Part shown: piece after piece, positions 1 through 64,000 of the stretch
Numbering within the stretch: the stretch's first letter is position 1
Layout of the letters: each line of letters begins with the position of its first letter
NCBI GenBank assembly: GCA_965217775.1
Contig: CBDCJH010000002.1
Coordinates: forward strand, 5,824,001-5,888,000
Direction: 5' to 3'
Source: Acidobacteriota bacterium
Lineage (GTDB): Bacteria > Acidobacteriota > UBA6911 > RPQK01 > JAJDTT01
DNA length: 64,000 bases
Made by a program: the position numbers and the translations under genes
Notes under the pieces: model-generated
Told to the model about the DNA's origin: nothing
The model's database searches: none
The model's input: only the letters and a program-made list of their open reading frames with translations

Positions 1-1
1 T

Positions 2-334
2 GACGCCTACAATCGAAAATATAGCGTCGACGTGCAGCCGGATCAGGTTCTGGATTTGCTGGTGACGGACCCGCGTCTGCCCGGCTCCCTCTTTCGATCC
101 CTCAACGCGGCAGTCATGGAGCTTGACGCCATCGGCCCCGGCCCCATCGCCGAATCGGGTGCACAGGCGCGGCGTCTGGCGGGCCGTCTTCGAGCATTGA
201 TCCACTATGCCTGGCCGGATCGGGAGGACCACGAGAGTTTGCTCCAGTGGATCGGGGAGAACTGCCGGAAGCTCCACGAACTGGTCATCGCGGCCTATGT
301 CGACTACCCCATCGAGGACTCCCCGCTACGCTGA
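2..334 (+). CDS. alpha-E (DUF403-like) domain protein, 3' part; truncated by window start
   Basis: Frame is open from base 2 (DAYNRKYSVDVQPDQVLDLLVTDPRLPGSL). Resembles the alpha-E LxxxxFPRS region and lies directly upstream of a transglutaminase, the usual partner. Confidence 0.7.
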   Translation, partial: DAYNRKYSVDVQPDQVLDLLVTDPRLPGSLFRSLNAAVMELDAIGPGPIAESGAQARRLAGRLRALIHYAWPDREDHESLLQWIGENCRKLHELVIAAYVDYPIEDSPLR

Positions 335-338
335 TCCC

Positions 339-1232
339 ATGTCCGGATCCGTCCACTATGAGATCGAGCACGTTTCCCGGTACCGGTACGCATTCCCGGC
401 GCGGGAATGCGTCATGTTGCTCTGCCTGAAGCCACGGAGCGACGGTGGACAGCGGCTCCTTGACTTCGAGATCGGAGCGCGGCCATCCGCTTCCCTGACC
501 GGTGAAACGGACGGTTTCGGCAACTCCCGGCATGTTCTCTATCTTCACCGGCCGCACGATTGCCTGGATATAATCGCACGGTCGACGGTCGAACCTGCGC
601 TACCGGTTCCCCTTCCCGGAAATATCGGCGCCGATGCTTGGCGGGAGATTCTCTCCTGGAGTGAATCTTTCGATCATTGGGATTTCACCCATGCCAGCAC
701 TTTGGCCCGGCCGTCGCCTCTGCTGGACGACTTCGTGGTCAGAAACGGCATCGAGCGCGGAGACGATCCTCTGGAAGGGCTGTTGCAGCTCTGCCATAGC
801 CTCTACCGGAGCTTCGATTACGTCCCTGGTAGCACCTCGGTTGCGTCTCCCGTCGAGCACATCCTCGAATCGGGCCGGGGTGTATGCCAGGACTACGCCC
901 ATGTCATGATCGCCATCGCCCGTTCCTGGGGCATTCCGTCGCGGTATGTCTCGGGATATCTGAGCCCGACCGGGCAACCCGGCGAGCAGGCGGCGGGGAA
1001 TGCCACCCACGCCTGGGTCGAATGCCTGTTGCCGGGTCTGGGATGGATCGGCTTCGATCCCACCAACGAGAGTCTGGTCGACCAGCGTCACGTGCGAATC
1101 GCCGTGGGCCGCGACTATCAGGATGTCTCGCCGACCCAAGGTGTTCGCCAGGGAGGCGGAGTGACGAGGCTCGACATCGATGTAAAGGTCCGCCAGAGAG
1201 GCGCCGGGCCAAGTCTTCCGCCAGAAACTTGA
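339..1232 (+). CDS. transglutaminase-like protein
   Basis: N-terminal YEIEHVSRYRY; catalytic motifs GVCQDYAH, HAWVE and FDPTN. ATG at 339 follows the upstream stop. Confidence 0.9.
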   Translation: MSGSVHYEIEHVSRYRYAFPARECVMLLCLKPRSDGGQRLLDFEIGARPSASLTGETDGFGNSRHVLYLHRPHDCLDIIARSTVEPALPVPLPGNIGADAWREILSWSESFDHWDFTHASTLARPSPLLDDFVVRNGIERGDDPLEGLLQLCHSLYRSFDYVPGSTSVASPVEHILESGRGVCQDYAHVMIAIARSWGIPSRYVSGYLSPTGQPGEQAAGNATHAWVECLLPGLGWIGFDPTNESLVDQRHVRIAVGRDYQDVSPTQGVRQGGGVTRLDIDVKVRQRGAGPSLPPET

Positions 1233-1262
1233 GAAATGGTCATGGCGTTGCCGGTCTGAGAA

Positions 1263-2990
1263 ATGCGCTCAAGGGTCGACCCCATCACTCGTGAAATCGT
1301 TCAGAATGCGCTCTCCTCGGGTGCGGACGAGATGGCGCTGGCTCTTTACCGAACCGCCTACTCCACCATCGTCAGGGACTGCCTGGATTACTCCACCTCC
1401 CTGTGCAACGCACGCGGGGAGATGATCGCCCAAGGCGTCACCATACCGCTGCACCTGGGTTCGGTGCCGCACGCCATGGAAACCCTCCTGGAGAAGTACG
1501 GCCGGAAGATGGAGCCGGGGGACGTCTTCATCATGAACGATCCCTTCGGCGGCGGGATGCACATACCTGACATCTACGTGGTGAAACCTGTTTTCTGGGA
1601 CGGGGAAATCGTCTGCTTCGCCGTGACGACGGCCCACCATCTGGACCTGGGGGGGAGATTGCCGGGGAGCTCGGCCTGCGACAACACGGAGATATTTCAG
1701 GAGGGGCTGCGCATCCCCTGGCTTAAGCTCCATCACCGGGGGGAACCGGACGAAGCAATCTTCGCCCTGCTGCGCACCAACGTCCGGGTGCCCGAGAAGA
1801 CCCTGGGGGATCTCCGGGCACAGGTCGCCGCCTGCAATATCGGAGAGCAGGCAGTGAGGCGACTCATCGTTCGCTATGGCGCCGAGACCCTCTCTGCCTG
1901 CGGCGACGATCTCATCGACTACACGGAAAAACTCATGCGCGCCGAGATCGCGTCCTGGCCCGACGGAACCAGCACCTTCGTGGACTACATGGACAGCGAC
2001 GGCGTCGGCGGGCCCCGGGTTCGTTTCCAGGTCACCGCCAGCATAGAGGACGACACCTTCACCGCTGATTTCAGCGGAACCGACCCTCAGGTCCGGGGCG
2101 CTCTCAATTCCACTCGCTCTTTCACCTGCGGGGCGGTGGCCGTGTGTGTGCGCTGCGCCATGAGCGGGGACGTGCCCAACACGGCCGGGATGTTCCGTCC
2201 TCTGAACATCATCACCGAACCCGGCACCGTCGCGGAGGTCGTGATGCCGGGAGCCTCTTCAATGCGGGGGGTGACCGGATTTCGGATGGTGGACACGATC
2301 TTCGGAGCCATGGCCGGTCTCCTTCCCGATCGCATCCTGGCCGCCGGAGAGGGCGGAAACACCCTGGTCGTTTTCGGTGGCCGGTACCGGGACCGGTCTC
2401 CCTACATCTACTACGAATCGCTCACCGGTACCTGGGGAGGCCGGCCGGGGATGGATGGCAACGATGGTCTCTGCAATCCCATCGTCGTGGCCAGCAACAT
2501 CCCGGTGGAGCAGGCGGAAGCTGAATACCCGGTGCGAATTCGGCGTTACGGGCTGGTGGGCGATACCGGAGGACCTGGAAAATACAGAGGAGGATTGGCC
2601 GTGGAACGGGAGTGGGAACTGCTGGAGGGCGAAACCCATCTCGCGATCCGCTCCGACCGCCGCGATCATCTGCCCTACGGCTTGTGCTCCGGGAAACCGG
2701 GAAAAGGTTCGATCAACGTCATGTACAGAAAGGACGGCAGCCAAGAAGTGCTCCCGGTCATGATCTCGACGACGATGAGAGCGGGCGAAGTTCTTTATCA
2801 TCGGCAGGCTGGAGGCGGAGGATGGGGAGACCCGTTGGAGCGGTCTCCCGAATCCGTGCTGCGGGACGTGAAGAACGAAAAGGTTTCGCTCCGGTCGGCC
2901 CGGGAAGACTACGCCGTCACTTTGGATTCGGAGGACTGCCGGCCCGGCGAGAAGGCTCAGAGTCGAAAACGGCAGCGACGAATGAAGTGA
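1263..2990 (+). CDS. hydantoinase B / oxoprolinase family protein
   Basis: DPITREIVQNAL, RTAYSTIVRDCLD, NDPFGGGMHIPD, HHLDLGG, EIFQEGLRIP and GGGGWGDP motifs. Confidence 0.92.
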   Translation: MRSRVDPITREIVQNALSSGADEMALALYRTAYSTIVRDCLDYSTSLCNARGEMIAQGVTIPLHLGSVPHAMETLLEKYGRKMEPGDVFIMNDPFGGGMHIPDIYVVKPVFWDGEIVCFAVTTAHHLDLGGRLPGSSACDNTEIFQEGLRIPWLKLHHRGEPDEAIFALLRTNVRVPEKTLGDLRAQVAACNIGEQAVRRLIVRYGAETLSACGDDLIDYTEKLMRAEIASWPDGTSTFVDYMDSDGVGGPRVRFQVTASIEDDTFTADFSGTDPQVRGALNSTRSFTCGAVAVCVRCAMSGDVPNTAGMFRPLNIITEPGTVAEVVMPGASSMRGVTGFRMVDTIFGAMAGLLPDRILAAGEGGNTLVVFGGRYRDRSPYIYYESLTGTWGGRPGMDGNDGLCNPIVVASNIPVEQAEAEYPVRIRRYGLVGDTGGPGKYRGGLAVEREWELLEGETHLAIRSDRRDHLPYGLCSGKPGKGSINVMYRKDGSQEVLPVMISTTMRAGEVLYHRQAGGGGWGDPLERSPESVLRDVKNEKVSLRSAREDYAVTLDSEDCRPGEKAQSRKRQRRMK

Positions 2991-3347
2991 AACGGGAGCT
3001 GTCGAACCGGTGCTTGGGTGGCCTCATCCCGCCGGGTAAATGTCGCTGAAAGGGGAGGAAGAGAAGAACTTGATCCGGTATTGTTACGCGGGAGTCTCCT
3101 ACCGGGCGGAGGCCCGGTGAGTTTGTTCACCGGCTGGCGCCAAATGCTGAACGGCGCGCAAGTGGCCATGAAGATTCACGATGATGGAGTTTTCCAAGTT
3201 GCCGGCGGTCTGGCGGAAAAGCCGCGGCGGCGCGCCGATTGCCTGTGGGCAGACGGCTCGGCTTCGAAGCCCCGTAGTGGAGACGATCCGGACGGCGGCC
3301 AAACCTTCGGCACTTTTCCGAACCTCCCGAATTGTTCGTTTCCGGTG

Positions 3348-4679
3348 ATGCGGGCGATGCTGGCCGGCGCCGTCTGGCTGCTGTCGTCGACGGCCGTTCT
3401 CAGCAGTGACGGCGAGGAGAAGGAAACCGCCGAGAAGCCTCCGGTCACGGTCGATCGGGCCTTGGGGAATGACCTGCCAAGCTGGGCCTCCCTTGCCGGC
3501 GAGTTCCGGGTCCGCTACGAAGGCCGGCGGGCATTGGGCTATCGGCAAGGAAGCGACGACGGATACGGTCTGATCCGGACCCGTCTGGATTTGGGGATCA
3601 CCCCTGCCTCCTGGCTGAAGTTCGGGTTTCAGGGACAGGATGCCAGTGCTCCGGGCATCCGTGACGTGCCGAACATCGGAGTCTTCCGTGACGGGTTCGA
3701 CTTGCGGCAGGCATACGCCCGGATTGGGAGTGAAAAATCGCCGGTCACGTTGACTGTGGGGCGCCAGGTGCTGGCCTATGGAGATCAGCGTCTCATAGGC
3801 GCGTTGAATTGGACAAACACCTCCAGAGCCTTCGACGCGGTGAAGCTCCAGTTCCGCGGCGACGGAGCCCGGGTCGACGTCTTCTCGGCGCAAGTGGTGC
3901 AGAACGACCCCGCCGTGCGAATCAACCGGTCGATGGAAGGGAACAACTTGCATGGCGTGTATGGCGCCATCGAAAACGTGATCCCTGGTTCCACCCTGGA
4001 ACCTTATCTTCTACTGCGGTCGACCCGGTCCGTCGTCAACGAGTTGAACCAAAGAGGGGACCTCAACCGCTACACCATGGGCTTGAGAGCCTGGGCGAAG
4101 GGTCTGGGGCCCTGGGACTACAACCTGGCCCTGGTCCGGCAGTGGGGCGACGTAGCCGACGCCGTGATCGACGCCTGGGGCTACTACGCGGAATTGGGCT
4201 ATTCCATCGACGCCGAATCAAGCCCGAGACTCTATGTTCACTACAACTTTGGCTCGGGTGACGAGGACGGCGGCGACGGCCGGGTGGGCGGCTTTGACAA
4301 CCTGTATCCCACCGCCCATTTCCTGTACGGCTACAACGACCTTGTGGGCTGGCGCAATCTGAGAAACATCCGGCTCGGAGCCGAGTTCAAGCCCCATCCG
4401 AAGTTCGGACTGCAATTCGATTTCCACTCCTTCTGGCTGGCCACGGGGAATGACGCCCTCTACAGCGTGGCAGGGGTATTGTCGGTTGCGCCGCCACCCG
4501 GAGGCGCCACCGACCTCAAGGTCGGGAACGAGCTGGACGCCGTGTTCACGGTGCCGTTTTCGAAGGCCGTGAGCCTGAGCGGCGGCATTGGCCACATGTT
4601 CCCGGGACCCTATCTCAAGGCCAATACGCCGGGGGATGGGAACACCTTCACCTACCTGGTCGCGTCGTACAAGTTCTGA
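3348..4679 (+). CDS. alginate export family outer-membrane beta-barrel
   Basis: Signal-like N-terminus, GEFRVRYE, VGRQVLAYGDQRLIG, FDNLYPTAH and C-terminal aromatic residue (YKF). Start is approximate. Confidence 0.8.
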   Translation: MRAMLAGAVWLLSSTAVLSSDGEEKETAEKPPVTVDRALGNDLPSWASLAGEFRVRYEGRRALGYRQGSDDGYGLIRTRLDLGITPASWLKFGFQGQDASAPGIRDVPNIGVFRDGFDLRQAYARIGSEKSPVTLTVGRQVLAYGDQRLIGALNWTNTSRAFDAVKLQFRGDGARVDVFSAQVVQNDPAVRINRSMEGNNLHGVYGAIENVIPGSTLEPYLLLRSTRSVVNELNQRGDLNRYTMGLRAWAKGLGPWDYNLALVRQWGDVADAVIDAWGYYAELGYSIDAESSPRLYVHYNFGSGDEDGGDGRVGGFDNLYPTAHFLYGYNDLVGWRNLRNIRLGAEFKPHPKFGLQFDFHSFWLATGNDALYSVAGVLSVAPPPGGATDLKVGNELDAVFTVPFSKAVSLSGGIGHMFPGPYLKANTPGDGNTFTYLVASYKF

Positions 4680-4753
4680 CGCGGGAGTGGATCGGCGGTC
4701 GTGGTTCCCCGGATCACCGCGTTCCCGACCGGTTGTCTGACCGGGCGCGCGGA

Positions 4754-5521
4754 CTATACCCGAGGCCTCTCCAACAGGACGGTGACCCCCATGTCCAGGT
4801 ATTTCCGGCGGGTATCGGGCGTGTAGTTTCGGAAGCAGACCTTGGTCTCGGCCCCTCGAAGCTGCTCGCAGATGTGCCGGACACAGTCGTCGACGCTCTT
4901 GAATGGGTGGTGGGGGTGGCTCTCCAGGCTGAAGGTCAGGTCCATGGGTCCGAAGGAGAGGCAGTCGACGCCCGGCTGAGCCAGTTGCCGGGCCGCGGTC
5001 ACCGCCGCCACCGACTCGATCTGCATCCAGAGGACTCCCGTTTCTCCCCACCAGCGCCGGTACTCCCGGTGATCGTCCTCGAGCTGGAAGTTCAGCCGGT
5101 TGAAGCCGCCCCAACTGCGGACGCCCTCCGGCGCATAGTAGAAGTTGTCCACTGCTTCACGGGCGGTCTCCACGGATTCGACCTGAGGAACCTCGATGCC
5201 GGCCGGGCCCAGGTCCAGAATGTTTCCGATCAGGTAGGTGTGCCGTGTGTGCTTGATGCGGAACTGCACCGGCATGTCCAGCTCGGCGGCCACTTTGCAG
5301 AACCGCACCAGGTTCGACTCGCCGAACGCGTCATGCTGGCTGTCCACCCACAGGAAATCATAGGAGTCGGCTTCGACGATGGAGCGGAGCGTGTCCCCGT
5401 CGCTGTCGGGTGAAGCGGAAACACCGATGATGGTTTCGCCGGCATGGATGCGTTTCTTCAGAGCTACGGCGCGGTCGCTGATTGACGGCATTGGGATCCT
5501 CCTGTCGGGACGGTCAGTCAA
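4754..5521 (-). CDS. HpcH/HpaI aldolase family protein
   Basis: WVDSQH, LDLGPAGIEVPQV, MQIES and FGPMDL motifs. Start could be the downstream ATG (MPSIS). Confidence 0.85.
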   Translation of the reverse strand: MTDRPDRRIPMPSISDRAVALKKRIHAGETIIGVSASPDSDGDTLRSIVEADSYDFLWVDSQHDAFGESNLVRFCKVAAELDMPVQFRIKHTRHTYLIGNILDLGPAGIEVPQVESVETAREAVDNFYYAPEGVRSWGGFNRLNFQLEDDHREYRRWWGETGVLWMQIESVAAVTAARQLAQPGVDCLSFGPMDLTFSLESHPHHPFKSVDDCVRHICEQLRGAETKVCFRNYTPDTRRKYLDMGVTVLLERPRV

Positions 5522-5657
5522 GAAAAGGTCAGATTATACACAGCGGAGAAAAAGGAGAAGAGATCATTGAAGGGTGTGCCGGGCTGCTCCGACGCGCCTC
5601 CGCACGGGCTGGTAGACTCTCGCCGATCGAATCCGCCACGGAAGAACGAGGTGAACC

Positions 5658-6539
5658 ATGCGAAGACTTCCTCTGGGTCCTCTCTACTACGAATACAGCC
5701 GGCACAATGAGGTGCGTCTACGGATCGAGCCTGGAGAAAAGGTGCTGGTCGAGGCCGAAGATGCGTTTTCGGGGCAGGTTCGCACCAATGAGGATCGCCG
5801 CGACCGGAAGGCGATCCCCTTCGGCAACCCGCAGACCGGTCCCATTCATGTCAAAGGAGCGCAGCCGGGGGATGCGCTGTCCGTCCATATCCACGAGATT
5901 CGGCCCAGCATCGGCCAGTGCGCCACCCGGACCAGCGATCCCAGGCAGCTCGCCGAGTGGATCGGCGCGGACTGTCCCCACGGCACTCACGTCTGCCCCA
6001 TCCGCGACGGCAAGATCTATTGGAGCGACGAGATCACGATTCCGTATCGACCCATGCTGGGGTGCATCGGGACGGCTCCGGACAAGGGAGTGCCCACCAC
6101 GGGTCCGGCAGGACCCCACGGGGGCAACATGGACATCATCGAGACCGGTCCCGGCAGCACCGTCTATCTCCCGGTCTACATTCCGGGAGCCTACCTCTAT
6201 CTCGGCGACGCCCACGCCGCCATGGGACACGGTGAACTTTCGGCCAGCGGTCTCGAAATGCCCTCGGAGACGATCATTACCGTCGACTTGATGCGCGGAA
6301 AGACAATTCCCGGACCCCGCATCGAGTCGGCGGAAGAGATCATGACCGTGGCCACCGGCTGTCCGATGGAACGGGCTACGGCTCAAGCCTACGCCTGGCT
6401 CATCCTCTGGATGGAAGAGGAGTATGGCTGGAATCGCTGGAAGGCGTACGACCTGCTGACGCACGTGGGACGGATCTCGGTCGGCTATTACGCCATCGGG
6501 ACGGTCGCCGCCAAGATCGCCAAGAAATACCTGGTTTGA
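5658..6539 (+). CDS. acetamidase/formamidase family protein
   Basis: NPQTGPIHVKGAQPGD, HGGNMD and GDAHAAMGHGE motifs. Confidence 0.9.
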   Translation: MRRLPLGPLYYEYSRHNEVRLRIEPGEKVLVEAEDAFSGQVRTNEDRRDRKAIPFGNPQTGPIHVKGAQPGDALSVHIHEIRPSIGQCATRTSDPRQLAEWIGADCPHGTHVCPIRDGKIYWSDEITIPYRPMLGCIGTAPDKGVPTTGPAGPHGGNMDIIETGPGSTVYLPVYIPGAYLYLGDAHAAMGHGELSASGLEMPSETIITVDLMRGKTIPGPRIESAEEIMTVATGCPMERATAQAYAWLILWMEEEYGWNRWKAYDLLTHVGRISVGYYAIGTVAAKIAKKYLV

Positions 6540-6588
6540 GGGGTGGCGAGGGTCCGCACTCGGACCTGCCGGGGCGTTCCGGAGCCAC

Positions 6589-7089
6589 CTACATCACGGA
6601 TTTCAACAGCTTCGGAGTCACGAACCAGACCAGCCTCCCCTCGCCCCAACGGACACTCCCCCACCGGTCCCGCGGCAGTTTGATTCCGGCCATGGCCGCG
6701 GTGGGGAACCTCAACTGGGCTCTCCCGATGAGGCGGCCGGCCAGCGCGGCACAGGTGGGTTGGTGGCCGGCCAGCAGCAGGCATGAATCGGTATCGGAGC
6801 AGCCGCGGATGATCTCCAGCATCTGGTCCGAGGTGGTGTCATAGAGCTCGCGCGTGGCTTCGAGGGGACACGGCCAGTCGCCCGCCTGGGCGGCCAGTTC
6901 CACCGTCCGCCAGGCCCGAACTGCAGAGGAGGAGATCACCCGGTCCGGGACTTGGCCCAACCGGGCCAGATAGCGTCCCATCCGTTTGGCGGCGGCGACG
7001 CCGCGCCGCGCCAGCGGCCGATCATGATCGATGGAATAGGGGGCGTTCCAATCCGATTTGGCGTGCCGAAAGATGAGTAGTTGTTTCAT
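6589..7089 (-). CDS. sixA: SixA-like histidine phosphatase
   Basis: RHAKSDW, DHDRPL, SSAVRA, GHQP and FPTA motifs; lies in a polyphosphate cluster. Confidence 0.85.
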   Translation of the reverse strand: MKQLLIFRHAKSDWNAPYSIDHDRPLARRGVAAAKRMGRYLARLGQVPDRVISSSAVRAWRTVELAAQAGDWPCPLEATRELYDTTSDQMLEIIRGCSDTDSCLLLAGHQPTCAALAGRLIGRAQLRFPTAAMAGIKLPRDRWGSVRWGEGRLVWFVTPKLLKSVM

Positions 7090-7150
7090 GGCCGACTCAA
7101 TCCTGGCATGATTTTGAGTAAAGCCAGTCTACTACGGTGGAACGTCGATC

Positions 7151-8158
7151 ATGCAAGCGAGGGAAAATGGAAAGCGTTCTTTCAGAATAAACGGCGAGGC
7201 CGGTTCGCCTGCAGATCCGGGAAATCCAGCTCAGGTCCGGGACCCTCTCGTGCGCTACTCTTCAAAACCGGCGCTGGAATTGTCTCCCGCCATGCCGGCC
7301 CATGAGGCTCTCGGAAAGATCCATTTGGCCCTGGTGGGTGCGATCCTCCACAACCAGGAGGGTGTGCTCAAGAGTCGGGACCCGGAGTTCCTTCACGATT
7401 TCCGTGTCGCCGTACGCCGAGCTCGATCGGCCCTGACCCAGATCAAGGGGGTCTTCCCGGCGGTGGACGCCGATCCCATCAGAATCGCGCTCTCGTCGAT
7501 GACCCGGGTGACCGGTCCCGCCCGGGATCTGGATGTCTTTCTGGAGCGGCTGGAGGTCTACGAGTCCGGTCTTCCGAAGCGGATACGGCGAAACCTGATC
7601 CCGGTCAAGGAATCGGCGCGGCGCCGGCGAAGGGAAGAGCAACCTGTCCTGGCAAGAGTCCTGAACTCGGACGCATGGGCTGCGGCGGTGGGACGATGGG
7701 AAACCTTTCTGGGTGCCGGAACCGGGCTCCGGACCCTTCCCAAGAAGGGCCAGAGACCGATCGGGGCCGTGGCCACCAAGCGGATTCGGAAGGCCTATCG
7801 CCGGGTCGCACGCAGAGAGAGTCTCGCCGGATTGGAGATCGAGGCGTTGCATCGGCTTCGGATCGATTGCAAGAAGCTCCGCTACCTGCTCGAGTTCTTT
7901 CGCAGCCTTTATCCGCCCCGGGAGGCCGCTTTCCTGATCAAGAGGCTCAAGTCTCTACAGGGCGTGCTGGGAGACGTCCATGACCTGGCAGTCCATCAGG
8001 AGATGGCACGGCGGATCTGGACGGCCCTTCGTCCTCGACCTGACTTTTCACTGGGTCCGGATGACCTGGACCGCCGCCTGGAGCAGCTTCAGGCCCAGGC
8101 CCAAGACGCGACGGAGGGAAGATTCCAGCGGTTCCGCGCCCAAACCACACCTTGGTGA
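7151..8158 (+). CDS. CHAD domain (polyphosphate-binding) protein
   Basis: FLHDFRVAVRRARS, RDLDV, LHRLRIDCKKLRY and LGDVHD motifs. Confidence 0.88.
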   Translation: MQARENGKRSFRINGEAGSPADPGNPAQVRDPLVRYSSKPALELSPAMPAHEALGKIHLALVGAILHNQEGVLKSRDPEFLHDFRVAVRRARSALTQIKGVFPAVDADPIRIALSSMTRVTGPARDLDVFLERLEVYESGLPKRIRRNLIPVKESARRRRREEQPVLARVLNSDAWAAAVGRWETFLGAGTGLRTLPKKGQRPIGAVATKRIRKAYRRVARRESLAGLEIEALHRLRIDCKKLRYLLEFFRSLYPPREAAFLIKRLKSLQGVLGDVHDLAVHQEMARRIWTALRPRPDFSLGPDDLDRRLEQLQAQAQDATEGRFQRFRAQTTPW

Positions 8159-8210
8159 CCGGCGCGGAAGGCGCGCGCGAACAATGGTGATGTTTCCGAG
8201 CGGATTCGAA

Positions 8211-9719
8211 TCAGGAACAGCGAAGCGTATAACCGCCTGAACGGAGATATGCCCTCTCTTCATCCAGGTCGGCCCCGGTGAGGGGATGCTGGCGCAGCCA
8301 GCCGGCGGGAAACTCCAGGGTCACTCGCTTCTCCTCGGCTCGGAGCCGAGGTTCGGGCATGGGGATCGAGACCCGGCTGCGATGCAGCAAGGCCGAGAGC
8401 CGAAGCAGGATTGCCAGACGTTCCGCACTGTGAATCTGTTGCGCGGGCAACCGCTTGAACACGGAAATGGGGAACTTCCGCCGGTGCGCTCTGACCAGCG
8501 TGGCCAGGAGCGTCTGCTCCTCCCGTGAGAAGCCCAGCAGGTCGGAGTTGGCGATGACGTACTCGCCGTGCTTGTGGTAGTGATGGTGGGCGATGTCGAG
8601 TCCGATCTCGTGCAGTTGCGCCGCCCAGGAAACCATCAGCCGAGCTTCCCTGTAATCCAATTCCCAGCCTCGATCGGTCTGCTCCAGGAAGTCCAGGGCA
8701 GTCGTCCGAATTCGCTCCGCCTGCGGCCGGTCCACGTGGTAGCGTTCGGACAATGAGTCGACCGTCTGGCCGCGAACGTCCTCCTCACGGATGCGGCCCA
8801 TCAGATCGTAGAGAAGGCCCTCCCGCAGCGCGCCGTCGGCCGAACGCAGGTGCTCGATTCCCAGCGAATCGAATGCCGCCATGAGTACCACCAGTCCACC
8901 GGGGAAGACTCTTCGCCGCGCCGCGCGCAGTCCGTTGAACCGAAGCTTCCTGGTGGTCCCCGTCTTGAGGATCGCATCTCGAAGACGCCTGAGAGCTTCG
9001 GGGGTGATCCCGTCGCGGCTCCAGCCGGCGTTCCGGACCACGGCCTGGATGGCGCGAACGGTGCCCGAAGCGCCCAGGGCCTCTTCCCAAGCGAAATCCC
9101 GATAGCGTGCCTGGACCGATTCGAACTCCTGGTGCGCCGCCAGCTCGGCTCGCTTTCAGCGGCGGGAGGTAATTTCGCCGTCGTTGAAGTAGGTGCGGCT
9201 CATGGAGACACAGCCCAGATAGAGGCTTTCCATGCGGACGGCGTCGAAGGATTCCCCGGCGATCAGTTCGGTACTGCCGCCGCCGATGTCCACCACCAGC
9301 TTGCGTCCGGCCGGACTTGCCAGGCCGTGGACGACTCCCTGGTAGATGAGCCGGGTCTCCTCGATACCGGAGATGGTCTCGATGGGGTGGCCCAGGGCAG
9401 CTTCGGCCTGGACCAGAAATTCCTGAGCGTCGTGAGCACTCCGGAAGGTATTGGTTCCCACGGCACGGACTCTTTCGGGAGCCATGTACATCACCCGCTG
9501 CCCGAAGCGCCTCAGACAGTCGAGAGCACGAAGCTGGGCGTCGCGGGAGAGCCGTCTGGAGGAGTCGAGTCCAGCCGCCAACTGGACCATCTCCCGTAGC
9601 CGATCCAGGACCAGAACGTCCCCCGACCTGGCGCGCGCCACGATCATGTGGAAGCTGTTGGAGCCCAGGTCCACCGCGGCCACGGAATGCCTGTCGAGGG
9701 TTTCGATGTTTCGTTGCAT
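8211..9719 (-). pseudogene. ppx: exopolyphosphatase Ppx/GppA with a single in-frame TGA at 9156-9158
   Basis: AAVDLGSNSFHM, DIGGGSTE, ALREG and LHEIG...YHKH motifs. ORFs 9156..9719 and 8211..9041 are in the same frame, and the reading continues EITSRR*KRAELAAHQE...ALGASGTVRA. Confidence 0.88.
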
Positions 9720-9873
9720 CGGTCAGGGGCGCACTCGGGTCGGCCGGCGGCAAAAGCCGACACGGCATCTCTCGGGAACTTGCATACCTGATTCCGCCCC
9801 ACCTCTCAATACTCGTTGCGGGTTCCCTTGCGGGATCCGGCCTTGATATGGTCAAATTTACGAAATCTTCACA

Positions 9874-12060
9874 ATGTCAGCGGTTTCTGGAACAGCATCT
9901 CCGTCCCTGTCCCGCATCACGTTGGATTCCCCTGAAGCCTATCTCAACCGGGAGTTGAGCTGGCTGGGCTTCGCCAGCCGCGTCGTCGCCCTGGTCGAGA
10001 ATCGTGAACTTCCCCTCCTCGAGCGGGTCAAGTTCGCCGGGATCGCCGGCATGCTTCATGACGAGTTTTTCATGAAGCGGATCAGCGGACTGAAGCGCCA
10101 GATCCGAAATCGCTCCAAGAAAACCACCATCGACGGCCGCTCACCCGAAACCGTGTTCCGGGCCTGTCAGGCCGAACTGCGGAAACAGTCCAGGAGGCTG
10201 GGCGAGACGCTATTGGGGGATCTGGGCCCGGCCATGGCGGCCGAGGGAGTGGGAATTGTCGATTACGATCAGTTGGAGGCGTCGCTGAGACAGCATCTGC
10301 GCGAATATTTCCAGGATTCGGTGATGCCGATCCTGACGCCGCTGGCCGTGGACCCGGAGCATCCCTTCCCCTTCATCAGCAACCTGGGACTCAATCTGGC
10401 GATTCTCTTCCCCGATGACGATGGACGCGAGCGGTTCGTCCGGATCAAGGTGCCGGACAATCGTCCCCGCTGGGTTCCCCTCGCGGACGATTCCGGCTTC
10501 ACGCCCTTGGAGCAGGTCATTGCCGGGAACATCGATCTGCTGTACCCGGAGATCCCTCCTCTGGGAATCTACGCCTTCCGCGTGACCAGAGGCAGCTCGG
10601 GAGACCCGGACCGCTTCCGGGATCTTTTGGAGGACGAGTCCCAGGCACCGGGCAGCATCATTCAGCAAGTGAGCAGCGAACTGAAGGCCAGACGCTTTGC
10701 AGGTGCGGTCCGGCTCCAGGTGAATCGGGACATGCCGGCGAAGCTCGGCGAGTGGCTGGTCCGGCAGTTGGAGATGGATTCCGATGACGTCTATCCCACA
10801 AGGCAGTTGCTCAGACTCAGCGACTTGGCCGAAATCAATCCGGGAGACCACGAGGACCTTCGTTTTCCGCCCCATCGTCCCATGACACATCCCCGCCTGC
10901 GTCCCCTGGAATTTGGCCACCCCACCGCCATCTTCCAAGAGATCGGACGAGGCGACATTCTGCTCCATCATCCGTATTACAGCTTCGATACCTCGGTCCT
11001 GAGGTTCATCGAGGCCGCCGCCATCGATCCGGACGTCCTGGCCATCAAGCTGACCATCTACCGGACCAGCGGCGATTCGCCCATCGTCAAGGCGCTGGCC
11101 GAAGCCGCCCGGAGAGGCAAGCAGGTGGCGGTGCTGGTGGAGGTGACGGCTCGATTCGACGAGGCTCCCAACATCGCGTGGGGGAAGTATCTGGAAAACG
11201 AGGGCGTCCACGTGGCTTACGGCGTGGAGCGGCTCAAGACCCACGTCAAGCTGGCCCTGGTGCTTCGAGAGGAAGGGCAGGGGAGGATCCGCTATTACGC
11301 CCACGTGGGAACGGGCAACTACCATACGGGAACGGCGAAAGTGTACGAGGACGTGGGGATCCTGACCTCCGACCCGGAGGTCTGCCGCGACATCGCGGCG
11401 GTCTTCAACTCGCTGACGGGAAAGACGCCGCACACTCGGTACTCGCAGATGATCGTCGCCCCGGTGGCCATGCGCAAACGATTCAATCAGCTCATCCGCC
11501 GAGAAGCCGAACACGCGGCCGCCGGTAGGCCTTGCGGCATCGACGCCAAGATGAATCAGCTTCAGGACGCGGGAATCATTCGGGAACTCTACCGGGCCGG
11601 ACAGGCCGGAGTACCCATCTCCCTGAACATTCGGGGTCTCTGCTGTCTCAGGCCGGGAGTCCCAGTGCTTTCCGAGAACATTCGGGTGTTCAGTGTCCTG
11701 GGGCGCTTTCTGGAGCACAGCCGGATCTACCGATTCGTCAACGGCGGCGATCCCGAGGTCTTCATCGGCTCTGCGGACTGGATGAAGCGGAACCTGAAGA
11801 AAAGGGTGGAGACCGTGGTGCCGGTTCGGGACCCGGCCTTGAAGCAGGAGCTGGACGAAATCCTGCAGGTCTACGAGCGAGACAATGCGTCGGCCTGGGA
11901 CTGCCGGCCGGATGGAACGTATATGGGCCGGTCGCCTGAACCTGGACAGCCATCGCGCGCGGCCCAGGAAGTCTTCATCGAGCGGGCCGGCAGCACATCG
12001 GATCTCGCCGGCCTGCAATCCGGGCATCGATGGAGCAAGACGACACTCCGGCATTTCTGA
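9874..12060 (+). CDS. ppk1: polyphosphate kinase 1
   Basis: YLNRELSWL, HPFPFISN, LLHHPY, ARFDE, KTHVK and RFLEHSRIY motifs. Confidence 0.95.
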   Translation: MSAVSGTASPSLSRITLDSPEAYLNRELSWLGFASRVVALVENRELPLLERVKFAGIAGMLHDEFFMKRISGLKRQIRNRSKKTTIDGRSPETVFRACQAELRKQSRRLGETLLGDLGPAMAAEGVGIVDYDQLEASLRQHLREYFQDSVMPILTPLAVDPEHPFPFISNLGLNLAILFPDDDGRERFVRIKVPDNRPRWVPLADDSGFTPLEQVIAGNIDLLYPEIPPLGIYAFRVTRGSSGDPDRFRDLLEDESQAPGSIIQQVSSELKARRFAGAVRLQVNRDMPAKLGEWLVRQLEMDSDDVYPTRQLLRLSDLAEINPGDHEDLRFPPHRPMTHPRLRPLEFGHPTAIFQEIGRGDILLHHPYYSFDTSVLRFIEAAAIDPDVLAIKLTIYRTSGDSPIVKALAEAARRGKQVAVLVEVTARFDEAPNIAWGKYLENEGVHVAYGVERLKTHVKLALVLREEGQGRIRYYAHVGTGNYHTGTAKVYEDVGILTSDPEVCRDIAAVFNSLTGKTPHTRYSQMIVAPVAMRKRFNQLIRREAEHAAAGRPCGIDAKMNQLQDAGIIRELYRAGQAGVPISLNIRGLCCLRPGVPVLSENIRVFSVLGRFLEHSRIYRFVNGGDPEVFIGSADWMKRNLKKRVETVVPVRDPALKQELDEILQVYERDNASAWDCRPDGTYMGRSPEPGQPSRAAQEVFIERAGSTSDLAGLQSGHRWSKTTLRHF

Positions 12061-12214
12061 AGTGCTTCCCCACCGTTGGGACGGCTCGCCACTTCCCTGC
12101 TTCCAAATTTGTTCTGATTTTCTTGGGATCCTCAGCCCGGCATCACGTTGCGTAGGGCATTCTGACGGAACCGGTTGCTACTCTCTGGAGGGTGGCAACG
12201 GGCCGCTGGATGCC

Positions 12215-12495
12215 ATGAGCAATCTGCTGCCGCAAGATCGGCCGACCAGGGTCGACGAGTCGTTGGCTCGACTGGGGGTCCAACCCGGGCGGGTCCGGAC
12301 CTACCCTTTCTCCGAAGGGGACGTTACGGCGGGGTCGGAGACGGAACTCCAGGCCGCCGTCATCGGGACGGCGGAACGAGTCGACCTGCCCCTCACCATA
12401 CGGCAGTCCAACTATTTCGCCAACGTGGTCCGCCGGGCCGCCGCCGGAGACACGTGCCGCCGGGCCATCATCCGGTTGGAGGCCCATCTCGAGAG
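12215..12495 (+). pseudogene. 5' remnant of a conserved hypothetical gene
   Basis: YPFSEGDVTAGSETELQAAVIG...VDLPLTIRQSNYFANVVRR looks like the N-terminus of a much longer protein I recall from deltaproteobacteria. Protein-like sequence stops abruptly near 12495. Confidence 0.5.
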
Positions 12496-12720
12496 CGGGT
12501 CTGGACGGCGCCAAGGTGGTTCCGGTTCAAGCCTTGAGCGCCCTGGCCCTGGTCTTGTCCGGTCTGGCGGGAGTGTCTCTCTTCCTGCACTCCCGCTACG
12601 GCGCCGCCGTGCTGGTCACGGCCCTGGTTTCCCAACTATGGCGAGCCTATTCGGAAGGACTCCGGGCCGATTTCCGAGGGGACCATCCGGTCTCCGCCTA
12701 TCGGATTCTGAGCCTGGCGG
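12496..12720 (+). pseudogene. internal remnant of a membrane protein (Lgt-like family)
   Basis: GLDGAKVVPVQA...SQLWRAYSEGLRADFRG...SAYRIL; hydrophobic, with the Lgt-like PxQ and R-x2-3-E-x2-R motifs; no start codon of its own. Confidence 0.5.
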
Positions 12721-12821
12721 CGGCGGCCGGCGCCGTGGATGATTTTTCCACGGGCTTTTCACCCCAGCTTCATCCAATCGGAGGCTTCGCATCGGCCCTC
12801 GCTGATAATGTATTTCACGGG

Positions 12822-14063
12822 ATGAGTTCACCGCATCGGAGGTCTTCCGGTTCCGAACAGGCTCCCGGCACGCCGGTCGCCGGCTCCAAGCCCGTGGTGC
12901 TGGGCAGATCCGGTCCGTTGCCGAGAACGGCCATATTCACCGACACCCTGGACCAGGTGAATGGCGTGTCCAACACCTACCAGTACCTGGCGGCCTACTG
13001 CCGGCGGCGAAAGATCGACCTGGACTTCTACACCTATGGTTCGCGGACGTCTCTGGAGCAGCAGGGTTCGGTCCGGATCTTTCGCTACCGGCCCCGGCTC
13101 CCTATTCGTTATTACGCCGGCCTGGTCTTCGACCTTTGGACGCCCCGAGGAAACCTCCAGGAAGATTGCCGCGAGGGAGGATACGACCTGATCCACGCGG
13201 CGACCCCGGGGTCCATGGGCCTCAACGCCCTGGCCGCCGCCGCCAAGCTGGGACTTCCCCTGGTGGGCGTGTACCACACGGCTCTGCCCGAGTACGTGGG
13301 AACCCGACGGCGGAGTCTCATGGCGAGGCTGGGGCTTCCCTCCGATCTCCTGGAGCAGTCCACGTTGGAGGGTTGCTGGAAGTTCGTCGAGTGGTACTAC
13401 CGGCATTGCGAGAAGGTCCTGGCTCCGTCCCGCAGCATCGCCCGGACCCTGGGACGGAGGATCCGTGTCCCCATGGATTGCTTCTCCCGGGGCGTCGACA
13501 CGCGGAGATTCAGTCCGGAGCATCGCCGGGAGTCCTCCCGGACCACGGTCCTCTACGTGGGCCGCGTCTCGGTGGAGAAGAACCTTCCGTTGCTGGCGCG
13601 GATCTTTCGACGGCATGGTGACGCCCGCCTGCAGGTGGTGGGAGACGGACCCTTTCGCAATCGTATGGAGCGGGAAGCGCCGGCTGCGAACTTCACCGGA
13701 TTTCTGACCGGACTCGAACTGAGCCGGGCCTACGCGTCGGCGGATCTGTTCGCCTTCCCTTCGGAGACCGACACCTTCGGCAACGTGGTTCTGGAGGCCA
13801 TGAGTTCGGGCCTGCCGGTCGTCGTCACCGACAAGATGGGCCCCAAGGAACTGGTCGAACACGGTTCCAACGGTTTCGTCGCGTCCAATGACCAGGAGTT
13901 CGAACTCTACCTGAATCGATTGATCCAGGACGAGGCGCTACGAGGAGACCTGGGTGCCCGATCCCGGGAGATGGCGCTGGAGCGGACCTGGGACGCGGTC
14001 TTCGAATCGCTGTTCGACTGCTACCGGGAAGTCGTCCAGGGGCATCGGGAACGAGTGGCGTAG
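12822..14063 (+). CDS. glycosyltransferase family 4 (GT-B)
   Basis: AIFTDTLDQVNGVS, HAATPG, YVGRVSVEKNL and DTFGNVVLEAMSSGLPVV motifs. Confidence 0.92.
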   Translation: MSSPHRRSSGSEQAPGTPVAGSKPVVLGRSGPLPRTAIFTDTLDQVNGVSNTYQYLAAYCRRRKIDLDFYTYGSRTSLEQQGSVRIFRYRPRLPIRYYAGLVFDLWTPRGNLQEDCREGGYDLIHAATPGSMGLNALAAAAKLGLPLVGVYHTALPEYVGTRRRSLMARLGLPSDLLEQSTLEGCWKFVEWYYRHCEKVLAPSRSIARTLGRRIRVPMDCFSRGVDTRRFSPEHRRESSRTTVLYVGRVSVEKNLPLLARIFRRHGDARLQVVGDGPFRNRMEREAPAANFTGFLTGLELSRAYASADLFAFPSETDTFGNVVLEAMSSGLPVVVTDKMGPKELVEHGSNGFVASNDQEFELYLNRLIQDEALRGDLGARSREMALERTWDAVFESLFDCYREVVQGHRERVA

Positions 14064-14163
14064 TCCGGATCGGTTCGCCGAATCCAAGACGGAAAGGAGA
14101 TCCAGGGTGAGACCATCACTGGGGACAGGTTCGACCGGCGGCGCCTCCGGCTATGGGAAGCGC

Positions 14164-15141
14164 ATGATCTCTTCGCGCAAGGCCCGCCGGCTCGTGGCTC
14201 AAGGATGGAAGGCCGCGGACCTGCACGTCCACACCCGTTTTTCGTATGACGTCATCGCCGACACCTCCGTCGACCCCCGATTCCTCTACCAGAAGGCGAG
14301 GGATGCGGGAATGTCGTTCGTGACCTTCACCGACCACGACACGATGGCGGCTTACGACTGCATCGGCTGGGAACGGTCTGCTCTGGTGCCGGCGGTGGAG
14401 GTCAAGATCCTGGACCTTGCCCGGGTCGGACACACCATCCACATCAACGTCTACCTGCTGGACCACCGCCAATTCCGGGAGATCGAACGGATCGCCCGGC
14501 AGGCGCAGGATCTGGAACTGCTGGTGACCTACCTGAACGACAACGATCTTCCCTATACCTACAATCACCCGTTCTGGTTCGAGTTCGGTGAGCAGCCGAA
14601 CCTCAAGATGGTGCCCCAGCTCTTCGAAATCTTTCCCGTCGTGGAATACAACATGCACCGGGTCCGGAGAATGAACCGTCTGACTCTGGAATTGGCCGAG
14701 AGGTACGGCGTGGGCATGGTGTCGGCGACCGACACCCATACCGGACAGATCGCCCGAGCCTACACCCTGGCTCAGGGAGAGACCTTCCGGGAGTACTTCG
14801 AGAATATCAAGGCCGGGAACTTCTATCTGGTGGCCCGGGATCTGACTGCCGAGATGCTCACCTCGGAGACCTTGGCCTGGCTGGACGCCGCCTTTTGGAA
14901 CTCGGGATACGATTTCGGAATGGGCAAGCGGTTGATCACCGGGGTCGGCCGGATAGACCAGGGAGTGAGGGTGGTCCTGCGAGGAGAACTCAAGCATCGG
15001 CCCCGTCTGCGAGCCCTGATCTGGGGTCTGATCCACTTGGTGTCCGTCACCCGGATTCCGGCGTTCGTCTACGTTTCGACCCAACGGGCCGCCGGCCGCA
15101 GGGTGGTCCGCGAGATGCGCCTGGCAGGGGCGATTTCGTGA
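14164..15141 (+). CDS. PHP domain metal-dependent phosphoesterase
   Basis: DLHVHT, TFTDHD, YNHPF and ATDTH motifs. Confidence 0.85.
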   Translation: MISSRKARRLVAQGWKAADLHVHTRFSYDVIADTSVDPRFLYQKARDAGMSFVTFTDHDTMAAYDCIGWERSALVPAVEVKILDLARVGHTIHINVYLLDHRQFREIERIARQAQDLELLVTYLNDNDLPYTYNHPFWFEFGEQPNLKMVPQLFEIFPVVEYNMHRVRRMNRLTLELAERYGVGMVSATDTHTGQIARAYTLAQGETFREYFENIKAGNFYLVARDLTAEMLTSETLAWLDAAFWNSGYDFGMGKRLITGVGRIDQGVRVVLRGELKHRPRLRALIWGLIHLVSVTRIPAFVYVSTQRAAGRRVVREMRLAGAIS

Positions 15142-15223
15142 CCATCTGGCCGATACTGGTTCTGGCCTCGGGTCTTCCTTCACGCGGGACAGGCTTCGGT
15201 CCGCGGCAACTGACCAACTCAGG

Positions 15224-16582
15224 TTACACGTCCGAAAGGAGCTCCACCTGCCCGGTGCTGTCGCCGATGCGCTCGACCGGAACTCCCAGTTGGCTCAGAA
15301 CCGTCATATAGAGGTTCGTCAGCGGAGTCCCCTCCTCGAACCCAACGTGACGGCCTCCCTTGATCCGTCCCGCGCCCCCGCCGGCCAACAGAAGGGGCAG
15401 GTTGCGGGGAGTGTGCAGGTCGCTGTCGCTCATGCCGCTTCCGTAGAGGAGGGTCACCTGGTCCAGCAGCGAGCCGTCCCCCTCGGGGGTGGATCGCAGC
15501 TGCTCCAGGAAATAGGCGAACATCCGCATGTGGAGAATGCTGACTCGAGTCAGTTTTTCCAGCTTTTCCGGATCGTTCTGGTGATGGGAGAGGGGATGGT
15601 GGGGATCGGGGACTCCGATCTCGGGATAGGTCCGCTGGCTCAGCTCCCGTCCCATCATGAAGGTGATGACGCGGGTGAGGTCCGACTGGTACGCCAGGAC
15701 CTGGAGGTCGATCATCAGCTTGGCATGCGCTTCGAAGCTGCCGGGGATCCCGGCGGGTCGATCCAGCACCGCCGCCTGCCTGCCGGCTTGGGTTTCCGCG
15801 ATCTGGATCCTCCGCTCCACGTCCCGAACCGCGTCCAGGTATTCGACCAGCTTGTTGCGGTCGCCGGCGCCGATCCGCGATTGCAGCCGGGCCGCTTTCC
15901 GGGTGACCGAATCCAGAATGCTTCGTTTGGTCCGGATTCGGCGGAGCCGCTCGGCCGGGTCGGTGCTCTCCTGGTCGCCGAAGAGGCGTTCGAAGACCGC
16001 CCGGGGGTTGTTCTCCGTGGGCAGGGGAGTGGTGGAGTTCCGCCAGGAGAGCGTGTTGATGTAGGAGCAACTGTAGCCGACGTCGCAGGCTCCCGCCAGG
16101 TCGGTCGCCTCCAGTCCCAATTCCAGCGACGCCAGTTGTGTGTGCCGGCCGTATTGGCCAGCCGCGATCTGGTCGAACGAGACTCCGGCTTCGACCCCGG
16201 CCCCCTCCGTCGGCTTCACGTGTACGCCGGTCAGAAACGCGCCCCCGATCCGTCCATGTCCACCGGCGGGTTCGCCGGGCAGCGCCACGGCCGGCTCGTT
16301 GCTGAGTCCGGTCAAGACCAGAATGCGGTCCTTGAACGGAGTCAACGGGTCCAGGATGGGGGTGAATTCGAACTCGGCTCCCTGGGCTGCAGGGGTCCAA
16401 CTCTCCATCACCGCTCCATGAGGCACATAGACCACTCCCAGACGGTCCGCCGGGGGACTCGTCCCGGCACGTCCGGCGGCCAAGGCCGGCACCATACTGT
16501 CCAACAGGGGCAGTCCGATGGCGGCGCCCAGCCCGCGGAGGAACGTGCGGCGGGGCAGGGAGATCTTGCGGATGATCCTCAT
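15224..16582 (-). CDS. DUF1552 family protein (Tat-like signal)
   Basis: LPRRTFLRGLG...LPLLDSM, CDVGYSCSY, NPRAVFERLFG and HHPLSHH motifs; overlaps the DUF1592 gene. Confidence 0.88.
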   Translation of the reverse strand: MRIIRKISLPRRTFLRGLGAAIGLPLLDSMVPALAAGRAGTSPPADRLGVVYVPHGAVMESWTPAAQGAEFEFTPILDPLTPFKDRILVLTGLSNEPAVALPGEPAGGHGRIGGAFLTGVHVKPTEGAGVEAGVSFDQIAAGQYGRHTQLASLELGLEATDLAGACDVGYSCSYINTLSWRNSTTPLPTENNPRAVFERLFGDQESTDPAERLRRIRTKRSILDSVTRKAARLQSRIGAGDRNKLVEYLDAVRDVERRIQIAETQAGRQAAVLDRPAGIPGSFEAHAKLMIDLQVLAYQSDLTRVITFMMGRELSQRTYPEIGVPDPHHPLSHHQNDPEKLEKLTRVSILHMRMFAYFLEQLRSTPEGDGSLLDQVTLLYGSGMSDSDLHTPRNLPLLLAGGGAGRIKGGRHVGFEEGTPLTNLYMTVLSQLGVPVERIGDSTGQVELLSDV

Positions 16583-18969
16583 GGTCGCGATCTTTTCATT
16601 CGAAACGGGCGACTCTTGACGATGCCCAGAATCAGGGCCGACCAGCGGTAGTTGGACGGCGCCGCTTCCCTCATGATCTCACGGATGGCCGGCATGTCAT
16701 AGGGTTCGACCCCGCGGCCCACGGCATAGGTCAGGAGCTTGCCGGTGAGAGTCTCGACGAACTCCTGGCGGCGGCTCAGAATCAGACTCCTGAGATCAGC
16801 GGGACCTTGAACCGTGGTGCCGTCCGGCAGCGTCGCCTGGGTATCGATGGGAACATCGCCCTGGTCGCGGTCGCGCCACCTGCCGACGGCGTCGAAATTC
16901 TCCAGCGCGAAACCGAGGGGGTCCATCAGGCGGTGGCAGCTCGAGCAGGCCGGGTTCCTGGAATGCTGCTCCATCAGCTCCCGAGTCGAAGTGGGACGAT
17001 CCATCTCGCCATGCTCCGGCAACTCGGGCACGTTGGCCGGCGGAGGAGGGACCCGGGTTCCCAGAATGTTCTCCAGCAGCCACTTGCCCCGCAGCACCGG
17101 CGAAGTGCGGGTGGCGTAGGAAGTGACAGTCAGGATGCTGCCCTGACCCAGCAGGCCCCGGCGCCGCTCATCTTGCAGTTTCACCTTTCGAAAGTGGTTC
17201 CCGTAGACTCGGGGAATTCCGTAGTGCCGGGCCAGACGTTGGTTGACAAAGGTGTAGTCGGCGTTCAGCAGGCCGGTCACGCTCCGATCGAGTCGCAGTT
17301 GGCTCTCCAGGAACAGCTCCGTCTCCTGCCGGAGCGCCTCCCGAAGATTGTCGTCCCATTCCGGGTACCGGTTCTCGTCCGGGGTCACGGCCCGGAGGTT
17401 TCGGAGATGCAGCCACTGGGTTGCGAAGTTCGTCACCAGGGCCTTGGACCGGGTGTCGGCGAGCATCCGCCTGACCTGGACTTCCAGCTCGTCGGGATCG
17501 CTCAGCCTCCCATCGGCCGCGGCCCCCAGCAGCACCTCGTCGGGGACGCTGCTCCAGAGGAAGAAGGACAGCCGGGATGCCAAGTCCAGGCCGCTGAGGT
17601 TGAAGGCGGTCGACGGCGGCGCCGTCGCCGGGTCGCGCTCGAGCCGGAACAGGAACTCCGGATCGACCAGGATCCTCTCCAGCACCGACTGGATGCCGGT
17701 GTCGAAGCCGCCTCGGCTTCGGCCCTCCCGGTAGAACTCGAGCAAGGGTTCGATGTCGTCGTTCGTCACCGGCCGACGATAGGCACGGCGGGCCAGGTTG
17801 GCCAGGATCCGCCGGGCGCAGTCCAACTCGTCGGCTTCTCCCGCCGAGAGCGGACGGCAGATGAAGATTCGCCTGCGACTGGGAGTGTCACCGGAGCCCT
17901 GAACCCGAATGGGTCCGTCGATCCGGAGGCTGCGCACGCCCCAATCGGAATAGCCGCCGCGCAGACTGCCGACGGGCAGCCGCGCCGGGCCCAAGCCCTC
18001 GGGCGCCGGCGTTCTCTGGAGGAACGAAACCCCCACCGTCCGGGTCCCCGCCCCGGCCGAAAACCGGACCGTCGGATCCGGCGCCGCCGGCTGCCCGTAA
18101 GCTGAGCTCCGGTCGTACCACTCCAGACGAATGAGCCGGAGCCGCTTCCCGTCCAAACGGACATCCAGTTCCCGAGTTTGGCTGGTTCGGCGCCGTTGGA
18201 GTGAGATCGTCAGCACGTACTCGCCGTCCAGCGGGAAACGATGACGGATCGCCAGTCCTCCTCCGGAACCGAACGGGAGCTCCTCGCTCATGCGGCCGGA
18301 CTGCACTGCGAGCGGCGACGTCGTGTAAGTGGTGGCTGCGGGGTTCAGCGCGGGATCGCCGACGACGAGCCGGCTGATCTTCCGGGCCGCCGACAGGTAT
18401 CTTTCCACGAGCAATGGAGAGAAGGAGAGGGTATCGGCGATGGTGTCGAAGCCGAACGCCAGATCGTCGGGCGGCAACAGCGATGGACCGTCGATCTCCA
18501 GCGCCAGCAGGTCCCGAATGGAATTGACGTATTGGGTACGGGTCAGGCGGTAGGCCGCCGGCCGGCCCGGGTCGGGATCGTTCTCCGCCGCCCGGTCGAG
18601 CTCCGATTCCAGCCAGGAGCTGAACGCCGAGCGGTCGTCGACCGGCGGACGGGGCATCCCCTCCGGCGGCATCACCCCGGTTCTGAGCTGGCGCACCACC
18701 TTCTCCCAGACCGGAGCGTCGTCACCGACCCGAGCCAGGTCCAAATGATCGAACTCGACTCCGGCGGTCTTGAGTTGCCGGTTGTGACAACTGGCGCAGT
18801 AGAGGTCCAGGAGCGCCCGGTAAGGGGTCGGCGGCGTTGAGCCAGGGGTGGAAGTTTGCAGCCCGAGTCCGGCGCCGGCACTCCCGGAGGCGCCTTTGCC
18901 CGATGCTTGCGGCTGAAGGGTCCCGGCCAGGAAGAGTCCCAGACAGGCAACGATTATCCTGGAAATCAT
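16579..18969 (-). CDS. DUF1592/1588/1595-type c-type cytochrome-like protein
   Basis: Signal peptide, CASCH and CSSCH heme motifs, LASRLSFFLWSSVPD, TSPVLRGKW and LENFDAVGRWR. Confidence 0.88.
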   Translation of the reverse strand: MISRIIVACLGLFLAGTLQPQASGKGASGSAGAGLGLQTSTPGSTPPTPYRALLDLYCASCHNRQLKTAGVEFDHLDLARVGDDAPVWEKVVRQLRTGVMPPEGMPRPPVDDRSAFSSWLESELDRAAENDPDPGRPAAYRLTRTQYVNSIRDLLALEIDGPSLLPPDDLAFGFDTIADTLSFSPLLVERYLSAARKISRLVVGDPALNPAATTYTTSPLAVQSGRMSEELPFGSGGGLAIRHRFPLDGEYVLTISLQRRRTSQTRELDVRLDGKRLRLIRLEWYDRSSAYGQPAAPDPTVRFSAGAGTRTVGVSFLQRTPAPEGLGPARLPVGSLRGGYSDWGVRSLRIDGPIRVQGSGDTPSRRRIFICRPLSAGEADELDCARRILANLARRAYRRPVTNDDIEPLLEFYREGRSRGGFDTGIQSVLERILVDPEFLFRLERDPATAPPSTAFNLSGLDLASRLSFFLWSSVPDEVLLGAAADGRLSDPDELEVQVRRMLADTRSKALVTNFATQWLHLRNLRAVTPDENRYPEWDDNLREALRQETELFLESQLRLDRSVTGLLNADYTFVNQRLARHYGIPRVYGNHFRKVKLQDERRRGLLGQGSILTVTSYATRTSPVLRGKWLLENILGTRVPPPPANVPELPEHGEMDRPTSTRELMEQHSRNPACSSCHRLMDPLGFALENFDAVGRWRDRDQGDVPIDTQATLPDGTTVQGPADLRSLILSRRQEFVETLTGKLLTYAVGRGVEPYDMPAIREIMREAAPSNYRWSALILGIVKSRPFRMKRSRP

Positions 18970-19050
18970 GAATTCCCGACCGACTGTGTTCAAAGTATTA
19001 TGGCGACGGCCTGCGATGGCCCGCAAGCGCTTCGCAAGGGTTCGACTGGG

Positions 19051-20577
19051 ATGAATTTCAATCCAAGCAGAGACGGTGGCGCCCGATTCCAAGGGCCAAC
19101 CAGCATATCGCCTTTGCGTACCCTTGGTCTTCTCGGTCTGGTGTTCCTGGTAGTGCGACTCGATATGCCGGCGGACGCCGCTGGCCGGATTTCTCCGAAT
19201 CGCCTGGTGGAGGCCGCCAAGTCAGGTGACGCCGAGGCTTTGCGATCTCTGCTGGCCGTGCATGCGGACGTGAATCAGCGTCAGGCCGACGGCGCCACGG
19301 CGCTGCACTGGGCGGCCCACCGGGACGACCTGACAAACGCGGTTCTGCTGATCGAGGCCGGAGCCGACGTGAAGGCTTCCAACGATTTTGGAGTACGGCC
19401 CCTCTGGCTGGCCTGCGTCAACGGGAGCGCCCGCATGGTGACGGTTCTGCTTGGAGCCGGAGCCGATCCCAACGCCGCTCCCTCCAGCGGCGAGACGCCT
19501 CTTATGCACGCGGCCCGCAGCGGTTCGACGGACGCGATCAAACTCTTGCTGATGCATGGCGCAGAGGTGAACGCCAAGACTCCTTGGGAGGAGCAGACGG
19601 CATTGATGTGGGCGCTGGCGGAGAAACATACAGAAGTTTCCCGCACCCTGATCGAGCATGGCGCTGAGGTTTCCGCACGTTCCAAGTACGGCTTCACGCC
19701 ACTGCTGTTTGCCGCTCGCGCTGGCGACCTCGACGGTGCCCGCACCTTGTTGGCGGAGGGAGTGGACCCGAACGAAACGGCTTCCGGCGGTGAAAGTGCG
19801 CTGGTGGTGGCGACGGTCCGTGGGCACGTGCCCTTTGCCCTTTGGTTGCTCGAGCGGGGGACGGACCCGAGCTCCGACGGCTCGGGATACACGGCTCTGC
19901 ACTGGGCCGCTGGCTCATGGGAGACGGAGATGACCGGTCCCAAGGGGATCGTGGCGCGTCGCGGCCACGAGTGGGGCGCCATGCGAGGCCTGCAGGAGGG
20001 CAAGCTGGAACTGATTCTCGCGCTGTTGGAGCGGGGAGCGGACCCCGACGCCAAGCTCGTGAAGCATCCTCCCCGGTTCGGCTACACGGCCGACCGGCAG
20101 AGGCCGGTGGGGGCGACCCCCTTCCTGCTGGCGGCCAGGGCCGGAGACGCCCGCGTCATGCAGGTTCTGGCGAAGGCGGGCGCCTCGCCACGGCTGGCTG
20201 CTGACGACGGGACGACGCCCCTGATGGCGGCGGCCGGCGTGGGTCGAAACTTGACCGAGAGCCGGGTGACCGAAGAACAGTCGTTGCGCGCGGCGCGGAT
20301 CGCCCTGGATTTGGGCGCCGACGTAAATGCCGCGAACCAGGACGGGGACACGGCTCTTCACGGTGCAGCCCGCATCAAATCCCCCGCTCTGGTGCAATTG
20401 CTGGTGGACCACGGCGCCGAGGTGAACGTGAGCAACCGGAAGGGGCAGACACCCCTGTTCGTCGCCCGGCACTATTTCCATCCCGGCTCTCCGCCGCTCC
20501 CGGTCCCAAGCGAGACTGCGGATCTGCTGCGCCGGCTGGGTGCCCGGAAAACGTTTTCAGAGGGAGTTACGGAATGA
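19051..20577 (+). CDS. secreted ankyrin-repeat protein
   Basis: Many G-TALH/TPL..AA..G..GAD/EVN repeats after a hydrophobic N-terminal segment. Start is uncertain. Confidence 0.9.
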   Translation: MNFNPSRDGGARFQGPTSISPLRTLGLLGLVFLVVRLDMPADAAGRISPNRLVEAAKSGDAEALRSLLAVHADVNQRQADGATALHWAAHRDDLTNAVLLIEAGADVKASNDFGVRPLWLACVNGSARMVTVLLGAGADPNAAPSSGETPLMHAARSGSTDAIKLLLMHGAEVNAKTPWEEQTALMWALAEKHTEVSRTLIEHGAEVSARSKYGFTPLLFAARAGDLDGARTLLAEGVDPNETASGGESALVVATVRGHVPFALWLLERGTDPSSDGSGYTALHWAAGSWETEMTGPKGIVARRGHEWGAMRGLQEGKLELILALLERGADPDAKLVKHPPRFGYTADRQRPVGATPFLLAARAGDARVMQVLAKAGASPRLAADDGTTPLMAAAGVGRNLTESRVTEEQSLRAARIALDLGADVNAANQDGDTALHGAARIKSPALVQLLVDHGAEVNVSNRKGQTPLFVARHYFHPGSPPLPVPSETADLLRRLGARKTFSEGVTE

Positions 20578-20757
20578 CGTTATCCCGCCGGCCGGGGTCC
20601 GACGAAGTCATGAGAGCAACAGATGCATGGTCCCCGCGGTAGGCATGATGAGGCTGGTGGAAGTTCCCGGTCTTCGGCCAAGGCATGAATCCAGCCTCCG
20701 CAGGTAAGTCCGAGCGAGGATGGCCGGTCTCGCATCCCCCCGTTCGAAGAACCTTCA

Positions 20758-21669
20758 CTACGGGTTGGACATGCGCATCAGAAGTCGATCTCGCCGATCG
20801 TCTAGAACTCGCTTCAGGTACTCATGTCTTTCTTTGGGGTCCATCTTGAAGGATCGCCGCAACGCGCGCCCAAGGCTGCCAGCCTTCTTCAGTTCGACCA
20901 GCATGCGATTCTCGAGCCTCTCGTCTCTGGGCTTGTAGCTGTCGATTCTAGCTTTCCGGTGAGGATGAGCCTTGTAGAACTCATCCATCGTCATTCCTTT
21001 TGCCTCGGCCTCGACCTCGGCCCACATGAGACCTTGGACGTGGCTTTCCTGATGTGGATCCAGTCTCTGCATCAGGGCCATGGCGGCATCACGGCCTTTG
21101 TTGTCAAGAATGTCCGGGTCGGCCCCGGCGTTGAGAAGCGCCATCATGACCTCCTCGCCCTTGTCCAGAATCATGGCAAGATGTAGCGGCGTTCTGCCTT
21201 GTACATCTTGAACATTGGGGTCCGCACCGGCATCCAACAGCGGCTGGATCTCGAAGATGTTCTTGGCGATGTGCAACGGCGTTACATCATTGCATCCTCC
21301 GAGGCCGGCCGTATCCGGATTGGGGTTTCCCTGCGCGACGGCCTCCTCAAGCGCCTCGTCGCAAGGTTGGAATCTCTCCATTCTCGCAAGGAATCTCTCC
21401 ATTCTAAGGTCAAAAGCATCTTTCCCTCTGCCATCGCCATCCCGCTTGACCACGGAGCGGCGCTCGACGGGAAGCATCGGCCTTTCGAAAGTCCTGTCGG
21501 AGCGTCCGGGTGGCGATGAAGGGGTCGGCTCAGGAGACAGCAGAACATCCTCGTTTGCCAGCTCATCTGGAGTTGTCGCCTCGTCCTGTTGCAGAACGCG
21601 GTTGTAGAGGTAAATCACCACTGGCACGATCAAGATGATCAGGCCAACCGTGCCGAGATTCTTCCGCAT
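20758..21669 (-). CDS. membrane-anchored protein with short ankyrin-repeat region
   Basis: AGGAGG RBS before MRKNLGTVGLIILIV (transmembrane); TPLHIA, GADPNVQDVQGRTPLHLA and GADPD repeats; lower GC than flanks. Confidence 0.8.
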   Translation of the reverse strand: MRKNLGTVGLIILIVPVVIYLYNRVLQQDEATTPDELANEDVLLSPEPTPSSPPGRSDRTFERPMLPVERRSVVKRDGDGRGKDAFDLRMERFLARMERFQPCDEALEEAVAQGNPNPDTAGLGGCNDVTPLHIAKNIFEIQPLLDAGADPNVQDVQGRTPLHLAMILDKGEEVMMALLNAGADPDILDNKGRDAAMALMQRLDPHQESHVQGLMWAEVEAEAKGMTMDEFYKAHPHRKARIDSYKPRDERLENRMLVELKKAGSLGRALRRSFKMDPKERHEYLKRVLDDRRDRLLMRMSNP

Positions 21670-21872
21670 GTGGACCTCCTTTCGATGCTCTTGGGCCTCG
21701 CATCCGGACCCACGCTGGTTTCGACGCGCCCCTTTTTGTTTGATCAATCGCATCGACAGTCTAGTCGCGCCGGGATGAACTGATCAGATTTCAGCAAACC
21801 CGCTCCAGAGCGGAGGCTCTCCCGGCCCTCCGTTCGGGAAATCTCTCGGTCTCTGTCGTCTATACAGGGCCT

Positions 21873-22856
21873 TCAAACGGAAATCTGTTCGACGAGGTTG
21901 CGGCTGACGCGACGACGGCGCCGGGTGTAGATTTGGGTGGTGCGGGGATGGGCGTGGCCGGCCAGGTACTGGACGTCTTCGAGTGGCACGTTCTGGCTCA
22001 GCAGATCCTTGATCACCAGAACCCGGAACGAGTGGGGCGAGAGGATCTTCGGCAACCCGGCAGCCTTGAGCCGGCGCTTGAGCATCTGCTGCACGGCGAG
22101 AGGCGACATTGTCCGATCGGTCAACGGGCTGGAGCGTCGCTCTCCAGCCCGAAACAACGGCGAGGCCGTGGACGCGTCGATGAGGCCGGCCCCTTGGAGG
22201 TAGGCCGCGATCCACTCGTCCAGGTCGTGACGCACCGGGACCTCCCGGGACTTGCCCCCTTTTTCCGCAAAACGAAGCGACCGGTAGTTGCCGTTGTCCC
22301 GCAGGTCCTGCATCCGGAGCCGGCTGATGGCCCCGACCCGGGCGCCGGTGTAGATGAGCGTCCCCAGGACTGCCCGGTCCCGGAGCCCGAACAAGTCGTG
22401 GGTCTTGATGGAGGCGAGGAGACGTCTGGCCTGTTCGACGGTTGCCTCGGGCGTCCGTCCCTCGCCGAAGGGGTGACGCACCCCCCGGACCGAATGAAAC
22501 GGATTGAGCAACACCGCCTGCCGAGCCACCAGGACGTCGAAAAAATGCCGCAGCGCCGCCAGGGCCTGGTTCTTGGTCGGCGCCCGGTGGGGGAGTTCGT
22601 CCAGGAACCGGCCGGCCAGCCCGGGCGTCACCTGGCGCAGCTCCAGACCCTCATCCTCGCACCAGGCTAGAAATCTGCTCACCTGATGGGCGTAGGCGGT
22701 CCGGGTGTGCGGGTTCGAGAGCCGAGCCCGGAAGAACTCGTCGGCCGCGAAGCAGGCTGCCTTGCCGGCGCGCACAAGGATCGCCGGGAAAGCCCCTTGG
22801 AGCTCTGTTTCTACCGGCGAATCGGGAGTTTTCAGCGCGAGTTTCTGAGCGTCCAT
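21873..22856 (-). CDS. tyrosine recombinase/integrase (XerC/D-like, non-IntI)
   Basis: Complete catalytic set: TGAR (R), EKGGK (K), HSFR (H-x2-R), LAGHA (H), TTQIY (Y). N-terminal SAM-like NPHTRTAY. No obvious IntI insertion patch. Confidence 0.93.
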   Translation of the reverse strand: MDAQKLALKTPDSPVETELQGAFPAILVRAGKAACFAADEFFRARLSNPHTRTAYAHQVSRFLAWCEDEGLELRQVTPGLAGRFLDELPHRAPTKNQALAALRHFFDVLVARQAVLLNPFHSVRGVRHPFGEGRTPEATVEQARRLLASIKTHDLFGLRDRAVLGTLIYTGARVGAISRLRMQDLRDNGNYRSLRFAEKGGKSREVPVRHDLDEWIAAYLQGAGLIDASTASPLFRAGERRSSPLTDRTMSPLAVQQMLKRRLKAAGLPKILSPHSFRVLVIKDLLSQNVPLEDVQYLAGHAHPRTTQIYTRRRRRVSRNLVEQISV

Positions 22857-22860
22857 AATA

Positions 22861-22888
22861 GATAAGTATAATATACTTTATCGTAATC
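22861..22888. other. dif-like recombination site 1 (GATAAGTATAA-TATACT-TTATCGTAATC)
   Basis: 11-6-11 layout with ATAA/TTAT inner arms as in Xer dif sites; AT-rich patch 4 bp upstream of the integrase ATG. Confidence 0.7.
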
Positions 22889-22960
22889 TAAAATACGCCC
22901 CCGACTCCCTGATATTCGGCTCCGGACCTCGCCCGGAGCCGGCCCCCTCCTTCCCAACCT

Positions 22961-22991
22961 GGTGAGCCCATTCGGGCGACAAAATCACATT
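22961..22991 (+). promoter_or_regulatory. shared upstream motif, copy 1
   Basis: GGTGAGCCCATTCGGGCGACAAAATCACATT; 26/31 identical to 23640-23670. Confidence 0.6.
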
Positions 22992-23033
22992 TACCCCTGA
23001 CGGGATCATCCCAACCCGGAGGAGGTCGATGCC

Positions 23034-23603
23034 ATGAGACATCGGACAAGAAAGAATGGAGGAGGGCTCAGGAACACCACGGCGGCGGGACTCGTCCCCC
23101 TGTTGCTTTTCGCGAGTGTGCCAGGCTGCACTGCCAGACACATACCGGACTGGTCCACGGTGCAGGCTGTGAAGCCAAGCACCAAGACGGAGGTGCAACT
23201 CTACGAAGACGAAGTCTTGCTGGGCCACGGCGAGAAGATCAAGGGTCGGATTCGATCGACCACAGACGAGTCCATCACATTGGATCTCAAAAATCGCATG
23301 GAAGCCCTCACCCTGCAGAAGTCGGCTGTGCGCAAGGTGTCGACTCACCGTCCCTTCTGGAAGCGTCCGGCGGGGTGGCTCACCCTTGTGGGGGTCTCCA
23401 CATTTACGGCCATTTTTGGCAGCCATAACGACGTCGACCTATCCCCAGCGTGGTGGCTCCTCTTTATAAGCCCGCCTACTCTCCTTGGCTTTATTAGCTC
23501 ACCCAAAGAGCGAATCTACGAGGTCCCGCCCCAGCACAGGAATTCGTCCTGGTCGACAGGGTCGTCGGCGATCAAGGCTAAGGAGCTGAACCATTCAAAG
23601 TGA
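23034..23603 (+). CDS. exported/membrane hypothetical protein (possible lipoprotein; Sm-like beta domain plus transmembrane segments)
   Basis: GGAGG RBS; signal ending VPGC; beta-rich KIKGRIRSTTDESITL; two C-terminal hydrophobic segments. Confidence 0.75.
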   Translation: MRHRTRKNGGGLRNTTAAGLVPLLLFASVPGCTARHIPDWSTVQAVKPSTKTEVQLYEDEVLLGHGEKIKGRIRSTTDESITLDLKNRMEALTLQKSAVRKVSTHRPFWKRPAGWLTLVGVSTFTAIFGSHNDVDLSPAWWLLFISPPTLLGFISSPKERIYEVPPQHRNSSWSTGSSAIKAKELNHSK

Positions 23604-23639
23604 TTCGGAACTCCAGACACCGTGACTATTCCCGGTCCC

Positions 23640-23670
23640 GGTGAGCCTCTGCCGGCGAAAAAATCACATT
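23640..23670 (+). promoter_or_regulatory. shared upstream motif, copy 2
   Basis: GGTGAGCCTCTGCCGGCGAAAAAATCACATT, upstream of the second cargo gene. Confidence 0.6.
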
Positions 23671-23791
23671 GGTTGATGCGTACCTCCTGCCCTCTGTGGG
23701 GACGGTCCACGGGGGGCAGGAGCGCGATGACTCCGGGGCGACCGCGAGCGGCCTCGACGGGTGGCGGAATCACTTCAAGGAGGCAGACACC

Positions 23792-24328
23792 ATGAACACT
23801 CTCACCGGATGGCTCAGGACAATCACGGCCGCTGCGCTCATTTTCTTGCTGCTGTGCGTTCCCCAGACGCTCCATGCCGACATCGATGTCCGCGACGAAA
23901 TGACTTGGAAGGAGCTGGAGAGCCTGGTCGGACAGAGGGATGTCACCATCGCATTGAAGAAGGGCGGTGCCGTCCGGGGCGATATAGTGGCGGTTGTGGA
24001 CCACGGCATCCACCTCCAGTTCATCACCATGGCCACGGATCGGCAGAAGTACCCCGCAGGGACGCAAGTCTTGGTGCCCAGAGATGAGGTTGAAGAACTC
24101 CGCTTCGAAACCGAGGGGTTCGGATTGCGCGTTGCCGGTCTCCTTGCCGGTGGTTTTGGAGGAGGAGCTCTGGGAGCGGCCGCCGCAGGTAGATCTAGGG
24201 ATTGGGATTCCGCGGCGGATGCGATACTTATCGGCTGGATTGGCGGAACTGTGGCGGGCGGGTGGCTCGGTTACAAGCTGGGCAAGAAAGCGGATCTCCA
24301 GACACACATCATCATGATCGCCGACTGA
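23792..24328 (+). CDS. exported/membrane hypothetical protein (Sm-like domain plus glycine zipper)
   Basis: AAGGAGG RBS; signal peptide ending LHA; VTIALKKGGAVRGDIVAV; GLLAGGFGGGALG and GGTVAGGWLG glycine zippers. Confidence 0.8.
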   Translation: MNTLTGWLRTITAAALIFLLLCVPQTLHADIDVRDEMTWKELESLVGQRDVTIALKKGGAVRGDIVAVVDHGIHLQFITMATDRQKYPAGTQVLVPRDEVEELRFETEGFGLRVAGLLAGGFGGGALGAAAAGRSRDWDSAADAILIGWIGGTVAGGWLGYKLGKKADLQTHIIMIAD

Positions 24329-24413
24329 TGACCTCTACGGACCGCCGGAGACACGCGTCGCGGCGAGTCTTTCCATCGCGGGGAACGAATCCAGCACCAT
24401 CCGGAAGCGTACA

Positions 24414-24441
24414 GAGAACGAAAAAGCACTTTATCGGACTC
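24414..24441. other. dif-like recombination site 2 (GAGAACGAAAA-AGCACT-TTATCGGACTC)
   Basis: 24428-24473 matches 22875-22920 at 35/46 ungapped, in direct orientation. Confidence 0.65.
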
Positions 24442-24662
24442 TAACCCACGTCCCTGACCCCTTGATTTTCTGCGGCAGCTGATGCTGACCGGCCGAGACA
24501 GGCCTCTTTTGCTCTGGAGTTTCCCTCGATGCATTCTTGAATTACAGAAGGCGAGCGGGCCGAGTGGTGACGCACCCCCGGTCGGCTCTTAAGCTAACTC
24601 GACCTATGCCGGAGGAAGAGCCAACCTAGTATATATTCTATGTCCCCACTGGGGGATTGGCC

Positions 24663-24875
24663 ATGAGCTTCGAGCGAACCTGTGTTGGATGCCGAGACTT
24701 CCGGGTCGGTCCGGGTGATCAGCATTGCGAGCGCTACGGCGAGGTCACGAAGACCCTCTGGCGTTGGATGGAGTCGCGCCCCATTTCGCCCTTCCCCATG
24801 GCCCACCCCACCTTTCCCACCGTAGCCGACGAAGAACCCTCTGGGCTTTGGGGGAAAAACGTGACCAATGGGTAA
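24663..24875 (+). CDS. small hypothetical ORF with CxxC (possibly a fragment)
   Basis: GGGGGA RBS-like sequence; MSFERTCVGCRD; overlaps the start of the next gene. Confidence 0.3.
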   Translation: MSFERTCVGCRDFRVGPGDQHCERYGEVTKTLWRWMESRPISPFPMAHPTFPTVADEEPSGLWGKNVTNG

Positions 24876-26472
24876 ACCCGAGAATTCTCGTACGCTGCTG
24901 GCTCACCTGAGTTGGCGGTTTCATCCGCGAATGGAAGAGGTCGCCGTAGCGGCGCTGGTGCACATCCTCAACCGCTATCCTGCCTCAAGAGAAGGCTTGG
25001 ACGAACTTCTGGAGCGGACCGTACCGGACATGAGATTGTCAGCCCAGCCGTTCGAGAACGAGGTCTCCGCACCTGACGGTACCAGACCCGACGTGCTGCA
25101 GAAGGGAGATGACGGAAAGGAGCGGCTTTTCATCGAGGCGAAATTCTACGCGTCGCTAACTCCAAATCAGCCGGTTCCCTACCTGAAGCGGCTACCAACG
25201 AAGCGAGTCTCGGCGCTCATGTTGTTGGCCCCGTCCGGGCGGGTGAAAGAGCTCTGGCCGGAGTTGCTACGCAGGCTCGCCGATAGCGGCATGCCGTATT
25301 CCGATGTGGGGTTCTGTTGCGTCGCCATCGATGGGACAGGGAAGCATCTCCTCATCACGGACTGGACGAGGCTGCTGGAAAGCATGGAGGAACGGCTGGA
25401 GGCCTCCCAGTCCGGCCTTGCGGAGCTCCGACAACTCAGTGGGCTGGTGCAGTTCGCCGAGTCACGGGAAAGTAAGGCTGCGCGCCCCGGAGAGAAACTG
25501 GTCAGGCGGGTCACCGAGATCGGCAACGCGTCGGGCTGGCTGGACACGCATGGACTGAACGCTACACCTCGTGAGTACGGCTACGGGCGATACGCGCGCC
25601 TCGGTCAACGCTACGAGCTCGGCGTGTGGCTGGGGGTCAACTCGGCCTTGGATGAGGAGCGCGGTTCCCCACATCTGTGGGTGCACTGCGAGAAGTGGAG
25701 CAACGACGACGGCCGGCTCTGGAACGAACGCGTCAGGTCGGCGCTGAAGGATCGCATGAGCGCGAACGTCAAGCAGGAAGGCGATGAGCTATGGGTCGCG
25801 GTCGTCCCGGAGGGAGGCAAAGGGGCCGACGACTACGCGGCCGCACTGGAACGGATCGCCGGGATCCTGGACGAGCTTGCCGAGCCGCGGCTCGCGCGCG
25901 CCGACGTGCTCGCGGAGATTAGGCGCCGGTACGGGCAGCCCGTGATGAGCAACGCTCACCGCGCCGAGTATGTCGAGGCGCTCGTGGCTCTCGCGCTCAG
26001 GGAAAGCGGCTGGACCCCCAAGGCGCCGTGGGAAGTCTGGCACTTCGAGAATGAATCGGGCGTGAGGCTGAAGCTCAAGCACTCCGCAGCGGTGCAGTCA
26101 TGGGGGAACGGCGAAATCCAGAGTTCTCCGCGTTTCGACATCGCCCCCGGAAAGGTGTACTGGGATGAAAAGAAGGGGCGCTGCGTAGAGCACCGCGGTC
26201 GCCTCGCCAACATCCACGTGTTCGCTTGGCACGGGGAAACGGGCGAGTCGGCAGACCAAGGAGATCCGGCGAGCTGGGAGTTCTACGTGGTCCCGGAACC
26301 CGACTTGCCCGAGCAGAAGACGATTGCCTTGAAGGCGCTTCAAGGCCTGACGTCCCCGTGTGGCATCGAGGGCCTGGCGGCTGCGGTCGATGGGCACGGT
26401 GCGACGGGTGGACGCTACACGGCGCACAGGGGGAAGGCACTCGGCTGGCGAACACGTGACGGAGAGACATGA
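24868..26472 (+). CDS. PD-(D/E)XK nuclease-superfamily protein with a second, degenerate restriction-endonuclease-like domain
   Basis: N-terminal ENE...RPDV...FIEAKF...NQP..Y; C-terminal SNAHRAEYVEALV...QSW...FDIAP...VFAWH...WEFYVVP. Confidence 0.7.
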   Translation: MGKPENSRTLLAHLSWRFHPRMEEVAVAALVHILNRYPASREGLDELLERTVPDMRLSAQPFENEVSAPDGTRPDVLQKGDDGKERLFIEAKFYASLTPNQPVPYLKRLPTKRVSALMLLAPSGRVKELWPELLRRLADSGMPYSDVGFCCVAIDGTGKHLLITDWTRLLESMEERLEASQSGLAELRQLSGLVQFAESRESKAARPGEKLVRRVTEIGNASGWLDTHGLNATPREYGYGRYARLGQRYELGVWLGVNSALDEERGSPHLWVHCEKWSNDDGRLWNERVRSALKDRMSANVKQEGDELWVAVVPEGGKGADDYAAALERIAGILDELAEPRLARADVLAEIRRRYGQPVMSNAHRAEYVEALVALALRESGWTPKAPWEVWHFENESGVRLKLKHSAAVQSWGNGEIQSSPRFDIAPGKVYWDEKKGRCVEHRGRLANIHVFAWHGETGESADQGDPASWEFYVVPEPDLPEQKTIALKALQGLTSPCGIEGLAAAVDGHGATGGRYTAHRGKALGWRTRDGET

Positions 26473-28250
26473 TGAGAATCAGAGACCTGATGTTCATGTT
26501 GAGTAGTGTCGCGGTGACAGCCGCTTGCGCAGGACCGCAAGAGAACGCAACGCTCGAGCGAACCGCTGCTACCGAGACGGTGTACATGAATGGCCGAATC
26601 CATACCCAGGACAAGGATCTGCCCTGGGCCGAGTCGCTGGTCACCAGAGGTGACCGAATCGTCCTCGTAGGCTCTGACGAGGACGCCCTGCGGTACGCTG
26701 GTCCGGACGCCAGGCTTGTAGACCTGCAGGGCCGATTCGTGATGCCGGGGATAATCGACGCGCACACCCACCCCGGCTTGATCAGCATCTGGGCCGACCT
26801 GTCGGGACTGGATGAAACCGCTGGAGAGAACGAAGAGCCCGCCACACCCGACAGGATGCCATCCAGACCGCGGGAGGCGACGCTGGCCTGGTTGCAGCAG
26901 TACGCCGACGATCACCCGTTCACTCTCGTGATCACACAGGCGGCGTGGGACGTCGCCACCTATCTGCCTGACGGCCCCCACAGAAGAGACCTGGATGAGA
27001 TTTCAAGCGTAAGACCCATTCTGTTGTACGACAACTCGGGGCACAGCATCTGGGTCAATTCCGCAATGCTCCGGATCCTGGGCATCGACAGGAACACCCC
27101 GGATCTCAGCGAGAACCTGTCGTATTTCGTGCGCGACGAGACCGGAGAGCCCACCGGCTGGCTCAAGGAGTTCGTCCTGACGCCCTACATGGGTGGCAGG
27201 TTGGTGCCGGATTCCGATGAACTGAAGGAACGGATGCTGAAGTACTTGAACTACATGTCGAGCAAGGGCGTAATGACATTGTGGGACGCCGGCAACTTCA
27301 ACATGGACGACGCGGTGTACCAGGTCGCGCATGACATCGCAAGAGAAGGCAATCTACCGTTGCGTTGGGAAGGGTCATACCACATATGGGCGCCGGATCA
27401 AATCGACATTGCAGCGGAATCCCTGCTCCGGCTGCGGGAAAGGTACAGCCACAGCAAACTGCAGTTTAACACCATCAAGATCCACTACGATGGCATGCAG
27501 GATATTCTGACCGCCGGCATGCTGGAGCCCTACGTCACGGACCCCGACAACTACGGCGGCGTGCTGTTCACGCCGCAGCGATTGAGCAGCTTCATGCAGG
27601 AGCTGGACGTCCACGGCATCGATCTGCACCTGCATGCGGCGGGCGACCGTGCGACCAGGAATATTCTCGACGCCGTCGAGCAGGCGCGGGGCGCGCTGGG
27701 ACGGCCTTTGGGAATCGAGGTCACGCTGAGTCATCTGTTCTCGGTCGCCGACAGCGACGTCGAACGTTTTCCCGAGTTGAACGTCCACGCCAATTTCACG
27801 CCACACTGGTTCGGCGGAACGGTGTTCGGGGACGCCAGACAGATCAACGTCGGTCCGGAACGAGCCGGCCGCTCTCAGCTCGTCGGGCATTTCGTGCGGC
27901 GACAGGCCAGTGTTTCGTTCTCCAGCGACGTCGTGCACAACCCGCGGCGGGTGAACCCCTTCATCGGCATCGAAATGAGCATCACGCGAAAGGCGATAGA
28001 CAGGGCCGACGCCGACGCCCTGCCGCCACTCGATGCCGGAATTTCATTGGAGCAGGCGCTGGCGGCCTTTACCGTCAACGGCGCTGCGCAACTCGGATTG
28101 GAAGAAGAAATCGGTGCCCTAAAGGCCAGCTTGCTGGCGGACTTCATCGTCCTGGCAGAGAATCCGTTCGAAACCGACGTGGAGAGAATCCACGCCATCG
28201 AGGCCAGCGCCACAATCGTGGCCGGTGAGCTGCGAAGCGGTAGCCTGTAA
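26469..28250 (+). CDS. amidohydrolase 3 (YtcJ-like) family lipoprotein
   Basis: Lipobox VTAAC; MPGIIDAHTH, IKIHYDG, HLHAAGD, FSSD and LADFIVL motifs. Confidence 0.88.
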   Translation: MMRIRDLMFMLSSVAVTAACAGPQENATLERTAATETVYMNGRIHTQDKDLPWAESLVTRGDRIVLVGSDEDALRYAGPDARLVDLQGRFVMPGIIDAHTHPGLISIWADLSGLDETAGENEEPATPDRMPSRPREATLAWLQQYADDHPFTLVITQAAWDVATYLPDGPHRRDLDEISSVRPILLYDNSGHSIWVNSAMLRILGIDRNTPDLSENLSYFVRDETGEPTGWLKEFVLTPYMGGRLVPDSDELKERMLKYLNYMSSKGVMTLWDAGNFNMDDAVYQVAHDIAREGNLPLRWEGSYHIWAPDQIDIAAESLLRLRERYSHSKLQFNTIKIHYDGMQDILTAGMLEPYVTDPDNYGGVLFTPQRLSSFMQELDVHGIDLHLHAAGDRATRNILDAVEQARGALGRPLGIEVTLSHLFSVADSDVERFPELNVHANFTPHWFGGTVFGDARQINVGPERAGRSQLVGHFVRRQASVSFSSDVVHNPRRVNPFIGIEMSITRKAIDRADADALPPLDAGISLEQALAAFTVNGAAQLGLEEEIGALKASLLADFIVLAENPFETDVERIHAIEASATIVAGELRSGSL

Positions 28251-28551
28251 GCGGCTGACCAGGCGACGACCGGACGATCCGCATACCGCAGGCGGACCGG
28301 GCGTTCACGCTCAGGCTAGTCGCCGTCTACGTCCGGGCTTCCCGGACCACGGCCACGTCACGGGGCCTGCCCTTGGGCCTGTCACCGCCGTGCCGGTGGC
28401 GCCGCGACCCGTCGGCGACCGCGGGGGGGCCGCCCGTCGCGCCGTACGTGGTGGCGGGTCGTCACATCGGCGTGAAGGTGACCGCTGCCCGGGTGAAGTA
28501 GAGTTCCGTCCGAGCCTCGAATCCCGAGTCGGCGCCGAACAGCAACCGCGC

Positions 28552-28580
28552 CGTTCCCCCCGCACAGGCGGGGATGGACG
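28552..28580 (+). CRISPR. solitary type I-E-like CRISPR repeat (not an array)
   Basis: CGTTCCCCCCGCACAGGCGGGGATGGACG has the GTTCCCCGC-N4-GCGGGGAT stem-loop of I-E repeats. No second copy and no cas genes seen. Confidence 0.4.
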
Positions 28581-28633
28581 ATGAGTTCTTCATCGCCGCT
28601 CTGATTTGGTCGGTTTCCTCTGATGGACACTCT

Positions 28634-28661
28634 ACGTCCGTTAACTGTAATTAACGGACGC
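28634..28661. other. dif-like site 3 (ACGTCCGTTAA-CTGTAA-TTAACGGACGC)
   Basis: Perfect 10-bp inverted repeat with a 6-bp spacer; arm TTAACGGAC resembles TTATCGGAC of site 2. Confidence 0.55.
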
Positions 28662-28737
28662 TCTCCCTTGATCCGTAGACTTCCGTTTTGGGAATCGGCC
28701 TTGTCAATGGCCATTGACACTTTATTGCAGGGGGGAG

Positions 28738-28822
28738 TGCGAAAGGGGGGACTCGAACCCCCACGGGGAGTAACCCCACCAGATCCTAAATCTGGCGCGT
28801 CTGCCAATTCCGCCACTTTCGC
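28738..28822 (-). tRNA. trnL: tRNA-Leu(TAG)
   Basis: GCGAAAG acceptor stem, anticodon arm CCAGA-TTTAGGA-TCTGG, long variable arm, GGTTCGAGTCC T-loop; CCA not encoded. Confidence 0.96.
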
Positions 28823-28917
28823 TGAAAAAAACATTCTAACGCAAGCGCACGATCTACAAGGGCGGCTGCCTGCTGCGGGCGGAGCGCCGTGTGATATTCT
28901 CCACTTCTCGGTCGTGG

Positions 28918-28994
28918 CGGGGCATGGCGCAGTCTGGTAGCGCGCCTGCTTTGGGAGCAGGAAGTCGGGGGTTCAAATCCCTCTGCCCCGACCA
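28918..28994 (+). tRNA. trnP: tRNA-Pro(TGG)
   Basis: CGGGGCA...TGCCCCG ACCA; anticodon arm CCTGC-TTTGGGA-GCAGG; GGTTCAAATCC T-loop. Confidence 0.97.
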
Positions 28995-29082
28995 TTTTCC
29001 CGGAGTTGAGCGTCCAACGACCTGACCTCATCGGCGTACCGGCCGCGCTTATCTCAAGTGACATCGTCGTAGGAAGAATATT

Positions 29083-30561
29083 GTGAGACCCGCTTCGTTC
29101 CTGTGCTGCCTGTCTCTTCTCATCCTCTCGGCGCCGCCGGCGACTTTGGCCGTTGCGAAATGGTTGCCGGAACCGGCGGGAGAGCCTCGCCTGGTCCATA
29201 TTGGTCAAAGGGTCGGAGGCTGGGGCCGCATGGGGTCCCTCTTTCTCCATGACGAACACCTGGTCGCCCGGTCACGGGGCCTGCAGCCTGTCATGGGAAC
29301 GGTCAGGAAGCATCCCGAGAACCCGATCCTCGTGGCCGATCGTCCCTGGGAGGCCGGTTCCGTCGGGTACGCCTGCGTCATCTACGACGGTGAGGAGAAG
29401 CTCTACAAGATGTGGTATGAGTCCCGTCTCAACCCGGGACAGCTCAGCGGTCCCAACCTGGAGCAGGGGCGCTGCCTTTACGCCACCTCCCGAGATGGGT
29501 TGGTCTGGGAGAAACCGATCCTCGGAATCGTCGAAAGCCAAGGTTCCCGGGAGAACAACATCGTCTTCGCCGGTCCGGAAGGGGCTCGCAACAAGGTCTA
29601 CTGGGTCATCAAGGATCGAGCCGACCCGGATCCGGCCAGACGCTACAAGATGATGTTTCATCTCTGGGACCTTCGGGGCCGCGGCGTGGGCATTGCCTTC
29701 TCGGCGGACGGTCTGCACTGGAAGACGGACGCCCGGGTGAACCTTCACGGGGGATTCGACACCCACAACATCTTTTTCTGGGATCACCGGGTGGGACAAT
29801 ACGTGGGCTATTTCCGAACCCGATTGCTGGGACGGCGGTTCATCGCCCGCGCCACGAGTCCCGATGCCTTCCACTGGTCTCTTCCGGTGAGCGTCCATGG
29901 TCCCGACGATCGCGACCCCCACGACTTCGACCTCTATACCCCAGGCGTCTTCAAATACAGCCGCGCCGCGGACACTTATGTCCTTTACACCGCGGCCTTC
30001 GATCGGGCTGCCGACCGGCTCTTCGGTCAGTTGGCGGTCAGCCGGGATGGAATCGACTGGCACCGGTTTCGTGCTCCTTTCCTGCCCTTGGGTTCGAAGG
30101 GGGATTGGGATGCCGGGTCGATTTATCCCGCACCCTCCCAGGTCTCCATCGGGGACGACACCGCCATCTACTATCGGGGCGATCATGTCGGTCACGGAAC
30201 CGGAGGCCGGCCCGGCATCGGTGTGGCGTTTCTGGACGAAGGCGGATTCGTCGCTTGGGAGGCCGAGACCCGGGGGACTCTCACCACCCATCTGTTGGCA
30301 GTCGGAGGAAGACGGGAGTCCCTCTACGTGAACGGGGATGCTTCCGGGGGATCGATCCGCGCCGAATTGCTCGATGTGGACGGGGAGGTCATTCCAGGCT
30401 TCTCCAGGCAGGAAAGCGACCCCATCAGCGGAAGGGGCTCGCAGTTGTTGATCCAGTGGAAGGGAAAGCCCAGATTGGGTGACGCCGTGCTGGAACCATT
30501 TCGCCTCAAGCTGTATCTGGAACGGGCGCGAGTCTATGGCCTCGGGTGTGCCCGGCCTTGA
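29083..30561 (+). CDS. secreted five-bladed beta-propeller, glycoside-hydrolase-like protein
   Basis: Signal peptide; repeated S-x-D-G-x-x-W boxes (TSRDGLVW, SADGLHW, SRDGIDW); paralogous to 55208..56704. Confidence 0.7.
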   Translation: MRPASFLCCLSLLILSAPPATLAVAKWLPEPAGEPRLVHIGQRVGGWGRMGSLFLHDEHLVARSRGLQPVMGTVRKHPENPILVADRPWEAGSVGYACVIYDGEEKLYKMWYESRLNPGQLSGPNLEQGRCLYATSRDGLVWEKPILGIVESQGSRENNIVFAGPEGARNKVYWVIKDRADPDPARRYKMMFHLWDLRGRGVGIAFSADGLHWKTDARVNLHGGFDTHNIFFWDHRVGQYVGYFRTRLLGRRFIARATSPDAFHWSLPVSVHGPDDRDPHDFDLYTPGVFKYSRAADTYVLYTAAFDRAADRLFGQLAVSRDGIDWHRFRAPFLPLGSKGDWDAGSIYPAPSQVSIGDDTAIYYRGDHVGHGTGGRPGIGVAFLDEGGFVAWEAETRGTLTTHLLAVGGRRESLYVNGDASGGSIRAELLDVDGEVIPGFSRQESDPISGRGSQLLIQWKGKPRLGDAVLEPFRLKLYLERARVYGLGCARP

Positions 30562-30647
30562 CCGGTCGATAATGTAGGCTGGCCGGAGATAAGGAACGGG
30601 AACCGATTGCGGGCGGCTGTCGGCAACAGAACTCCGGGGAGGGAGCT

Positions 30648-31442
30648 TTGAACGTCGATCTCAAGAATCAGGTGGCCTTGGTCACCGGAGGGGCCAAGGG
30701 CATCGGGAAGGCCATTTCCAGGCTTCTGGCAGCCAACGGCGCTCGCGTGGCCATCGTGGATATCGATCTGGATGCGGCCGAGGAAACGGCCGCCGGGCTC
30801 CGGGAATCCGGAGGAGAGGCGTTGGCCATCGAGGGGGACGTGAGTCGCTCCGGGCAGATGGACCGAGCCGTCCAGCGGATCGTGGAGGAATGGGGGAAGC
30901 TCTCGATTCTGGTCAACAACGCCGGAATCAACACCCTCGGAGGCCGGGTGCCTATTCACGAGTTCCGGGAAGAAGACTGGAGCCGGATCCTGGAGGTAGA
31001 TCTGACCGGCGTCTACGTCGCCACCAAGGCTGCGGTCCCTGCCCTGCTCCGCAACCGTGGGGGGCGGATCGTGAACATCTCGTCCGTCGCCGGCCTGGTG
31101 CCGTTGCGCCTGCAGAGCGCTTTCGTCGCGGCCAAGGCGGGAGTGGTCAATCTGACGCGCTCCATGGCACTGGAGCTGGGTCCTTCCGGCATTCTGGTCA
31201 ACGCGGTGGCGCCCGGTTCCACCCTGACGCGGGGAACGAAGAAACTCTTCTACGGCGCCGATGGCGTCTACACGGAGAATGCTGCGAGCCTGCTGGCCCA
31301 TATTCCTCTGGGCCGGCCGGCGAAAACCCGGGAAATCGCCTGGCCGGTGCTCTTCCTGGTTTCGCCGGAAGCGAGCTATATCAATGGAGCGGTCCTGACG
31401 GTCGATGGTGGATGGACCGCCGGATATACTCGAGACTGGTAG
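30648..31442 (+). CDS. SDR family oxidoreductase
   Basis: TGGAKGIG, VNNAG, VNISS and VNAVAPG motifs; FVAAK replaces YxxxK. Confidence 0.92.
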   Translation: MNVDLKNQVALVTGGAKGIGKAISRLLAANGARVAIVDIDLDAAEETAAGLRESGGEALAIEGDVSRSGQMDRAVQRIVEEWGKLSILVNNAGINTLGGRVPIHEFREEDWSRILEVDLTGVYVATKAAVPALLRNRGGRIVNISSVAGLVPLRLQSAFVAAKAGVVNLTRSMALELGPSGILVNAVAPGSTLTRGTKKLFYGADGVYTENAASLLAHIPLGRPAKTREIAWPVLFLVSPEASYINGAVLTVDGGWTAGYTRDW

Positions 31443-31470
31443 CTTTACAGTAGAGACGGAGATATTGCAG

Positions 31471-31887
31471 ATGGCCAAGATCACCGAGTTCCGGGGATAT
31501 CAGGGGGAGCCGCCGATTCCGAAGCCGGACGAATTGGTGGAGCCCAATATCGTCACGGTGCAGGATGGCGTTCCCGTCAAGTACCCGGGTTGCGAGGGAA
31601 TCGGTGTCCGCGTGGTGCATCCTTCCAATCCCAAGGCTCCGGCCGAGAACATGGGAATGGTCATGTTCTTCGTTCCGCCCCACGTGGTCCTGGGCGTGGG
31701 CAGTCACCATACCGAGGAGTGCTACGTCATCCTGAAGGGGCAGGGGACCATGACGTTGGCGGGCGAACAGGTCCCGGTGAGTGCGGGAACCTTCATCCAT
31801 CTGCCGCCTTGGTGTGAGCATGGCGTCGAGAACACGGGAGATGAGACGATGGAGATCCTCATCTGCACCTCTCCTCCCAATCCCTAG
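31471..31887 (+). CDS. cupin domain protein
   Basis: SHHTEECYVILKG and PPWCEHGVEN motifs. Confidence 0.85.
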   Translation: MAKITEFRGYQGEPPIPKPDELVEPNIVTVQDGVPVKYPGCEGIGVRVVHPSNPKAPAENMGMVMFFVPPHVVLGVGSHHTEECYVILKGQGTMTLAGEQVPVSAGTFIHLPPWCEHGVENTGDETMEILICTSPPNP

Positions 31888-31913
31888 ACCTTGAGACTAC
31901 TCCTGGAGGAATT

Positions 31914-32324
31914 ATGAAAGTTCTGGAACACGTGGCAGTCGTGGCGGACGATCCCGAAAGCTTGGCGGACTGGTATTGCGAAAAGCTTGGATTCGAGCTC
32001 TTGTCCAAAGGGACCGTTGTGCTTGGGGACACGGAGATCTCCTATCACTTTCTGGGCCTGTCGGGTGGAGCCTTGCTTGAGATCCTCAATTCCAATGGAA
32101 AGGCCCGGACCCGGAAAGAGGACGACGACGCCGGAATTCGGCACATCGCATTCCTGGTGGAGGACATGGACGTCTCTTGCCGGGACCTGCGGGAGAAGGG
32201 GATTGAAGTCGGCCCGACGCGGGAGCTGCCGAACGGCACCAAGCTGGTCTTCTTCCGGGATCCGGAGGGAAATATCCTGCAACTCGTCTATCGCACGGCG
32301 CCCGTCCGGCCCTGGCTGGCGTGA
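31914..32324 (+). CDS. VOC/glyoxalase family protein
   Basis: EHVAVV, WYCEKLGF, HIAFLVED and FFRDPEGN motifs; GGAGG RBS. Confidence 0.92.
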   Translation: MKVLEHVAVVADDPESLADWYCEKLGFELLSKGTVVLGDTEISYHFLGLSGGALLEILNSNGKARTRKEDDDAGIRHIAFLVEDMDVSCRDLREKGIEVGPTRELPNGTKLVFFRDPEGNILQLVYRTAPVRPWLA

Positions 32325-32379
32325 CAAGCCCGGTCCGGTAACGGGAATCCGCCCGCGCGAGTCCACCTGCGCGGTAATC

Positions 32380-33441
32380 TCAGCTTCCGGTCCAGGAACG
32401 GTAGGCGGCCAGTCCGACCAGGGCGTTGCAGGTGGTGTTGAGCCGGAGGTCCAGAGACTGGTCCGGTTTTCCACCGCCCACGGCGTCGCCCCACCACTGC
32501 CCGTCTGGCTGCTGGCGCCGGATCAGATAGGCGGCAATCCGCCACGCCGCCCTCCGGTAGCGATCCTCGGGAGACACCTGGTACAGCTCGGTGAGGCCCC
32601 ACAGGAATTTGTGGGATTCCACGCAGTCGTAGATCCCGTCTCTGCCGTTTAGGACGGAATCCGTGTAGTTCCTGGCCGCCTCGAGATAGCGGTTCTCCCG
32701 GGTCAGCCGATAGAGCCGCACCAACAGCACCTGGACCGGCCCCAGCCGCGCAGGTCGCTGTTTTAGCCCGTTGCGGTCCACATAGTCCCTGCTGGTCCGT
32801 TCCAGGAGCAGCTTTTGGCTACCATCCTTCCTTCGGTTGGCTGCCAGGTAGATTCCTTCCTCCGGGTGGGGCTGAAGCTTCAACAGATCGATGAGGAAAT
32901 CACCCGCACGTCGAGCGGCGGAAACGTGACGGGTGGAGAGGAGCCCCAGACCGGCGAATCCGGCGGTCATTGCGTGCTGGACGCCCGTTCCCTCGCTGAG
33001 GTCCGCCCCCCTGTCCAGGAAACCGCCTTTCTCCCGGTCCTGATAGGCGAGGATGTCCTCGGCGAGTGGGAAGGCGATGTCGTACCGGCCACAGATCCCG
33101 GCGCCCCAGACCAGCCAGCCCCGATCATAGGTGTTGGTGAACCGGGACGCCTCCTGCTCCGGCGGAATCGCCAGTTGGCCGCGGTCTCCGAGGAAACGGG
33201 AGGCAAACCAGTCGAGACAGGGCAACGCCGCGTCGAAAGCGCCGTTGACGGCGAGGCTGCCGGGAACCTTGTAGTAGAGGGAAGCGTAGTCCGAATCCAG
33301 AAAGCTTCCCCGCTTGTCCATCAGGGATCGGAGCCAGCGGCATGCCGACTTAAGGCTCTCGGACAACTGGTAATCGTCTGGAAATCGGCTTCGTTCCCTT
33401 ACTTCCAATGGAGACTCGATACGGGGACGCCGTTTGCCCAC
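32380..33441 (-). CDS. hypothetical protein, probable (alpha/alpha)-barrel
   Basis: Long coherent ORF with QW-like motifs (RQQPDGQW, YQDREKGGF) and RYLEAA helices. Start is uncertain. Confidence 0.6.
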   Translation of the reverse strand: MGKRRPRIESPLEVRERSRFPDDYQLSESLKSACRWLRSLMDKRGSFLDSDYASLYYKVPGSLAVNGAFDAALPCLDWFASRFLGDRGQLAIPPEQEASRFTNTYDRGWLVWGAGICGRYDIAFPLAEDILAYQDREKGGFLDRGADLSEGTGVQHAMTAGFAGLGLLSTRHVSAARRAGDFLIDLLKLQPHPEEGIYLAANRRKDGSQKLLLERTSRDYVDRNGLKQRPARLGPVQVLLVRLYRLTRENRYLEAARNYTDSVLNGRDGIYDCVESHKFLWGLTELYQVSPEDRYRRAAWRIAAYLIRRQQPDGQWWGDAVGGGKPDQSLDLRLNTTCNALVGLAAYRSWTGS

Positions 33442-33518
33442 GGCAGCACATTGGTGTCGACCTTGGGCGACTTCGGTTTTCTCACTTCGGTAACAACATT
33501 CATTTCGAGGACATGCAT
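33399..33518 (-). pseudogene. vapC: truncated VapC/PIN toxin
   Basis: MHVLEMNVVTEVRK...DTNVLPWA resembles MYLLDTNVISELRK; stops after 39 aa; start overlaps the antitoxin stop (TGATG). Confidence 0.7.
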
Positions 33519-33775
33519 CAGGACAAGTCCACTGTACCGAACATCTTGCCCTTCAGACGCGGCGGGTCGAAATCGATGTCGGCGGCCTGTGGCATGGCCA
33601 ACAACTCGACGACGGTCGCTTCCTTGTCGGTGATCTTGAGATAGGATTCGATGGTCAACAAAACATGGGTGACACGGCCGCGGTCGGTGATGAAGACCGG
33701 TCCCGTCGCCGCGCACCGTTTGGCCTTACTCACGTCTTGAATGAATTCTCTACTGGTAAAAGTCGTGATCCCCAC
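33518..33775 (-). CDS. Phd/YefM family antitoxin
   Basis: TTFTSREFIQDVSKAKR...GPVFITDRG...HVLLTIE...DIDFDPPR. Confidence 0.85.
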   Translation of the reverse strand: MGITTFTSREFIQDVSKAKRCAATGPVFITDRGRVTHVLLTIESYLKITDKEATVVELLAMPQAADIDFDPPRLKGKMFGTVDLS

Positions 33776-33803
33776 TGGCTGAGGCTCCAATATTTCAGTT
33801 CGT

Positions 33804-33824
33804 TGTAGGAATGTTACGACTACA
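33804..33824. promoter_or_regulatory. putative antitoxin operator
   Basis: TGTAG-N11-CTACA inverted repeat in AT-rich DNA just upstream of the antitoxin start. Confidence 0.45.
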
Positions 33825-33858
33825 TTTGTCGCACGGCATCTCCTCCAGGTGGAGGCAC

Positions 33859-35550
33859 TCAGTCTCCGTCCCAGGCCTTCGGTGCGATGCCGTCGATGTG
33901 GGTCTTCACGTCGATCACGGCGGGCCGGTTCGAGTCCAACGCCTGCTCCAGAGCGCCGGCCAACTCGCTCGGCTTGTTGACCTGGATTCCGAAGCAGCCC
34001 ATCGACTCGGCGATCTTTGCAAAGTCGGCGTCGGTGAGCCTCCAGAGCAGATCGGATCCCGGCTGGCGCCCGCCATAGATCCTTTCGTTGAGATCCTTCT
34101 CCTGGTTCAGTGAGGCGTTGTTGTTGATCAGCGTCACCGTGTGGATTCCATGGCGGAGCGCCGTGTCCCACTCCGTCATGTGGTACCAGACACCGCCGTC
34201 TCCGGTGAAGCAGACGACGGGCCGGTCGCCGGCGGCGCACTTGGCGCCGATGGCCGCCGGAATGCCCCATCCCAGGGATCCGGCACAGCGGATGTAGGAT
34301 TGAGTCGGCGACGTCAGGTCCACCATGGTTCCGGTCCAGATGCCCGAGTGCCCGGTGTCGGACACGAGGATGGCGTCGTCCGGCAGCAGCCGGGTCAGCT
34401 CCTTGCACAGCCGTTCCGGCAGCATGGGGAGGAGATCGGAGTTGGCCAAGGGCGCCACCTCCTCCTGCCACTCCCGGACCAGTTGATGAACGCGGGCGAT
34501 CCATCCGGCGCGGGACCGGGACAGCTCCGAGGACTCGACGCCGCTGCAGTGGGCCAGCATCTTGCGCAGTCCGGCCCGGGCGTCGCCCTGCATGCCCACC
34601 GAAATGGGGAAGGATCGTCCCAGCTCGGCCGGATCGATGTCGAGTTGGACGACCCGGGTTCCGGGCCGGGGGATCCGCCAGTCGTTGGTGACCTGGCCGC
34701 CAGTGTGACTACCCACGAAGAAGACCAGATCCGCTTCGGCCAGGGCCCGGTTCGCGCAGGCGCGGGAGTACTGGCCCGAAACGCCGACGCACAGCGGGTG
34801 GTCGAAGGGGAAGGTCTCCTTGGCGTTCAGTGAGGTGATGACGGGAAGCTGAAGCCGTTCCGAGAGTTCCACCAGTTCCTGGCCGGCCCCGGAGACGGTC
34901 ACGCCGCCCCCCGCTACCACAATGGGCCGTCGGGCCTTGACCAGCTGTTCGATGGCGTCGAGCACCGGCGCCAATTCCGGCTCGGGGCGAAAGGGCGGGA
35001 TCTGGGTGAAGGGCTCCTCGACCACGATCTCCAGGTCGGCCTCGCCGCTCATCACCTCTCCGCCGAAGATTCCCCACAACTCCAGGTTGGTGGGTCGAGG
35101 CGTCCCAGTCGTGGCCTCCCGAATGGCTTGGCGCAGGAAGCGGGGAAAGTGGTCGACCGCGGTGACTGCCATGCTGTATTTGGTCACGGCGGCGAAGGGT
35201 CCTGTGTGCTCCACCTCCTGGTAGGCGTTTCTGTCCTGACGGATCTGCGGAAGCCGCCCCGTCAGCGCGACGACGGGCGAACAGCCCAGATAGGCGTCCT
35301 GGAGTCCGGCCGCCAGATTCAGAGCGCCCACCGATTGGGCGCCACAAACCCCGATCCCCCGGCGGACCCGGGCGTAGCCGTCGGCCATGTAGGCCGCCGC
35401 CTTCTCACCGTGGGTCATGATTCTGGAGATCCCCATCCGCTCCATTTCCGGCATGGCCTCGGGTATGACCACGGGCATGAAGAAGAAGTGTGTGACGCCG
35501 TACCCGTGCAGGGTCTCGGCCAGAAAGCGGGCTCCCGTCATCGTCGCCAT
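33859..35550 (-). CDS. thiamine-pyrophosphate-dependent enzyme (acetolactate synthase-like)
   Basis: THGEKAAAYMADGYAR and TPP motif GDGG...NN. Confidence 0.92.
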   Translation of the reverse strand: MATMTGARFLAETLHGYGVTHFFFMPVVIPEAMPEMERMGISRIMTHGEKAAAYMADGYARVRRGIGVCGAQSVGALNLAAGLQDAYLGCSPVVALTGRLPQIRQDRNAYQEVEHTGPFAAVTKYSMAVTAVDHFPRFLRQAIREATTGTPRPTNLELWGIFGGEVMSGEADLEIVVEEPFTQIPPFRPEPELAPVLDAIEQLVKARRPIVVAGGGVTVSGAGQELVELSERLQLPVITSLNAKETFPFDHPLCVGVSGQYSRACANRALAEADLVFFVGSHTGGQVTNDWRIPRPGTRVVQLDIDPAELGRSFPISVGMQGDARAGLRKMLAHCSGVESSELSRSRAGWIARVHQLVREWQEEVAPLANSDLLPMLPERLCKELTRLLPDDAILVSDTGHSGIWTGTMVDLTSPTQSYIRCAGSLGWGIPAAIGAKCAAGDRPVVCFTGDGGVWYHMTEWDTALRHGIHTVTLINNNASLNQEKDLNERIYGGRQPGSDLLWRLTDADFAKIAESMGCFGIQVNKPSELAGALEQALDSNRPAVIDVKTHIDGIAPKAWDGD

Positions 35551-35721
35551 AGGAAAGGGTCTCCCCGAATGCGCTCTGCCGATCTCAGCTTGGGACACGC
35601 TTCGATCGGACGGGTTGATGGCACAGGTATGTCGGGCTCAGTCTACTACGCGCCCGTGGTCAAAGTCGCCGCGGCCCAAGGCTGGCCCGGCGTCCGGGAG
35701 GTAGGCTTCATCCTGAAACGG

Positions 35722-35750
35722 GAGCGGGCAACCACCAGGGTTGCCCGTTC
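35722..35750 (-). terminator. hairpin after first FecR/DUF6600-type gene
   Basis: GAGCGGGCAACC-ACCAG-GGTTGCCCGTTC; paralog at 38313. Confidence 0.55.
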
Positions 35751-35806
35751 TTGTCTGCATGTTCGACGCCGCGCGCTGCCACGCGGCCCGGGGGATTCCA
35801 GAATCG

Positions 35807-38215
35807 CTAACGGTTCCTGGATGAACGTCGAGAGCGGGAACTGCCCCCGGAAGACCCGGACCGTTTTGGCGCAGACCGCACCTTGGAGCTGGATGGCCTG
35901 CTTCTCGACGGCGCCGGAGCGCGATACGAGGGAGTCGACCTGGGTGAAGGCCGCGATCGCACCGCAGGACGAGAGCTGGACCGTGACGAGGACCGGACCG
36001 CCGGACGCGAGACTGTCCGCTGGGAAGATGGTCTCGACCGCCTCGAGCTGGAGACGGAGGGCCTTGACTGGTTGCGGGGGGTTCGTTTGGTGACGGACCC
36101 TCTCGATCCGGACGAGGACCGGGAAATACTTCGGCTCGAAGAAGAGGGTCGAGACGATCGCTGGGTCCGGGTCGGGGTGCGTGTGACGCTGGCGCCGGAC
36201 CGCCCGCTCGACCGGGAATTGGAGCGTTGACGGGTGAGCGATCGGCTGGACCCGGTTCGATTGGGACGGCTGACGTTGGATGGCCGGGAGGGTGCCCGAA
36301 CGCGAGAGCTCCCGGAGCGGGAGACGGAGGGCGTCGACGGGCTACGCCTGGTTTGTTTGGTGACGGACTTGCTCGATCCGGACGAGGACCGGGAAATACT
36401 TCGGCTCGAAGAAGAGGATCGGGAAGATTGGGGGGTCCGGGTCGGGGTACGGATGACGTTCGCGCCGGACCGCCCGCTTGACCGGGAATTGGACCGCTGG
36501 CGGATGAATGATGGGCTGGACCCGGTTCGATTGGGACGGCTGACGTTGGATGGCCGGGAGGGTGCCCGAACGCGAGAGTTCCCGGAGCGGGAGACGGAGG
36601 GCGTCGACGGGCTACGGCTGCTGCGTTTGGTGACGGATTCCCTCGATCCGGACGAAGGCCGGGAAATACTCCGGCTCGAAGTCGAGGAACGGGCCGGCTG
36701 CGAGGCCTGGGTGCGGGAACGGCTCAGGCTCTCCCGGGACGCGCCTTGTTGCCGGGAATCGGACCGTTGGCGCGTAATCGTTCGGATGGATCCGGTTCGA
36801 TCGGCACGGTTGACGGTCGATCGCCGGGAGGCGGTCCCGACCCGAGAGTCGCCGGAGCCCCTCCGGGTGACGGTGGAGCGCCGGGAGCCGCCTTCCACGA
36901 CTCGATCCCGAGTGCGGCCGGTGGATTGGGATGCCAACCTGGAGGAACGGACACCGCTTCTCGAAGAAACGGAGTTTCGACCCCTCACCCGGGGACGGCG
37001 GAGTTCCCTGGGGAGGCCCTCCCGGAATTTACCCACGATGGCGTTGGAGGCCACGACTCGCGTCCTGGTGGGTCCTCTTCCCAGATCGCGCCCATGAACG
37101 ACGGTCAGCCCGTTGGAACGGTCCCGCGGGTTCCAATTCCGGAAAATGTTGTTCTGAACGACGACGGTCGTGTTGCCGCGCCCCCGGCGGCCCCTTCCGT
37201 AGTAGCCTCTGGGCGACCAGCCGACGTAACCATTTCCCCAGTAGAAGTCGACGTGAGCCGGATGCCACCGGTTGAACCCCCCGGGCACCCAGGCCCAACG
37301 GGCCCTCGGCCGGTAATAGATCCAGCGCCCGTAATGGTAGGGAAGCCAACCCCAGGGCTCATAGCTGACCCAGGTCCACCCGCCGGCGAGGTACCCCCAC
37401 CGACCGTGGCGAAACGGCGCCCATCCCACCGAAACGGTGGGCACCCAGACGTGTCCGTGGGAGCCGTAGTTATACCAGTGGCCATGATGGTCCAGCGAAT
37501 GGACTCCCGCGTAGTCGACACCCCCCAGGTAGCCGGTGGAACGACTGCTCACCAGAAGGGCGTCGCGGCGCCCGCTCCAGAGCTCGAAATCGTCCAGATC
37601 CCGAACCAGCGCCTGGATTCCGCTCTGCTGTGCGTCCAGAAGCAACTCTTGTCCGGTTTCCACCTTCACCTTCCCGCGCGGGCTGGTGACTTCCGCCCGG
37701 CCCTTGTGGACCACCAGGCGCATGGTACCGCCGGGATCGACCTGGATTCGGTAGAGTCCTTTCTTTCGAAAGCTCACCGAGGCCAAATCCGTCTCCGCAT
37801 GGACCCGACCACCCTTGTTCACACGGAGGATCAGATCACCCTGGTGAATCTTCAGGATGTTCTCTTTTTGGGACAGCTCCGAGAAGAAGACGTCGGTCTC
37901 TCCGGAGATTCGGACGAAGTTGCCGTCCCCCAACTCCACCTCGATCCGGGAATCGGGGTGGGCGACGATCCGGTCGCCGCTGACCAGGGGAAGATTGAGG
38001 GTCACCTCGCTCCAGTCCACGTCACCCGAAGACTCGTAGGCGGCGCGGCCGTCCATGAAGCTGACCCGGGCCGGATGTTCCCGGCCGGCCGAAACCCACG
38101 TGGTGGAAAATCCCGTCATCAGGATAAGGAGCGCGGCCAGCGGAGTCAGTCGCTCCCCCCGCCACGCTTTCGAGTTTCCGGAACTGCCTGCTGGGATTGG
38201 TTTTGCTGTGTTCAT
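35807..38215 (-). CDS. secreted FecR + DUF6600-type protein with long Ser/Arg-rich tail
   Basis: Signal peptide, ARVSFMDG, NLPLVSGDRI, WAPFRHGRW...WVSYEPWGWLPYHYGRW; ~390-aa low-complexity tail. Confidence 0.85.
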   Translation of the reverse strand: MNTAKPIPAGSSGNSKAWRGERLTPLAALLILMTGFSTTWVSAGREHPARVSFMDGRAAYESSGDVDWSEVTLNLPLVSGDRIVAHPDSRIEVELGDGNFVRISGETDVFFSELSQKENILKIHQGDLILRVNKGGRVHAETDLASVSFRKKGLYRIQVDPGGTMRLVVHKGRAEVTSPRGKVKVETGQELLLDAQQSGIQALVRDLDDFELWSGRRDALLVSSRSTGYLGGVDYAGVHSLDHHGHWYNYGSHGHVWVPTVSVGWAPFRHGRWGYLAGGWTWVSYEPWGWLPYHYGRWIYYRPRARWAWVPGGFNRWHPAHVDFYWGNGYVGWSPRGYYGRGRRGRGNTTVVVQNNIFRNWNPRDRSNGLTVVHGRDLGRGPTRTRVVASNAIVGKFREGLPRELRRPRVRGRNSVSSRSGVRSSRLASQSTGRTRDRVVEGGSRRSTVTRRGSGDSRVGTASRRSTVNRADRTGSIRTITRQRSDSRQQGASRESLSRSRTQASQPARSSTSSRSISRPSSGSRESVTKRSSRSPSTPSVSRSGNSRVRAPSRPSNVSRPNRTGSSPSFIRQRSNSRSSGRSGANVIRTPTRTPQSSRSSSSSRSISRSSSGSSKSVTKQTRRSPSTPSVSRSGSSRVRAPSRPSNVSRPNRTGSSRSLTRQRSNSRSSGRSGASVTRTPTRTQRSSRPSSSSRSISRSSSGSRGSVTKRTPRNQSRPSVSSSRRSRPSSQRTVSRPAVRSSSRSSSRPAVRSRPSPRSTPSYRAPAPSRSRPSSSKVRSAPKRSGSSGGSSRSRRSSRNR
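36084..36690 (-). repeat. 270-bp intragenic tandem repeat (~2.3 copies)
   Basis: GTTTGGTGACGGA...CTCGATCCGGACGA recurs near 36085, 36355 and 36625. Confidence 0.85.
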
Positions 38216-38312
38216 GATGGCCTCACATCATACAGACGGAGTGCATCGCTGCTCGGTTCAATTGACCGGTGCAGTATCTTGGCGGCCAGCATCATTGTGC
38301 CATGTCGGAAAC

Positions 38313-38345
38313 GAAAACGGGCAACCACCGGGGTTGCCCGTTTTC
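38313..38345 (-). terminator. intrinsic terminator after second FecR/DUF6600-type gene
   Basis: GAAAACGGGCAACC-ACCGG-GGTTGCCCGTTTTC; on the minus strand the stem is followed by TTTTCGTTT. Confidence 0.7.
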
Positions 38346-38396
38346 TCCTGTCTTGTTGTCGCCACGCATCACCGCGCGTTCCGGACCAGTCCTGAA

Positions 38397-40129
38397 TCAG
38401 TTCCGGCTGCGGGAGGTGCTCCGAGAGCGGGACCCGCCTCCGGAAGATCCGGATTGCCTGGGAGGGGACTGTACCCGAGGGCTGGGAGAACGCCTGACCG
38501 ATGGAGCCGGAGAACGATACGTGGGAGTCGTCCTTTGCATCGACGGATACGGCGTCCGGGAAACAGATCGCGAAGAGGATCGGACCGACGGACTTGTAAA
38601 TGTCGGCGAGGAAGATGGCCTCGATCGTCTTGAACTCCAGACGGATGGCCTGGACGCGTTGCGACTGCTGCGGGTGGCGAAGGACCCTCTGGAGGCGGGC
38701 GAACTGCGAGACAAGCTACGGCTCGACGACCTTGACCGGAAGGACTGCTGCGCCCGGGTCCGAGTGCCGTCGGTTCCACTTCTGGCGACGCTGGAACGTC
38801 GAGAGCCGCCTTGCAGGACTCCCTCCCGAGAAATCCCGGAGGGTCGGGATGCCAATCTGGAGGAGCGGACGTCACTTCTCGAAAATGCGGAGTTTCGGTT
38901 CATACACGAGAACGCCGGAGTTCTCGGGGTAAACCTTGCCGGAGACCGCCCACGATGGCGCCGGAGGCCAAGACACGAGTCCTCGTTGGTTCTCTGCCCA
39001 AGTCGTTCCGGTTTACGACGGTCAGGCCGTTGGAACGATCCCGCGGATTCCAATTCCGTAAAGTATTGTTTTGGGCCACCGTGGTCGGATTTGCGCCTCC
39101 GATGCCCCTCCCGTAGTAGCCTCGAGGCGCCCAGCCGAAGTAGTCGCCACCCCAATAGAAGTCCACAAGAGCCGGCCGCCATCGGTTGAACCCACCCGGC
39201 ACCCATGCCCAACGGCCCATGGGCCCGTAATGGATCCAGCGTCCGTAGTGGTAGGGGAGCCAACCCCAGGGCTCATGGCTCACCCACGTCAGTCCAGAAG
39301 AGAGGTAACACCACCGTCCGTATCGGAACGGAGCCCATCCCACCGAGGCGTCGGGCACCCAAACGTGGCCGAAACTGCCCGCTTGGACCCAGTCGCCATG
39401 CTGGTCCAGCGTCTGGACTCCCGGGAAGTCGACGCCTCCCAGGTACCCGGCGGAAAGGCTGCTGACCATCACGGCGTCTCGCCGTCCACTCCAGAGCTCG
39501 AATTCGTCGAGTTCCCGAACCAGCGCCTGGATTCCGAGGTGGCGTGCATCAAGAAGCAACTGTTGCCCCGTCTCCACTCGTTCCTTCCCATGCCGGCTGC
39601 TGACTTCCGCCCGGCCCTTGTGGACCACCAGGCGGATCGAGCCGTCTGGATCGATCTGGATTCGGTAAAGTCCCTTTTTGCGAATCTTGACCGAAGCCTG
39701 GTCCAAGTCGACCTGGATCCGGCTGGCGTCGGCCACTCGCAGAATCAGGTCGCCCTCGTGAAGCTTCAGGATCGTCTTTTTTGGGGACAGTTCAGGGAAG
39801 AGGACATCGGTCTCCCCGAAGATTCGGACGAAGTTTCCATCCCCCAACTCCACCTCGATCCGCGAGTCGGGGTGGCCCATGATCCGGTCGCCGCTGACCA
39901 GGGGTAGATTGAGCGTCACCTCGTTCCAGTCCACGTCACCGGCAGTCTCGTAGGCGGCGCGTCCGTCCATGAAGCTGACCCGGGCCGGATGCTCCCGGCC
40001 GGCCGAAACCCAGGTGGCGGAAAATCCCGTAATCAGGGTAACGAACGCGCACAACAGAGCCGTTCGGCTCCACCGTCGCGTCCTTAAGTGTATGGAATTG
40101 CCTGTGGGAACTGGGGGTGAGATTCTCAT
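38397..40129 (-). pseudogene. tandem paralog of FecR/DUF6600-type gene with 1-nt frameshift near 38903
   Basis: 38900..40129 aligns with the paralog up to RELRRSRV; the tail (RNSAFSRSDVRSSRLAS) continues in another frame to 38397. Confidence 0.82.
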
Positions 40130-40218
40130 GATTGCCTCCCATTATACAGACGTGGACAATCCTTGCCCGGTTCAATTTCCAAATAAAGTTTTCGATCGAG
40201 TTTCCCTGACCGGTCTCC

Positions 40219-41337
40219 TCAGCGTGTGAGTTCGTAGGTCCCCTTCAAATTCGTGTCATCCTGGAACAGTTCGATCCATTCACCCGAAACCAGATTCGAC
40301 TCGAATGAGAATTGGTCGTGTCCCATCGACATGGTCACCTCTTCTTTTTCTTTGAAGAAGGGGTCGTCGAGAATGGTGAAGGCAAGCCGCAGGTAGCCAT
40401 CCTCCAGTTCGCCGTTGACCAGGCTGAACTCAGGATCTTCGAAAGCCACGTCGTTAACTGCCGAGATCACCATGTAACCGCGAATGAACGAGCCCTCAGT
40501 CCAGAGGGCAAGTTCTCCCGTGGCGTAGGTTTCATCGACCTCAAGACGAACCGAATAGGTGACGGGGGCTGGGTCCAGTGGAAGACTTGAGAACTGTCCG
40601 CCTGAGAAGGTGAGGGCCGTCCCGAAGATGGGAAAGTCGGAAGCGATCTCGACCTTGCCTCCTGCCAGCGTCTGACCCGGAAAGTGCTCATGGAGGTATT
40701 TGGCCAAGTGAGAAAGTGGACCTAGTGTAATGATCTTCTTGGGCCCCAACGGGTCGCCGTCTCCCGAGAAGAGGGAGAGTTCGACCCTGGCCCTTTTCTC
40801 TCCGCTCAAGTCGCCGTTCGCGAGGGCGAGGGCGGTTTCCGTAAATTTCTCGAAGGGAATGGAAGCCCGGTAGAACTCCTTGGACGGGGCAATGCCCACG
40901 CTGTCGCTCACCTGGCCGTTTCTGAGCACGAGATAGGTTAGATTTGTCTCGATGAGATTTTCCAGCGATAGATCTTCGAAATTGTCTGGCGATAGATCTT
41001 CGGAGAGCAGGATGGCGGCCCCAGTCTCCAGTTGGGACCCGGTCAGTCGAAGCGTGACCGTGGCCTGCGGTTGGATTTCTACTCCGTATACCCCGTTTTC
41101 CACGGCGACGCCGTTGACCGCTGGGTTCCATACCACGCTCTCATAGTTCACGGTTCGGAACAGGACCAGCGTCCCGAAATAGGAGTGTGTTCCCCGGTTG
41201 GTGAGATTAATGGTCGTCTCGTATCCACCTCCCACCACGACTTGTCCAAACGCGGCGTCCTTCTTGGGGTAGAAGTTCTGCGCCGAGGCGACTGCCGTGA
41301 AGGCGAGCCAGACCAGTACGAATCGTTTTGTTTGCAT
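40219..41337 (-). CDS. secreted hypothetical protein
   Basis: GGAGG RBS; signal MQTKRFVLVWLAFTAVASA; FGQVVVGGGYETTINLTN and TALALAN beta-sandwich motifs. Confidence 0.8.
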   Translation of the reverse strand: MQTKRFVLVWLAFTAVASAQNFYPKKDAAFGQVVVGGGYETTINLTNRGTHSYFGTLVLFRTVNYESVVWNPAVNGVAVENGVYGVEIQPQATVTLRLTGSQLETGAAILLSEDLSPDNFEDLSLENLIETNLTYLVLRNGQVSDSVGIAPSKEFYRASIPFEKFTETALALANGDLSGEKRARVELSLFSGDGDPLGPKKIITLGPLSHLAKYLHEHFPGQTLAGGKVEIASDFPIFGTALTFSGGQFSSLPLDPAPVTYSVRLEVDETYATGELALWTEGSFIRGYMVISAVNDVAFEDPEFSLVNGELEDGYLRLAFTILDDPFFKEKEEVTMSMGHDQFSFESNLVSGEWIELFQDDTNLKGTYELTR

Positions 41338-41413
41338 CTCTGTTCCTCCAGTCTTCACGCTGTTGTTGACGGAACCGGAGGAACAAAGGTTCGATTTCCT
41401 GTAAGGGAGACGA

Positions 41414-42460
41414 TCAATACCCGGCCACTTTGTCGACGACGTGCCGGAGGGGCCGTCCAGTGACAAACCGTTCAATGTTGTCCCGGATCAGATTGATGAG
41501 TCGTTCACCCGACCGGTCGGAGCGGGTCGCCACGTGGGGTGTGATGATGACGTTGTTCATTTTCCAAAGGGGATGGTCGGCGGGCAGCGGTTCCGGATCG
41601 GTGACGTCCAGACCGGCGGCCCGTACCTTGCCCGATCGCAGCGCCGCCACCAGCGCCTCGGTCTGGATCACCTTTCCCCGGGAAACGTTCACTACGTAAA
41701 CGCCCTCCTTCATGGCAGCGAACTCTTCGGCCCCCAGCATCCCTTCCGAAGCGGGCGTGTGGGGCACGCAGCTCACGACTACGTCGGCCTCCGGCAGAAA
41801 TCGGTGCAACTGGTCCGGCACCACCACTTCCTCCACGTTCCGGCTCAACGGGATGTCCTTGGGGTCGACGCCCAGCACTCGCATGCCGAACGCCGCGGCG
41901 CGTTGGGCCACCTGGGAACCGATACCGCCGAGTCCGATGATCAGCATGGTCTTGTGACGGAGTTCGATCATGGGCAGCCGGCCCGCCCCACGCTTCCAGG
42001 TTCCGCTTTCCATTTCCCGGTCGTACTGTTTCAGATTCCGGGTGAGCATGAGCAACAGGGCGAAGACATGGTCGGCGATCTCCGGCCCCATCATGATCTT
42101 GGCGTTGGTCAAGGTGATCTGGCTGTCCCTCAGTTCGGCCAAGTGGACGATCCTTTCCACCCCGGCGCTGGTGCTGTGCACCCATCTCAACTTCTTGCCG
42201 TGGCGCAAGATCTTCCGGCCCTTGTCACCATAGGGCAGGCCGATGATCGCATCGCAGTCGCCGATGACGTCGGCGAATTCACCGCGGCCGGGCGTCACCA
42301 ACTCCAGGTCGGGCAGTTTCTTCTCCAGGTCCGCCAATTGTTGCTTCTGGCCGGGCGAAACCAGGACCTTCACGGTCGATGCAAGCCCCAGGCTCTGGCT
42401 CTGGACGAATATCCAGAGCAAGCACCCGACCATCGTCTGAATTCCAAAAACGGGTTTCAT
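41414..42460 (-). CDS. D-2-hydroxyacid dehydrogenase with signal-like N-terminus
   Basis: GLGGIG, VNVSRG, GLDVTDPEPL and ITPHVA motifs. Confidence 0.92.
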   Translation of the reverse strand: MKPVFGIQTMVGCLLWIFVQSQSLGLASTVKVLVSPGQKQQLADLEKKLPDLELVTPGRGEFADVIGDCDAIIGLPYGDKGRKILRHGKKLRWVHSTSAGVERIVHLAELRDSQITLTNAKIMMGPEIADHVFALLLMLTRNLKQYDREMESGTWKRGAGRLPMIELRHKTMLIIGLGGIGSQVAQRAAAFGMRVLGVDPKDIPLSRNVEEVVVPDQLHRFLPEADVVVSCVPHTPASEGMLGAEEFAAMKEGVYVVNVSRGKVIQTEALVAALRSGKVRAAGLDVTDPEPLPADHPLWKMNNVIITPHVATRSDRSGERLINLIRDNIERFVTGRPLRHVVDKVAGY

Positions 42461-42557
42461 AGCTGTCTCCTAGTTTGGATCAAGGTCAAAAACCGATGCC
42501 AAGTCGGGACACTGAAGATATTTTGAGGGATTATAAACTTGACTACACTCCGTTCCG

Positions 42558-43634
42558 TCATCTCCCCTCCAGGCACTTGAGAACGTCCAGCGGGTCCACT
42601 CCGCGATCCTTCAATTCCCATCCCAAATCGTAGAGGATCCCAAGAGTGACAGGTCCGGGCTCGTGGGTGGCGACACCAAGCGAAGACCAGGGAGTCATCA
42701 GTTCATTTGGGCTTCCTTCGGGGTAGGCATCTTCGTCCAGGTGAGATACTGAACTTCCAGATGAATACTCCTCCGGAGACCAGATCATCACGGGTCCCCC
42801 GTTAGCCTCCACACCCTTCAGATCAACCCCATGGAGCCCGCGGGCGTACTTCTTCCCCCACAACAGACGGTTTCCAGTGATGGCGTCGTGGAGTTCCGTT
42901 GATGGGTTTTCGAGTTCGTCTTCGTCGAGCCAACCGTGTTCTCGGGTTCTAAGGAAGAAGTCGAAATAGGTCATTTCATTCCCATCTTCAGAAGCCGAAT
43001 ACCCGGCCACATCTGTTCCATTATTCTCCTCGGTGAAATAGACAGAAGTGATACCGAGGCCATGGCCGATCTCGTGCAGGATCACCGAGATGAAATCGTA
43101 GGAGTCGCCATAGGGATCCCTATCCAGCCCGAAGTACCATTCCGCTGTATTGGACACAGTGATCTCCATGTCGACTTGCCCAGTGAACCAATCCTTGCCG
43201 TCCAGTTGATTCGCCAAGCTGGACGACCAACAAAGATTGTCCGTGTCGCATACAAAATATTCAGAAGCCTGAGCAAGAGGGCCTGGGTCATCTTCTTCCG
43301 AAAGATCTTCCCAGGACGCTTCTATCCTGATGGGAATGTTGATCAGCAGGGCGGAATCCCAAATGTTCACTGCGGCTTGAAAGGCGTCTCTCGCGTCTTC
43401 CGGAAAATCGCTGTCGTAGCTGATGATAAAATTCCGGTCGCGATAGGTGTCGAGGTAGAAGGACAACCCCTCAGGCTGCCGAGATCGCTTCTCCCGGCGC
43501 AACTGAATCTGTTGTATTTCCGTGAGAGTGGCTCCAGTGCAGACCGATTTGGTGCCCTCTGCCCTCATGACGTGATGAGTTTCTGTTTGAGGAATGGTCG
43601 TCGAAACGGCAAGAGCAAGTACCAGTAGCTTCAT
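42558..43634 (-). CDS. secreted zinc metallopeptidase-like protein
   Basis: Signal peptide; LHEIGHGLG zinc motif; SVSHLDE...ELMTP; acidic; lower GC than flanks. Confidence 0.8.
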   Translation of the reverse strand: MKLLVLALAVSTTIPQTETHHVMRAEGTKSVCTGATLTEIQQIQLRREKRSRQPEGLSFYLDTYRDRNFIISYDSDFPEDARDAFQAAVNIWDSALLINIPIRIEASWEDLSEEDDPGPLAQASEYFVCDTDNLCWSSSLANQLDGKDWFTGQVDMEITVSNTAEWYFGLDRDPYGDSYDFISVILHEIGHGLGITSVYFTEENNGTDVAGYSASEDGNEMTYFDFFLRTREHGWLDEDELENPSTELHDAITGNRLLWGKKYARGLHGVDLKGVEANGGPVMIWSPEEYSSGSSVSHLDEDAYPEGSPNELMTPWSSLGVATHEPGPVTLGILYDLGWELKDRGVDPLDVLKCLEGR

Positions 43635-44059
43635 TCCGACACCTCCCTGGAAATTTCACTCCATTGGCGGTCGCTCAATAACGACCCGGAGTAGAAGGCA
43701 AGGGCCCATTTGGAATTTCGCATGAGAAGACCTCCAGGAGAGAGGCCCTGGGTCAGAGGAGAAGCGAATTCGGGGATGGAGTACACTCCGTCCGGCCCGT
43801 CACCTTATCCAACCCCGGGCGGCGGTGTAGAGGCCGTTGAGTCTTGGTCGCACTCTCCGGTCTCGAAGATGGACGCGGGCAGCTATCCCCATTCCGAGGC
43901 GGTCCGCCTCCAAAACACCGCGCATTCTCACAGGTTGCCAGTGCCGGGTCAAGGGACCCGATATCATTGTCGTTAGTATGAGAAGTGTCCGGTCCATCAG
44001 AATCGGGGTTAGGATGAGCCTTTTTCCCCACGGAAAGGAGGCGAGGATGGAACCGTATC

Positions 44060-44609
44060 CGCCGCGCGCTGTACGGTGAAGTCGGCGCAAGCGGAAACGG
44101 CGTTTACTCCGGCCGACCGAATCGATCTGGATAAGATTCTCCCGTATCAGGAGTTCCGGGTGGTAACCGCGGATAATACGGTACCGGTGCCGGAATTTAG
44201 AGATCGAATCGCACCAGTTTCGCACCAGCTTGGCGAAGTGTCGGGTGTTGGTCTGCGAGCACTTGGACGAACGCTCGCGTCTGTACTAAGGGACCCATCG
44301 GCTGGGGTGCTGCGACGCGCAGGGCCGGCTGGTGCACGAGGCGGTGGCATGAGGGCGCGGGGGTTCGAGGCGCGTACACCCTGGGAGAGGTCGGGTCACT
44401 CAAAGGGCCGTAGCGAAGCGAAGGAGGCGGTGCCTTGACCCGACCTCTCCCAGGATGTGAAGAGTAGTTATGGCCGAAAGTAAGCTCCCGGCCAGGACTG
44501 ACCGGAAGGGCAACCGATGGTCTCCAAGCAACACGACGATGGGGTCCAATTTTTGCCGACCGGACAGATCACCTGTCAAAAAACTGGACAACTTGACGTG
44601 CAAATGACA
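44060..44609 (+). mobile_element. degenerate IS remnant (IS481/ISNCY-like transposase 3' end and right end)
   Basis: AFTPADRIDLDKIL...RVVTADNTV, then frameshifted AKCRVLVCEHLD...DAQG; terminal CCGGACAGATCAC...CTGGACAACTTGACGTGCAAATGACA ending in ACA. Confidence 0.7.
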
Positions 44610-44674
44610 GCACAATCCCCATACTTTGCGACAGACTGGTCGGGAATCAAACCGGTAACGGAGGTGACAAAGCC

Positions 44675-45631
44675 ATGAAGAAGTGGACGCTACTGCTGGT
44701 ATTGACCGCATTTCCCCATCTGTCCGGCTCCGGGATCATCACCTCTTCGGAGGCGGCGGAGCCCCCGAAAAGGATCAACAAGGCCATCGAGCTGCTGGAG
44801 CGAGGGCAACCCATCTACTACACGGGAGGCCACGGCGGTTACGAGGAGGGGCGCAAGATGGCCCGGACCTGGGCCGACTACATCAACTACGAGATGGAGC
44901 ACGGATCATACGACGTGACTGCGCTCCGGAAGTTCATGCAGGGTCTGGTGGACGGTGGCCCCACGCCCAGCGGCCACCGGACGCCGGCCGTGATCTGCAC
45001 CCTGCCGGTGGGAGGGATCGACGAGGCCACCATGAAGGCCAATTACTGGATGGTTCAGCAGATCCTGGCCACCGGCGCCCACGGGATCCTGCTCTGCCAT
45101 GCCCGCACGCCCGGAGCGGTCCAGGTCCTGGTGCAGGCCGCCCGCTACCCCTTCCACCGCCAGCGTGTGGGAACCGGATTGGAGGAGGGTTTGAGAGGCA
45201 GCGGAGGCCAGGGTTTCGCGAGCCAGATCTGGGGTGTTGACGGGAACCGTTATCTCAAGGTCGCGGACCCCTGGCCTCTGAATCCCCAGGGGGAGATCCT
45301 CCTGGGCCTCAAGGTCGAAGACCGCCACGCTCTGATCAACGCCGAAGCGAGCGTGCAGGTGCCGGGTGTCGGATTCGCCGAGTGGGGGCCCAGCGACATG
45401 GGCTTCTCCTTGCGCTCCACGAAACTCCCGGGCGAGGAGCTGTCCACGCTGCTGCGGAAGGCCCGGCACCGGGTCTTCTCCGCCTGCAAGGCCGCCGGAG
45501 TCGCCTTTCTCAACGGGGTGCGTCCGGAAAACGTGGAAGCCATGATCGACGAAGGGGTCATGATCGGGTCCGGGGGGCAGGAAGCCGCTACGAAGGGCCG
45601 CAAGCACACCAAGCGGAAGATGCCCTGGTGA
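44675..45631 (+). CDS. HpcH/HpaI aldolase-like protein with signal peptide
   Basis: GGAGG RBS; MKKWTLLLVL; YEMEHG, LATGAHGILL, LKVED and EWGPSDM motifs. Confidence 0.82.
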   Translation: MKKWTLLLVLTAFPHLSGSGIITSSEAAEPPKRINKAIELLERGQPIYYTGGHGGYEEGRKMARTWADYINYEMEHGSYDVTALRKFMQGLVDGGPTPSGHRTPAVICTLPVGGIDEATMKANYWMVQQILATGAHGILLCHARTPGAVQVLVQAARYPFHRQRVGTGLEEGLRGSGGQGFASQIWGVDGNRYLKVADPWPLNPQGEILLGLKVEDRHALINAEASVQVPGVGFAEWGPSDMGFSLRSTKLPGEELSTLLRKARHRVFSACKAAGVAFLNGVRPENVEAMIDEGVMIGSGGQEAATKGRKHTKRKMPW

Positions 45632-45670
45632 GTTTCGGACTCACGCGTCTTTGAGTCGACGCAAGTCCGG

Positions 45671-48352
45671 TCAGGCCTTCGCCGGGCCGGTCACAATCGG
45701 CTTGGCGACGACTTTCCCGCCGGAACGAGCCGTCGCGATCACCGTTTCCCCAGGTTCCACGTCGATGAGACTCGGGACGGGAAGCCTCCCGTCCGGGAGC
45801 GTTCGAGCGCCGCGTAACGGCCGTCCGTCCGTTCGAGACAGCAGCACGTCTGCGTTCGGGAGGAGACTGACGGGGGGCAGGGAACAGGAAGGGGTTCTCC
45901 CGGTGCGGGACGCGAGCTCACGGACATGGCCCCCGCCGCGGGGCCGTTCGCCCGGCGGGTCCACCAGGTTGCGCACCCGCAGACCGATGGCCGGGTCTTC
46001 CCCTCTCGGGTCGAACTCCATTTCCAGGAAATTCCAGTAGAACGGCCCGTCCAGCTTGCGCAGGTCCGGCGTGTCGTAGCTCTGATGGTAGAGCGCCGTG
46101 ACGGCCACGTCCCGTCCGTCGAAGTCGGTCATGCGCGGCCCGAAACCCTCCTTGACGCCCCGGCCTCCGCTGCGGCCGATGGGTCCGAAGGAACACTCGA
46201 AAACCCGGTGCTCCAGGCTCTGCAGGATCATGCCCGTATGCACGTCTCCGTAGACGGTGGTCACGCCGGTGCGGGAGCCGAGCAGCTCCAGCACACGATC
46301 CGCCCCCGCCGCGACCCATCCGGCGTAGTCTGCGGCGACCCGGTCGCGCTCGCCCAGACTGGTCTTGGCGTCGGACCGCCGCCCGTCCCCGGTCCAGATG
46401 GTGTGAAGGCCATTGATTCCGGTCAGGCAGATCAGAGGCGAGGAATCGGTGCGAATCGTCTCCCGCAACCAGGCGAACTGTTCCTCGCCCAGGAGACTGC
46501 GGGTGACGTCGGTCCTCGGGTAGAGGTTCTGCTTGGCGCCCCATCCCTGGTCATCCCAGATGTTCGTATCCTGGCTTGAGCGCCAAAGCCTGGAGTCGAG
46601 GATCAGGAGGCTGAAATCGCCGTCGGGCATCTTCCAGCGTCTCCATTTCTTGGGATTCGCGGTTCCGGAGGGCGCCTCGTCTCCCGTCACCAGGTGGTGG
46701 ACGATCTGAAAGTTGCGCCGCATGTAGTCCCGGTCCTGGCCGAGATCGCCGTGGGACCGGATCGCGATCTGTTCCGGACCCTTGACGTCGTCCATGCCGT
46801 AGTCGTGGTCGCCGGGATTGATGGTGTTCCAGTGGCGCATCATCTGCCAGCGCGTCGTCGGGCCGCAGAGCGTGGTGGTGACGATCTTGTACGCGTCGTC
46901 GGGGGACGGCGGGTACAGAAGGAGCTCCATGTACCAGACGTCGTCCTCCCACATCATGACCTGGAACCCGTAGTCCTCCAGGTGCCGGTAGGCGCCCGGC
47001 GTGGGCTGATCGTGAACGAAAAAGCCTCCACCCGGTCCCGCATCGGGCAGATTCGGTTGGCTCCCGCTGATGGCATGGCAGGAGAGGCCGCATAGACGGT
47101 AGGGGGCCGAGAGCCTGGGGAGCCTTCCAATGTATGAGCCACTTGCCGGAACCCCGCCGACCTGGCCGGTGCCGATGCCGACGGCGTCGCTGCCCAGTCT
47201 GGAATCCGCCGTCACATCGCGGCCGTCCTTCCAGACCGTGTAGTAGAGGTCGGTTTCCGCGGGATTCCGTGGCAGCGTGGCGTCGATCACGGCCGTGTTG
47301 CGCCGGAAGTCGTTGTTGACGATGGATGCGCGTCCCGCCACCGGAACCGACTTCCAGCCGCCGGCCGGATCCGGGTTGTCCGCGACTCGCACCTTCGCCC
47401 TCGTCCCGTCACCGCGGAACAGGGCAATGAAGCGCACGCGCCAGGCGCCGCCTTCCCGGTGCAGAGTGTCGCCCAGGGCGTAGCAGACGTGGCACTCGTT
47501 GATCCGCGGGTCGAGAGGCCGGTTGTCGCCGGGGTCGATGGCGTATTCGTCGATTTCGAAGTCCAGCAGGCCGCGCCCGGCGATCCCGGCGAAGCCCTGG
47601 AGGTGCTTGGCCCGATTCCGGTCCCGGAGCTGGATTTCGGCCATCCGGCCGCGCCCCTCGACTTCCAGCGACGCCGACACGGTCCCTCGATCGGTATCGT
47701 CGCCCGAAACAGCCACGACGATCCGAAAATGGTCCCCGGCCGACGGTTTCGGAACCCGCTTGACGGCGATGATCGTGTCCGAACCGTGCTCCCGGATTCC
47801 GAAGGTGCCATCGTCGGTCCAGGCCGCGATCCAAGCCGCTTTCCCGTCCGGGTCCGACATGCCGAAGGATTCGTACAGCGAGGCCGACCCGAAGGCGAGG
47901 CCAAGGAGGCCGTGTCCCGCCTGGTACATTCGCCAATTCGGATCGTCCTGACCCGATGGGCCGTGCGCAGGCGCGTGAACCCGGCCCGTCATTTCCAGCT
48001 TGTAGTTGCCGGCCAGACGCCAATGCCGGTGCCAGATCAGCCCCGGGGGAAGCGTGGGGTCGTAGTCGACCGGCATGGTGTGGCTCCCCAGCCGATCTCC
48101 GTGGGTCTCGTAGTGATAAGGGAATCCGGTGTTGCGGGCGCGGTCGCCGAGATTGTGGATTTTCCGCTGAAGGGCGTTGTTCCGGATGCTCCAAAAGCCG
48201 GGATTCAGGGTTTCCCAGTCGTCGCCGTGGTACAGGGAATCGGGCCGCCGGAAGGAGTTCGAGTGTGCCCGAGTTGTATTTGTGGAGACCGACGCCACCG
48301 CGGTCGCCGTCGCGGCCTGCAGGAACGTCCTGCGATTCATGGAGTTTTTCAT
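45671..48352 (-). CDS. Tat-exported PhoD-like metallophosphoesterase
   Basis: NRRTFLQ signal; WEDDVWY, PGDHDY, LILDSR, LLGEEQFAWL and GDVH motifs. Confidence 0.72.
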   Translation of the reverse strand: MKNSMNRRTFLQAATATAVASVSTNTTRAHSNSFRRPDSLYHGDDWETLNPGFWSIRNNALQRKIHNLGDRARNTGFPYHYETHGDRLGSHTMPVDYDPTLPPGLIWHRHWRLAGNYKLEMTGRVHAPAHGPSGQDDPNWRMYQAGHGLLGLAFGSASLYESFGMSDPDGKAAWIAAWTDDGTFGIREHGSDTIIAVKRVPKPSAGDHFRIVVAVSGDDTDRGTVSASLEVEGRGRMAEIQLRDRNRAKHLQGFAGIAGRGLLDFEIDEYAIDPGDNRPLDPRINECHVCYALGDTLHREGGAWRVRFIALFRGDGTRAKVRVADNPDPAGGWKSVPVAGRASIVNNDFRRNTAVIDATLPRNPAETDLYYTVWKDGRDVTADSRLGSDAVGIGTGQVGGVPASGSYIGRLPRLSAPYRLCGLSCHAISGSQPNLPDAGPGGGFFVHDQPTPGAYRHLEDYGFQVMMWEDDVWYMELLLYPPSPDDAYKIVTTTLCGPTTRWQMMRHWNTINPGDHDYGMDDVKGPEQIAIRSHGDLGQDRDYMRRNFQIVHHLVTGDEAPSGTANPKKWRRWKMPDGDFSLLILDSRLWRSSQDTNIWDDQGWGAKQNLYPRTDVTRSLLGEEQFAWLRETIRTDSSPLICLTGINGLHTIWTGDGRRSDAKTSLGERDRVAADYAGWVAAGADRVLELLGSRTGVTTVYGDVHTGMILQSLEHRVFECSFGPIGRSGGRGVKEGFGPRMTDFDGRDVAVTALYHQSYDTPDLRKLDGPFYWNFLEMEFDPRGEDPAIGLRVRNLVDPPGERPRGGGHVRELASRTGRTPSCSLPPVSLLPNADVLLSRTDGRPLRGARTLPDGRLPVPSLIDVEPGETVIATARSGGKVVAKPIVTGPAKA

Positions 48353-48445
48353 CGTCTGCCTATCCTACCAAGGGGGCCGCGAAGGGGCCTGGGGGATGGG
48401 ACGAATTTGGCGCCGGACGCGACCCTGGTCAGCCCTGAAACCGAT

Positions 48446-48997
48446 TCAGTTGTGGCACAGCTTGCAGGCTTGGTCGCGGCTCACGATTAGATGGTCCGCC
48501 ACAGTGGAGCCATGGGCGTTGTGGCATTGCCCGCAATTCCGCAGGACGTGGGGCGCGTGCTGGTGGGCCTCGGGGAAAGAGGCCTTGCTGTGACAGGCGA
48601 AGCAGCTTCCCTTGGAGCGGAATCGTCCCCGCCGGCTCACCGTGTGACATTGTTGGCAGCCGATGGCAAACGGGGGATGGAGGCGGAAGGGATCGAAGCC
48701 CTCGGGAGCTCCCTCTCCCACGAAAAAGCGGATCTCGCGGTGTCCGCCCTCCCAGACCAGGGCCAGCGAGTGCTCACCGGGAGCCGGGGTCAACTTGGCA
48801 TGGAAGACGTTGGGAAAGGGCTCGTGGGCGGGGAGGACCTGTCCGTCCAGCTCCAACCGGGCACCGGGGCCGGTGGCCGCGATGCTGATCTCTCCCTCGG
48901 GCAGAATCGATCGATGGGCCGGACGGACGATCTTTCCTTCTTCCCCGGCGGCGGAGGAGAAAAGACCGAGCGCTATGGCGGCAGCCAGGGTCCTCAC
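48446..48997 (-). CDS. periplasmic tetraheme c-type cytochrome
   Basis: Signal peptide; CQQCH, CFACH, CGQCH and CKLCH motifs. Confidence 0.88.
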   Translation of the reverse strand: MRTLAAAIALGLFSSAAGEEGKIVRPAHRSILPEGEISIAATGPGARLELDGQVLPAHEPFPNVFHAKLTPAPGEHSLALVWEGGHREIRFFVGEGAPEGFDPFRLHPPFAIGCQQCHTVSRRGRFRSKGSCFACHSKASFPEAHQHAPHVLRNCGQCHNAHGSTVADHLIVSRDQACKLCHN

Positions 48998-49761
48998 AAG
49001 TGGAGCCGGCAGATGTAACCCGAGTATCGGCTCTTCGTATCGACGGCGCCGGGACCGATGCCTGCGTCGGTGTAGTAGAAGACCCCCTGGTGGAGGGTCA
49101 TGCCATGGGGATCGGGGTCGGACCGGCTCAACTGGATGGCCTCCATGATGCGGCCGTCCTTGGCGTCCAGACGGTGGATCACGTAGTCATTGGAGAACAT
49201 GCACCAGATGGAGCCGTCGTCCCAGGCCAGGCCGTGGGCTCGCCCCAAGGTCACCGGGATGGAGTGACGGATGCGGAAATCGGGATCCACCTGGGTCAGG
49301 CTCTTGCTGCTCAGGGTGGTGATCCAGAGGGTGTTCTGGTTCCAGGTGAGGCCGTGCACCCCTCCTCCTCCGGGAATCGGATGCCGGGCCAGGGTCTGTC
49401 CGGTTTCAGGATCGACCTTCAGGATCCTGCCGGTCTTGGCGTCGGTCGGTCTCGGCTCTCGTCTGAGAGCGGGCCCGTTGGCCGCCATCCAGAGATACCC
49501 CCCGCCGTAAGCCATGCCGCTGGTGTTGGTGGACTCGGTGGGAACCGCCTGCAACACCTTTCCGGTCTTCCAGTCCAGGAGATAGGCCTTGTTGGTGAGC
49601 TGCTCACCGACCCAGAGGCCCTCGTTGGTGGCCTCCAGCGCGTTGGGATACTTGTCCGGAGAGGGCCACAGGGGCTCCACCCTGGGCTTTCGGACCGGAT
49701 AGTCCCGCGGCCCCAGCGCGGCCGCCGCCAGCAGTTCCAGAAACTCTCTGCGATAGAACAT
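48994..49761 (-). CDS. exported beta-propeller protein (Tat-like signal)
   Basis: MFYRREFL; repeated GMAYGGGYLW, HGLTW, HGLAWDDGSIW and PHGMT blades. Confidence 0.75.
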   Translation of the reverse strand: MFYRREFLELLAAAALGPRDYPVRKPRVEPLWPSPDKYPNALEATNEGLWVGEQLTNKAYLLDWKTGKVLQAVPTESTNTSGMAYGGGYLWMAANGPALRREPRPTDAKTGRILKVDPETGQTLARHPIPGGGGVHGLTWNQNTLWITTLSSKSLTQVDPDFRIRHSIPVTLGRAHGLAWDDGSIWCMFSNDYVIHRLDAKDGRIMEAIQLSRSDPDPHGMTLHQGVFYYTDAGIGPGAVDTKSRYSGYICRLHL

Positions 49762-50963
49762 CAGATACTCCGAATCCGGACCAGAGATTTGTCGATGTCG
49801 GCGATTCTGGCGACGCCGGCCATCCCCATATCCAGCGCCAACTCCACTCGCAGTAGTTCCAGTACCCGCGAAACACCCCGGTGGCCGAAGCAGGTCAGCC
49901 CCCAGAGATAGGGACGAGCCACACCCACCGCCGTAGCTCCCAGAGCAAGGGCCTTCAGGATGTCGCCGCCGCGGCGAAATCCTCCGTCGACCAGCACGGG
50001 CAGGCGGCCCTTGGCCGCGGCGACGCACTCGGGCAGAGCCTCGATGGTGCCGCCCACATGATCCAGTTGCCGGGCCCCGTGGTTGGAGACCACGACCGCC
50101 GCCACGCCCCGCTCGGCGCACTTGGCGGTGTCCTCGGCGGTCATGACGCCCTTGATCATGAGCGGCAGATCCGTCATCGCCATCAGCCGGTCGATCGTCT
50201 CCCAGGTCGGAGTGGGAAAGGGCCGCTCGGGATAGACGCCGGTGCGCCAGGGACGGTCCTGGGGCTGGTAGATCAGATTGCCGTCGGCGTCCCTGGGGAT
50301 TCCGGTTTCGCACCAGCGGCGCACGAATCGGTGGTAGATGCTCCGTTCCCGGTAGGAGACATGCATGTTGTCGACGGTGAAGCAGATGCCGCCGGCCCCC
50401 AGATCCTCCAGCCGCTCCACGAAGTCCAACATGCTGTCTTCGGTGCGGAACTCACCCCCGGTGGTGTATTGCCACCATGGTTCGGGTCCCTCGCCCGACT
50501 CCAGGAATTCGTCGATGCCGCCGTTGGTGACGAACATGGCTCCGGAAGCCGCCGCGCCGCGGGCGGCCTCCTCTTCTCCCCCCGGAAAGAAGCAGTTCTT
50601 GCCGCCGGCCGGACAGACGAAGATGGGATAGTCCAGTTTCCGTCCCAGGAAGTCGACGGAGGTGTCGATCTTGTGGACGTCGGTCAGGATCTTGGGCCGG
50701 AGGATGATCCGCTCGAAGGCTTTCCGGTTGTCGCGGAGGGACACTTCGTCCTGGGAGCCTTCGGCCATGTAGTCCCACGCCACTGGGTCCAATTTGGACT
50801 GGGCCAACTTGGCGAAGTCGAACACGTTGACCAGATCCAGAAGCTGCTTCTGGTTTTCCGGGGACGAAAGCGCGGATTCGAGCAGGCCGGTCCGTCCCGC
50901 CAGAAGTGGTGAAGAGATCAGGAACTGGGCAAAGGCTGCTAGGGCGTGACGTCGAGTGAGCAT
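49761..50963 (-). CDS. FMN-dependent alpha-hydroxy-acid oxidase/dehydrogenase (Tat-like signal)
   Basis: LTRRHAL; FTVD, IKGV, VSNHGARQLD and DGGFRRGGDILKALALGA motifs. Confidence 0.92.
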   Translation of the reverse strand: MLTRRHALAAFAQFLISSPLLAGRTGLLESALSSPENQKQLLDLVNVFDFAKLAQSKLDPVAWDYMAEGSQDEVSLRDNRKAFERIILRPKILTDVHKIDTSVDFLGRKLDYPIFVCPAGGKNCFFPGGEEEAARGAAASGAMFVTNGGIDEFLESGEGPEPWWQYTTGGEFRTEDSMLDFVERLEDLGAGGICFTVDNMHVSYRERSIYHRFVRRWCETGIPRDADGNLIYQPQDRPWRTGVYPERPFPTPTWETIDRLMAMTDLPLMIKGVMTAEDTAKCAERGVAAVVVSNHGARQLDHVGGTIEALPECVAAAKGRLPVLVDGGFRRGGDILKALALGATAVGVARPYLWGLTCFGHRGVSRVLELLRVELALDMGMAGVARIADIDKSLVRIRSI

Positions 50964-51139
50964 CAAGGACGATCGGTTTTTCGGCAGACCCGCTTCGGGT
51001 TCAGTTTAGCAGTTGCCGGACCGCCCCGAAACCCGGCACCTAGATCGGACTGACGCCAAAGCCGGTGAACCGTAGCCTCGGCGCTTGGTCGCGGCCGGAG
51101 CGCTTGTGGAATAATTGCGGCCCAACCGGGAGGGGCGCC

Positions 51140-52132
51140 ATGGAGTTGACCTGGGAGCTGACGGACGCGGACCGGGAGTTGTTCAAAAGGGAGTTGGACA
51201 GCTTCGTCCCGGACCGGATCTACGACGTCCACGCCCACCTGTACGAGCTGTGGCAGTGGAAGAAGCCGACGATCCTGGAAGGAGGTCCCGAGAAGTTGCC
51301 CCTGGAGCGGTACCAGGAAGAGATCCAGTGGATCACTCCCGGACGGGAGACCCATGCCCTGTTCTTCGGCGGCGGACTCCACGAGGAGACCTTCCGGGCC
51401 TCAAACGAGTACGTGGCGGCTCAAGTGGCCAAGGATCCGGCCTCGCGGTCGCTGCTCATCGTTTCCCCGCACATGGACCCGGAGGAGGTGCGCCAGGAGG
51501 TCCGGCGCCTCTCCATGGTGGGCTTGAAGGTGTACCAGCATTTCGCTCCGGGCGAGGAGACCTGGGAAGCGGAGATCGAGGAGTTCCTGACCGAGGAGCA
51601 CGTACGGGTCGCTCACGAAGAGGAACTGGTGATCATGCTCCACATGGTCAAGAGCCGTGCCCTGGCGGATTCGGTCAACCAGGCCACCATCCGGCACTAT
51701 TGCGAGACCTATCCCAGGATGCGGCTGGTCTTGGCGCACTCGGGAACGGCCTTCAATCCCCATCACACGGCCCAAGGCATCCACTCCCTGGCGGGCCTCG
51801 ACAACGTCTGGTTCGATACCTCCGCCATGACCGAGACGGGCGCCTTCGAGCCCATCGTCCGTCAGTTCGGCCACACTCGCCTGATGTGGGGGTCCGACTA
51901 TCCCATCAGCCATCTGCGAGGGAGATGTGTCGCCATCGGCGACAATCACATCTGGCTCTACGAGAACAACGTGGACTGGGACGCCCTCTCCTATCGAAAT
52001 ATCCGGCCCGTCTACCTGGGCCTGGAATCATTGCGGGCGCTCAAGGTGGCCGCCTGGAACCTGCGCCTCTCCGACTCCCAGATCGAGGACGTCTTCTGGA
52101 CCAACGCCCGCAAGCTGTTGCGACTGGAGTAG
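51140..52132 (+). CDS. amidohydrolase 2 family protein
   Basis: YDVHAH, GLKVY, MLH, LAHSG, FDTSA and WGSDYP motifs. Confidence 0.88.
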   Translation: MELTWELTDADRELFKRELDSFVPDRIYDVHAHLYELWQWKKPTILEGGPEKLPLERYQEEIQWITPGRETHALFFGGGLHEETFRASNEYVAAQVAKDPASRSLLIVSPHMDPEEVRQEVRRLSMVGLKVYQHFAPGEETWEAEIEEFLTEEHVRVAHEEELVIMLHMVKSRALADSVNQATIRHYCETYPRMRLVLAHSGTAFNPHHTAQGIHSLAGLDNVWFDTSAMTETGAFEPIVRQFGHTRLMWGSDYPISHLRGRCVAIGDNHIWLYENNVDWDALSYRNIRPVYLGLESLRALKVAAWNLRLSDSQIEDVFWTNARKLLRLE

Positions 52133-52180
52133 CCCGCCGGCCCGATGCGGCGCTGCTTGCTCCGGCGGTCCGGCGCCCGG

Positions 52181-52363
52181 CTACTTGTCCCGGATCTGAA
52201 TCAGCACCAGGGTGACCGCGAAGGCTAGGAATCCGACGGCCCCTCTCCAGTAGACCACCGCCTCGTTGCCCAACAGATTCCCTCCGCCCAGGAAGCGGGC
52301 CAGAGTCCCCACGATGAAGGCCAGTGCGGCCAAGAGGATCAGGGTGTTGATCAGTCGATTCAT
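52181..52363 (-). CDS. small membrane protein (2 transmembrane segments)
   Basis: 60 aa, two hydrophobic segments, purine-rich RBS. Confidence 0.65.
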   Translation of the reverse strand: MNRLINTLILLAALAFIVGTLARFLGGGNLLGNEAVVYWRGAVGFLAFAVTLVLIQIRDK

Positions 52364-52471
52364 GGAAGCTCCCCTTCTTGCCCGGTCAAGCACGGAGTCG
52401 CCAAGCGTTCTGCTGCTCGACGAAAATACGGGCCGGAATCAATCACGGATAATCGTGTGGATCATCGCCCA

Positions 52472-52911
52472 TCACCTTCTGTGACGAGGCGGGTGTCGCG
52501 ACTGGTATTGAGAGACCTGCAATGCGACCTCCTCGGTCGCTCGAATGAGCGCCTCGACCAAAGGCTCGTTGACGTCGATATCGCCTTCGTATTCGGACAG
52601 GTTCCGTTTTCGATGGGCCTGGTCCAGCACGCGCCATTTTTGGTTCGGAAAATCCTGCGTTTGGCGGAGGCATTGAAACACGATGTAGCGGTTTCTGTTC
52701 CGATACCCGGCGATCCGCAACGCCCCCAACGATAACGCGTGCGCCGCGTTATACGCCAAGTCGAAACGGGACTCGATACTCAGATCGCTGTTTTTCGCAT
52801 CTGCCAGTCCGCCAATCCCGACCGGACTAAGCCAACGACTTCCCCACTCGCCGGCGCTTCCGCCTTGAGAACGCCGATCCTTACGAGATTGTCGAGTCCT
52901 TCATGCGGCAT
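52472..52911 (-). pseudogene. HEPN-family toxin partner with 1-nt frameshift near 52809
   Basis: MPHEGLDNLVRIGVLKAE...GLVRSGL, then LADAKNSDLSIESRFDLAYNAAH...HRKRNLSEYEG in another frame; overlaps the MNT gene end. Confidence 0.72.
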
Positions 52912-53560
52912 CGACGGAACCTATGAGTAGGATGTGTGGGCCTTGGAGGACCCTGTTCAGAAACCCGGCCCCGGTCGCTCGACGCCGCCGGAACTCACTC
53001 GACGTGTATAGAGTCGGGCTCACGCGCCGACCAAGCCTCTTTTCGACAGGGGCCAGGGCAACGCAGGTCGCTTCCAACGTCAGTTCATCGGAGACCAGAA
53101 GAAGATCGATGTCGCTCGCTGCCGTGTCCGCTTGTTTTGCGACCGATCCATAGAGCAGGGCCAGTTTGAGTTTGTCCGCGAGCGGCTGGAGCGCGGCGCG
53201 AACCGGTTCCTTTAGGCCCACGGTCTTTCTGATGATGCTGCACAACTCGTGGAACAGAGGCGAGTCGCGATTTGCCTGGTAGTGTTTCTGGTTGCCGATC
53301 CTGGAAACCGTCGCCAAACCGCTCTCGGCGAGGCGGCGCAGTTCGCGTTGAACAGCGCCACGCCCCGAGCCTGCCAAGGCGATGATCTCGGTGACGAAGA
53401 AACTGCGGTCCGGCTGACCGAACAGCAGAGCGAACACGCGCTTTTGCGTCGTCGTGAACAGCGCATCGGCCAGCGAGGAACCGACAAGTCCGTCGTTCCG
53501 CCGCTTCGATGCGAGAGGATACGGGGTGGTTTCCGGGGAGTCCGAATCGTTCATACCCAT
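52901..53560 (-). CDS. HTH + minimal nucleotidyltransferase (MNT-type antitoxin)
   Basis: LADALF...GAVQRELRRL helix-turn-helix; LYGSVAKQADTAASDIDL (GS-x10-DxD). Confidence 0.88.
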   Translation of the reverse strand: MGMNDSDSPETTPYPLASKRRNDGLVGSSLADALFTTTQKRVFALLFGQPDRSFFVTEIIALAGSGRGAVQRELRRLAESGLATVSRIGNQKHYQANRDSPLFHELCSIIRKTVGLKEPVRAALQPLADKLKLALLYGSVAKQADTAASDIDLLLVSDELTLEATCVALAPVEKRLGRRVSPTLYTSSEFRRRRATGAGFLNRVLQGPHILLIGSVDAA

Positions 53561-53590
53561 TTCGGGGATAATAGTACCTGAAATGGGTAT
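53553..53590. promoter_or_regulatory. inverted-repeat operator overlapping the MNT start codon
   Basis: ATACCCATTTCGGG-N10-CCTGAAATGGGTAT (13/14 bp inverted repeat). Confidence 0.7.
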
Positions 53591-53846
53591 TTCAAGCCGT
53601 CCACCATACGGACTGGATGGGCCAAGCCGTCGAGGATCGCCGTGTTTCTTGAATCCGTGCGAGTCCCTGCCACCCTCTGTCCTTGCCTCTTACACGAGAT
53701 TTTGGGAGTTACGTTTCCAAGGATAGGCTTACTGTATAAGCCCCATTGCAAGGGATGTCTGGGCGCCCAGACGGCAGTGCATGGAAAGCGGCGGCCTTTC
53801 TGGGAGAATGCGCAAATCGTTGGTCACTGCCGCTACGACCATGCTT

Positions 53847-54538
53847 CTACAACTCTTCTCCCCATGTATTGAGGGGTCGTAAAAGCGCTTCAGTGATAGA
53901 GGACTCGAGTTCCTTGACGAGTGCACGATCATGGCTGACTTCGACGAACTCGGAAAGCTCGAAGAGGGCATCCTCTACGTCTGGTTGAGACAGGCTCGTC
54001 ATTTCCACGATTTGGCTCACCCTCAGCTGCGGATCGCGAAAGATAGCGTACTTGGTGGTCTGGACGAAAAGCTTCGCAACGGTGGAAGCTGCCGCAGAAT
54101 AGTCGGTCTCGGTTTCAACGGACTGGGTTACGACTTCCGGAGGTGGCCCGAGCGGCGGCCTTTTAGTGATGCCGTATATATCGTTGATGAGTTGGTTCAT
54201 CCTAGTTTCAAAGTCTGGCAGATCCGGCGACAACATCCCTGAGAACAACGGTGGCAGCATGTCAGGTGGCAGACCATGACGCAGAGGGATGAAACTACAT
54301 TGATTGCGAATCTTCAGAACAGTAATGAATCCATCTCCTGATTGACCCACGGCTTTGTCAGCGACCTTGGTGTGAGCAGCACAATGAAGTGCGTACAGTT
54401 GCCAAGGCCTTCGTCAATTTTTTGCCTCAAACTGTCGCCCGAGCGGATGCACCATTCGGCCCACCATGTGTCGATGCCGTTACCGTGGAGAATCGCAGCA
54501 ATCCTTTTGGTTAGCTTGCGATCTTCCCAGGCATGGCT
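53847..54538 (-). pseudogene. TIR-domain protein, 5'-truncated and frameshifted near 54322
   Basis: SHAWEDR...GDSLRQKIDEGL...FIVLLTPRSLTKPWVNQEMD, continuing as VLKIRNQCSFIPL in another frame. Confidence 0.78.
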
Positions 54539-54577
54539 CTTCCGGACACGGTTCCGCGTTGCATTTGCTTCTGCGCC

Positions 54578-54594
54578 GCATGATAATGTCATGC
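54578..54594. promoter_or_regulatory. putative DinJ operator
   Basis: GCATGA-TAATG-TCATGC palindrome upstream of the AAGGAG RBS. Confidence 0.5.
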
Positions 54595-54617
54595 ACAATA
54601 TCAAAGGAGAATCAGTC

Positions 54618-54881
54618 ATGGCTGCAAATCAACTCGTCCAGGCCCGCATTGACGGGGCCGTCAAGGAAGAGGCGGCCGCCGTGCTGGCCGCGATTGGCTT
54701 GACGGTGTCCGATGCGGTGCGGCTGCTGTTGACCAAGGTTGCTCAGGAAAAGAGACTGCCGTTCGCGCCGCTGATTCCAAACGAAGCCACCATCGAGGCA
54801 ATGAAGGAAGCCCGAAAGGGCGGTCTTTCTAAGTTCGACAACGTGCAGGCCCTGATGGACGACCTGCATGCGCAAGATTGA
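54618..54881 (+). CDS. dinJ: RelB/DinJ antitoxin
   Basis: VQARID...GLTVSDAVRLLL...LPF...PNEATIEAM. Confidence 0.9.
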   Translation: MAANQLVQARIDGAVKEEAAAVLAAIGLTVSDAVRLLLTKVAQEKRLPFAPLIPNEATIEAMKEARKGGLSKFDNVQALMDDLHAQD

Positions 54882-55149
54882 GCGCACCAGCCAGTTCAAG
54901 CGCGATTACAAACGCGAGGCCAAGGGCCGGCATCGGGCGTCACTGGACGCTGCGTTGGTGCCCCTCCTGGTGGCCTTGGCTGCTGACCGGCCATTGGAAC
55001 CCCGGCACCACGACCATTCGTTGAGCGTTAACTGGAAGGATCACCGCGATTGCCATGTGAAGCCCGATTTGGTGCTGATTTACCTGAACCCCGGCACCGG
55101 CACGTTGCGGCTGGTTCGCCTCGGGTCCCATTCGGAACTCGGGCTTTGA
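54868..55149 (+). CDS. yafQ: YafQ family mRNA interferase toxin
   Basis: QFKRDYKR, DHSL, RDCHVKPDLVLIY and RLGSHSEL motifs. Confidence 0.92.
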   Translation: MRKIERTSQFKRDYKREAKGRHRASLDAALVPLLVALAADRPLEPRHHDHSLSVNWKDHRDCHVKPDLVLIYLNPGTGTLRLVRLGSHSELGL

Positions 55150-55207
55150 CGATCTCCGTGCGATCATCCCGGCCCGGGTAAGAAATGCGGACTGTTAAGG
55201 AGACACA

Positions 55208-56704
55208 ATGATCAGATCAAGTTGCCGCCGGGGCTGCGGGGGCCGGTCTCGGGCCGGGAGTCCGGGCATCTTTCTCCCGATCCTGATGTTCCTCGTTTCA
55301 CAACCGCACAATGTGGCCGGTGAACCGGTCCGGGACATCGGCTCCCGGTTGGAGCTTTTCCTTGACGACTACGTGATCGACCGCCTGCAAGGCGCCCGCC
55401 TCAAGCTTCACATCCCCCGGTCCAAGGGCATCGTGCTGCGTTTCGATCAGCCTTGGGAAGGGGAGTTTTCCGGATTTCCCAGGATCGTCGACGACGCCGG
55501 CGTCTACCGCATGTACTACCGGGGCCTCCCTCCCTGGAAGAAAGGGGAACCGCTGGTGGAATCCACCTGCGTGGCCGTGAGCCGTGACGGTATCCGCTGG
55601 GAGAAGCCCAACGTGGGACGGATCGAACTCCTGGGCACGACCCGGAACAACGCCATCTTCGTGGGGAGCGGGTTCGCTCCCTTTCTGGATACCCGTCCCG
55701 GGGTGCCCCACTCCCAGCGCCTCAAGGCACTCAAGGCGCCGCCGCGGTTGAAGACCGAGATCGGCGTCAGGGCCTACCTTTCCCCCGACGGCGTCCATTG
55801 GGAGGAGATGCACGATGCCTATCCCGGGGACCGGTTGGGAAGCGTCTTTTGGAGCCCGGTGGAAGATCGCTACGCCCAGTACGTCCGGTCCGACGACGAG
55901 AGGAGCGGAGAGCTGATCCGTTCCGTCAGCCGGGCCACCTCCTCGGATTTCATGGCCTGGGGGGAGTTCTCCTTCATGGACTTCGGTTCGAACCGTCCCA
56001 CCCGGGAGGAGCAGCTCTACACCATCGGTGTCCGTCCCTATTTCCGGGCGCCCCACATCTACTTGGCGCTGGCCGCCCGTTTCCTGCCCAACAAGAGGTC
56101 CCTCACCGAGGAAGAGTGCCGAGAATTGGGACGGCATCCGTTGGGAGGCGGTTGCAGCAGCATCGCCGATGCCGTTTTGCTGAGCATCCGCGCCTCCGAG
56201 CCCAACCGGATTCGGTGGACCTTCCCGGAAGCCTTCGTCCGGCCGGGGCTGGAAGCCAGCAGTTGGAGCGCCAGGACCAACTACCCGGGGAAGGGCTTCA
56301 TCGCCACCTCGGAGGAAGAGATCTCCTTCTACGTCCAGCGGGACTACGGATTCAAGACCAACGGACTCGAACGCTTCGTAGTGCGGACCGACGGTTTCAC
56401 CTCGGTTAGGGCGCCTTACGGCGGGGGCGAATTCCTGACCCGGCCCCTGCGATTCTCGGGAAACGAGCTGGTTTTGAACTACGCCACGTCGGCGGCTGGT
56501 GGGATCCGGATCGAGATCCAGGACCGGCATGGAGAGCCGATCCCGGGACGGACTCTGGACGACTGCCCGGAAATCATCGGCGACGAGATCGAGCGGGTCG
56601 TGCGTTGGAAAGAGGGTTCCGCTCTGGGGCGGCTGCAGGGGACGGTCGTCCGTTTGCGCTTCGTGATGAAGGACGCCGATCTCTATTCGATCCGATTCCG
56701 CTGA
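55208..56704 (+). CDS. secreted beta-propeller glycoside-hydrolase-like protein
   Basis: LELFLDD, PWEG, SRDGIRWEKP, RTDGF and DADLYSIRF motifs. Confidence 0.7.
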   Translation: MIRSSCRRGCGGRSRAGSPGIFLPILMFLVSQPHNVAGEPVRDIGSRLELFLDDYVIDRLQGARLKLHIPRSKGIVLRFDQPWEGEFSGFPRIVDDAGVYRMYYRGLPPWKKGEPLVESTCVAVSRDGIRWEKPNVGRIELLGTTRNNAIFVGSGFAPFLDTRPGVPHSQRLKALKAPPRLKTEIGVRAYLSPDGVHWEEMHDAYPGDRLGSVFWSPVEDRYAQYVRSDDERSGELIRSVSRATSSDFMAWGEFSFMDFGSNRPTREEQLYTIGVRPYFRAPHIYLALAARFLPNKRSLTEEECRELGRHPLGGGCSSIADAVLLSIRASEPNRIRWTFPEAFVRPGLEASSWSARTNYPGKGFIATSEEEISFYVQRDYGFKTNGLERFVVRTDGFTSVRAPYGGGEFLTRPLRFSGNELVLNYATSAAGGIRIEIQDRHGEPIPGRTLDDCPEIIGDEIERVVRWKEGSALGRLQGTVVRLRFVMKDADLYSIRFR

Positions 56705-56710
56705 ATCGCC

Positions 56711-58315
56711 ATGGGTGTCACGCGAAAACCTGAACTGGATCGGCGCAGCTTCCTGGCCGGTTCCACCGCGGTCCTGGCAGCGGGGCGGGGACTGCTGGGC
56801 CGGGAACGAGCCTCCCAAGAGCGAAAGCCGGGTTATCGGATCGTCTACAACGACGATTCCAATGCGCCCATCCTGATGTCCGAGAGCCTGGAGCACTTCC
56901 TGGAGCTGGCCGTCGATCGTTTCCGGGACACCCAGGTGGATGCCCTCTTCTGGAACGTCATCTCCAGCGACGTGCTCCACTATCCCTCGGAAGTGGCCGA
57001 GATGGTGGGCGCTCACCTGGAACGATTCGAATCGGCCGGCTACTTCCAGTGGTATCAGCGCCTGATGAAGATCATCGACGAGCGGCCCGACTATCTCCAG
57101 GCCATGGCCGACCGGGCCCGGCCCAGGGGCCTGGAGTTCTTCGCCTCGCTGCGGATGAACGACTGTCACGAAAGCCCGGTCTGGAAGGCGATGGACACAT
57201 ACAGTCGGTACCGGAAAGAGCATCGCCAGTTTCTGCTGGGAGACTCGGTCCACCCTGGCTTCAGCACCGGATTCGATTTTGCACATGAAGAGGTCCGTGA
57301 GCGCCGCTACCGGATCATCGAGGAACTGGCTACTCGATATCGGCTCGACGGCATCGAGCTGGACTTCTTGCGGCATCCGGCCTATTTCAAACCGGACGAG
57401 GCCTACCGGAACCGGCATCTCATCACCGGCCTGGTCCGCCGGGTTCGGGAACTGCTGGATCGGCATCAGGAGGAGACGGGCCGCCGGGTCCGGCTTGCGG
57501 TCCGGGTCGCCACGCCGATGGAGATCTCGAAACGCATGGGCCTCGACGTGGAGACCTGGATCCGGGAAGGACTGCCCGACCTGGTCATCGCCGCCACGCC
57601 CCGAGGCTTCGAGCTGAGCCTTCCCCTGGAAAAGTATGTGGAAGCGGTTCGAGACCGCCCCATCACCCTGCTGGCCCAGTTGGGCTGGCACCAGCCGGTG
57701 AAGGAAGCCCGCGGCGCGGCCTTGAACTTCTGGGACCAGGGGGCCGACGGGATCTATCTCTTCAACTGGTACTCGCGGAAGGACCGGCGTCACGAATCGT
57801 TGGGGGAAATCGGCGATCCCGGCCTTCTGCGGCGGCGGGACAAGGTCTATCCGGTCCATTCCCAGGAGGGAGATCTGTGGGCCGGGACCCACCCTCCCGC
57901 CCAACTTCCCTTGCGCTTGTCCCCCGCTCCTCCGGAAGGCGGGGTTGAAATCCAGCTCAGGATCGGGGACGACGTGACGGCTGACGTTGCAGCCGGACGC
58001 CTCAGGAGTGCCCGGCTACGGATGCGGTTCGAGGAGATTCATTCCGCGGACAGGGTGGAAGTGTTGCTGAACGGAGTCGCCCTGGCGCCTGAGACCGGCA
58101 AGCTCAGGATCGACGACGCTCACATGTACATCTGGAAGTACTGGATCGAGTATGAGTTGCCGGTTCCTCCGCTGCGGGCTGGAATCAACCGTTTTCAAAT
58201 CCGGCTCGCTCACCGGAACCCCCGACTGGACGGGCCGGTAGCCCTGGTGGAGTTGAAGGTAGAGATGGATTACCGGGAGCCAGGAAAGAGGACAGAGCAA
58301 AGAGGAAAGAGTTAA
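56711..58315 (+). CDS. Tat-exported glycosyl hydrolase-like 10 (TIM-barrel) protein
   Basis: DRRSFL; IVYNDD, SLRMND, DGIELDFLR and GADGIYLFNW motifs. Confidence 0.75.
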   Translation: MGVTRKPELDRRSFLAGSTAVLAAGRGLLGRERASQERKPGYRIVYNDDSNAPILMSESLEHFLELAVDRFRDTQVDALFWNVISSDVLHYPSEVAEMVGAHLERFESAGYFQWYQRLMKIIDERPDYLQAMADRARPRGLEFFASLRMNDCHESPVWKAMDTYSRYRKEHRQFLLGDSVHPGFSTGFDFAHEEVRERRYRIIEELATRYRLDGIELDFLRHPAYFKPDEAYRNRHLITGLVRRVRELLDRHQEETGRRVRLAVRVATPMEISKRMGLDVETWIREGLPDLVIAATPRGFELSLPLEKYVEAVRDRPITLLAQLGWHQPVKEARGAALNFWDQGADGIYLFNWYSRKDRRHESLGEIGDPGLLRRRDKVYPVHSQEGDLWAGTHPPAQLPLRLSPAPPEGGVEIQLRIGDDVTADVAAGRLRSARLRMRFEEIHSADRVEVLLNGVALAPETGKLRIDDAHMYIWKYWIEYELPVPPLRAGINRFQIRLAHRNPRLDGPVALVELKVEMDYREPGKRTEQRGKS

Positions 58316-58394
58316 AGAGGGGGTTGGTGGCGGGGCAGTTTGCCGTGGGTTGTCTTCAGTTGCAGTATGTAAGCAAGGGAAAAGGAGATCGATC

Positions 58395-59615
58395 ATGATC
58401 CGACGGGATTTTCTGAAGACCGCGGCGGGGACGGCAGCCGCATTGGGCACGGGGTCCTCCGCCGCACCTGCGGCCGAGACGGCAGGAACGACCTATCGAG
58501 CCGGCGTCATCGGCCTGGGCTGGACCGGCGTCCTTTACGATCTGGCCGGGCGGGGTGGTGAACACCGGCAGGGAACCCATTGGGACCCGGCCTACGACCT
58601 GGAGGGAGACCGCCCCACGCCCGACGAGATCGACGTTCACCGGAAGTTCTACCACCACGATCATCCCGGGAACGAGGGACTGCCCATCTCCTACTCGGAA
58701 GCGCTTCACTCCCGTCCCGAAGTGGAGCTGGTGGCGGGAGCGGAGCGGGACCGGAAACGGCTGGCGATCTTCGGGGAGCGCTATGGAATCGAGTCCCTCT
58801 ACACCGACGCCATCGAGATGCTGCGCCACGAACGGTTGGACATCGTCGCGGTCTGCACCAACGTCAAGGGCCGGTCCTTCCTGACCTGCGCCGCGGTGGA
58901 GCACGGGGCCAAGGCGGTGATCACGGAGAAGCCCATGGTCTTCACCCTGGAGGAGGCGGACCGGATGGTCCAGGCCTGTGCCGAGCGTGGCGTGCCGCTG
59001 GTGGCGGGCGCCATCAGCACGGTCCATCCCTCTTTCGAGAAGGCCAAGCAATTGGTCCAAGACGGAACCATCGGAAAGGTGGTTTCCATCGAGGCGGGCT
59101 TCTACCTCTCCCAGCATCAGAACTGGACCTACTTCATCGACAGTCCGCCCGCGTGGGTGTGCGGCACCGGAGACCTGCCCCGGCTGGAGAACGGCAGCGA
59201 CGAGTTCCGCGGCCAGGGGATGATGGTCACCCGGAACGGTCAGGTGGTCCACTATCGGCCCGGCGGTCCCATGCTCCGGGTCAGTGGGTCGAAGGGGGAG
59301 ATCACATTCGACCGCATTGAAGGAGGATGGAGGATCTGGCGGGACGTGAAGTCTCTGACCGGCCGGGCGCGGCGAGTCGAAGTTCCCTGGCCCAATCCCA
59401 AGTTCGTGGGTTCCTATGGAGCCGTGAACTGCCTTGACGACGCCCTGCGGTGCCTGGCTGGAGACCTGGACGAACCCAAGAACTCGGGCCGCCGTGTGGC
59501 TCAGGCCATCGAGGTGGAGATCGCCCTCAAGCTTTCCTCGGATCGTGGCGGCGAGCGGGTGGAGCTGCCCCTGGCCGACCGGTCGCTGGGCCTGAAATAC
59601 GCCTGGTTCCGTTGA
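58395..59615 (+). CDS. Tat-exported Gfo/Idh/MocA oxidoreductase
   Basis: IRRDFLK; GVIGLG; ITEKPM. Confidence 0.88.
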   Translation: MIRRDFLKTAAGTAAALGTGSSAAPAAETAGTTYRAGVIGLGWTGVLYDLAGRGGEHRQGTHWDPAYDLEGDRPTPDEIDVHRKFYHHDHPGNEGLPISYSEALHSRPEVELVAGAERDRKRLAIFGERYGIESLYTDAIEMLRHERLDIVAVCTNVKGRSFLTCAAVEHGAKAVITEKPMVFTLEEADRMVQACAERGVPLVAGAISTVHPSFEKAKQLVQDGTIGKVVSIEAGFYLSQHQNWTYFIDSPPAWVCGTGDLPRLENGSDEFRGQGMMVTRNGQVVHYRPGGPMLRVSGSKGEITFDRIEGGWRIWRDVKSLTGRARRVEVPWPNPKFVGSYGAVNCLDDALRCLAGDLDEPKNSGRRVAQAIEVEIALKLSSDRGGERVELPLADRSLGLKYAWFR

Positions 59616-59640
59616 GCAATAGAGAGGTGGCCACCTGAGG

Positions 59641-61344
59641 ATGAAACGTAGGCGCTTCTTTCTGACCGCCCTGACCGCTGGACTCTCTTCGCGCCTGACC
59701 AAGGCTCGAGGCGAGACGGTTCGCAAGAGCCGGAGCCCGTCGGGCCCTCCGATACCCCGGATCATGTTCACCCACGACAGCCGTCACCCGGCTGTCTACA
59801 TGTACGAACCCCCCATGGAGCGGGAGGAGTTCGAGGCGGCGGTGGACGAGCTGGCGGGGACCCCCGTGGACGTCCTGATGTTCGGGCTGGCCGACGGCCG
59901 GACCTTTTTTCACGACACCAAGGTGGGCGAGATCTGGGGGGACCCGGTGCGGAAGTGGCCCCACCTGATCTTTCGGCGGGCGCGCCAGAACGTCAAGATG
60001 ATGCTGGCCCGGGGCCAGGATCCGCTCCGCATCGTCTGTGAACGGGCCCGGGCCAAGGGCATGCTCCTGTACCCGACCCTGTTGGTCAATCAGTGGATGT
60101 TTGGGACGACGCCCGAAGAGGACACAAGGGCGTCCAACTTCCGCTGGAAGAATCGCCATCTGGAAATCGGCGCCGCCGGGGACCTGGAAGAATTTCCGGG
60201 AAAGACCCACCTGGATTTCAAGCATGAAGCGGTCCGGAGGGAGCGGTTGGCCGTGATTCGGGAGGTGTTGAACAACTACCCCGTCGATGGATTCGAACTG
60301 CATCTCAACTACGCCGGACCCTACTTTTTTCACCCTGATCGGATCGCGGCCGGACGCGAGATCATGTCGTCCTGGGTGGCTCAGGTCCACGAGGCGGTGA
60401 AAGCCAGTGGTGCGGAACGGGAGCTGGTGATCACGGTGCCGGTCGACTTGGAACGCGCCTACTCCCGGGGATTGGACGTGCGCCGGTGGATCCGTGACGG
60501 AAGCGTCGACGTCCTGGTGGGAGCGTCCCACAACTCCATGGATCATGGGGCCGACTTCCGGCCTCTGGTCAAGGCGGCCCGGGGCTCCTCTTGCCGGGTT
60601 TACGCGGCACTCAACGGACAGGTCTACTCGGACCGGCTCCAGAACGCCGACACTACTCTCACGCGTGCAGGGGCCTGCAACTACTGGGCCCAAGGCGTAG
60701 ACGGGCTCTACCTGGATCAGTGGTTTGCCCGCTGGCCCTACCAGGCCTCCTTCTATGAGCAACTCCGGGAGATGCCCCACCCGGACGTGATGGCCGCCAA
60801 GGACAAGTTCTACTACGTGCCGACCCGGGCCGGGACCCGGCTCCGCTCCCACGAGCCGGAATTGCCCCTTCCCCGGAAGCTGGAGACGGAAAGGCCGGTC
60901 GCGGTCGATTTGGAGATCGCGGACGACCTGCCCCGCTGGGATCGGGTCGGCCGCGTCCACGAGGTGCTGCTTCGCCTCCGGATCACGGGGACGACCGAAC
61001 TGGACCGGTTGCGGTTCACCCTCAACGGCCAGGTCCTGCCCTGGGAGCAGATGCGGAAGATCAACCAGATCTACACCATGAGGGCTCCGAGGCGACAGAG
61101 GGTCGTCGGTTACTGGTTCGTCTTTCGTCCGGACCGGGAACGGTGGCCACGGCAAGGAAGGAATCGGATCGAAGTGACCCTCTTGGAACGGGACCCGGAG
61201 GTGACACCGCCCCTCGAGCTCCGGGACGTCGAGTTGGAGATCCGGTACCTGCGGGGGAAAAATGCCGGGAGGGGACGGGACCCGGACGATCTGGGCAGAA
61301 ACGAAACCACCGTCCGCTTGGGGCCGGGGTCTCATTTGGTCTGA
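59641..61344 (+). CDS. Tat-exported glycosyl hydrolase-like 10 protein
   Basis: KRRRFFL; LDFKHEAVR, PVDGFEL and GVDGLYL motifs. Confidence 0.75.
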   Translation: MKRRRFFLTALTAGLSSRLTKARGETVRKSRSPSGPPIPRIMFTHDSRHPAVYMYEPPMEREEFEAAVDELAGTPVDVLMFGLADGRTFFHDTKVGEIWGDPVRKWPHLIFRRARQNVKMMLARGQDPLRIVCERARAKGMLLYPTLLVNQWMFGTTPEEDTRASNFRWKNRHLEIGAAGDLEEFPGKTHLDFKHEAVRRERLAVIREVLNNYPVDGFELHLNYAGPYFFHPDRIAAGREIMSSWVAQVHEAVKASGAERELVITVPVDLERAYSRGLDVRRWIRDGSVDVLVGASHNSMDHGADFRPLVKAARGSSCRVYAALNGQVYSDRLQNADTTLTRAGACNYWAQGVDGLYLDQWFARWPYQASFYEQLREMPHPDVMAAKDKFYYVPTRAGTRLRSHEPELPLPRKLETERPVAVDLEIADDLPRWDRVGRVHEVLLRLRITGTTELDRLRFTLNGQVLPWEQMRKINQIYTMRAPRRQRVVGYWFVFRPDRERWPRQGRNRIEVTLLERDPEVTPPLELRDVELEIRYLRGKNAGRGRDPDDLGRNETTVRLGPGSHLV

Positions 61345-61394
61345 GCCAGATGTCCGAGTGAAAGTATGACCGTGTCGGATCGGGAGAGGAGAGC

Positions 61395-63293
61395 ATGAGG
61401 AATTCACTTTTCGGGAAATGGTGTGGGATCGCGGCGGCAGTGCCCGTGCTGGTCCTGCTCGCCGCCGGCTGCCGGATGGGAGAACCCTGGAGCGAGGACA
61501 ACGCCCGGGTCATCCAGGAAAACGGAGTTCAGGGCAGAGAGCGGGAGGTTCCCGATCTGGGCGTCCGCTCCAACCTGGATTGGGACAAGGTGTATCCGAA
61601 CCAGACGCTTCCCAACCTGGAGTTGGCCGCCGGGGTCACGGCCAGGGCCGCCTGGGGCCAGGGCACCCTCTACGAATACGTCACCTTGGCGCCGGGAGCC
61701 GTCTATCCCGAAGAGACGCTGTCCGTGGAAGTGATCACCACGGTCAGGGACGGCAGCGTCACCGTGCGGGTGGAGGACACGGACCACACACTGGCTCGAA
61801 ACGACGTGATCTATCTGGCCGAGGGGACTCGGCGCCGGTTGGAGGCTGGCGACGAGGGTGCGGAGCTGGTCGAGGTCTTTTCTCCTTTGAGAACCGACCA
61901 CCTGGAGTTGGCCGGCGTCCAGGCCGACCCCGGCGAGATGCCGGATCAGGGAGTGATGCCCTCTTTGGAGGCGGGCCGCGTCTACAATATGGGACAGATT
62001 CAGCTCACGCCCCTGATCCCCGCCGACAAGGACCTTTCCTACCCACGCAGCAGGGCGAATTCCCGCCTCATCTGGGGCAAGAACGCCATGCTCAGCTTCA
62101 TCACCCTGGATCCGGCGGCCTCCTTTCCCTTGCACATCCACCCCGAGGACCAGTTGATGATCGTACTTCGAGGGGGGTTGATGCAGACCATGGTAAATCG
62201 CAAGTTGCCGGTGGACGGGCATGCCCGGCACGCCCTTTTCGTTCCGGGAGGGATGGTGCACGCCGGTGACTCGGGGGAGTTCGGAGCCGATGTCCTGGAT
62301 GCCTTCTGGCCGGTGAGACCCGACTATCTGGAGGCGGCCTCCCGGCAGAGCGCCCGTTTTCAGGAGGTGATCGCCGCCGGAAGCGAGCCGGAGCGGGTGG
62401 CCACCGGATTTACGTTCCTGGAGGGACCCACCTGGCTGGACGGGCGACTCTACTTCTCCGACATGTACTTCAAGGATCCGGCCAACGGCGACTGGACGGG
62501 AGATCCCAAGCGGAGCCGCCTGATCCGGATGGAGCCGAACGGTGAGACCAAGGTGCTCTCCCGGGGCCGGCAGACCAATGGAACCATTGCCTCCCGGCGC
62601 GGCTACCTCATCGTCTGCGACATGTTCGGACACCGCGTCGTGGAGGTCCATCCCCGGTCCGGACGGGTGGTCCGAAACCTGCTCAGACGGGTCGACGGCA
62701 AGGCGGTGGACGGTCCCAACGACCTGGTCATGGACACCAAAGGGGGCATCTATGTCACCGATCCCCAGTTCACGCTGGAGGCGAAGAAGAGCCAGCCCGG
62801 CGCCCAGGTCTACTACGTCCCGCGGAGAGGGCGCGCCCGGGTGGTGGTGCCCGCCGGGGAATTCGCCATGCCCAACGGCGTGGAGATCTCACCGGACGGC
62901 AAGATCCTCTACCTGAACAACACCTGGAAGAGCCCGGGTGAGAACTTCATCTGGGCCTACGACATCCAGGAGGACGGGTCGCTCAGCAACAAGCGCAAGT
63001 TCGCCATGCTCCACTTGACTCCCGAGGTGATGGATGCCGCCGACCCCGGAGACCGGGTCAATACCCAGGCCGATGGGATGGCGGTGGACATGGAGGGCCG
63101 GATCTATGTCGGAACCCTCTCCGGGGTTCAGATTTTCGATAAGACCGGCCTTTACGTGGGGACCATCGCACCCCCGGAACTTCCAGTGGTGAGCTGCACC
63201 TTCGGAGGCGAGAATTACGACGAGCTCTACATGGTCAGTCCCAATTCCGTCTGGAGGATGCCGACGAGGGTTCAAGGCTTCCGGCATCCTTAG
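61395..63293 (+). CDS. lipoprotein: tandem cupin domains fused to SMP-30/gluconolactonase
   Basis: Lipobox LAAGC; HIHPEDQ...GGMVH cupin; FLEGPTW, GPNDL, PNGVEISPDG and DGMAVD motifs. Confidence 0.85.
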   Translation: MRNSLFGKWCGIAAAVPVLVLLAAGCRMGEPWSEDNARVIQENGVQGREREVPDLGVRSNLDWDKVYPNQTLPNLELAAGVTARAAWGQGTLYEYVTLAPGAVYPEETLSVEVITTVRDGSVTVRVEDTDHTLARNDVIYLAEGTRRRLEAGDEGAELVEVFSPLRTDHLELAGVQADPGEMPDQGVMPSLEAGRVYNMGQIQLTPLIPADKDLSYPRSRANSRLIWGKNAMLSFITLDPAASFPLHIHPEDQLMIVLRGGLMQTMVNRKLPVDGHARHALFVPGGMVHAGDSGEFGADVLDAFWPVRPDYLEAASRQSARFQEVIAAGSEPERVATGFTFLEGPTWLDGRLYFSDMYFKDPANGDWTGDPKRSRLIRMEPNGETKVLSRGRQTNGTIASRRGYLIVCDMFGHRVVEVHPRSGRVVRNLLRRVDGKAVDGPNDLVMDTKGGIYVTDPQFTLEAKKSQPGAQVYYVPRRGRARVVVPAGEFAMPNGVEISPDGKILYLNNTWKSPGENFIWAYDIQEDGSLSNKRKFAMLHLTPEVMDAADPGDRVNTQADGMAVDMEGRIYVGTLSGVQIFDKTGLYVGTIAPPELPVVSCTFGGENYDELYMVSPNSVWRMPTRVQGFRHP

Positions 63294-63477
63294 GAGCCTG
63301 CGACGCAGAAATTGATCTACTGCGAAAGCGGGGAATCGGTCCATATTTCCCCGATTTCTCGGCGAATAGAACAACTATGCACCTCCAAATCGTGAAAATC
63401 TGGCCTCGATTCCCCACTTTCTCGCTACGATCATTCCTCCGGCGCAGACTCCTAGCGTCCGGGCCACAAGGCACAAC

Positions 63478-64000
63478 ATGAAGAAGCCGCGCATCTACTT
63501 CTACAACGACGGCCGCCATCCGTTGATCTACATGTACGAGCCTCCCATGCAGAAGGAGGAGTACGAAGCGGCCGTGGACGAGCTGTTGGGAACTCCCGTC
63601 GAAGCCCTGGTCTTCGCCCTGGGCGAGGGGCGCACCATGCTCCATGACACCCAGGCCGGCGAGCTCTGGGGGCACAACGTGGACAAGTGGCCCCACTTGA
63701 TCTGGCGGCGCGCCCATCAGAACGCTCGCATGATGATCGATGCCGGGAACGATCCGCTGCGAGTCGTCGCCGACCGGGCTCGCGACGAGAACATCCGCTT
63801 CTATCCCTCCCTCAACGTCCAGTGGCCGGCCGTCAAACGGGGCGAGGGGACCGTCTGGGTCCGGGTCTCCGACTTTCGCTGGAACCACAAACACCTGGAA
63901 ATCGGCGCCGAGGGGGACGTGGACCCCGGGTATCCCGGCTTCGGGTGTCTGGATTTTCGACATCGGGAAGCACGGGACGAACGCTTCGCCATCGTGGAGG
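63478..64000 (+). CDS. glycosyl hydrolase-like 10 paralog, 5' part; truncated by window end
   Basis: MKKPRIYFYNDGRHPLIYMYEPPMQKEEYEAAVDELLGTPV closely matches 59641..61344. Confidence 0.82.
   Translation, partial: MKKPRIYFYNDGRHPLIYMYEPPMQKEEYEAAVDELLGTPVEALVFALGEGRTMLHDTQAGELWGHNVDKWPHLIWRRAHQNARMMIDAGNDPLRVVADRARDENIRFYPSLNVQWPAVKRGEGTVWVRVSDFRWNHKHLEIGAEGDVDPGYPGFGCLDFRHREARDERFAIVE

Follow-up and report, generated by a model that had tools for sequence, protein, structure and literature searches.

The evidence leans, if not strongly, towards the view that a tyrosine recombinase and its adjacent site assemble and exchange site-bounded gene modules in one genus of Acidobacteriota, in a layout that is integron-like although the system is not an integron. 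Integrons, the textbook example of gene collection by site-specific recombination, rely on a single integrase family and on single-strand sites that fold. The locus lies in a stretch of 64,000 nucleotides from a soil Acidobacteriota genome (the window, in which positions are given). We document its anatomy, its conservation, the co-variation of sites with recombinase clade, the arrays of sites in the genus and the breakpoints between related loci. We infer that exchange proceeds by conservative site-specific recombination, with modules passing through circles.

The recombinase gene, Rec (21873-22856, minus strand), encodes an intact 327-aa Xer-like 'simple' tyrosine recombinase, as judged from Pfam, alignment and structure match. 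Its domains are Phage_integrase (6.1e-23) and Phage_int_SAM_1 (2.7e-09), and residues R173, K199/K202, H275, R278, H301 and Y310 are invariant among 14 aligned family members, which upholds the intact R-K-HxxR-H-Y enzyme of the preliminary description. Having a SAM-like core-binding domain, a catalytic R-K-H-R-H-Y domain and no arm-binding domain, Rec belongs among the Xer-like simple tyrosine recombinases; its N-terminal ~45 residues are conserved within the family and match no domain model. The nearest solved chain is E. coli XerD (1a0p, E 1.5e-14), and no Cre chain is among the five solved relatives at E ≤1e-5. That the enzyme is not an IntI also stands: Rec scores 59.4 bits against TIGR02249 (cut-off 265) and 23.4 against PRK15417 (cut-off 435), a further scoring gives 32.8 and 25.7 bits, and nothing anywhere in the genome exceeds the cut-off. 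Rec likewise falls below the Xer equivalog cut-offs, with 120.1 bits for XerC (cut-off 335), 118.7 for XerD (330), 98.2 for XerA (220) and 43.1 for XerS (267). With 2712 proteins at E ≤1e-20 among 8000 candidates scored, the Rec family is, on sequence grounds, a large, widespread and unnamed recombinase family. Many tyrosine recombinases are encoded in the host genome.

The Rec-proximal site, A1 (22861-22888, plus strand), is an 11-6-11 core composed of GATAAGTATAA (22861-22871), the spacer TATACT (22872-22877) and TTATCGTAATC (22878-22888). As originally described, it can be read directly with 4 bp between it and the Rec ATG (22856-22854). Its arms are complementary at 8 of 11 positions (manual count), and it is overlapped by a promoter-like match for Rec on the minus strand (22892-22865; -35 TTTAGA, -10 TATACT), from which transcription is predicted to start at about the ATG. 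A second site, A2 (24414-24441, plus strand; GAGAACGAAAA AGCACT TTATCGGACTC), forms the border between modules 1 and 2, with an extension to about 24473. It had been placed 1.55 kb away in direct orientation, and indeed lies 1553 bp from A1, start to start, in the same orientation. The likeness of A1 and A2 extends over 61 nt (70%) and ranks first among the direct repeats of 21500-29500; the left arm and spacer of A2 match poorly. The palindromic third site reported by tRNA-Leu is there too, with 76 bp between it and the 3′ end of tRNA-Leu(tag), but is a palindrome of another family than A1 and A2. This site, A3 (28635-28660, plus strand; CGTCCGTTAA CTGTAA TTAACGGACG), is a perfect 10-6-10 palindrome, complementary at 10 of 10 arm positions, of a 'CTGAAA' family that marks module 3′ ends; here it marks the right-hand end of the variable DNA.

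Further repeats accompany these sites on the plus strand. A1 is followed by an extension (22889 to about 22920) that repeats at A2 and is kept after at least 20 site copies, and by a 34-nt leader motif (22958-22991) that repeats at 23637-23670. When the two window sites were withheld and a profile was made from 14 sites, all of them from other genomes, a search of the whole genome (6.43 Mb) recovered A1 (E 2.7e-12) and A2 (E 2.3e-9) as the sole window matches below E 5. A second profile, of 11 palindromes of A3 type and again without any from this genome, recovered A3 on the plus strand at E 2.2e-6 (~6.4 Mb). Since the three spacers are unlike one another (TATACT, AGCACT and CTGTAA), the three-site array of the window is probably inactive now.

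Rec and its site form a pair that is kept across phyla. Between paralogous and orthologous loci, the conserved unit is about 1.0-1.05 kb long and takes in Rec, the site and the next 30-60 nt, and no neighbouring gene family is conserved, the largest real one recurring in 5 of 80 loci. The suggestion that homologues would carry a site upstream is borne out: an ATAA-N6-TTAT inverted repeat occurs within 130 nt before the start in 34 of 80 homologue loci, drawn from Acidobacteriota, Binataceae, Dehalococcoidia and others. A looser palindrome has a density of only about 40 per Mb in the own genome, for an expectation of fewer than one in those 10 kb. Among the site-bearing loci, 23 of 34 have at least 8 of 11 complementary arm positions (for example, TAGACGATAA AGTATG TTATCGTCTA), and further Planctomycetota loci carry an inverted repeat 270-2000 nt upstream of the start. 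Compared in window orientation, the clade A site reads ...ATAA TATACT TTATCGTA, the site of a clade B paralogue (61% identical, C2:2003835-2004782) reads TTTACGGTAA CGTACT TTACCGGCAA, 30 nt before the start, and that of Planctomycetota relatives reads GGAAATAA AGGGGA TTATTTCC. Both arms shift together (GTACGATAA/TTATCGTAC and GTCCAATAA/TTATTGGAC). Because arms and spacer vary with recombinase clade, A1 looks like the cognate core site of Rec, embedded in Rec's own promoter. From this linkage and co-variation only, we infer that Rec is the enzyme acting on the sites.

The genes following A1 in the window are all read in one direction. Module 1 contains M1 (23034-23603; a 189-aa small lipoprotein-like putative membrane protein) and M2 (23792-24328; a 178-aa small putative membrane protein), which have six and seven paralogues elsewhere in the genome, respectively. 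Their membrane assignment comes from reading signal/lipobox-like N-termini and glycine-rich C-terminal hydrophobic stretches. M1 has no Pfam family and a weak NCBIfam match to Lepto_7_Nterm (22.6 bits, cut-off 43), and M2 has no match in Pfam or further family searches. Module 2 contains a 70-aa ORF (24663-24875), a 534-aa ORF (24868-26472) and an amidohydrolase (26469-28250; Amidohydro_3, 3.7e-60, Pfam). All five intact cargo genes are on the plus strand, opposite the recombinase, in agreement with the preliminary description. Its account of the contents of module 2 fared less evenly. The amidohydrolase is secure, but the 'nuclease' is not, the 534-aa protein having no Pfam or PADLOC match and only a sub-threshold PDDEXK_4 lead (score 0.88), and nor is the 'gene fragment' at 28250-28630, where none of three ORFs has a Pfam match. 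PADLOC identified no defence genes in the cargo (four proteins), and Rfam at E ≤1 found two tRNAs only in 20500-29100, with no known RNA or regulatory element in the leaders. Downstream of Rec is an ankyrin-repeat gene (20758-21753, minus strand; Ank_2 8e-12, Ank 1.6e-10, Pfam) that is linked to Rec at the orthologous locus in four congeners (G001, G002, G005 and G006).

As the original reading supposed, the junction as a whole is without an attC-like fold: a 150-nt junction (z -0.34) and the 118 nt before A2 (z -0.40) fold no better than shuffles. In congeners, cargo consists mostly of LRR and small membrane proteins, with LRR proteins accounting for 5 of 10 large ORFs. Modules range from 1.5 to 9 kb.

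Copies of the site outnumber those of Rec within the genus, and their number follows that of Rec among congeners. Sites and Rec matches (model R1) number 13 and 5 in the own genome (G000). Among the eight congeners (G001-G008), the respective counts are 5 and 4 (G001), 7 and 2 (G002), 4 and 2 (G003), 8 and 1 (G004), 4 and 1 (G005), 27 and 11 (G006), 6 and 2 (G007), and 0 and 0 (G008), with Rec absent or broken in G004, G005 and G008. Six sister-genus genomes have no R1 match. Repeated sites had been anticipated in neighbouring sequence, and congeners do have co-oriented arrays of up to five sites behind a Rec gene. In G006, the island orthologous to the window's has five co-oriented sites, and a second array has five sites behind a broken Rec. 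Across related, and thus non-independent, genomes, 19 of 21 neighbouring pairs no more than 15 kb apart are co-oriented (manual count; binomial p ~1e-4). The cargo genes of congeners are not all co-oriented; one to several genes, with their own leaders, make up a module.

Some arrays have no Rec at all. Two begin at a solo site (G006 array 4 and own C2:1174.5 kb) with no Rec remnant to the left, where conserved chromosomal genes, at 92% identity between species, make up the flank. Internal sites have a conserved left flank of their own, an A3 palindrome plus about 100 nt. Their 10-11-bp arms remain perfect, any changes being compensated, and this suggests that the sites themselves are under selection.

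Several breakpoints between related loci coincide with sites. G006 array 4 and own C2:1183.6 kb share a 450-nt flank, left arm, spacer and TTAT at 94% identity, after which the right arms differ and the likeness stops. Between G006 array 3 and own C2:1998.6 kb, 95% identity extends to the end of the right arm and nothing further. Likeness between the M1 modules of G001 and G006 array 2 begins at base 1 of the site; the left flanks are unrelated, and the left arms are not the same. Sites keep their left arms with the sequence to the left, and their right arms travel with the cargo. One module (83-86% identity), found in the G006 island (13037-14757) and at own C2:1862.0-1863.8 kb, has a site as its left border and an A3 palindrome as its right border in both places. 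Contig C1 is a ~95%-identical copy of C2:5.15-5.30 Mb, with 1.85 kb rather than 9.1 kb between the common flanks; the right break is at the first base of an A3 palindrome and the left break is within a duplicated extension. Thus, the expectation that breaks would fall exactly at spacers holds in part: several are in a spacer or at a site edge, but the window and G006 break 130 nt past the A1 start at the orthologous locus, and a cargo swap at another Rec locus (L049 versus L051, between G003 and G007) was rejected as site-borne, having no site at either end. Breaks at the edges of shared repeats would also be expected from homologous recombination between repeats.

In the window, the array sits in a variable island (20578-28736) that runs from the stop codon of a left-flank ORF (18856-20577) to the 3′ end of tRNA-Leu(tag) (28737-28822, minus strand), the fixed right border of the locus. 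All eight congeners match the window at about 15178-20590 and from about 28634-28736 on, with a different interior. Variable content among relatives had been predicted and is what we find: the island is empty in G007 (stop codon, 9 nt, then tRNA), and differs in content and length (0.5-15 kb) in the other seven. Homology of G003 and G005 begins at 28634/28635, the edge of A3, and A3, about 75 nt and the tRNA are common to the own genome, G005 and, in decayed form, G003. A half-site-like CACTTTATTG beside tRNA-Leu proved to be native sequence common to congeners. An apparent 1.66-kb 'cassette' between ATG and site in G007 is an IS, by its inverted ends and target duplication, and a 1.76-kb block, 98% identical at two G006 loci, also looks like an IS.

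Such an island might have arisen without a dedicated capture platform, by ordinary tandem accretion of integrative elements beside tRNA-Leu. Rec would then be the integrase of one element, A1 its attachment site, and A2 and A3 the relic junctions of earlier, cis-mobilisable elements whose integrases have been lost. This explanation accommodates a block bordered by a conserved gene and the tRNA end, with an interior that is missing from G007 and not the same in any congener. It would also account for the stub of a clade-B Rec that, together with a site of its own, lies about 290 nt from this tRNA in G001 and G002, for the frequency of Rec stubs (at least seven in the own genome), and for the IS elements inside arrays. 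Nevertheless, we regard it as unlikely. The family does not target tRNAs, with a tRNA within 8 kb in only 2 of 60 loci, one of them the orthologous locus, and the left end of the island has neither a site nor a tRNA-end repeat; on both counts a tRNA-targeting integrase was rejected. Further, the sites next to Rec are complete palindromes, many of them perfect, and not hybrids with a single arm; arrays also begin at solo chromosomal sites. Accretion overlaps in mechanism with the module exchange that we favour; the contrast is between Rec and site as a fixed platform and as part of each element.

Outside the genus, the pair may serve another purpose. No second full site occurs within 8 kb at any of 26 loci (half-sites, 5 versus 2 expected), and the exact palindrome is found once or twice in 8 of 301 Acidobacteriota genomes. 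Complete Planctomycetes plasmids carry relatives at 52-57% identity, one in each record, with repA or parDE as neighbours, a setting that fits multimer resolution better than gene capture. With single sites outside the genus and relatives on plasmids, gene capture is, as far as sequence tells, not the general job of the Rec family. A metagenome scan with the 18-base A1 core gave 48 matches, all in AT-rich unrelated DNA and uninformative on population variation, with Rec, M1 or M2 beside none of the 48.

These observations could be extended to the window itself, with Rec and A1 as a plasmid-derived multimer resolution module (Cre/loxP- or XerS/difSL-like) that also represses itself and captures no cassettes. 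Sites and arrays lacking Rec would be decayed Rec-site copies and 5′ leaders common to paralogous surface-protein genes, shuffled by homologous recombination. Besides the single sites and plasmid relatives, the overlap of A1 with the promoter-like match, the occurrence of M-family genes and leader motif without any site, and the breaks away from sites are all consistent with this account. Set against it are the solo sites flanked by conserved chromosomal genes, the internal sites with their own left flank and compensated arms, the separate allegiance of left arms to context and right arms to cargo, and the co-orientation of neighbouring pairs. Together, we judge, these make the account quite improbable.

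Use of the sites by host XerC/XerD, in the manner of pdif, or identity of A1 with the chromosomal dif, would make Rec incidental, and is very hard to credit. The 11-6-11 form with inner ends ...ATAA and TTAT... does have dif geometry, and the genome encodes a XerD (384.6 bits, above cut-off) and a XerC-like gene (328.5 bits). However, the sites are tied to Rec genes, vary with Rec clade and follow Rec in number, and Rec, being absent or broken in three congeners, is not an essential Xer. Xer/dif dimer resolution involves one system at the terminus; here there are 13 sites and five Rec matches, and A1 is distant from both extremes of the cumulative GC skew (0.85 Mb to the minimum, ~2.1 Mb to the maximum), with no GC-skew switch within the window. 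On skew position, site copies and the separate XerD and XerC-like genes, we reject A1 as the chromosomal dif. Finally, the possibility that a GC-rich genome has produced three AT-rich look-alikes by chance can practically be dismissed, for although the left arm and spacer of A2 match poorly and A1 and A2 fold no better than ~5% of shuffles, leave-out profiles recover all three genome-wide and the sites are kept across genomes and phyla.

Under the module exchange that we favour, Rec and A1 would constitute a self-contained Xer/Cre-like site-specific recombination module, with a single 'simple' recombinase and a cognate double-stranded 11-6-11 core. As that core lies within the Rec promoter, Rec binding probably also silences its own gene. 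The module would have multiplied in the genus, and Rec-less site copies would have spread, each site being followed by a conserved 35-60-nt extension and often preceded, about 100 nt upstream, by an A3-type palindrome. Recombination at the spacer may then insert, remove or swap blocks of one to several genes, and so build arrays of like-oriented sites that begin at a Rec gene or at a solo site in the chromosome. An array of this kind, small and old, would be present in the window: Rec, A1, M1-M2, A2, three genes, A3 and tRNA-Leu.

Such a system shares features with several known ones. As in integrons, a site directly upstream of a tyrosine recombinase gene overlaps the promoter region, the array is on the divergent side, same-orientation sites repeat between gene modules, and cargo is highly variable among close relatives; this attI-like layout is seen in the window and G006. 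Unlike integrons, the sites are short double-strand-type inverted repeats (10/11-6/7-10/11) rather than folded 60-140-nt attC, Rec is not IntI, modules are 1.5-9 kb with one to several genes, own leaders and, in congeners, mixed orientation, and most Rec family members have no array. Cre/loxP-type modules also place a palindromic target beside the recombinase gene, much as Rec relatives occur once per plasmid near replication or partition genes. However, loxP is 13-8-13 where the present site is 11-6-11, and Cre, of a different subfamily, is absent from Rec's solved relatives. The pdif modules of Acinetobacter plasmids and IMEX depend on host XerC/XerD and have sites in inverted pairs; they share gene modules bounded by dif-like 11-6-11 sites, but here the sites are co-oriented and co-vary with a dedicated recombinase. 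Accretion of ICEs and cis-mobilisable elements gives tandem arrays with attachment sites between, an integrase at one end and integrase-less modules beside it. Its integrases bind arm sites and use a fixed attB that is often located within a tRNA gene, whereas Rec has core-binding and catalytic domains only and its family has no tRNA link.

To our knowledge, rAID-1 of Bacteroidales is the only precedent, and has been little studied. It combines a XerD-like recombinase with gene arrays that have repetitive intergenic sequences, and its authors liken it to integrons; the arrays are co-directional, downstream of the recombinase, AT-rich and carry immunity genes (bioRxiv 10.1101/471110). Close homologues of the recombinases (>50% identity) are reported there only in Bacteroidales, and the criteria given are a 5′ XerD-like recombinase >44% identical to that of B. 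fragilis, followed by at least two co-directional genes at GC ≤41% (bioRxiv 10.1101/471110). Both systems thus have a non-IntI XerD-family recombinase heading a variable array with repeated intergenic motifs. Going by that description of layout, ours is set apart by a divergent array, 59-64% GC and, in congeners, mostly LRR or small membrane cargo. XerS/difSL and XerH/difH also link one Xer-like recombinase genetically to its own dif-like site (PMC2731167, PMC2965235). They are essential housekeeping systems, present once per chromosome, at the terminus, whereas Rec is multi-copy, patchy and off the skew extremes. A limited literature search, which took in passages of PMC8138268, found no account of the Rec family or of such Acidobacteriota arrays; absence from print is not implied.

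More tentatively, and with some doubt, we speculate that these arrays represent a second, IntI-independent gene-collecting platform in Acidobacteriota. In this scenario, an Xer-like recombinase that originated in a plasmid resolution module would take up circular multi-gene modules at a promoter-embedded, attI-like double-strand site, leaving composite junctions (A3 palindrome, ~100 nt, core site and extension) and stacking modules in one orientation, to give a rapidly changing repertoire of LRR proteins and small membrane or surface proteins. Should the arrays prove instead to be remnants reshuffled through homologous recombination, there would still be the gain of a clear annotation for a large recombinase family and for its target. 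The Rec-site pair is compact, with a single protein, a short defined target and natural spacer variants, and such systems are useful as genetic tools. If the platform is real, site-specific gene collection would have arisen more than once, here with plain double-strand sites, and the arrays would offer a handle on surface and secreted protein variation in the abundant, hard-to-culture Acidobacteriota of soils.

The locus is an island of variable content. Each of the eight congeners of the source genome (G001 to G008) aligns with the window as far as approximately 20590, and then again from 28634-28736 onwards. In G007, only 9 nt separate the stop codon of the left gene from the tRNA; the island position is filled by 1.6 kb of different sequence in G004 and by 0.5 kb in G008, and by 6.7 to 15 kb, different in part, in G001, G002, G003, G005 and G006. 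Homology with G003 and G005 begins at the first base of A3, the last of three candidate recombination sites, and A3, some 75 nt and the tRNA are common to the source genome, G005 and, in decayed form, G003. Another palindrome, TGTCAATGGCCATTGACA (28698-28716, approximately 20 nt from the 3′ end of tRNA-Leu), occurs in seven of the nine genus genomes (diverged in one), is missing from G006 and G007, and is native tRNA flank outside the island. Elsewhere in the window, two segments of lower GC (39000-45000 and 52000-56000; 0.55-0.59 against ~0.63) may be other acquired DNA.

The Xer-like tyrosine recombinase gene of the island (Rec; 21873..22856, minus strand) encodes 327 amino acids, with Phage_integrase (6.1e-23) and SAM-like core-binding (2.7e-09) domains in a Pfam search. 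Its top NCBIfam scores, for XerC (120 bits) and XerD (119 bits), fall far short of the respective cut-offs of 335 and 330, and among solved chains it is nearest to E. coli XerD (E 1.5e-14). The preliminary description had called it a non-IntI enzyme; indeed, it scores 59 bits against the integron-integrase model, for which the cut-off is 265. Residues R173, K199/K202, H275, R278, H301 and Y310 are invariant in an alignment of 14 relatives. A paralog with 61% identity is also intact in the source genome, alongside seven or more fragments; three N-terminal stubs retain the same site directly before the start. Congeners have 0 to 11 Rec matches each, in differing locations. In G007, a 1.66-kb insertion sequence with inverted ends GTTCTCATCCGGAAA lies exactly between the Rec ATG and the site (locus L051, 9993-11655), separating the gene from its promoter and site; near-identical copies occur in G006 and on C2, the main contig of the source genome (1,999,565-2,001,223). 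C2 also has four trios of adjacent tyrosine recombinase genes (1689-1692, 2396-2399, 2807-2810 and 3539-3542 kb), which we take to resemble 'recombinase in trio' elements.

The geometry first described for this region was confirmed: Rec is intact, and site A1 (GATAAGTATAA TATACT TTATCGTAATC, 22861-22888) lies 4 bases before its ATG. A2 (24414-24441) follows 1553 bp on in the same orientation, and A3 (28635-28660), a perfect 10-6-10 palindrome, is separated from tRNA-Leu by 76 bp. A sigma-70-like match on the Rec strand (-35 TTTAGA, -10 TATACT; 22892-22865) lies in and beside A1, and a transcript from this predicted promoter would begin approximately at the Rec ATG. A2 is a copy of A1 and the following 33 nt, and the pair forms the strongest direct repeat of 21500-29500 (61 nt, 70%). 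These sites exceed chance, since in a scan of the 6.43-Mb genome a profile built from 14 sites of other genomes recovers A1 at E 2.7e-12 and A2 at E 2.3e-9, and one built from 11 A3-type palindromes of other genomes recovers A3 (E 2.2e-6), oriented as the array is. The three spacers differ, as noted at the outset, and the window's own sites look inactive.

The candidate sites are not attC-like, in agreement with the original proposal. A1 and A2 are poor hairpins (folding z -1.9 and -2.3), A3 and the internal sites of related arrays form strong short ones (-7.0 and -4.9), and the whole junction folds no better than shuffled sequences. A two-armed site would not result from an 11-bp stem with a 6-nt loop; double-strand recombination would be the natural reading, given what is known of tyrosine recombinases.

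Between the sites, every plausible gene reads away from Rec, as had been claimed: M1 and M2, whose small products resemble membrane proteins or lipoproteins, followed by a 70-aa ORF, a 534-aa protein (24868-26472) and an amidohydrolase. Two earlier labels fared less well. The 534-aa protein, called a nuclease, has no Pfam or PADLOC match and only a weak PD-(D/E)xK lead (PDDEXK_4 at 0.88), and none of the three ORFs at 28250-28630, called a gene fragment, has a Pfam match. The C-terminal third of the 534-aa protein has one paralog (C2:1,823,000-1,823,416), with an A3-type palindrome 200 nt after it. A leader motif, GGTGAGCCCATTCGGGCGACAAAATCACAT and variants, lies at 22958-22991 and 23637-23670, and on C2 at 3890.3, 5277.4 and 5279.0 kb, among other places. 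It precedes M1/M2-family genes with or without a site, has no Rfam match, and may be a promoter or regulatory element.

Sites without an adjacent Rec gene recur through the genus. A model of the site sequence together with its extension (R1) finds 13 sites in all in the source genome and 5, 7, 4, 8, 4, 27, 6 and 0 in G001 to G008; six genomes from the sister genus yield none. By hand count of R1 matches in the nine genus genomes, 19 of 21 neighbouring pairs (no more than 15 kb apart) are co-oriented. The G006 island orthologous to that of the window has five sites, all co-oriented, and two further G006 arrays begin at broken Rec genes. The recurrent order is Rec (reading away), a site, a conserved extension of 35-60 nt with leader, one to several ORFs, an A3-type palindrome marking the module's 3′ end, a conserved spacer of ~100-125 nt, and the next site. 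At internal sites, the arms are perfect and the spacer, TTGCACT or GATCAAC, is 7 nt long; A2 is a worn copy of this type, part of the left flank included. Among ten large ORFs of the G006 arrays, five encode LRR proteins with signal-like N-termini; M1/M2-type proteins, one piece of an MmeI-like methyltransferase and one PutA gene are also present, and some ORFs are oriented towards Rec.

Breakpoints between related loci provide comparative signs of site-bounded exchange. For example, G006 array 4 and C2:1183.6 kb share 94% identity through the left flank (450 nt), left arm, spacer and TTAT; the likeness ends there, and the right arms differ. Identity between G006 array 3 and C2:1998.6 kb is 95% until the right arm ends, past which the two are unrelated. 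For the M1 modules of G001 and G006 array 2, likeness begins with the first base of the site; their left flanks are unrelated and their left arms differ. Another module occupies two unrelated places, both times between a site and an A3 palindrome. A further contig of the source genome, C1, is a copy of C2:5.15-5.30 Mb (~95% identical) with a differing stretch of 1.85 versus 9.1 kb, whose right break is the first base of an A3 palindrome. Several junctions thus break in the spacer or at the edge of a site, the spacers being where breaks had been expected, but others lie off-site: the window and the orthologous G006 locus are alike until 130 nt past the start of A1, a swap of cargo between G003 and G007 shows no site at either end, and the left C1/C2 break falls within a duplicated extension.

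C1, collinear over its whole 144 kb with C2:5,152,009-5,303,614 (~90-98% identity; genome contamination 7.47%), thus represents either a second haplotype or a close strain that was binned along with the genome, and provides naturally occurring alleles of the M1/M2 locus (C2:5270-5281 kb) for comparison. On C2 itself, approximately 450 nt of left flank, left arm and spacer are duplicated 9.1 kb apart (1,174,081-1,174,558 and 1,183,223-1,183,700). A different right arm and module follow each copy, and simple core-site recombination does not explain the duplication.

It is possible that integrative elements have accreted beside tRNA-Leu, a mechanism that overlaps with site-bounded exchange; tRNAs are not a feature of the Rec family, occurring within 8 kb in 2 of 60 loci. 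The array sites may also be relics shuffled by homologous recombination. That A1 is the chromosome dif is excluded by the genome's own XerD and XerC-like gene, the multiple copies of the site, and its distance from the GC-skew extremes.

Rec belongs to a large family. Among 8000 candidates scored, 2712 proteins match Rec at E 1e-20 or better, and 80 loci were drawn from named genomes of Acidobacteriota, Planctomycetota, Binataceae, Dehalococcoidia, Latescibacterota and others. These 80 loci share no conserved neighbouring gene, and DNA likeness between Rec copies extends no further than the gene, the site and the next 30-60 nt. The conserved upstream site anticipated by the preliminary description is present in 34 of the 80 as an ATAA-N6-TTAT inverted repeat no more than 130 nt before the start. 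In 23 of these, at least 8 of 11 arm positions are complementary, frequently perfectly (e.g., TAGACGATAA AGTATG TTATCGTCTA). Planctomycetota loci carry another palindrome, GGAAATAA TCCCCT TTATTTCC and variants (Rec orientation), 270-2000 nt upstream and mostly 5′ of a small gene preceding Rec, and the 61%-identical paralog has its own version, TTTACGGTAA CGTACT TTACCGGCAA. Rec and its candidate site thus form one conserved unit, the site covarying with the enzyme and its two arms changing together. On the Paludisphaera borealis plasmid PALBO2 (locus L154), two direct palindromes with the same spacer, CGCCCT (4267-4292 and 6849-6874), bracket the operon of small gene plus Rec, which suggests that the Rec gene itself may be excisable there.

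The integron-like interpretation stands in part. The layout resembles an integron's and the comparative signs of site-bounded exchange favour it, although the enzyme is not IntI and the sites are not attC; the family overall, however, is a single-site module. The closest precedent is rAID-1 of Bacteroidales, in which a non-IntI recombinase heads a variable array, with layout and cargo that differ from those here (bioRxiv 10.1101/471110). The literature searched, including a tyrosine-recombinase classification (PMC8138268), yielded no description of the Rec family. All 26 distant loci lack a second site, or a convincing half-site, within 8 kb, and the exact palindrome occurs in 8 of 301 Acidobacteriota genomes, in one to two copies each (reversed control, 2 of 301). 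Relatives that are 52-57% identical lie, one each, on complete plasmids of cultured Planctomycetes, adjoining repA or parDE. Given these single sites and plasmid-borne relatives, the base function of the family looks like resolution or replicon fusion by a module of one enzyme and one site, and the arrays are a development of one genus.
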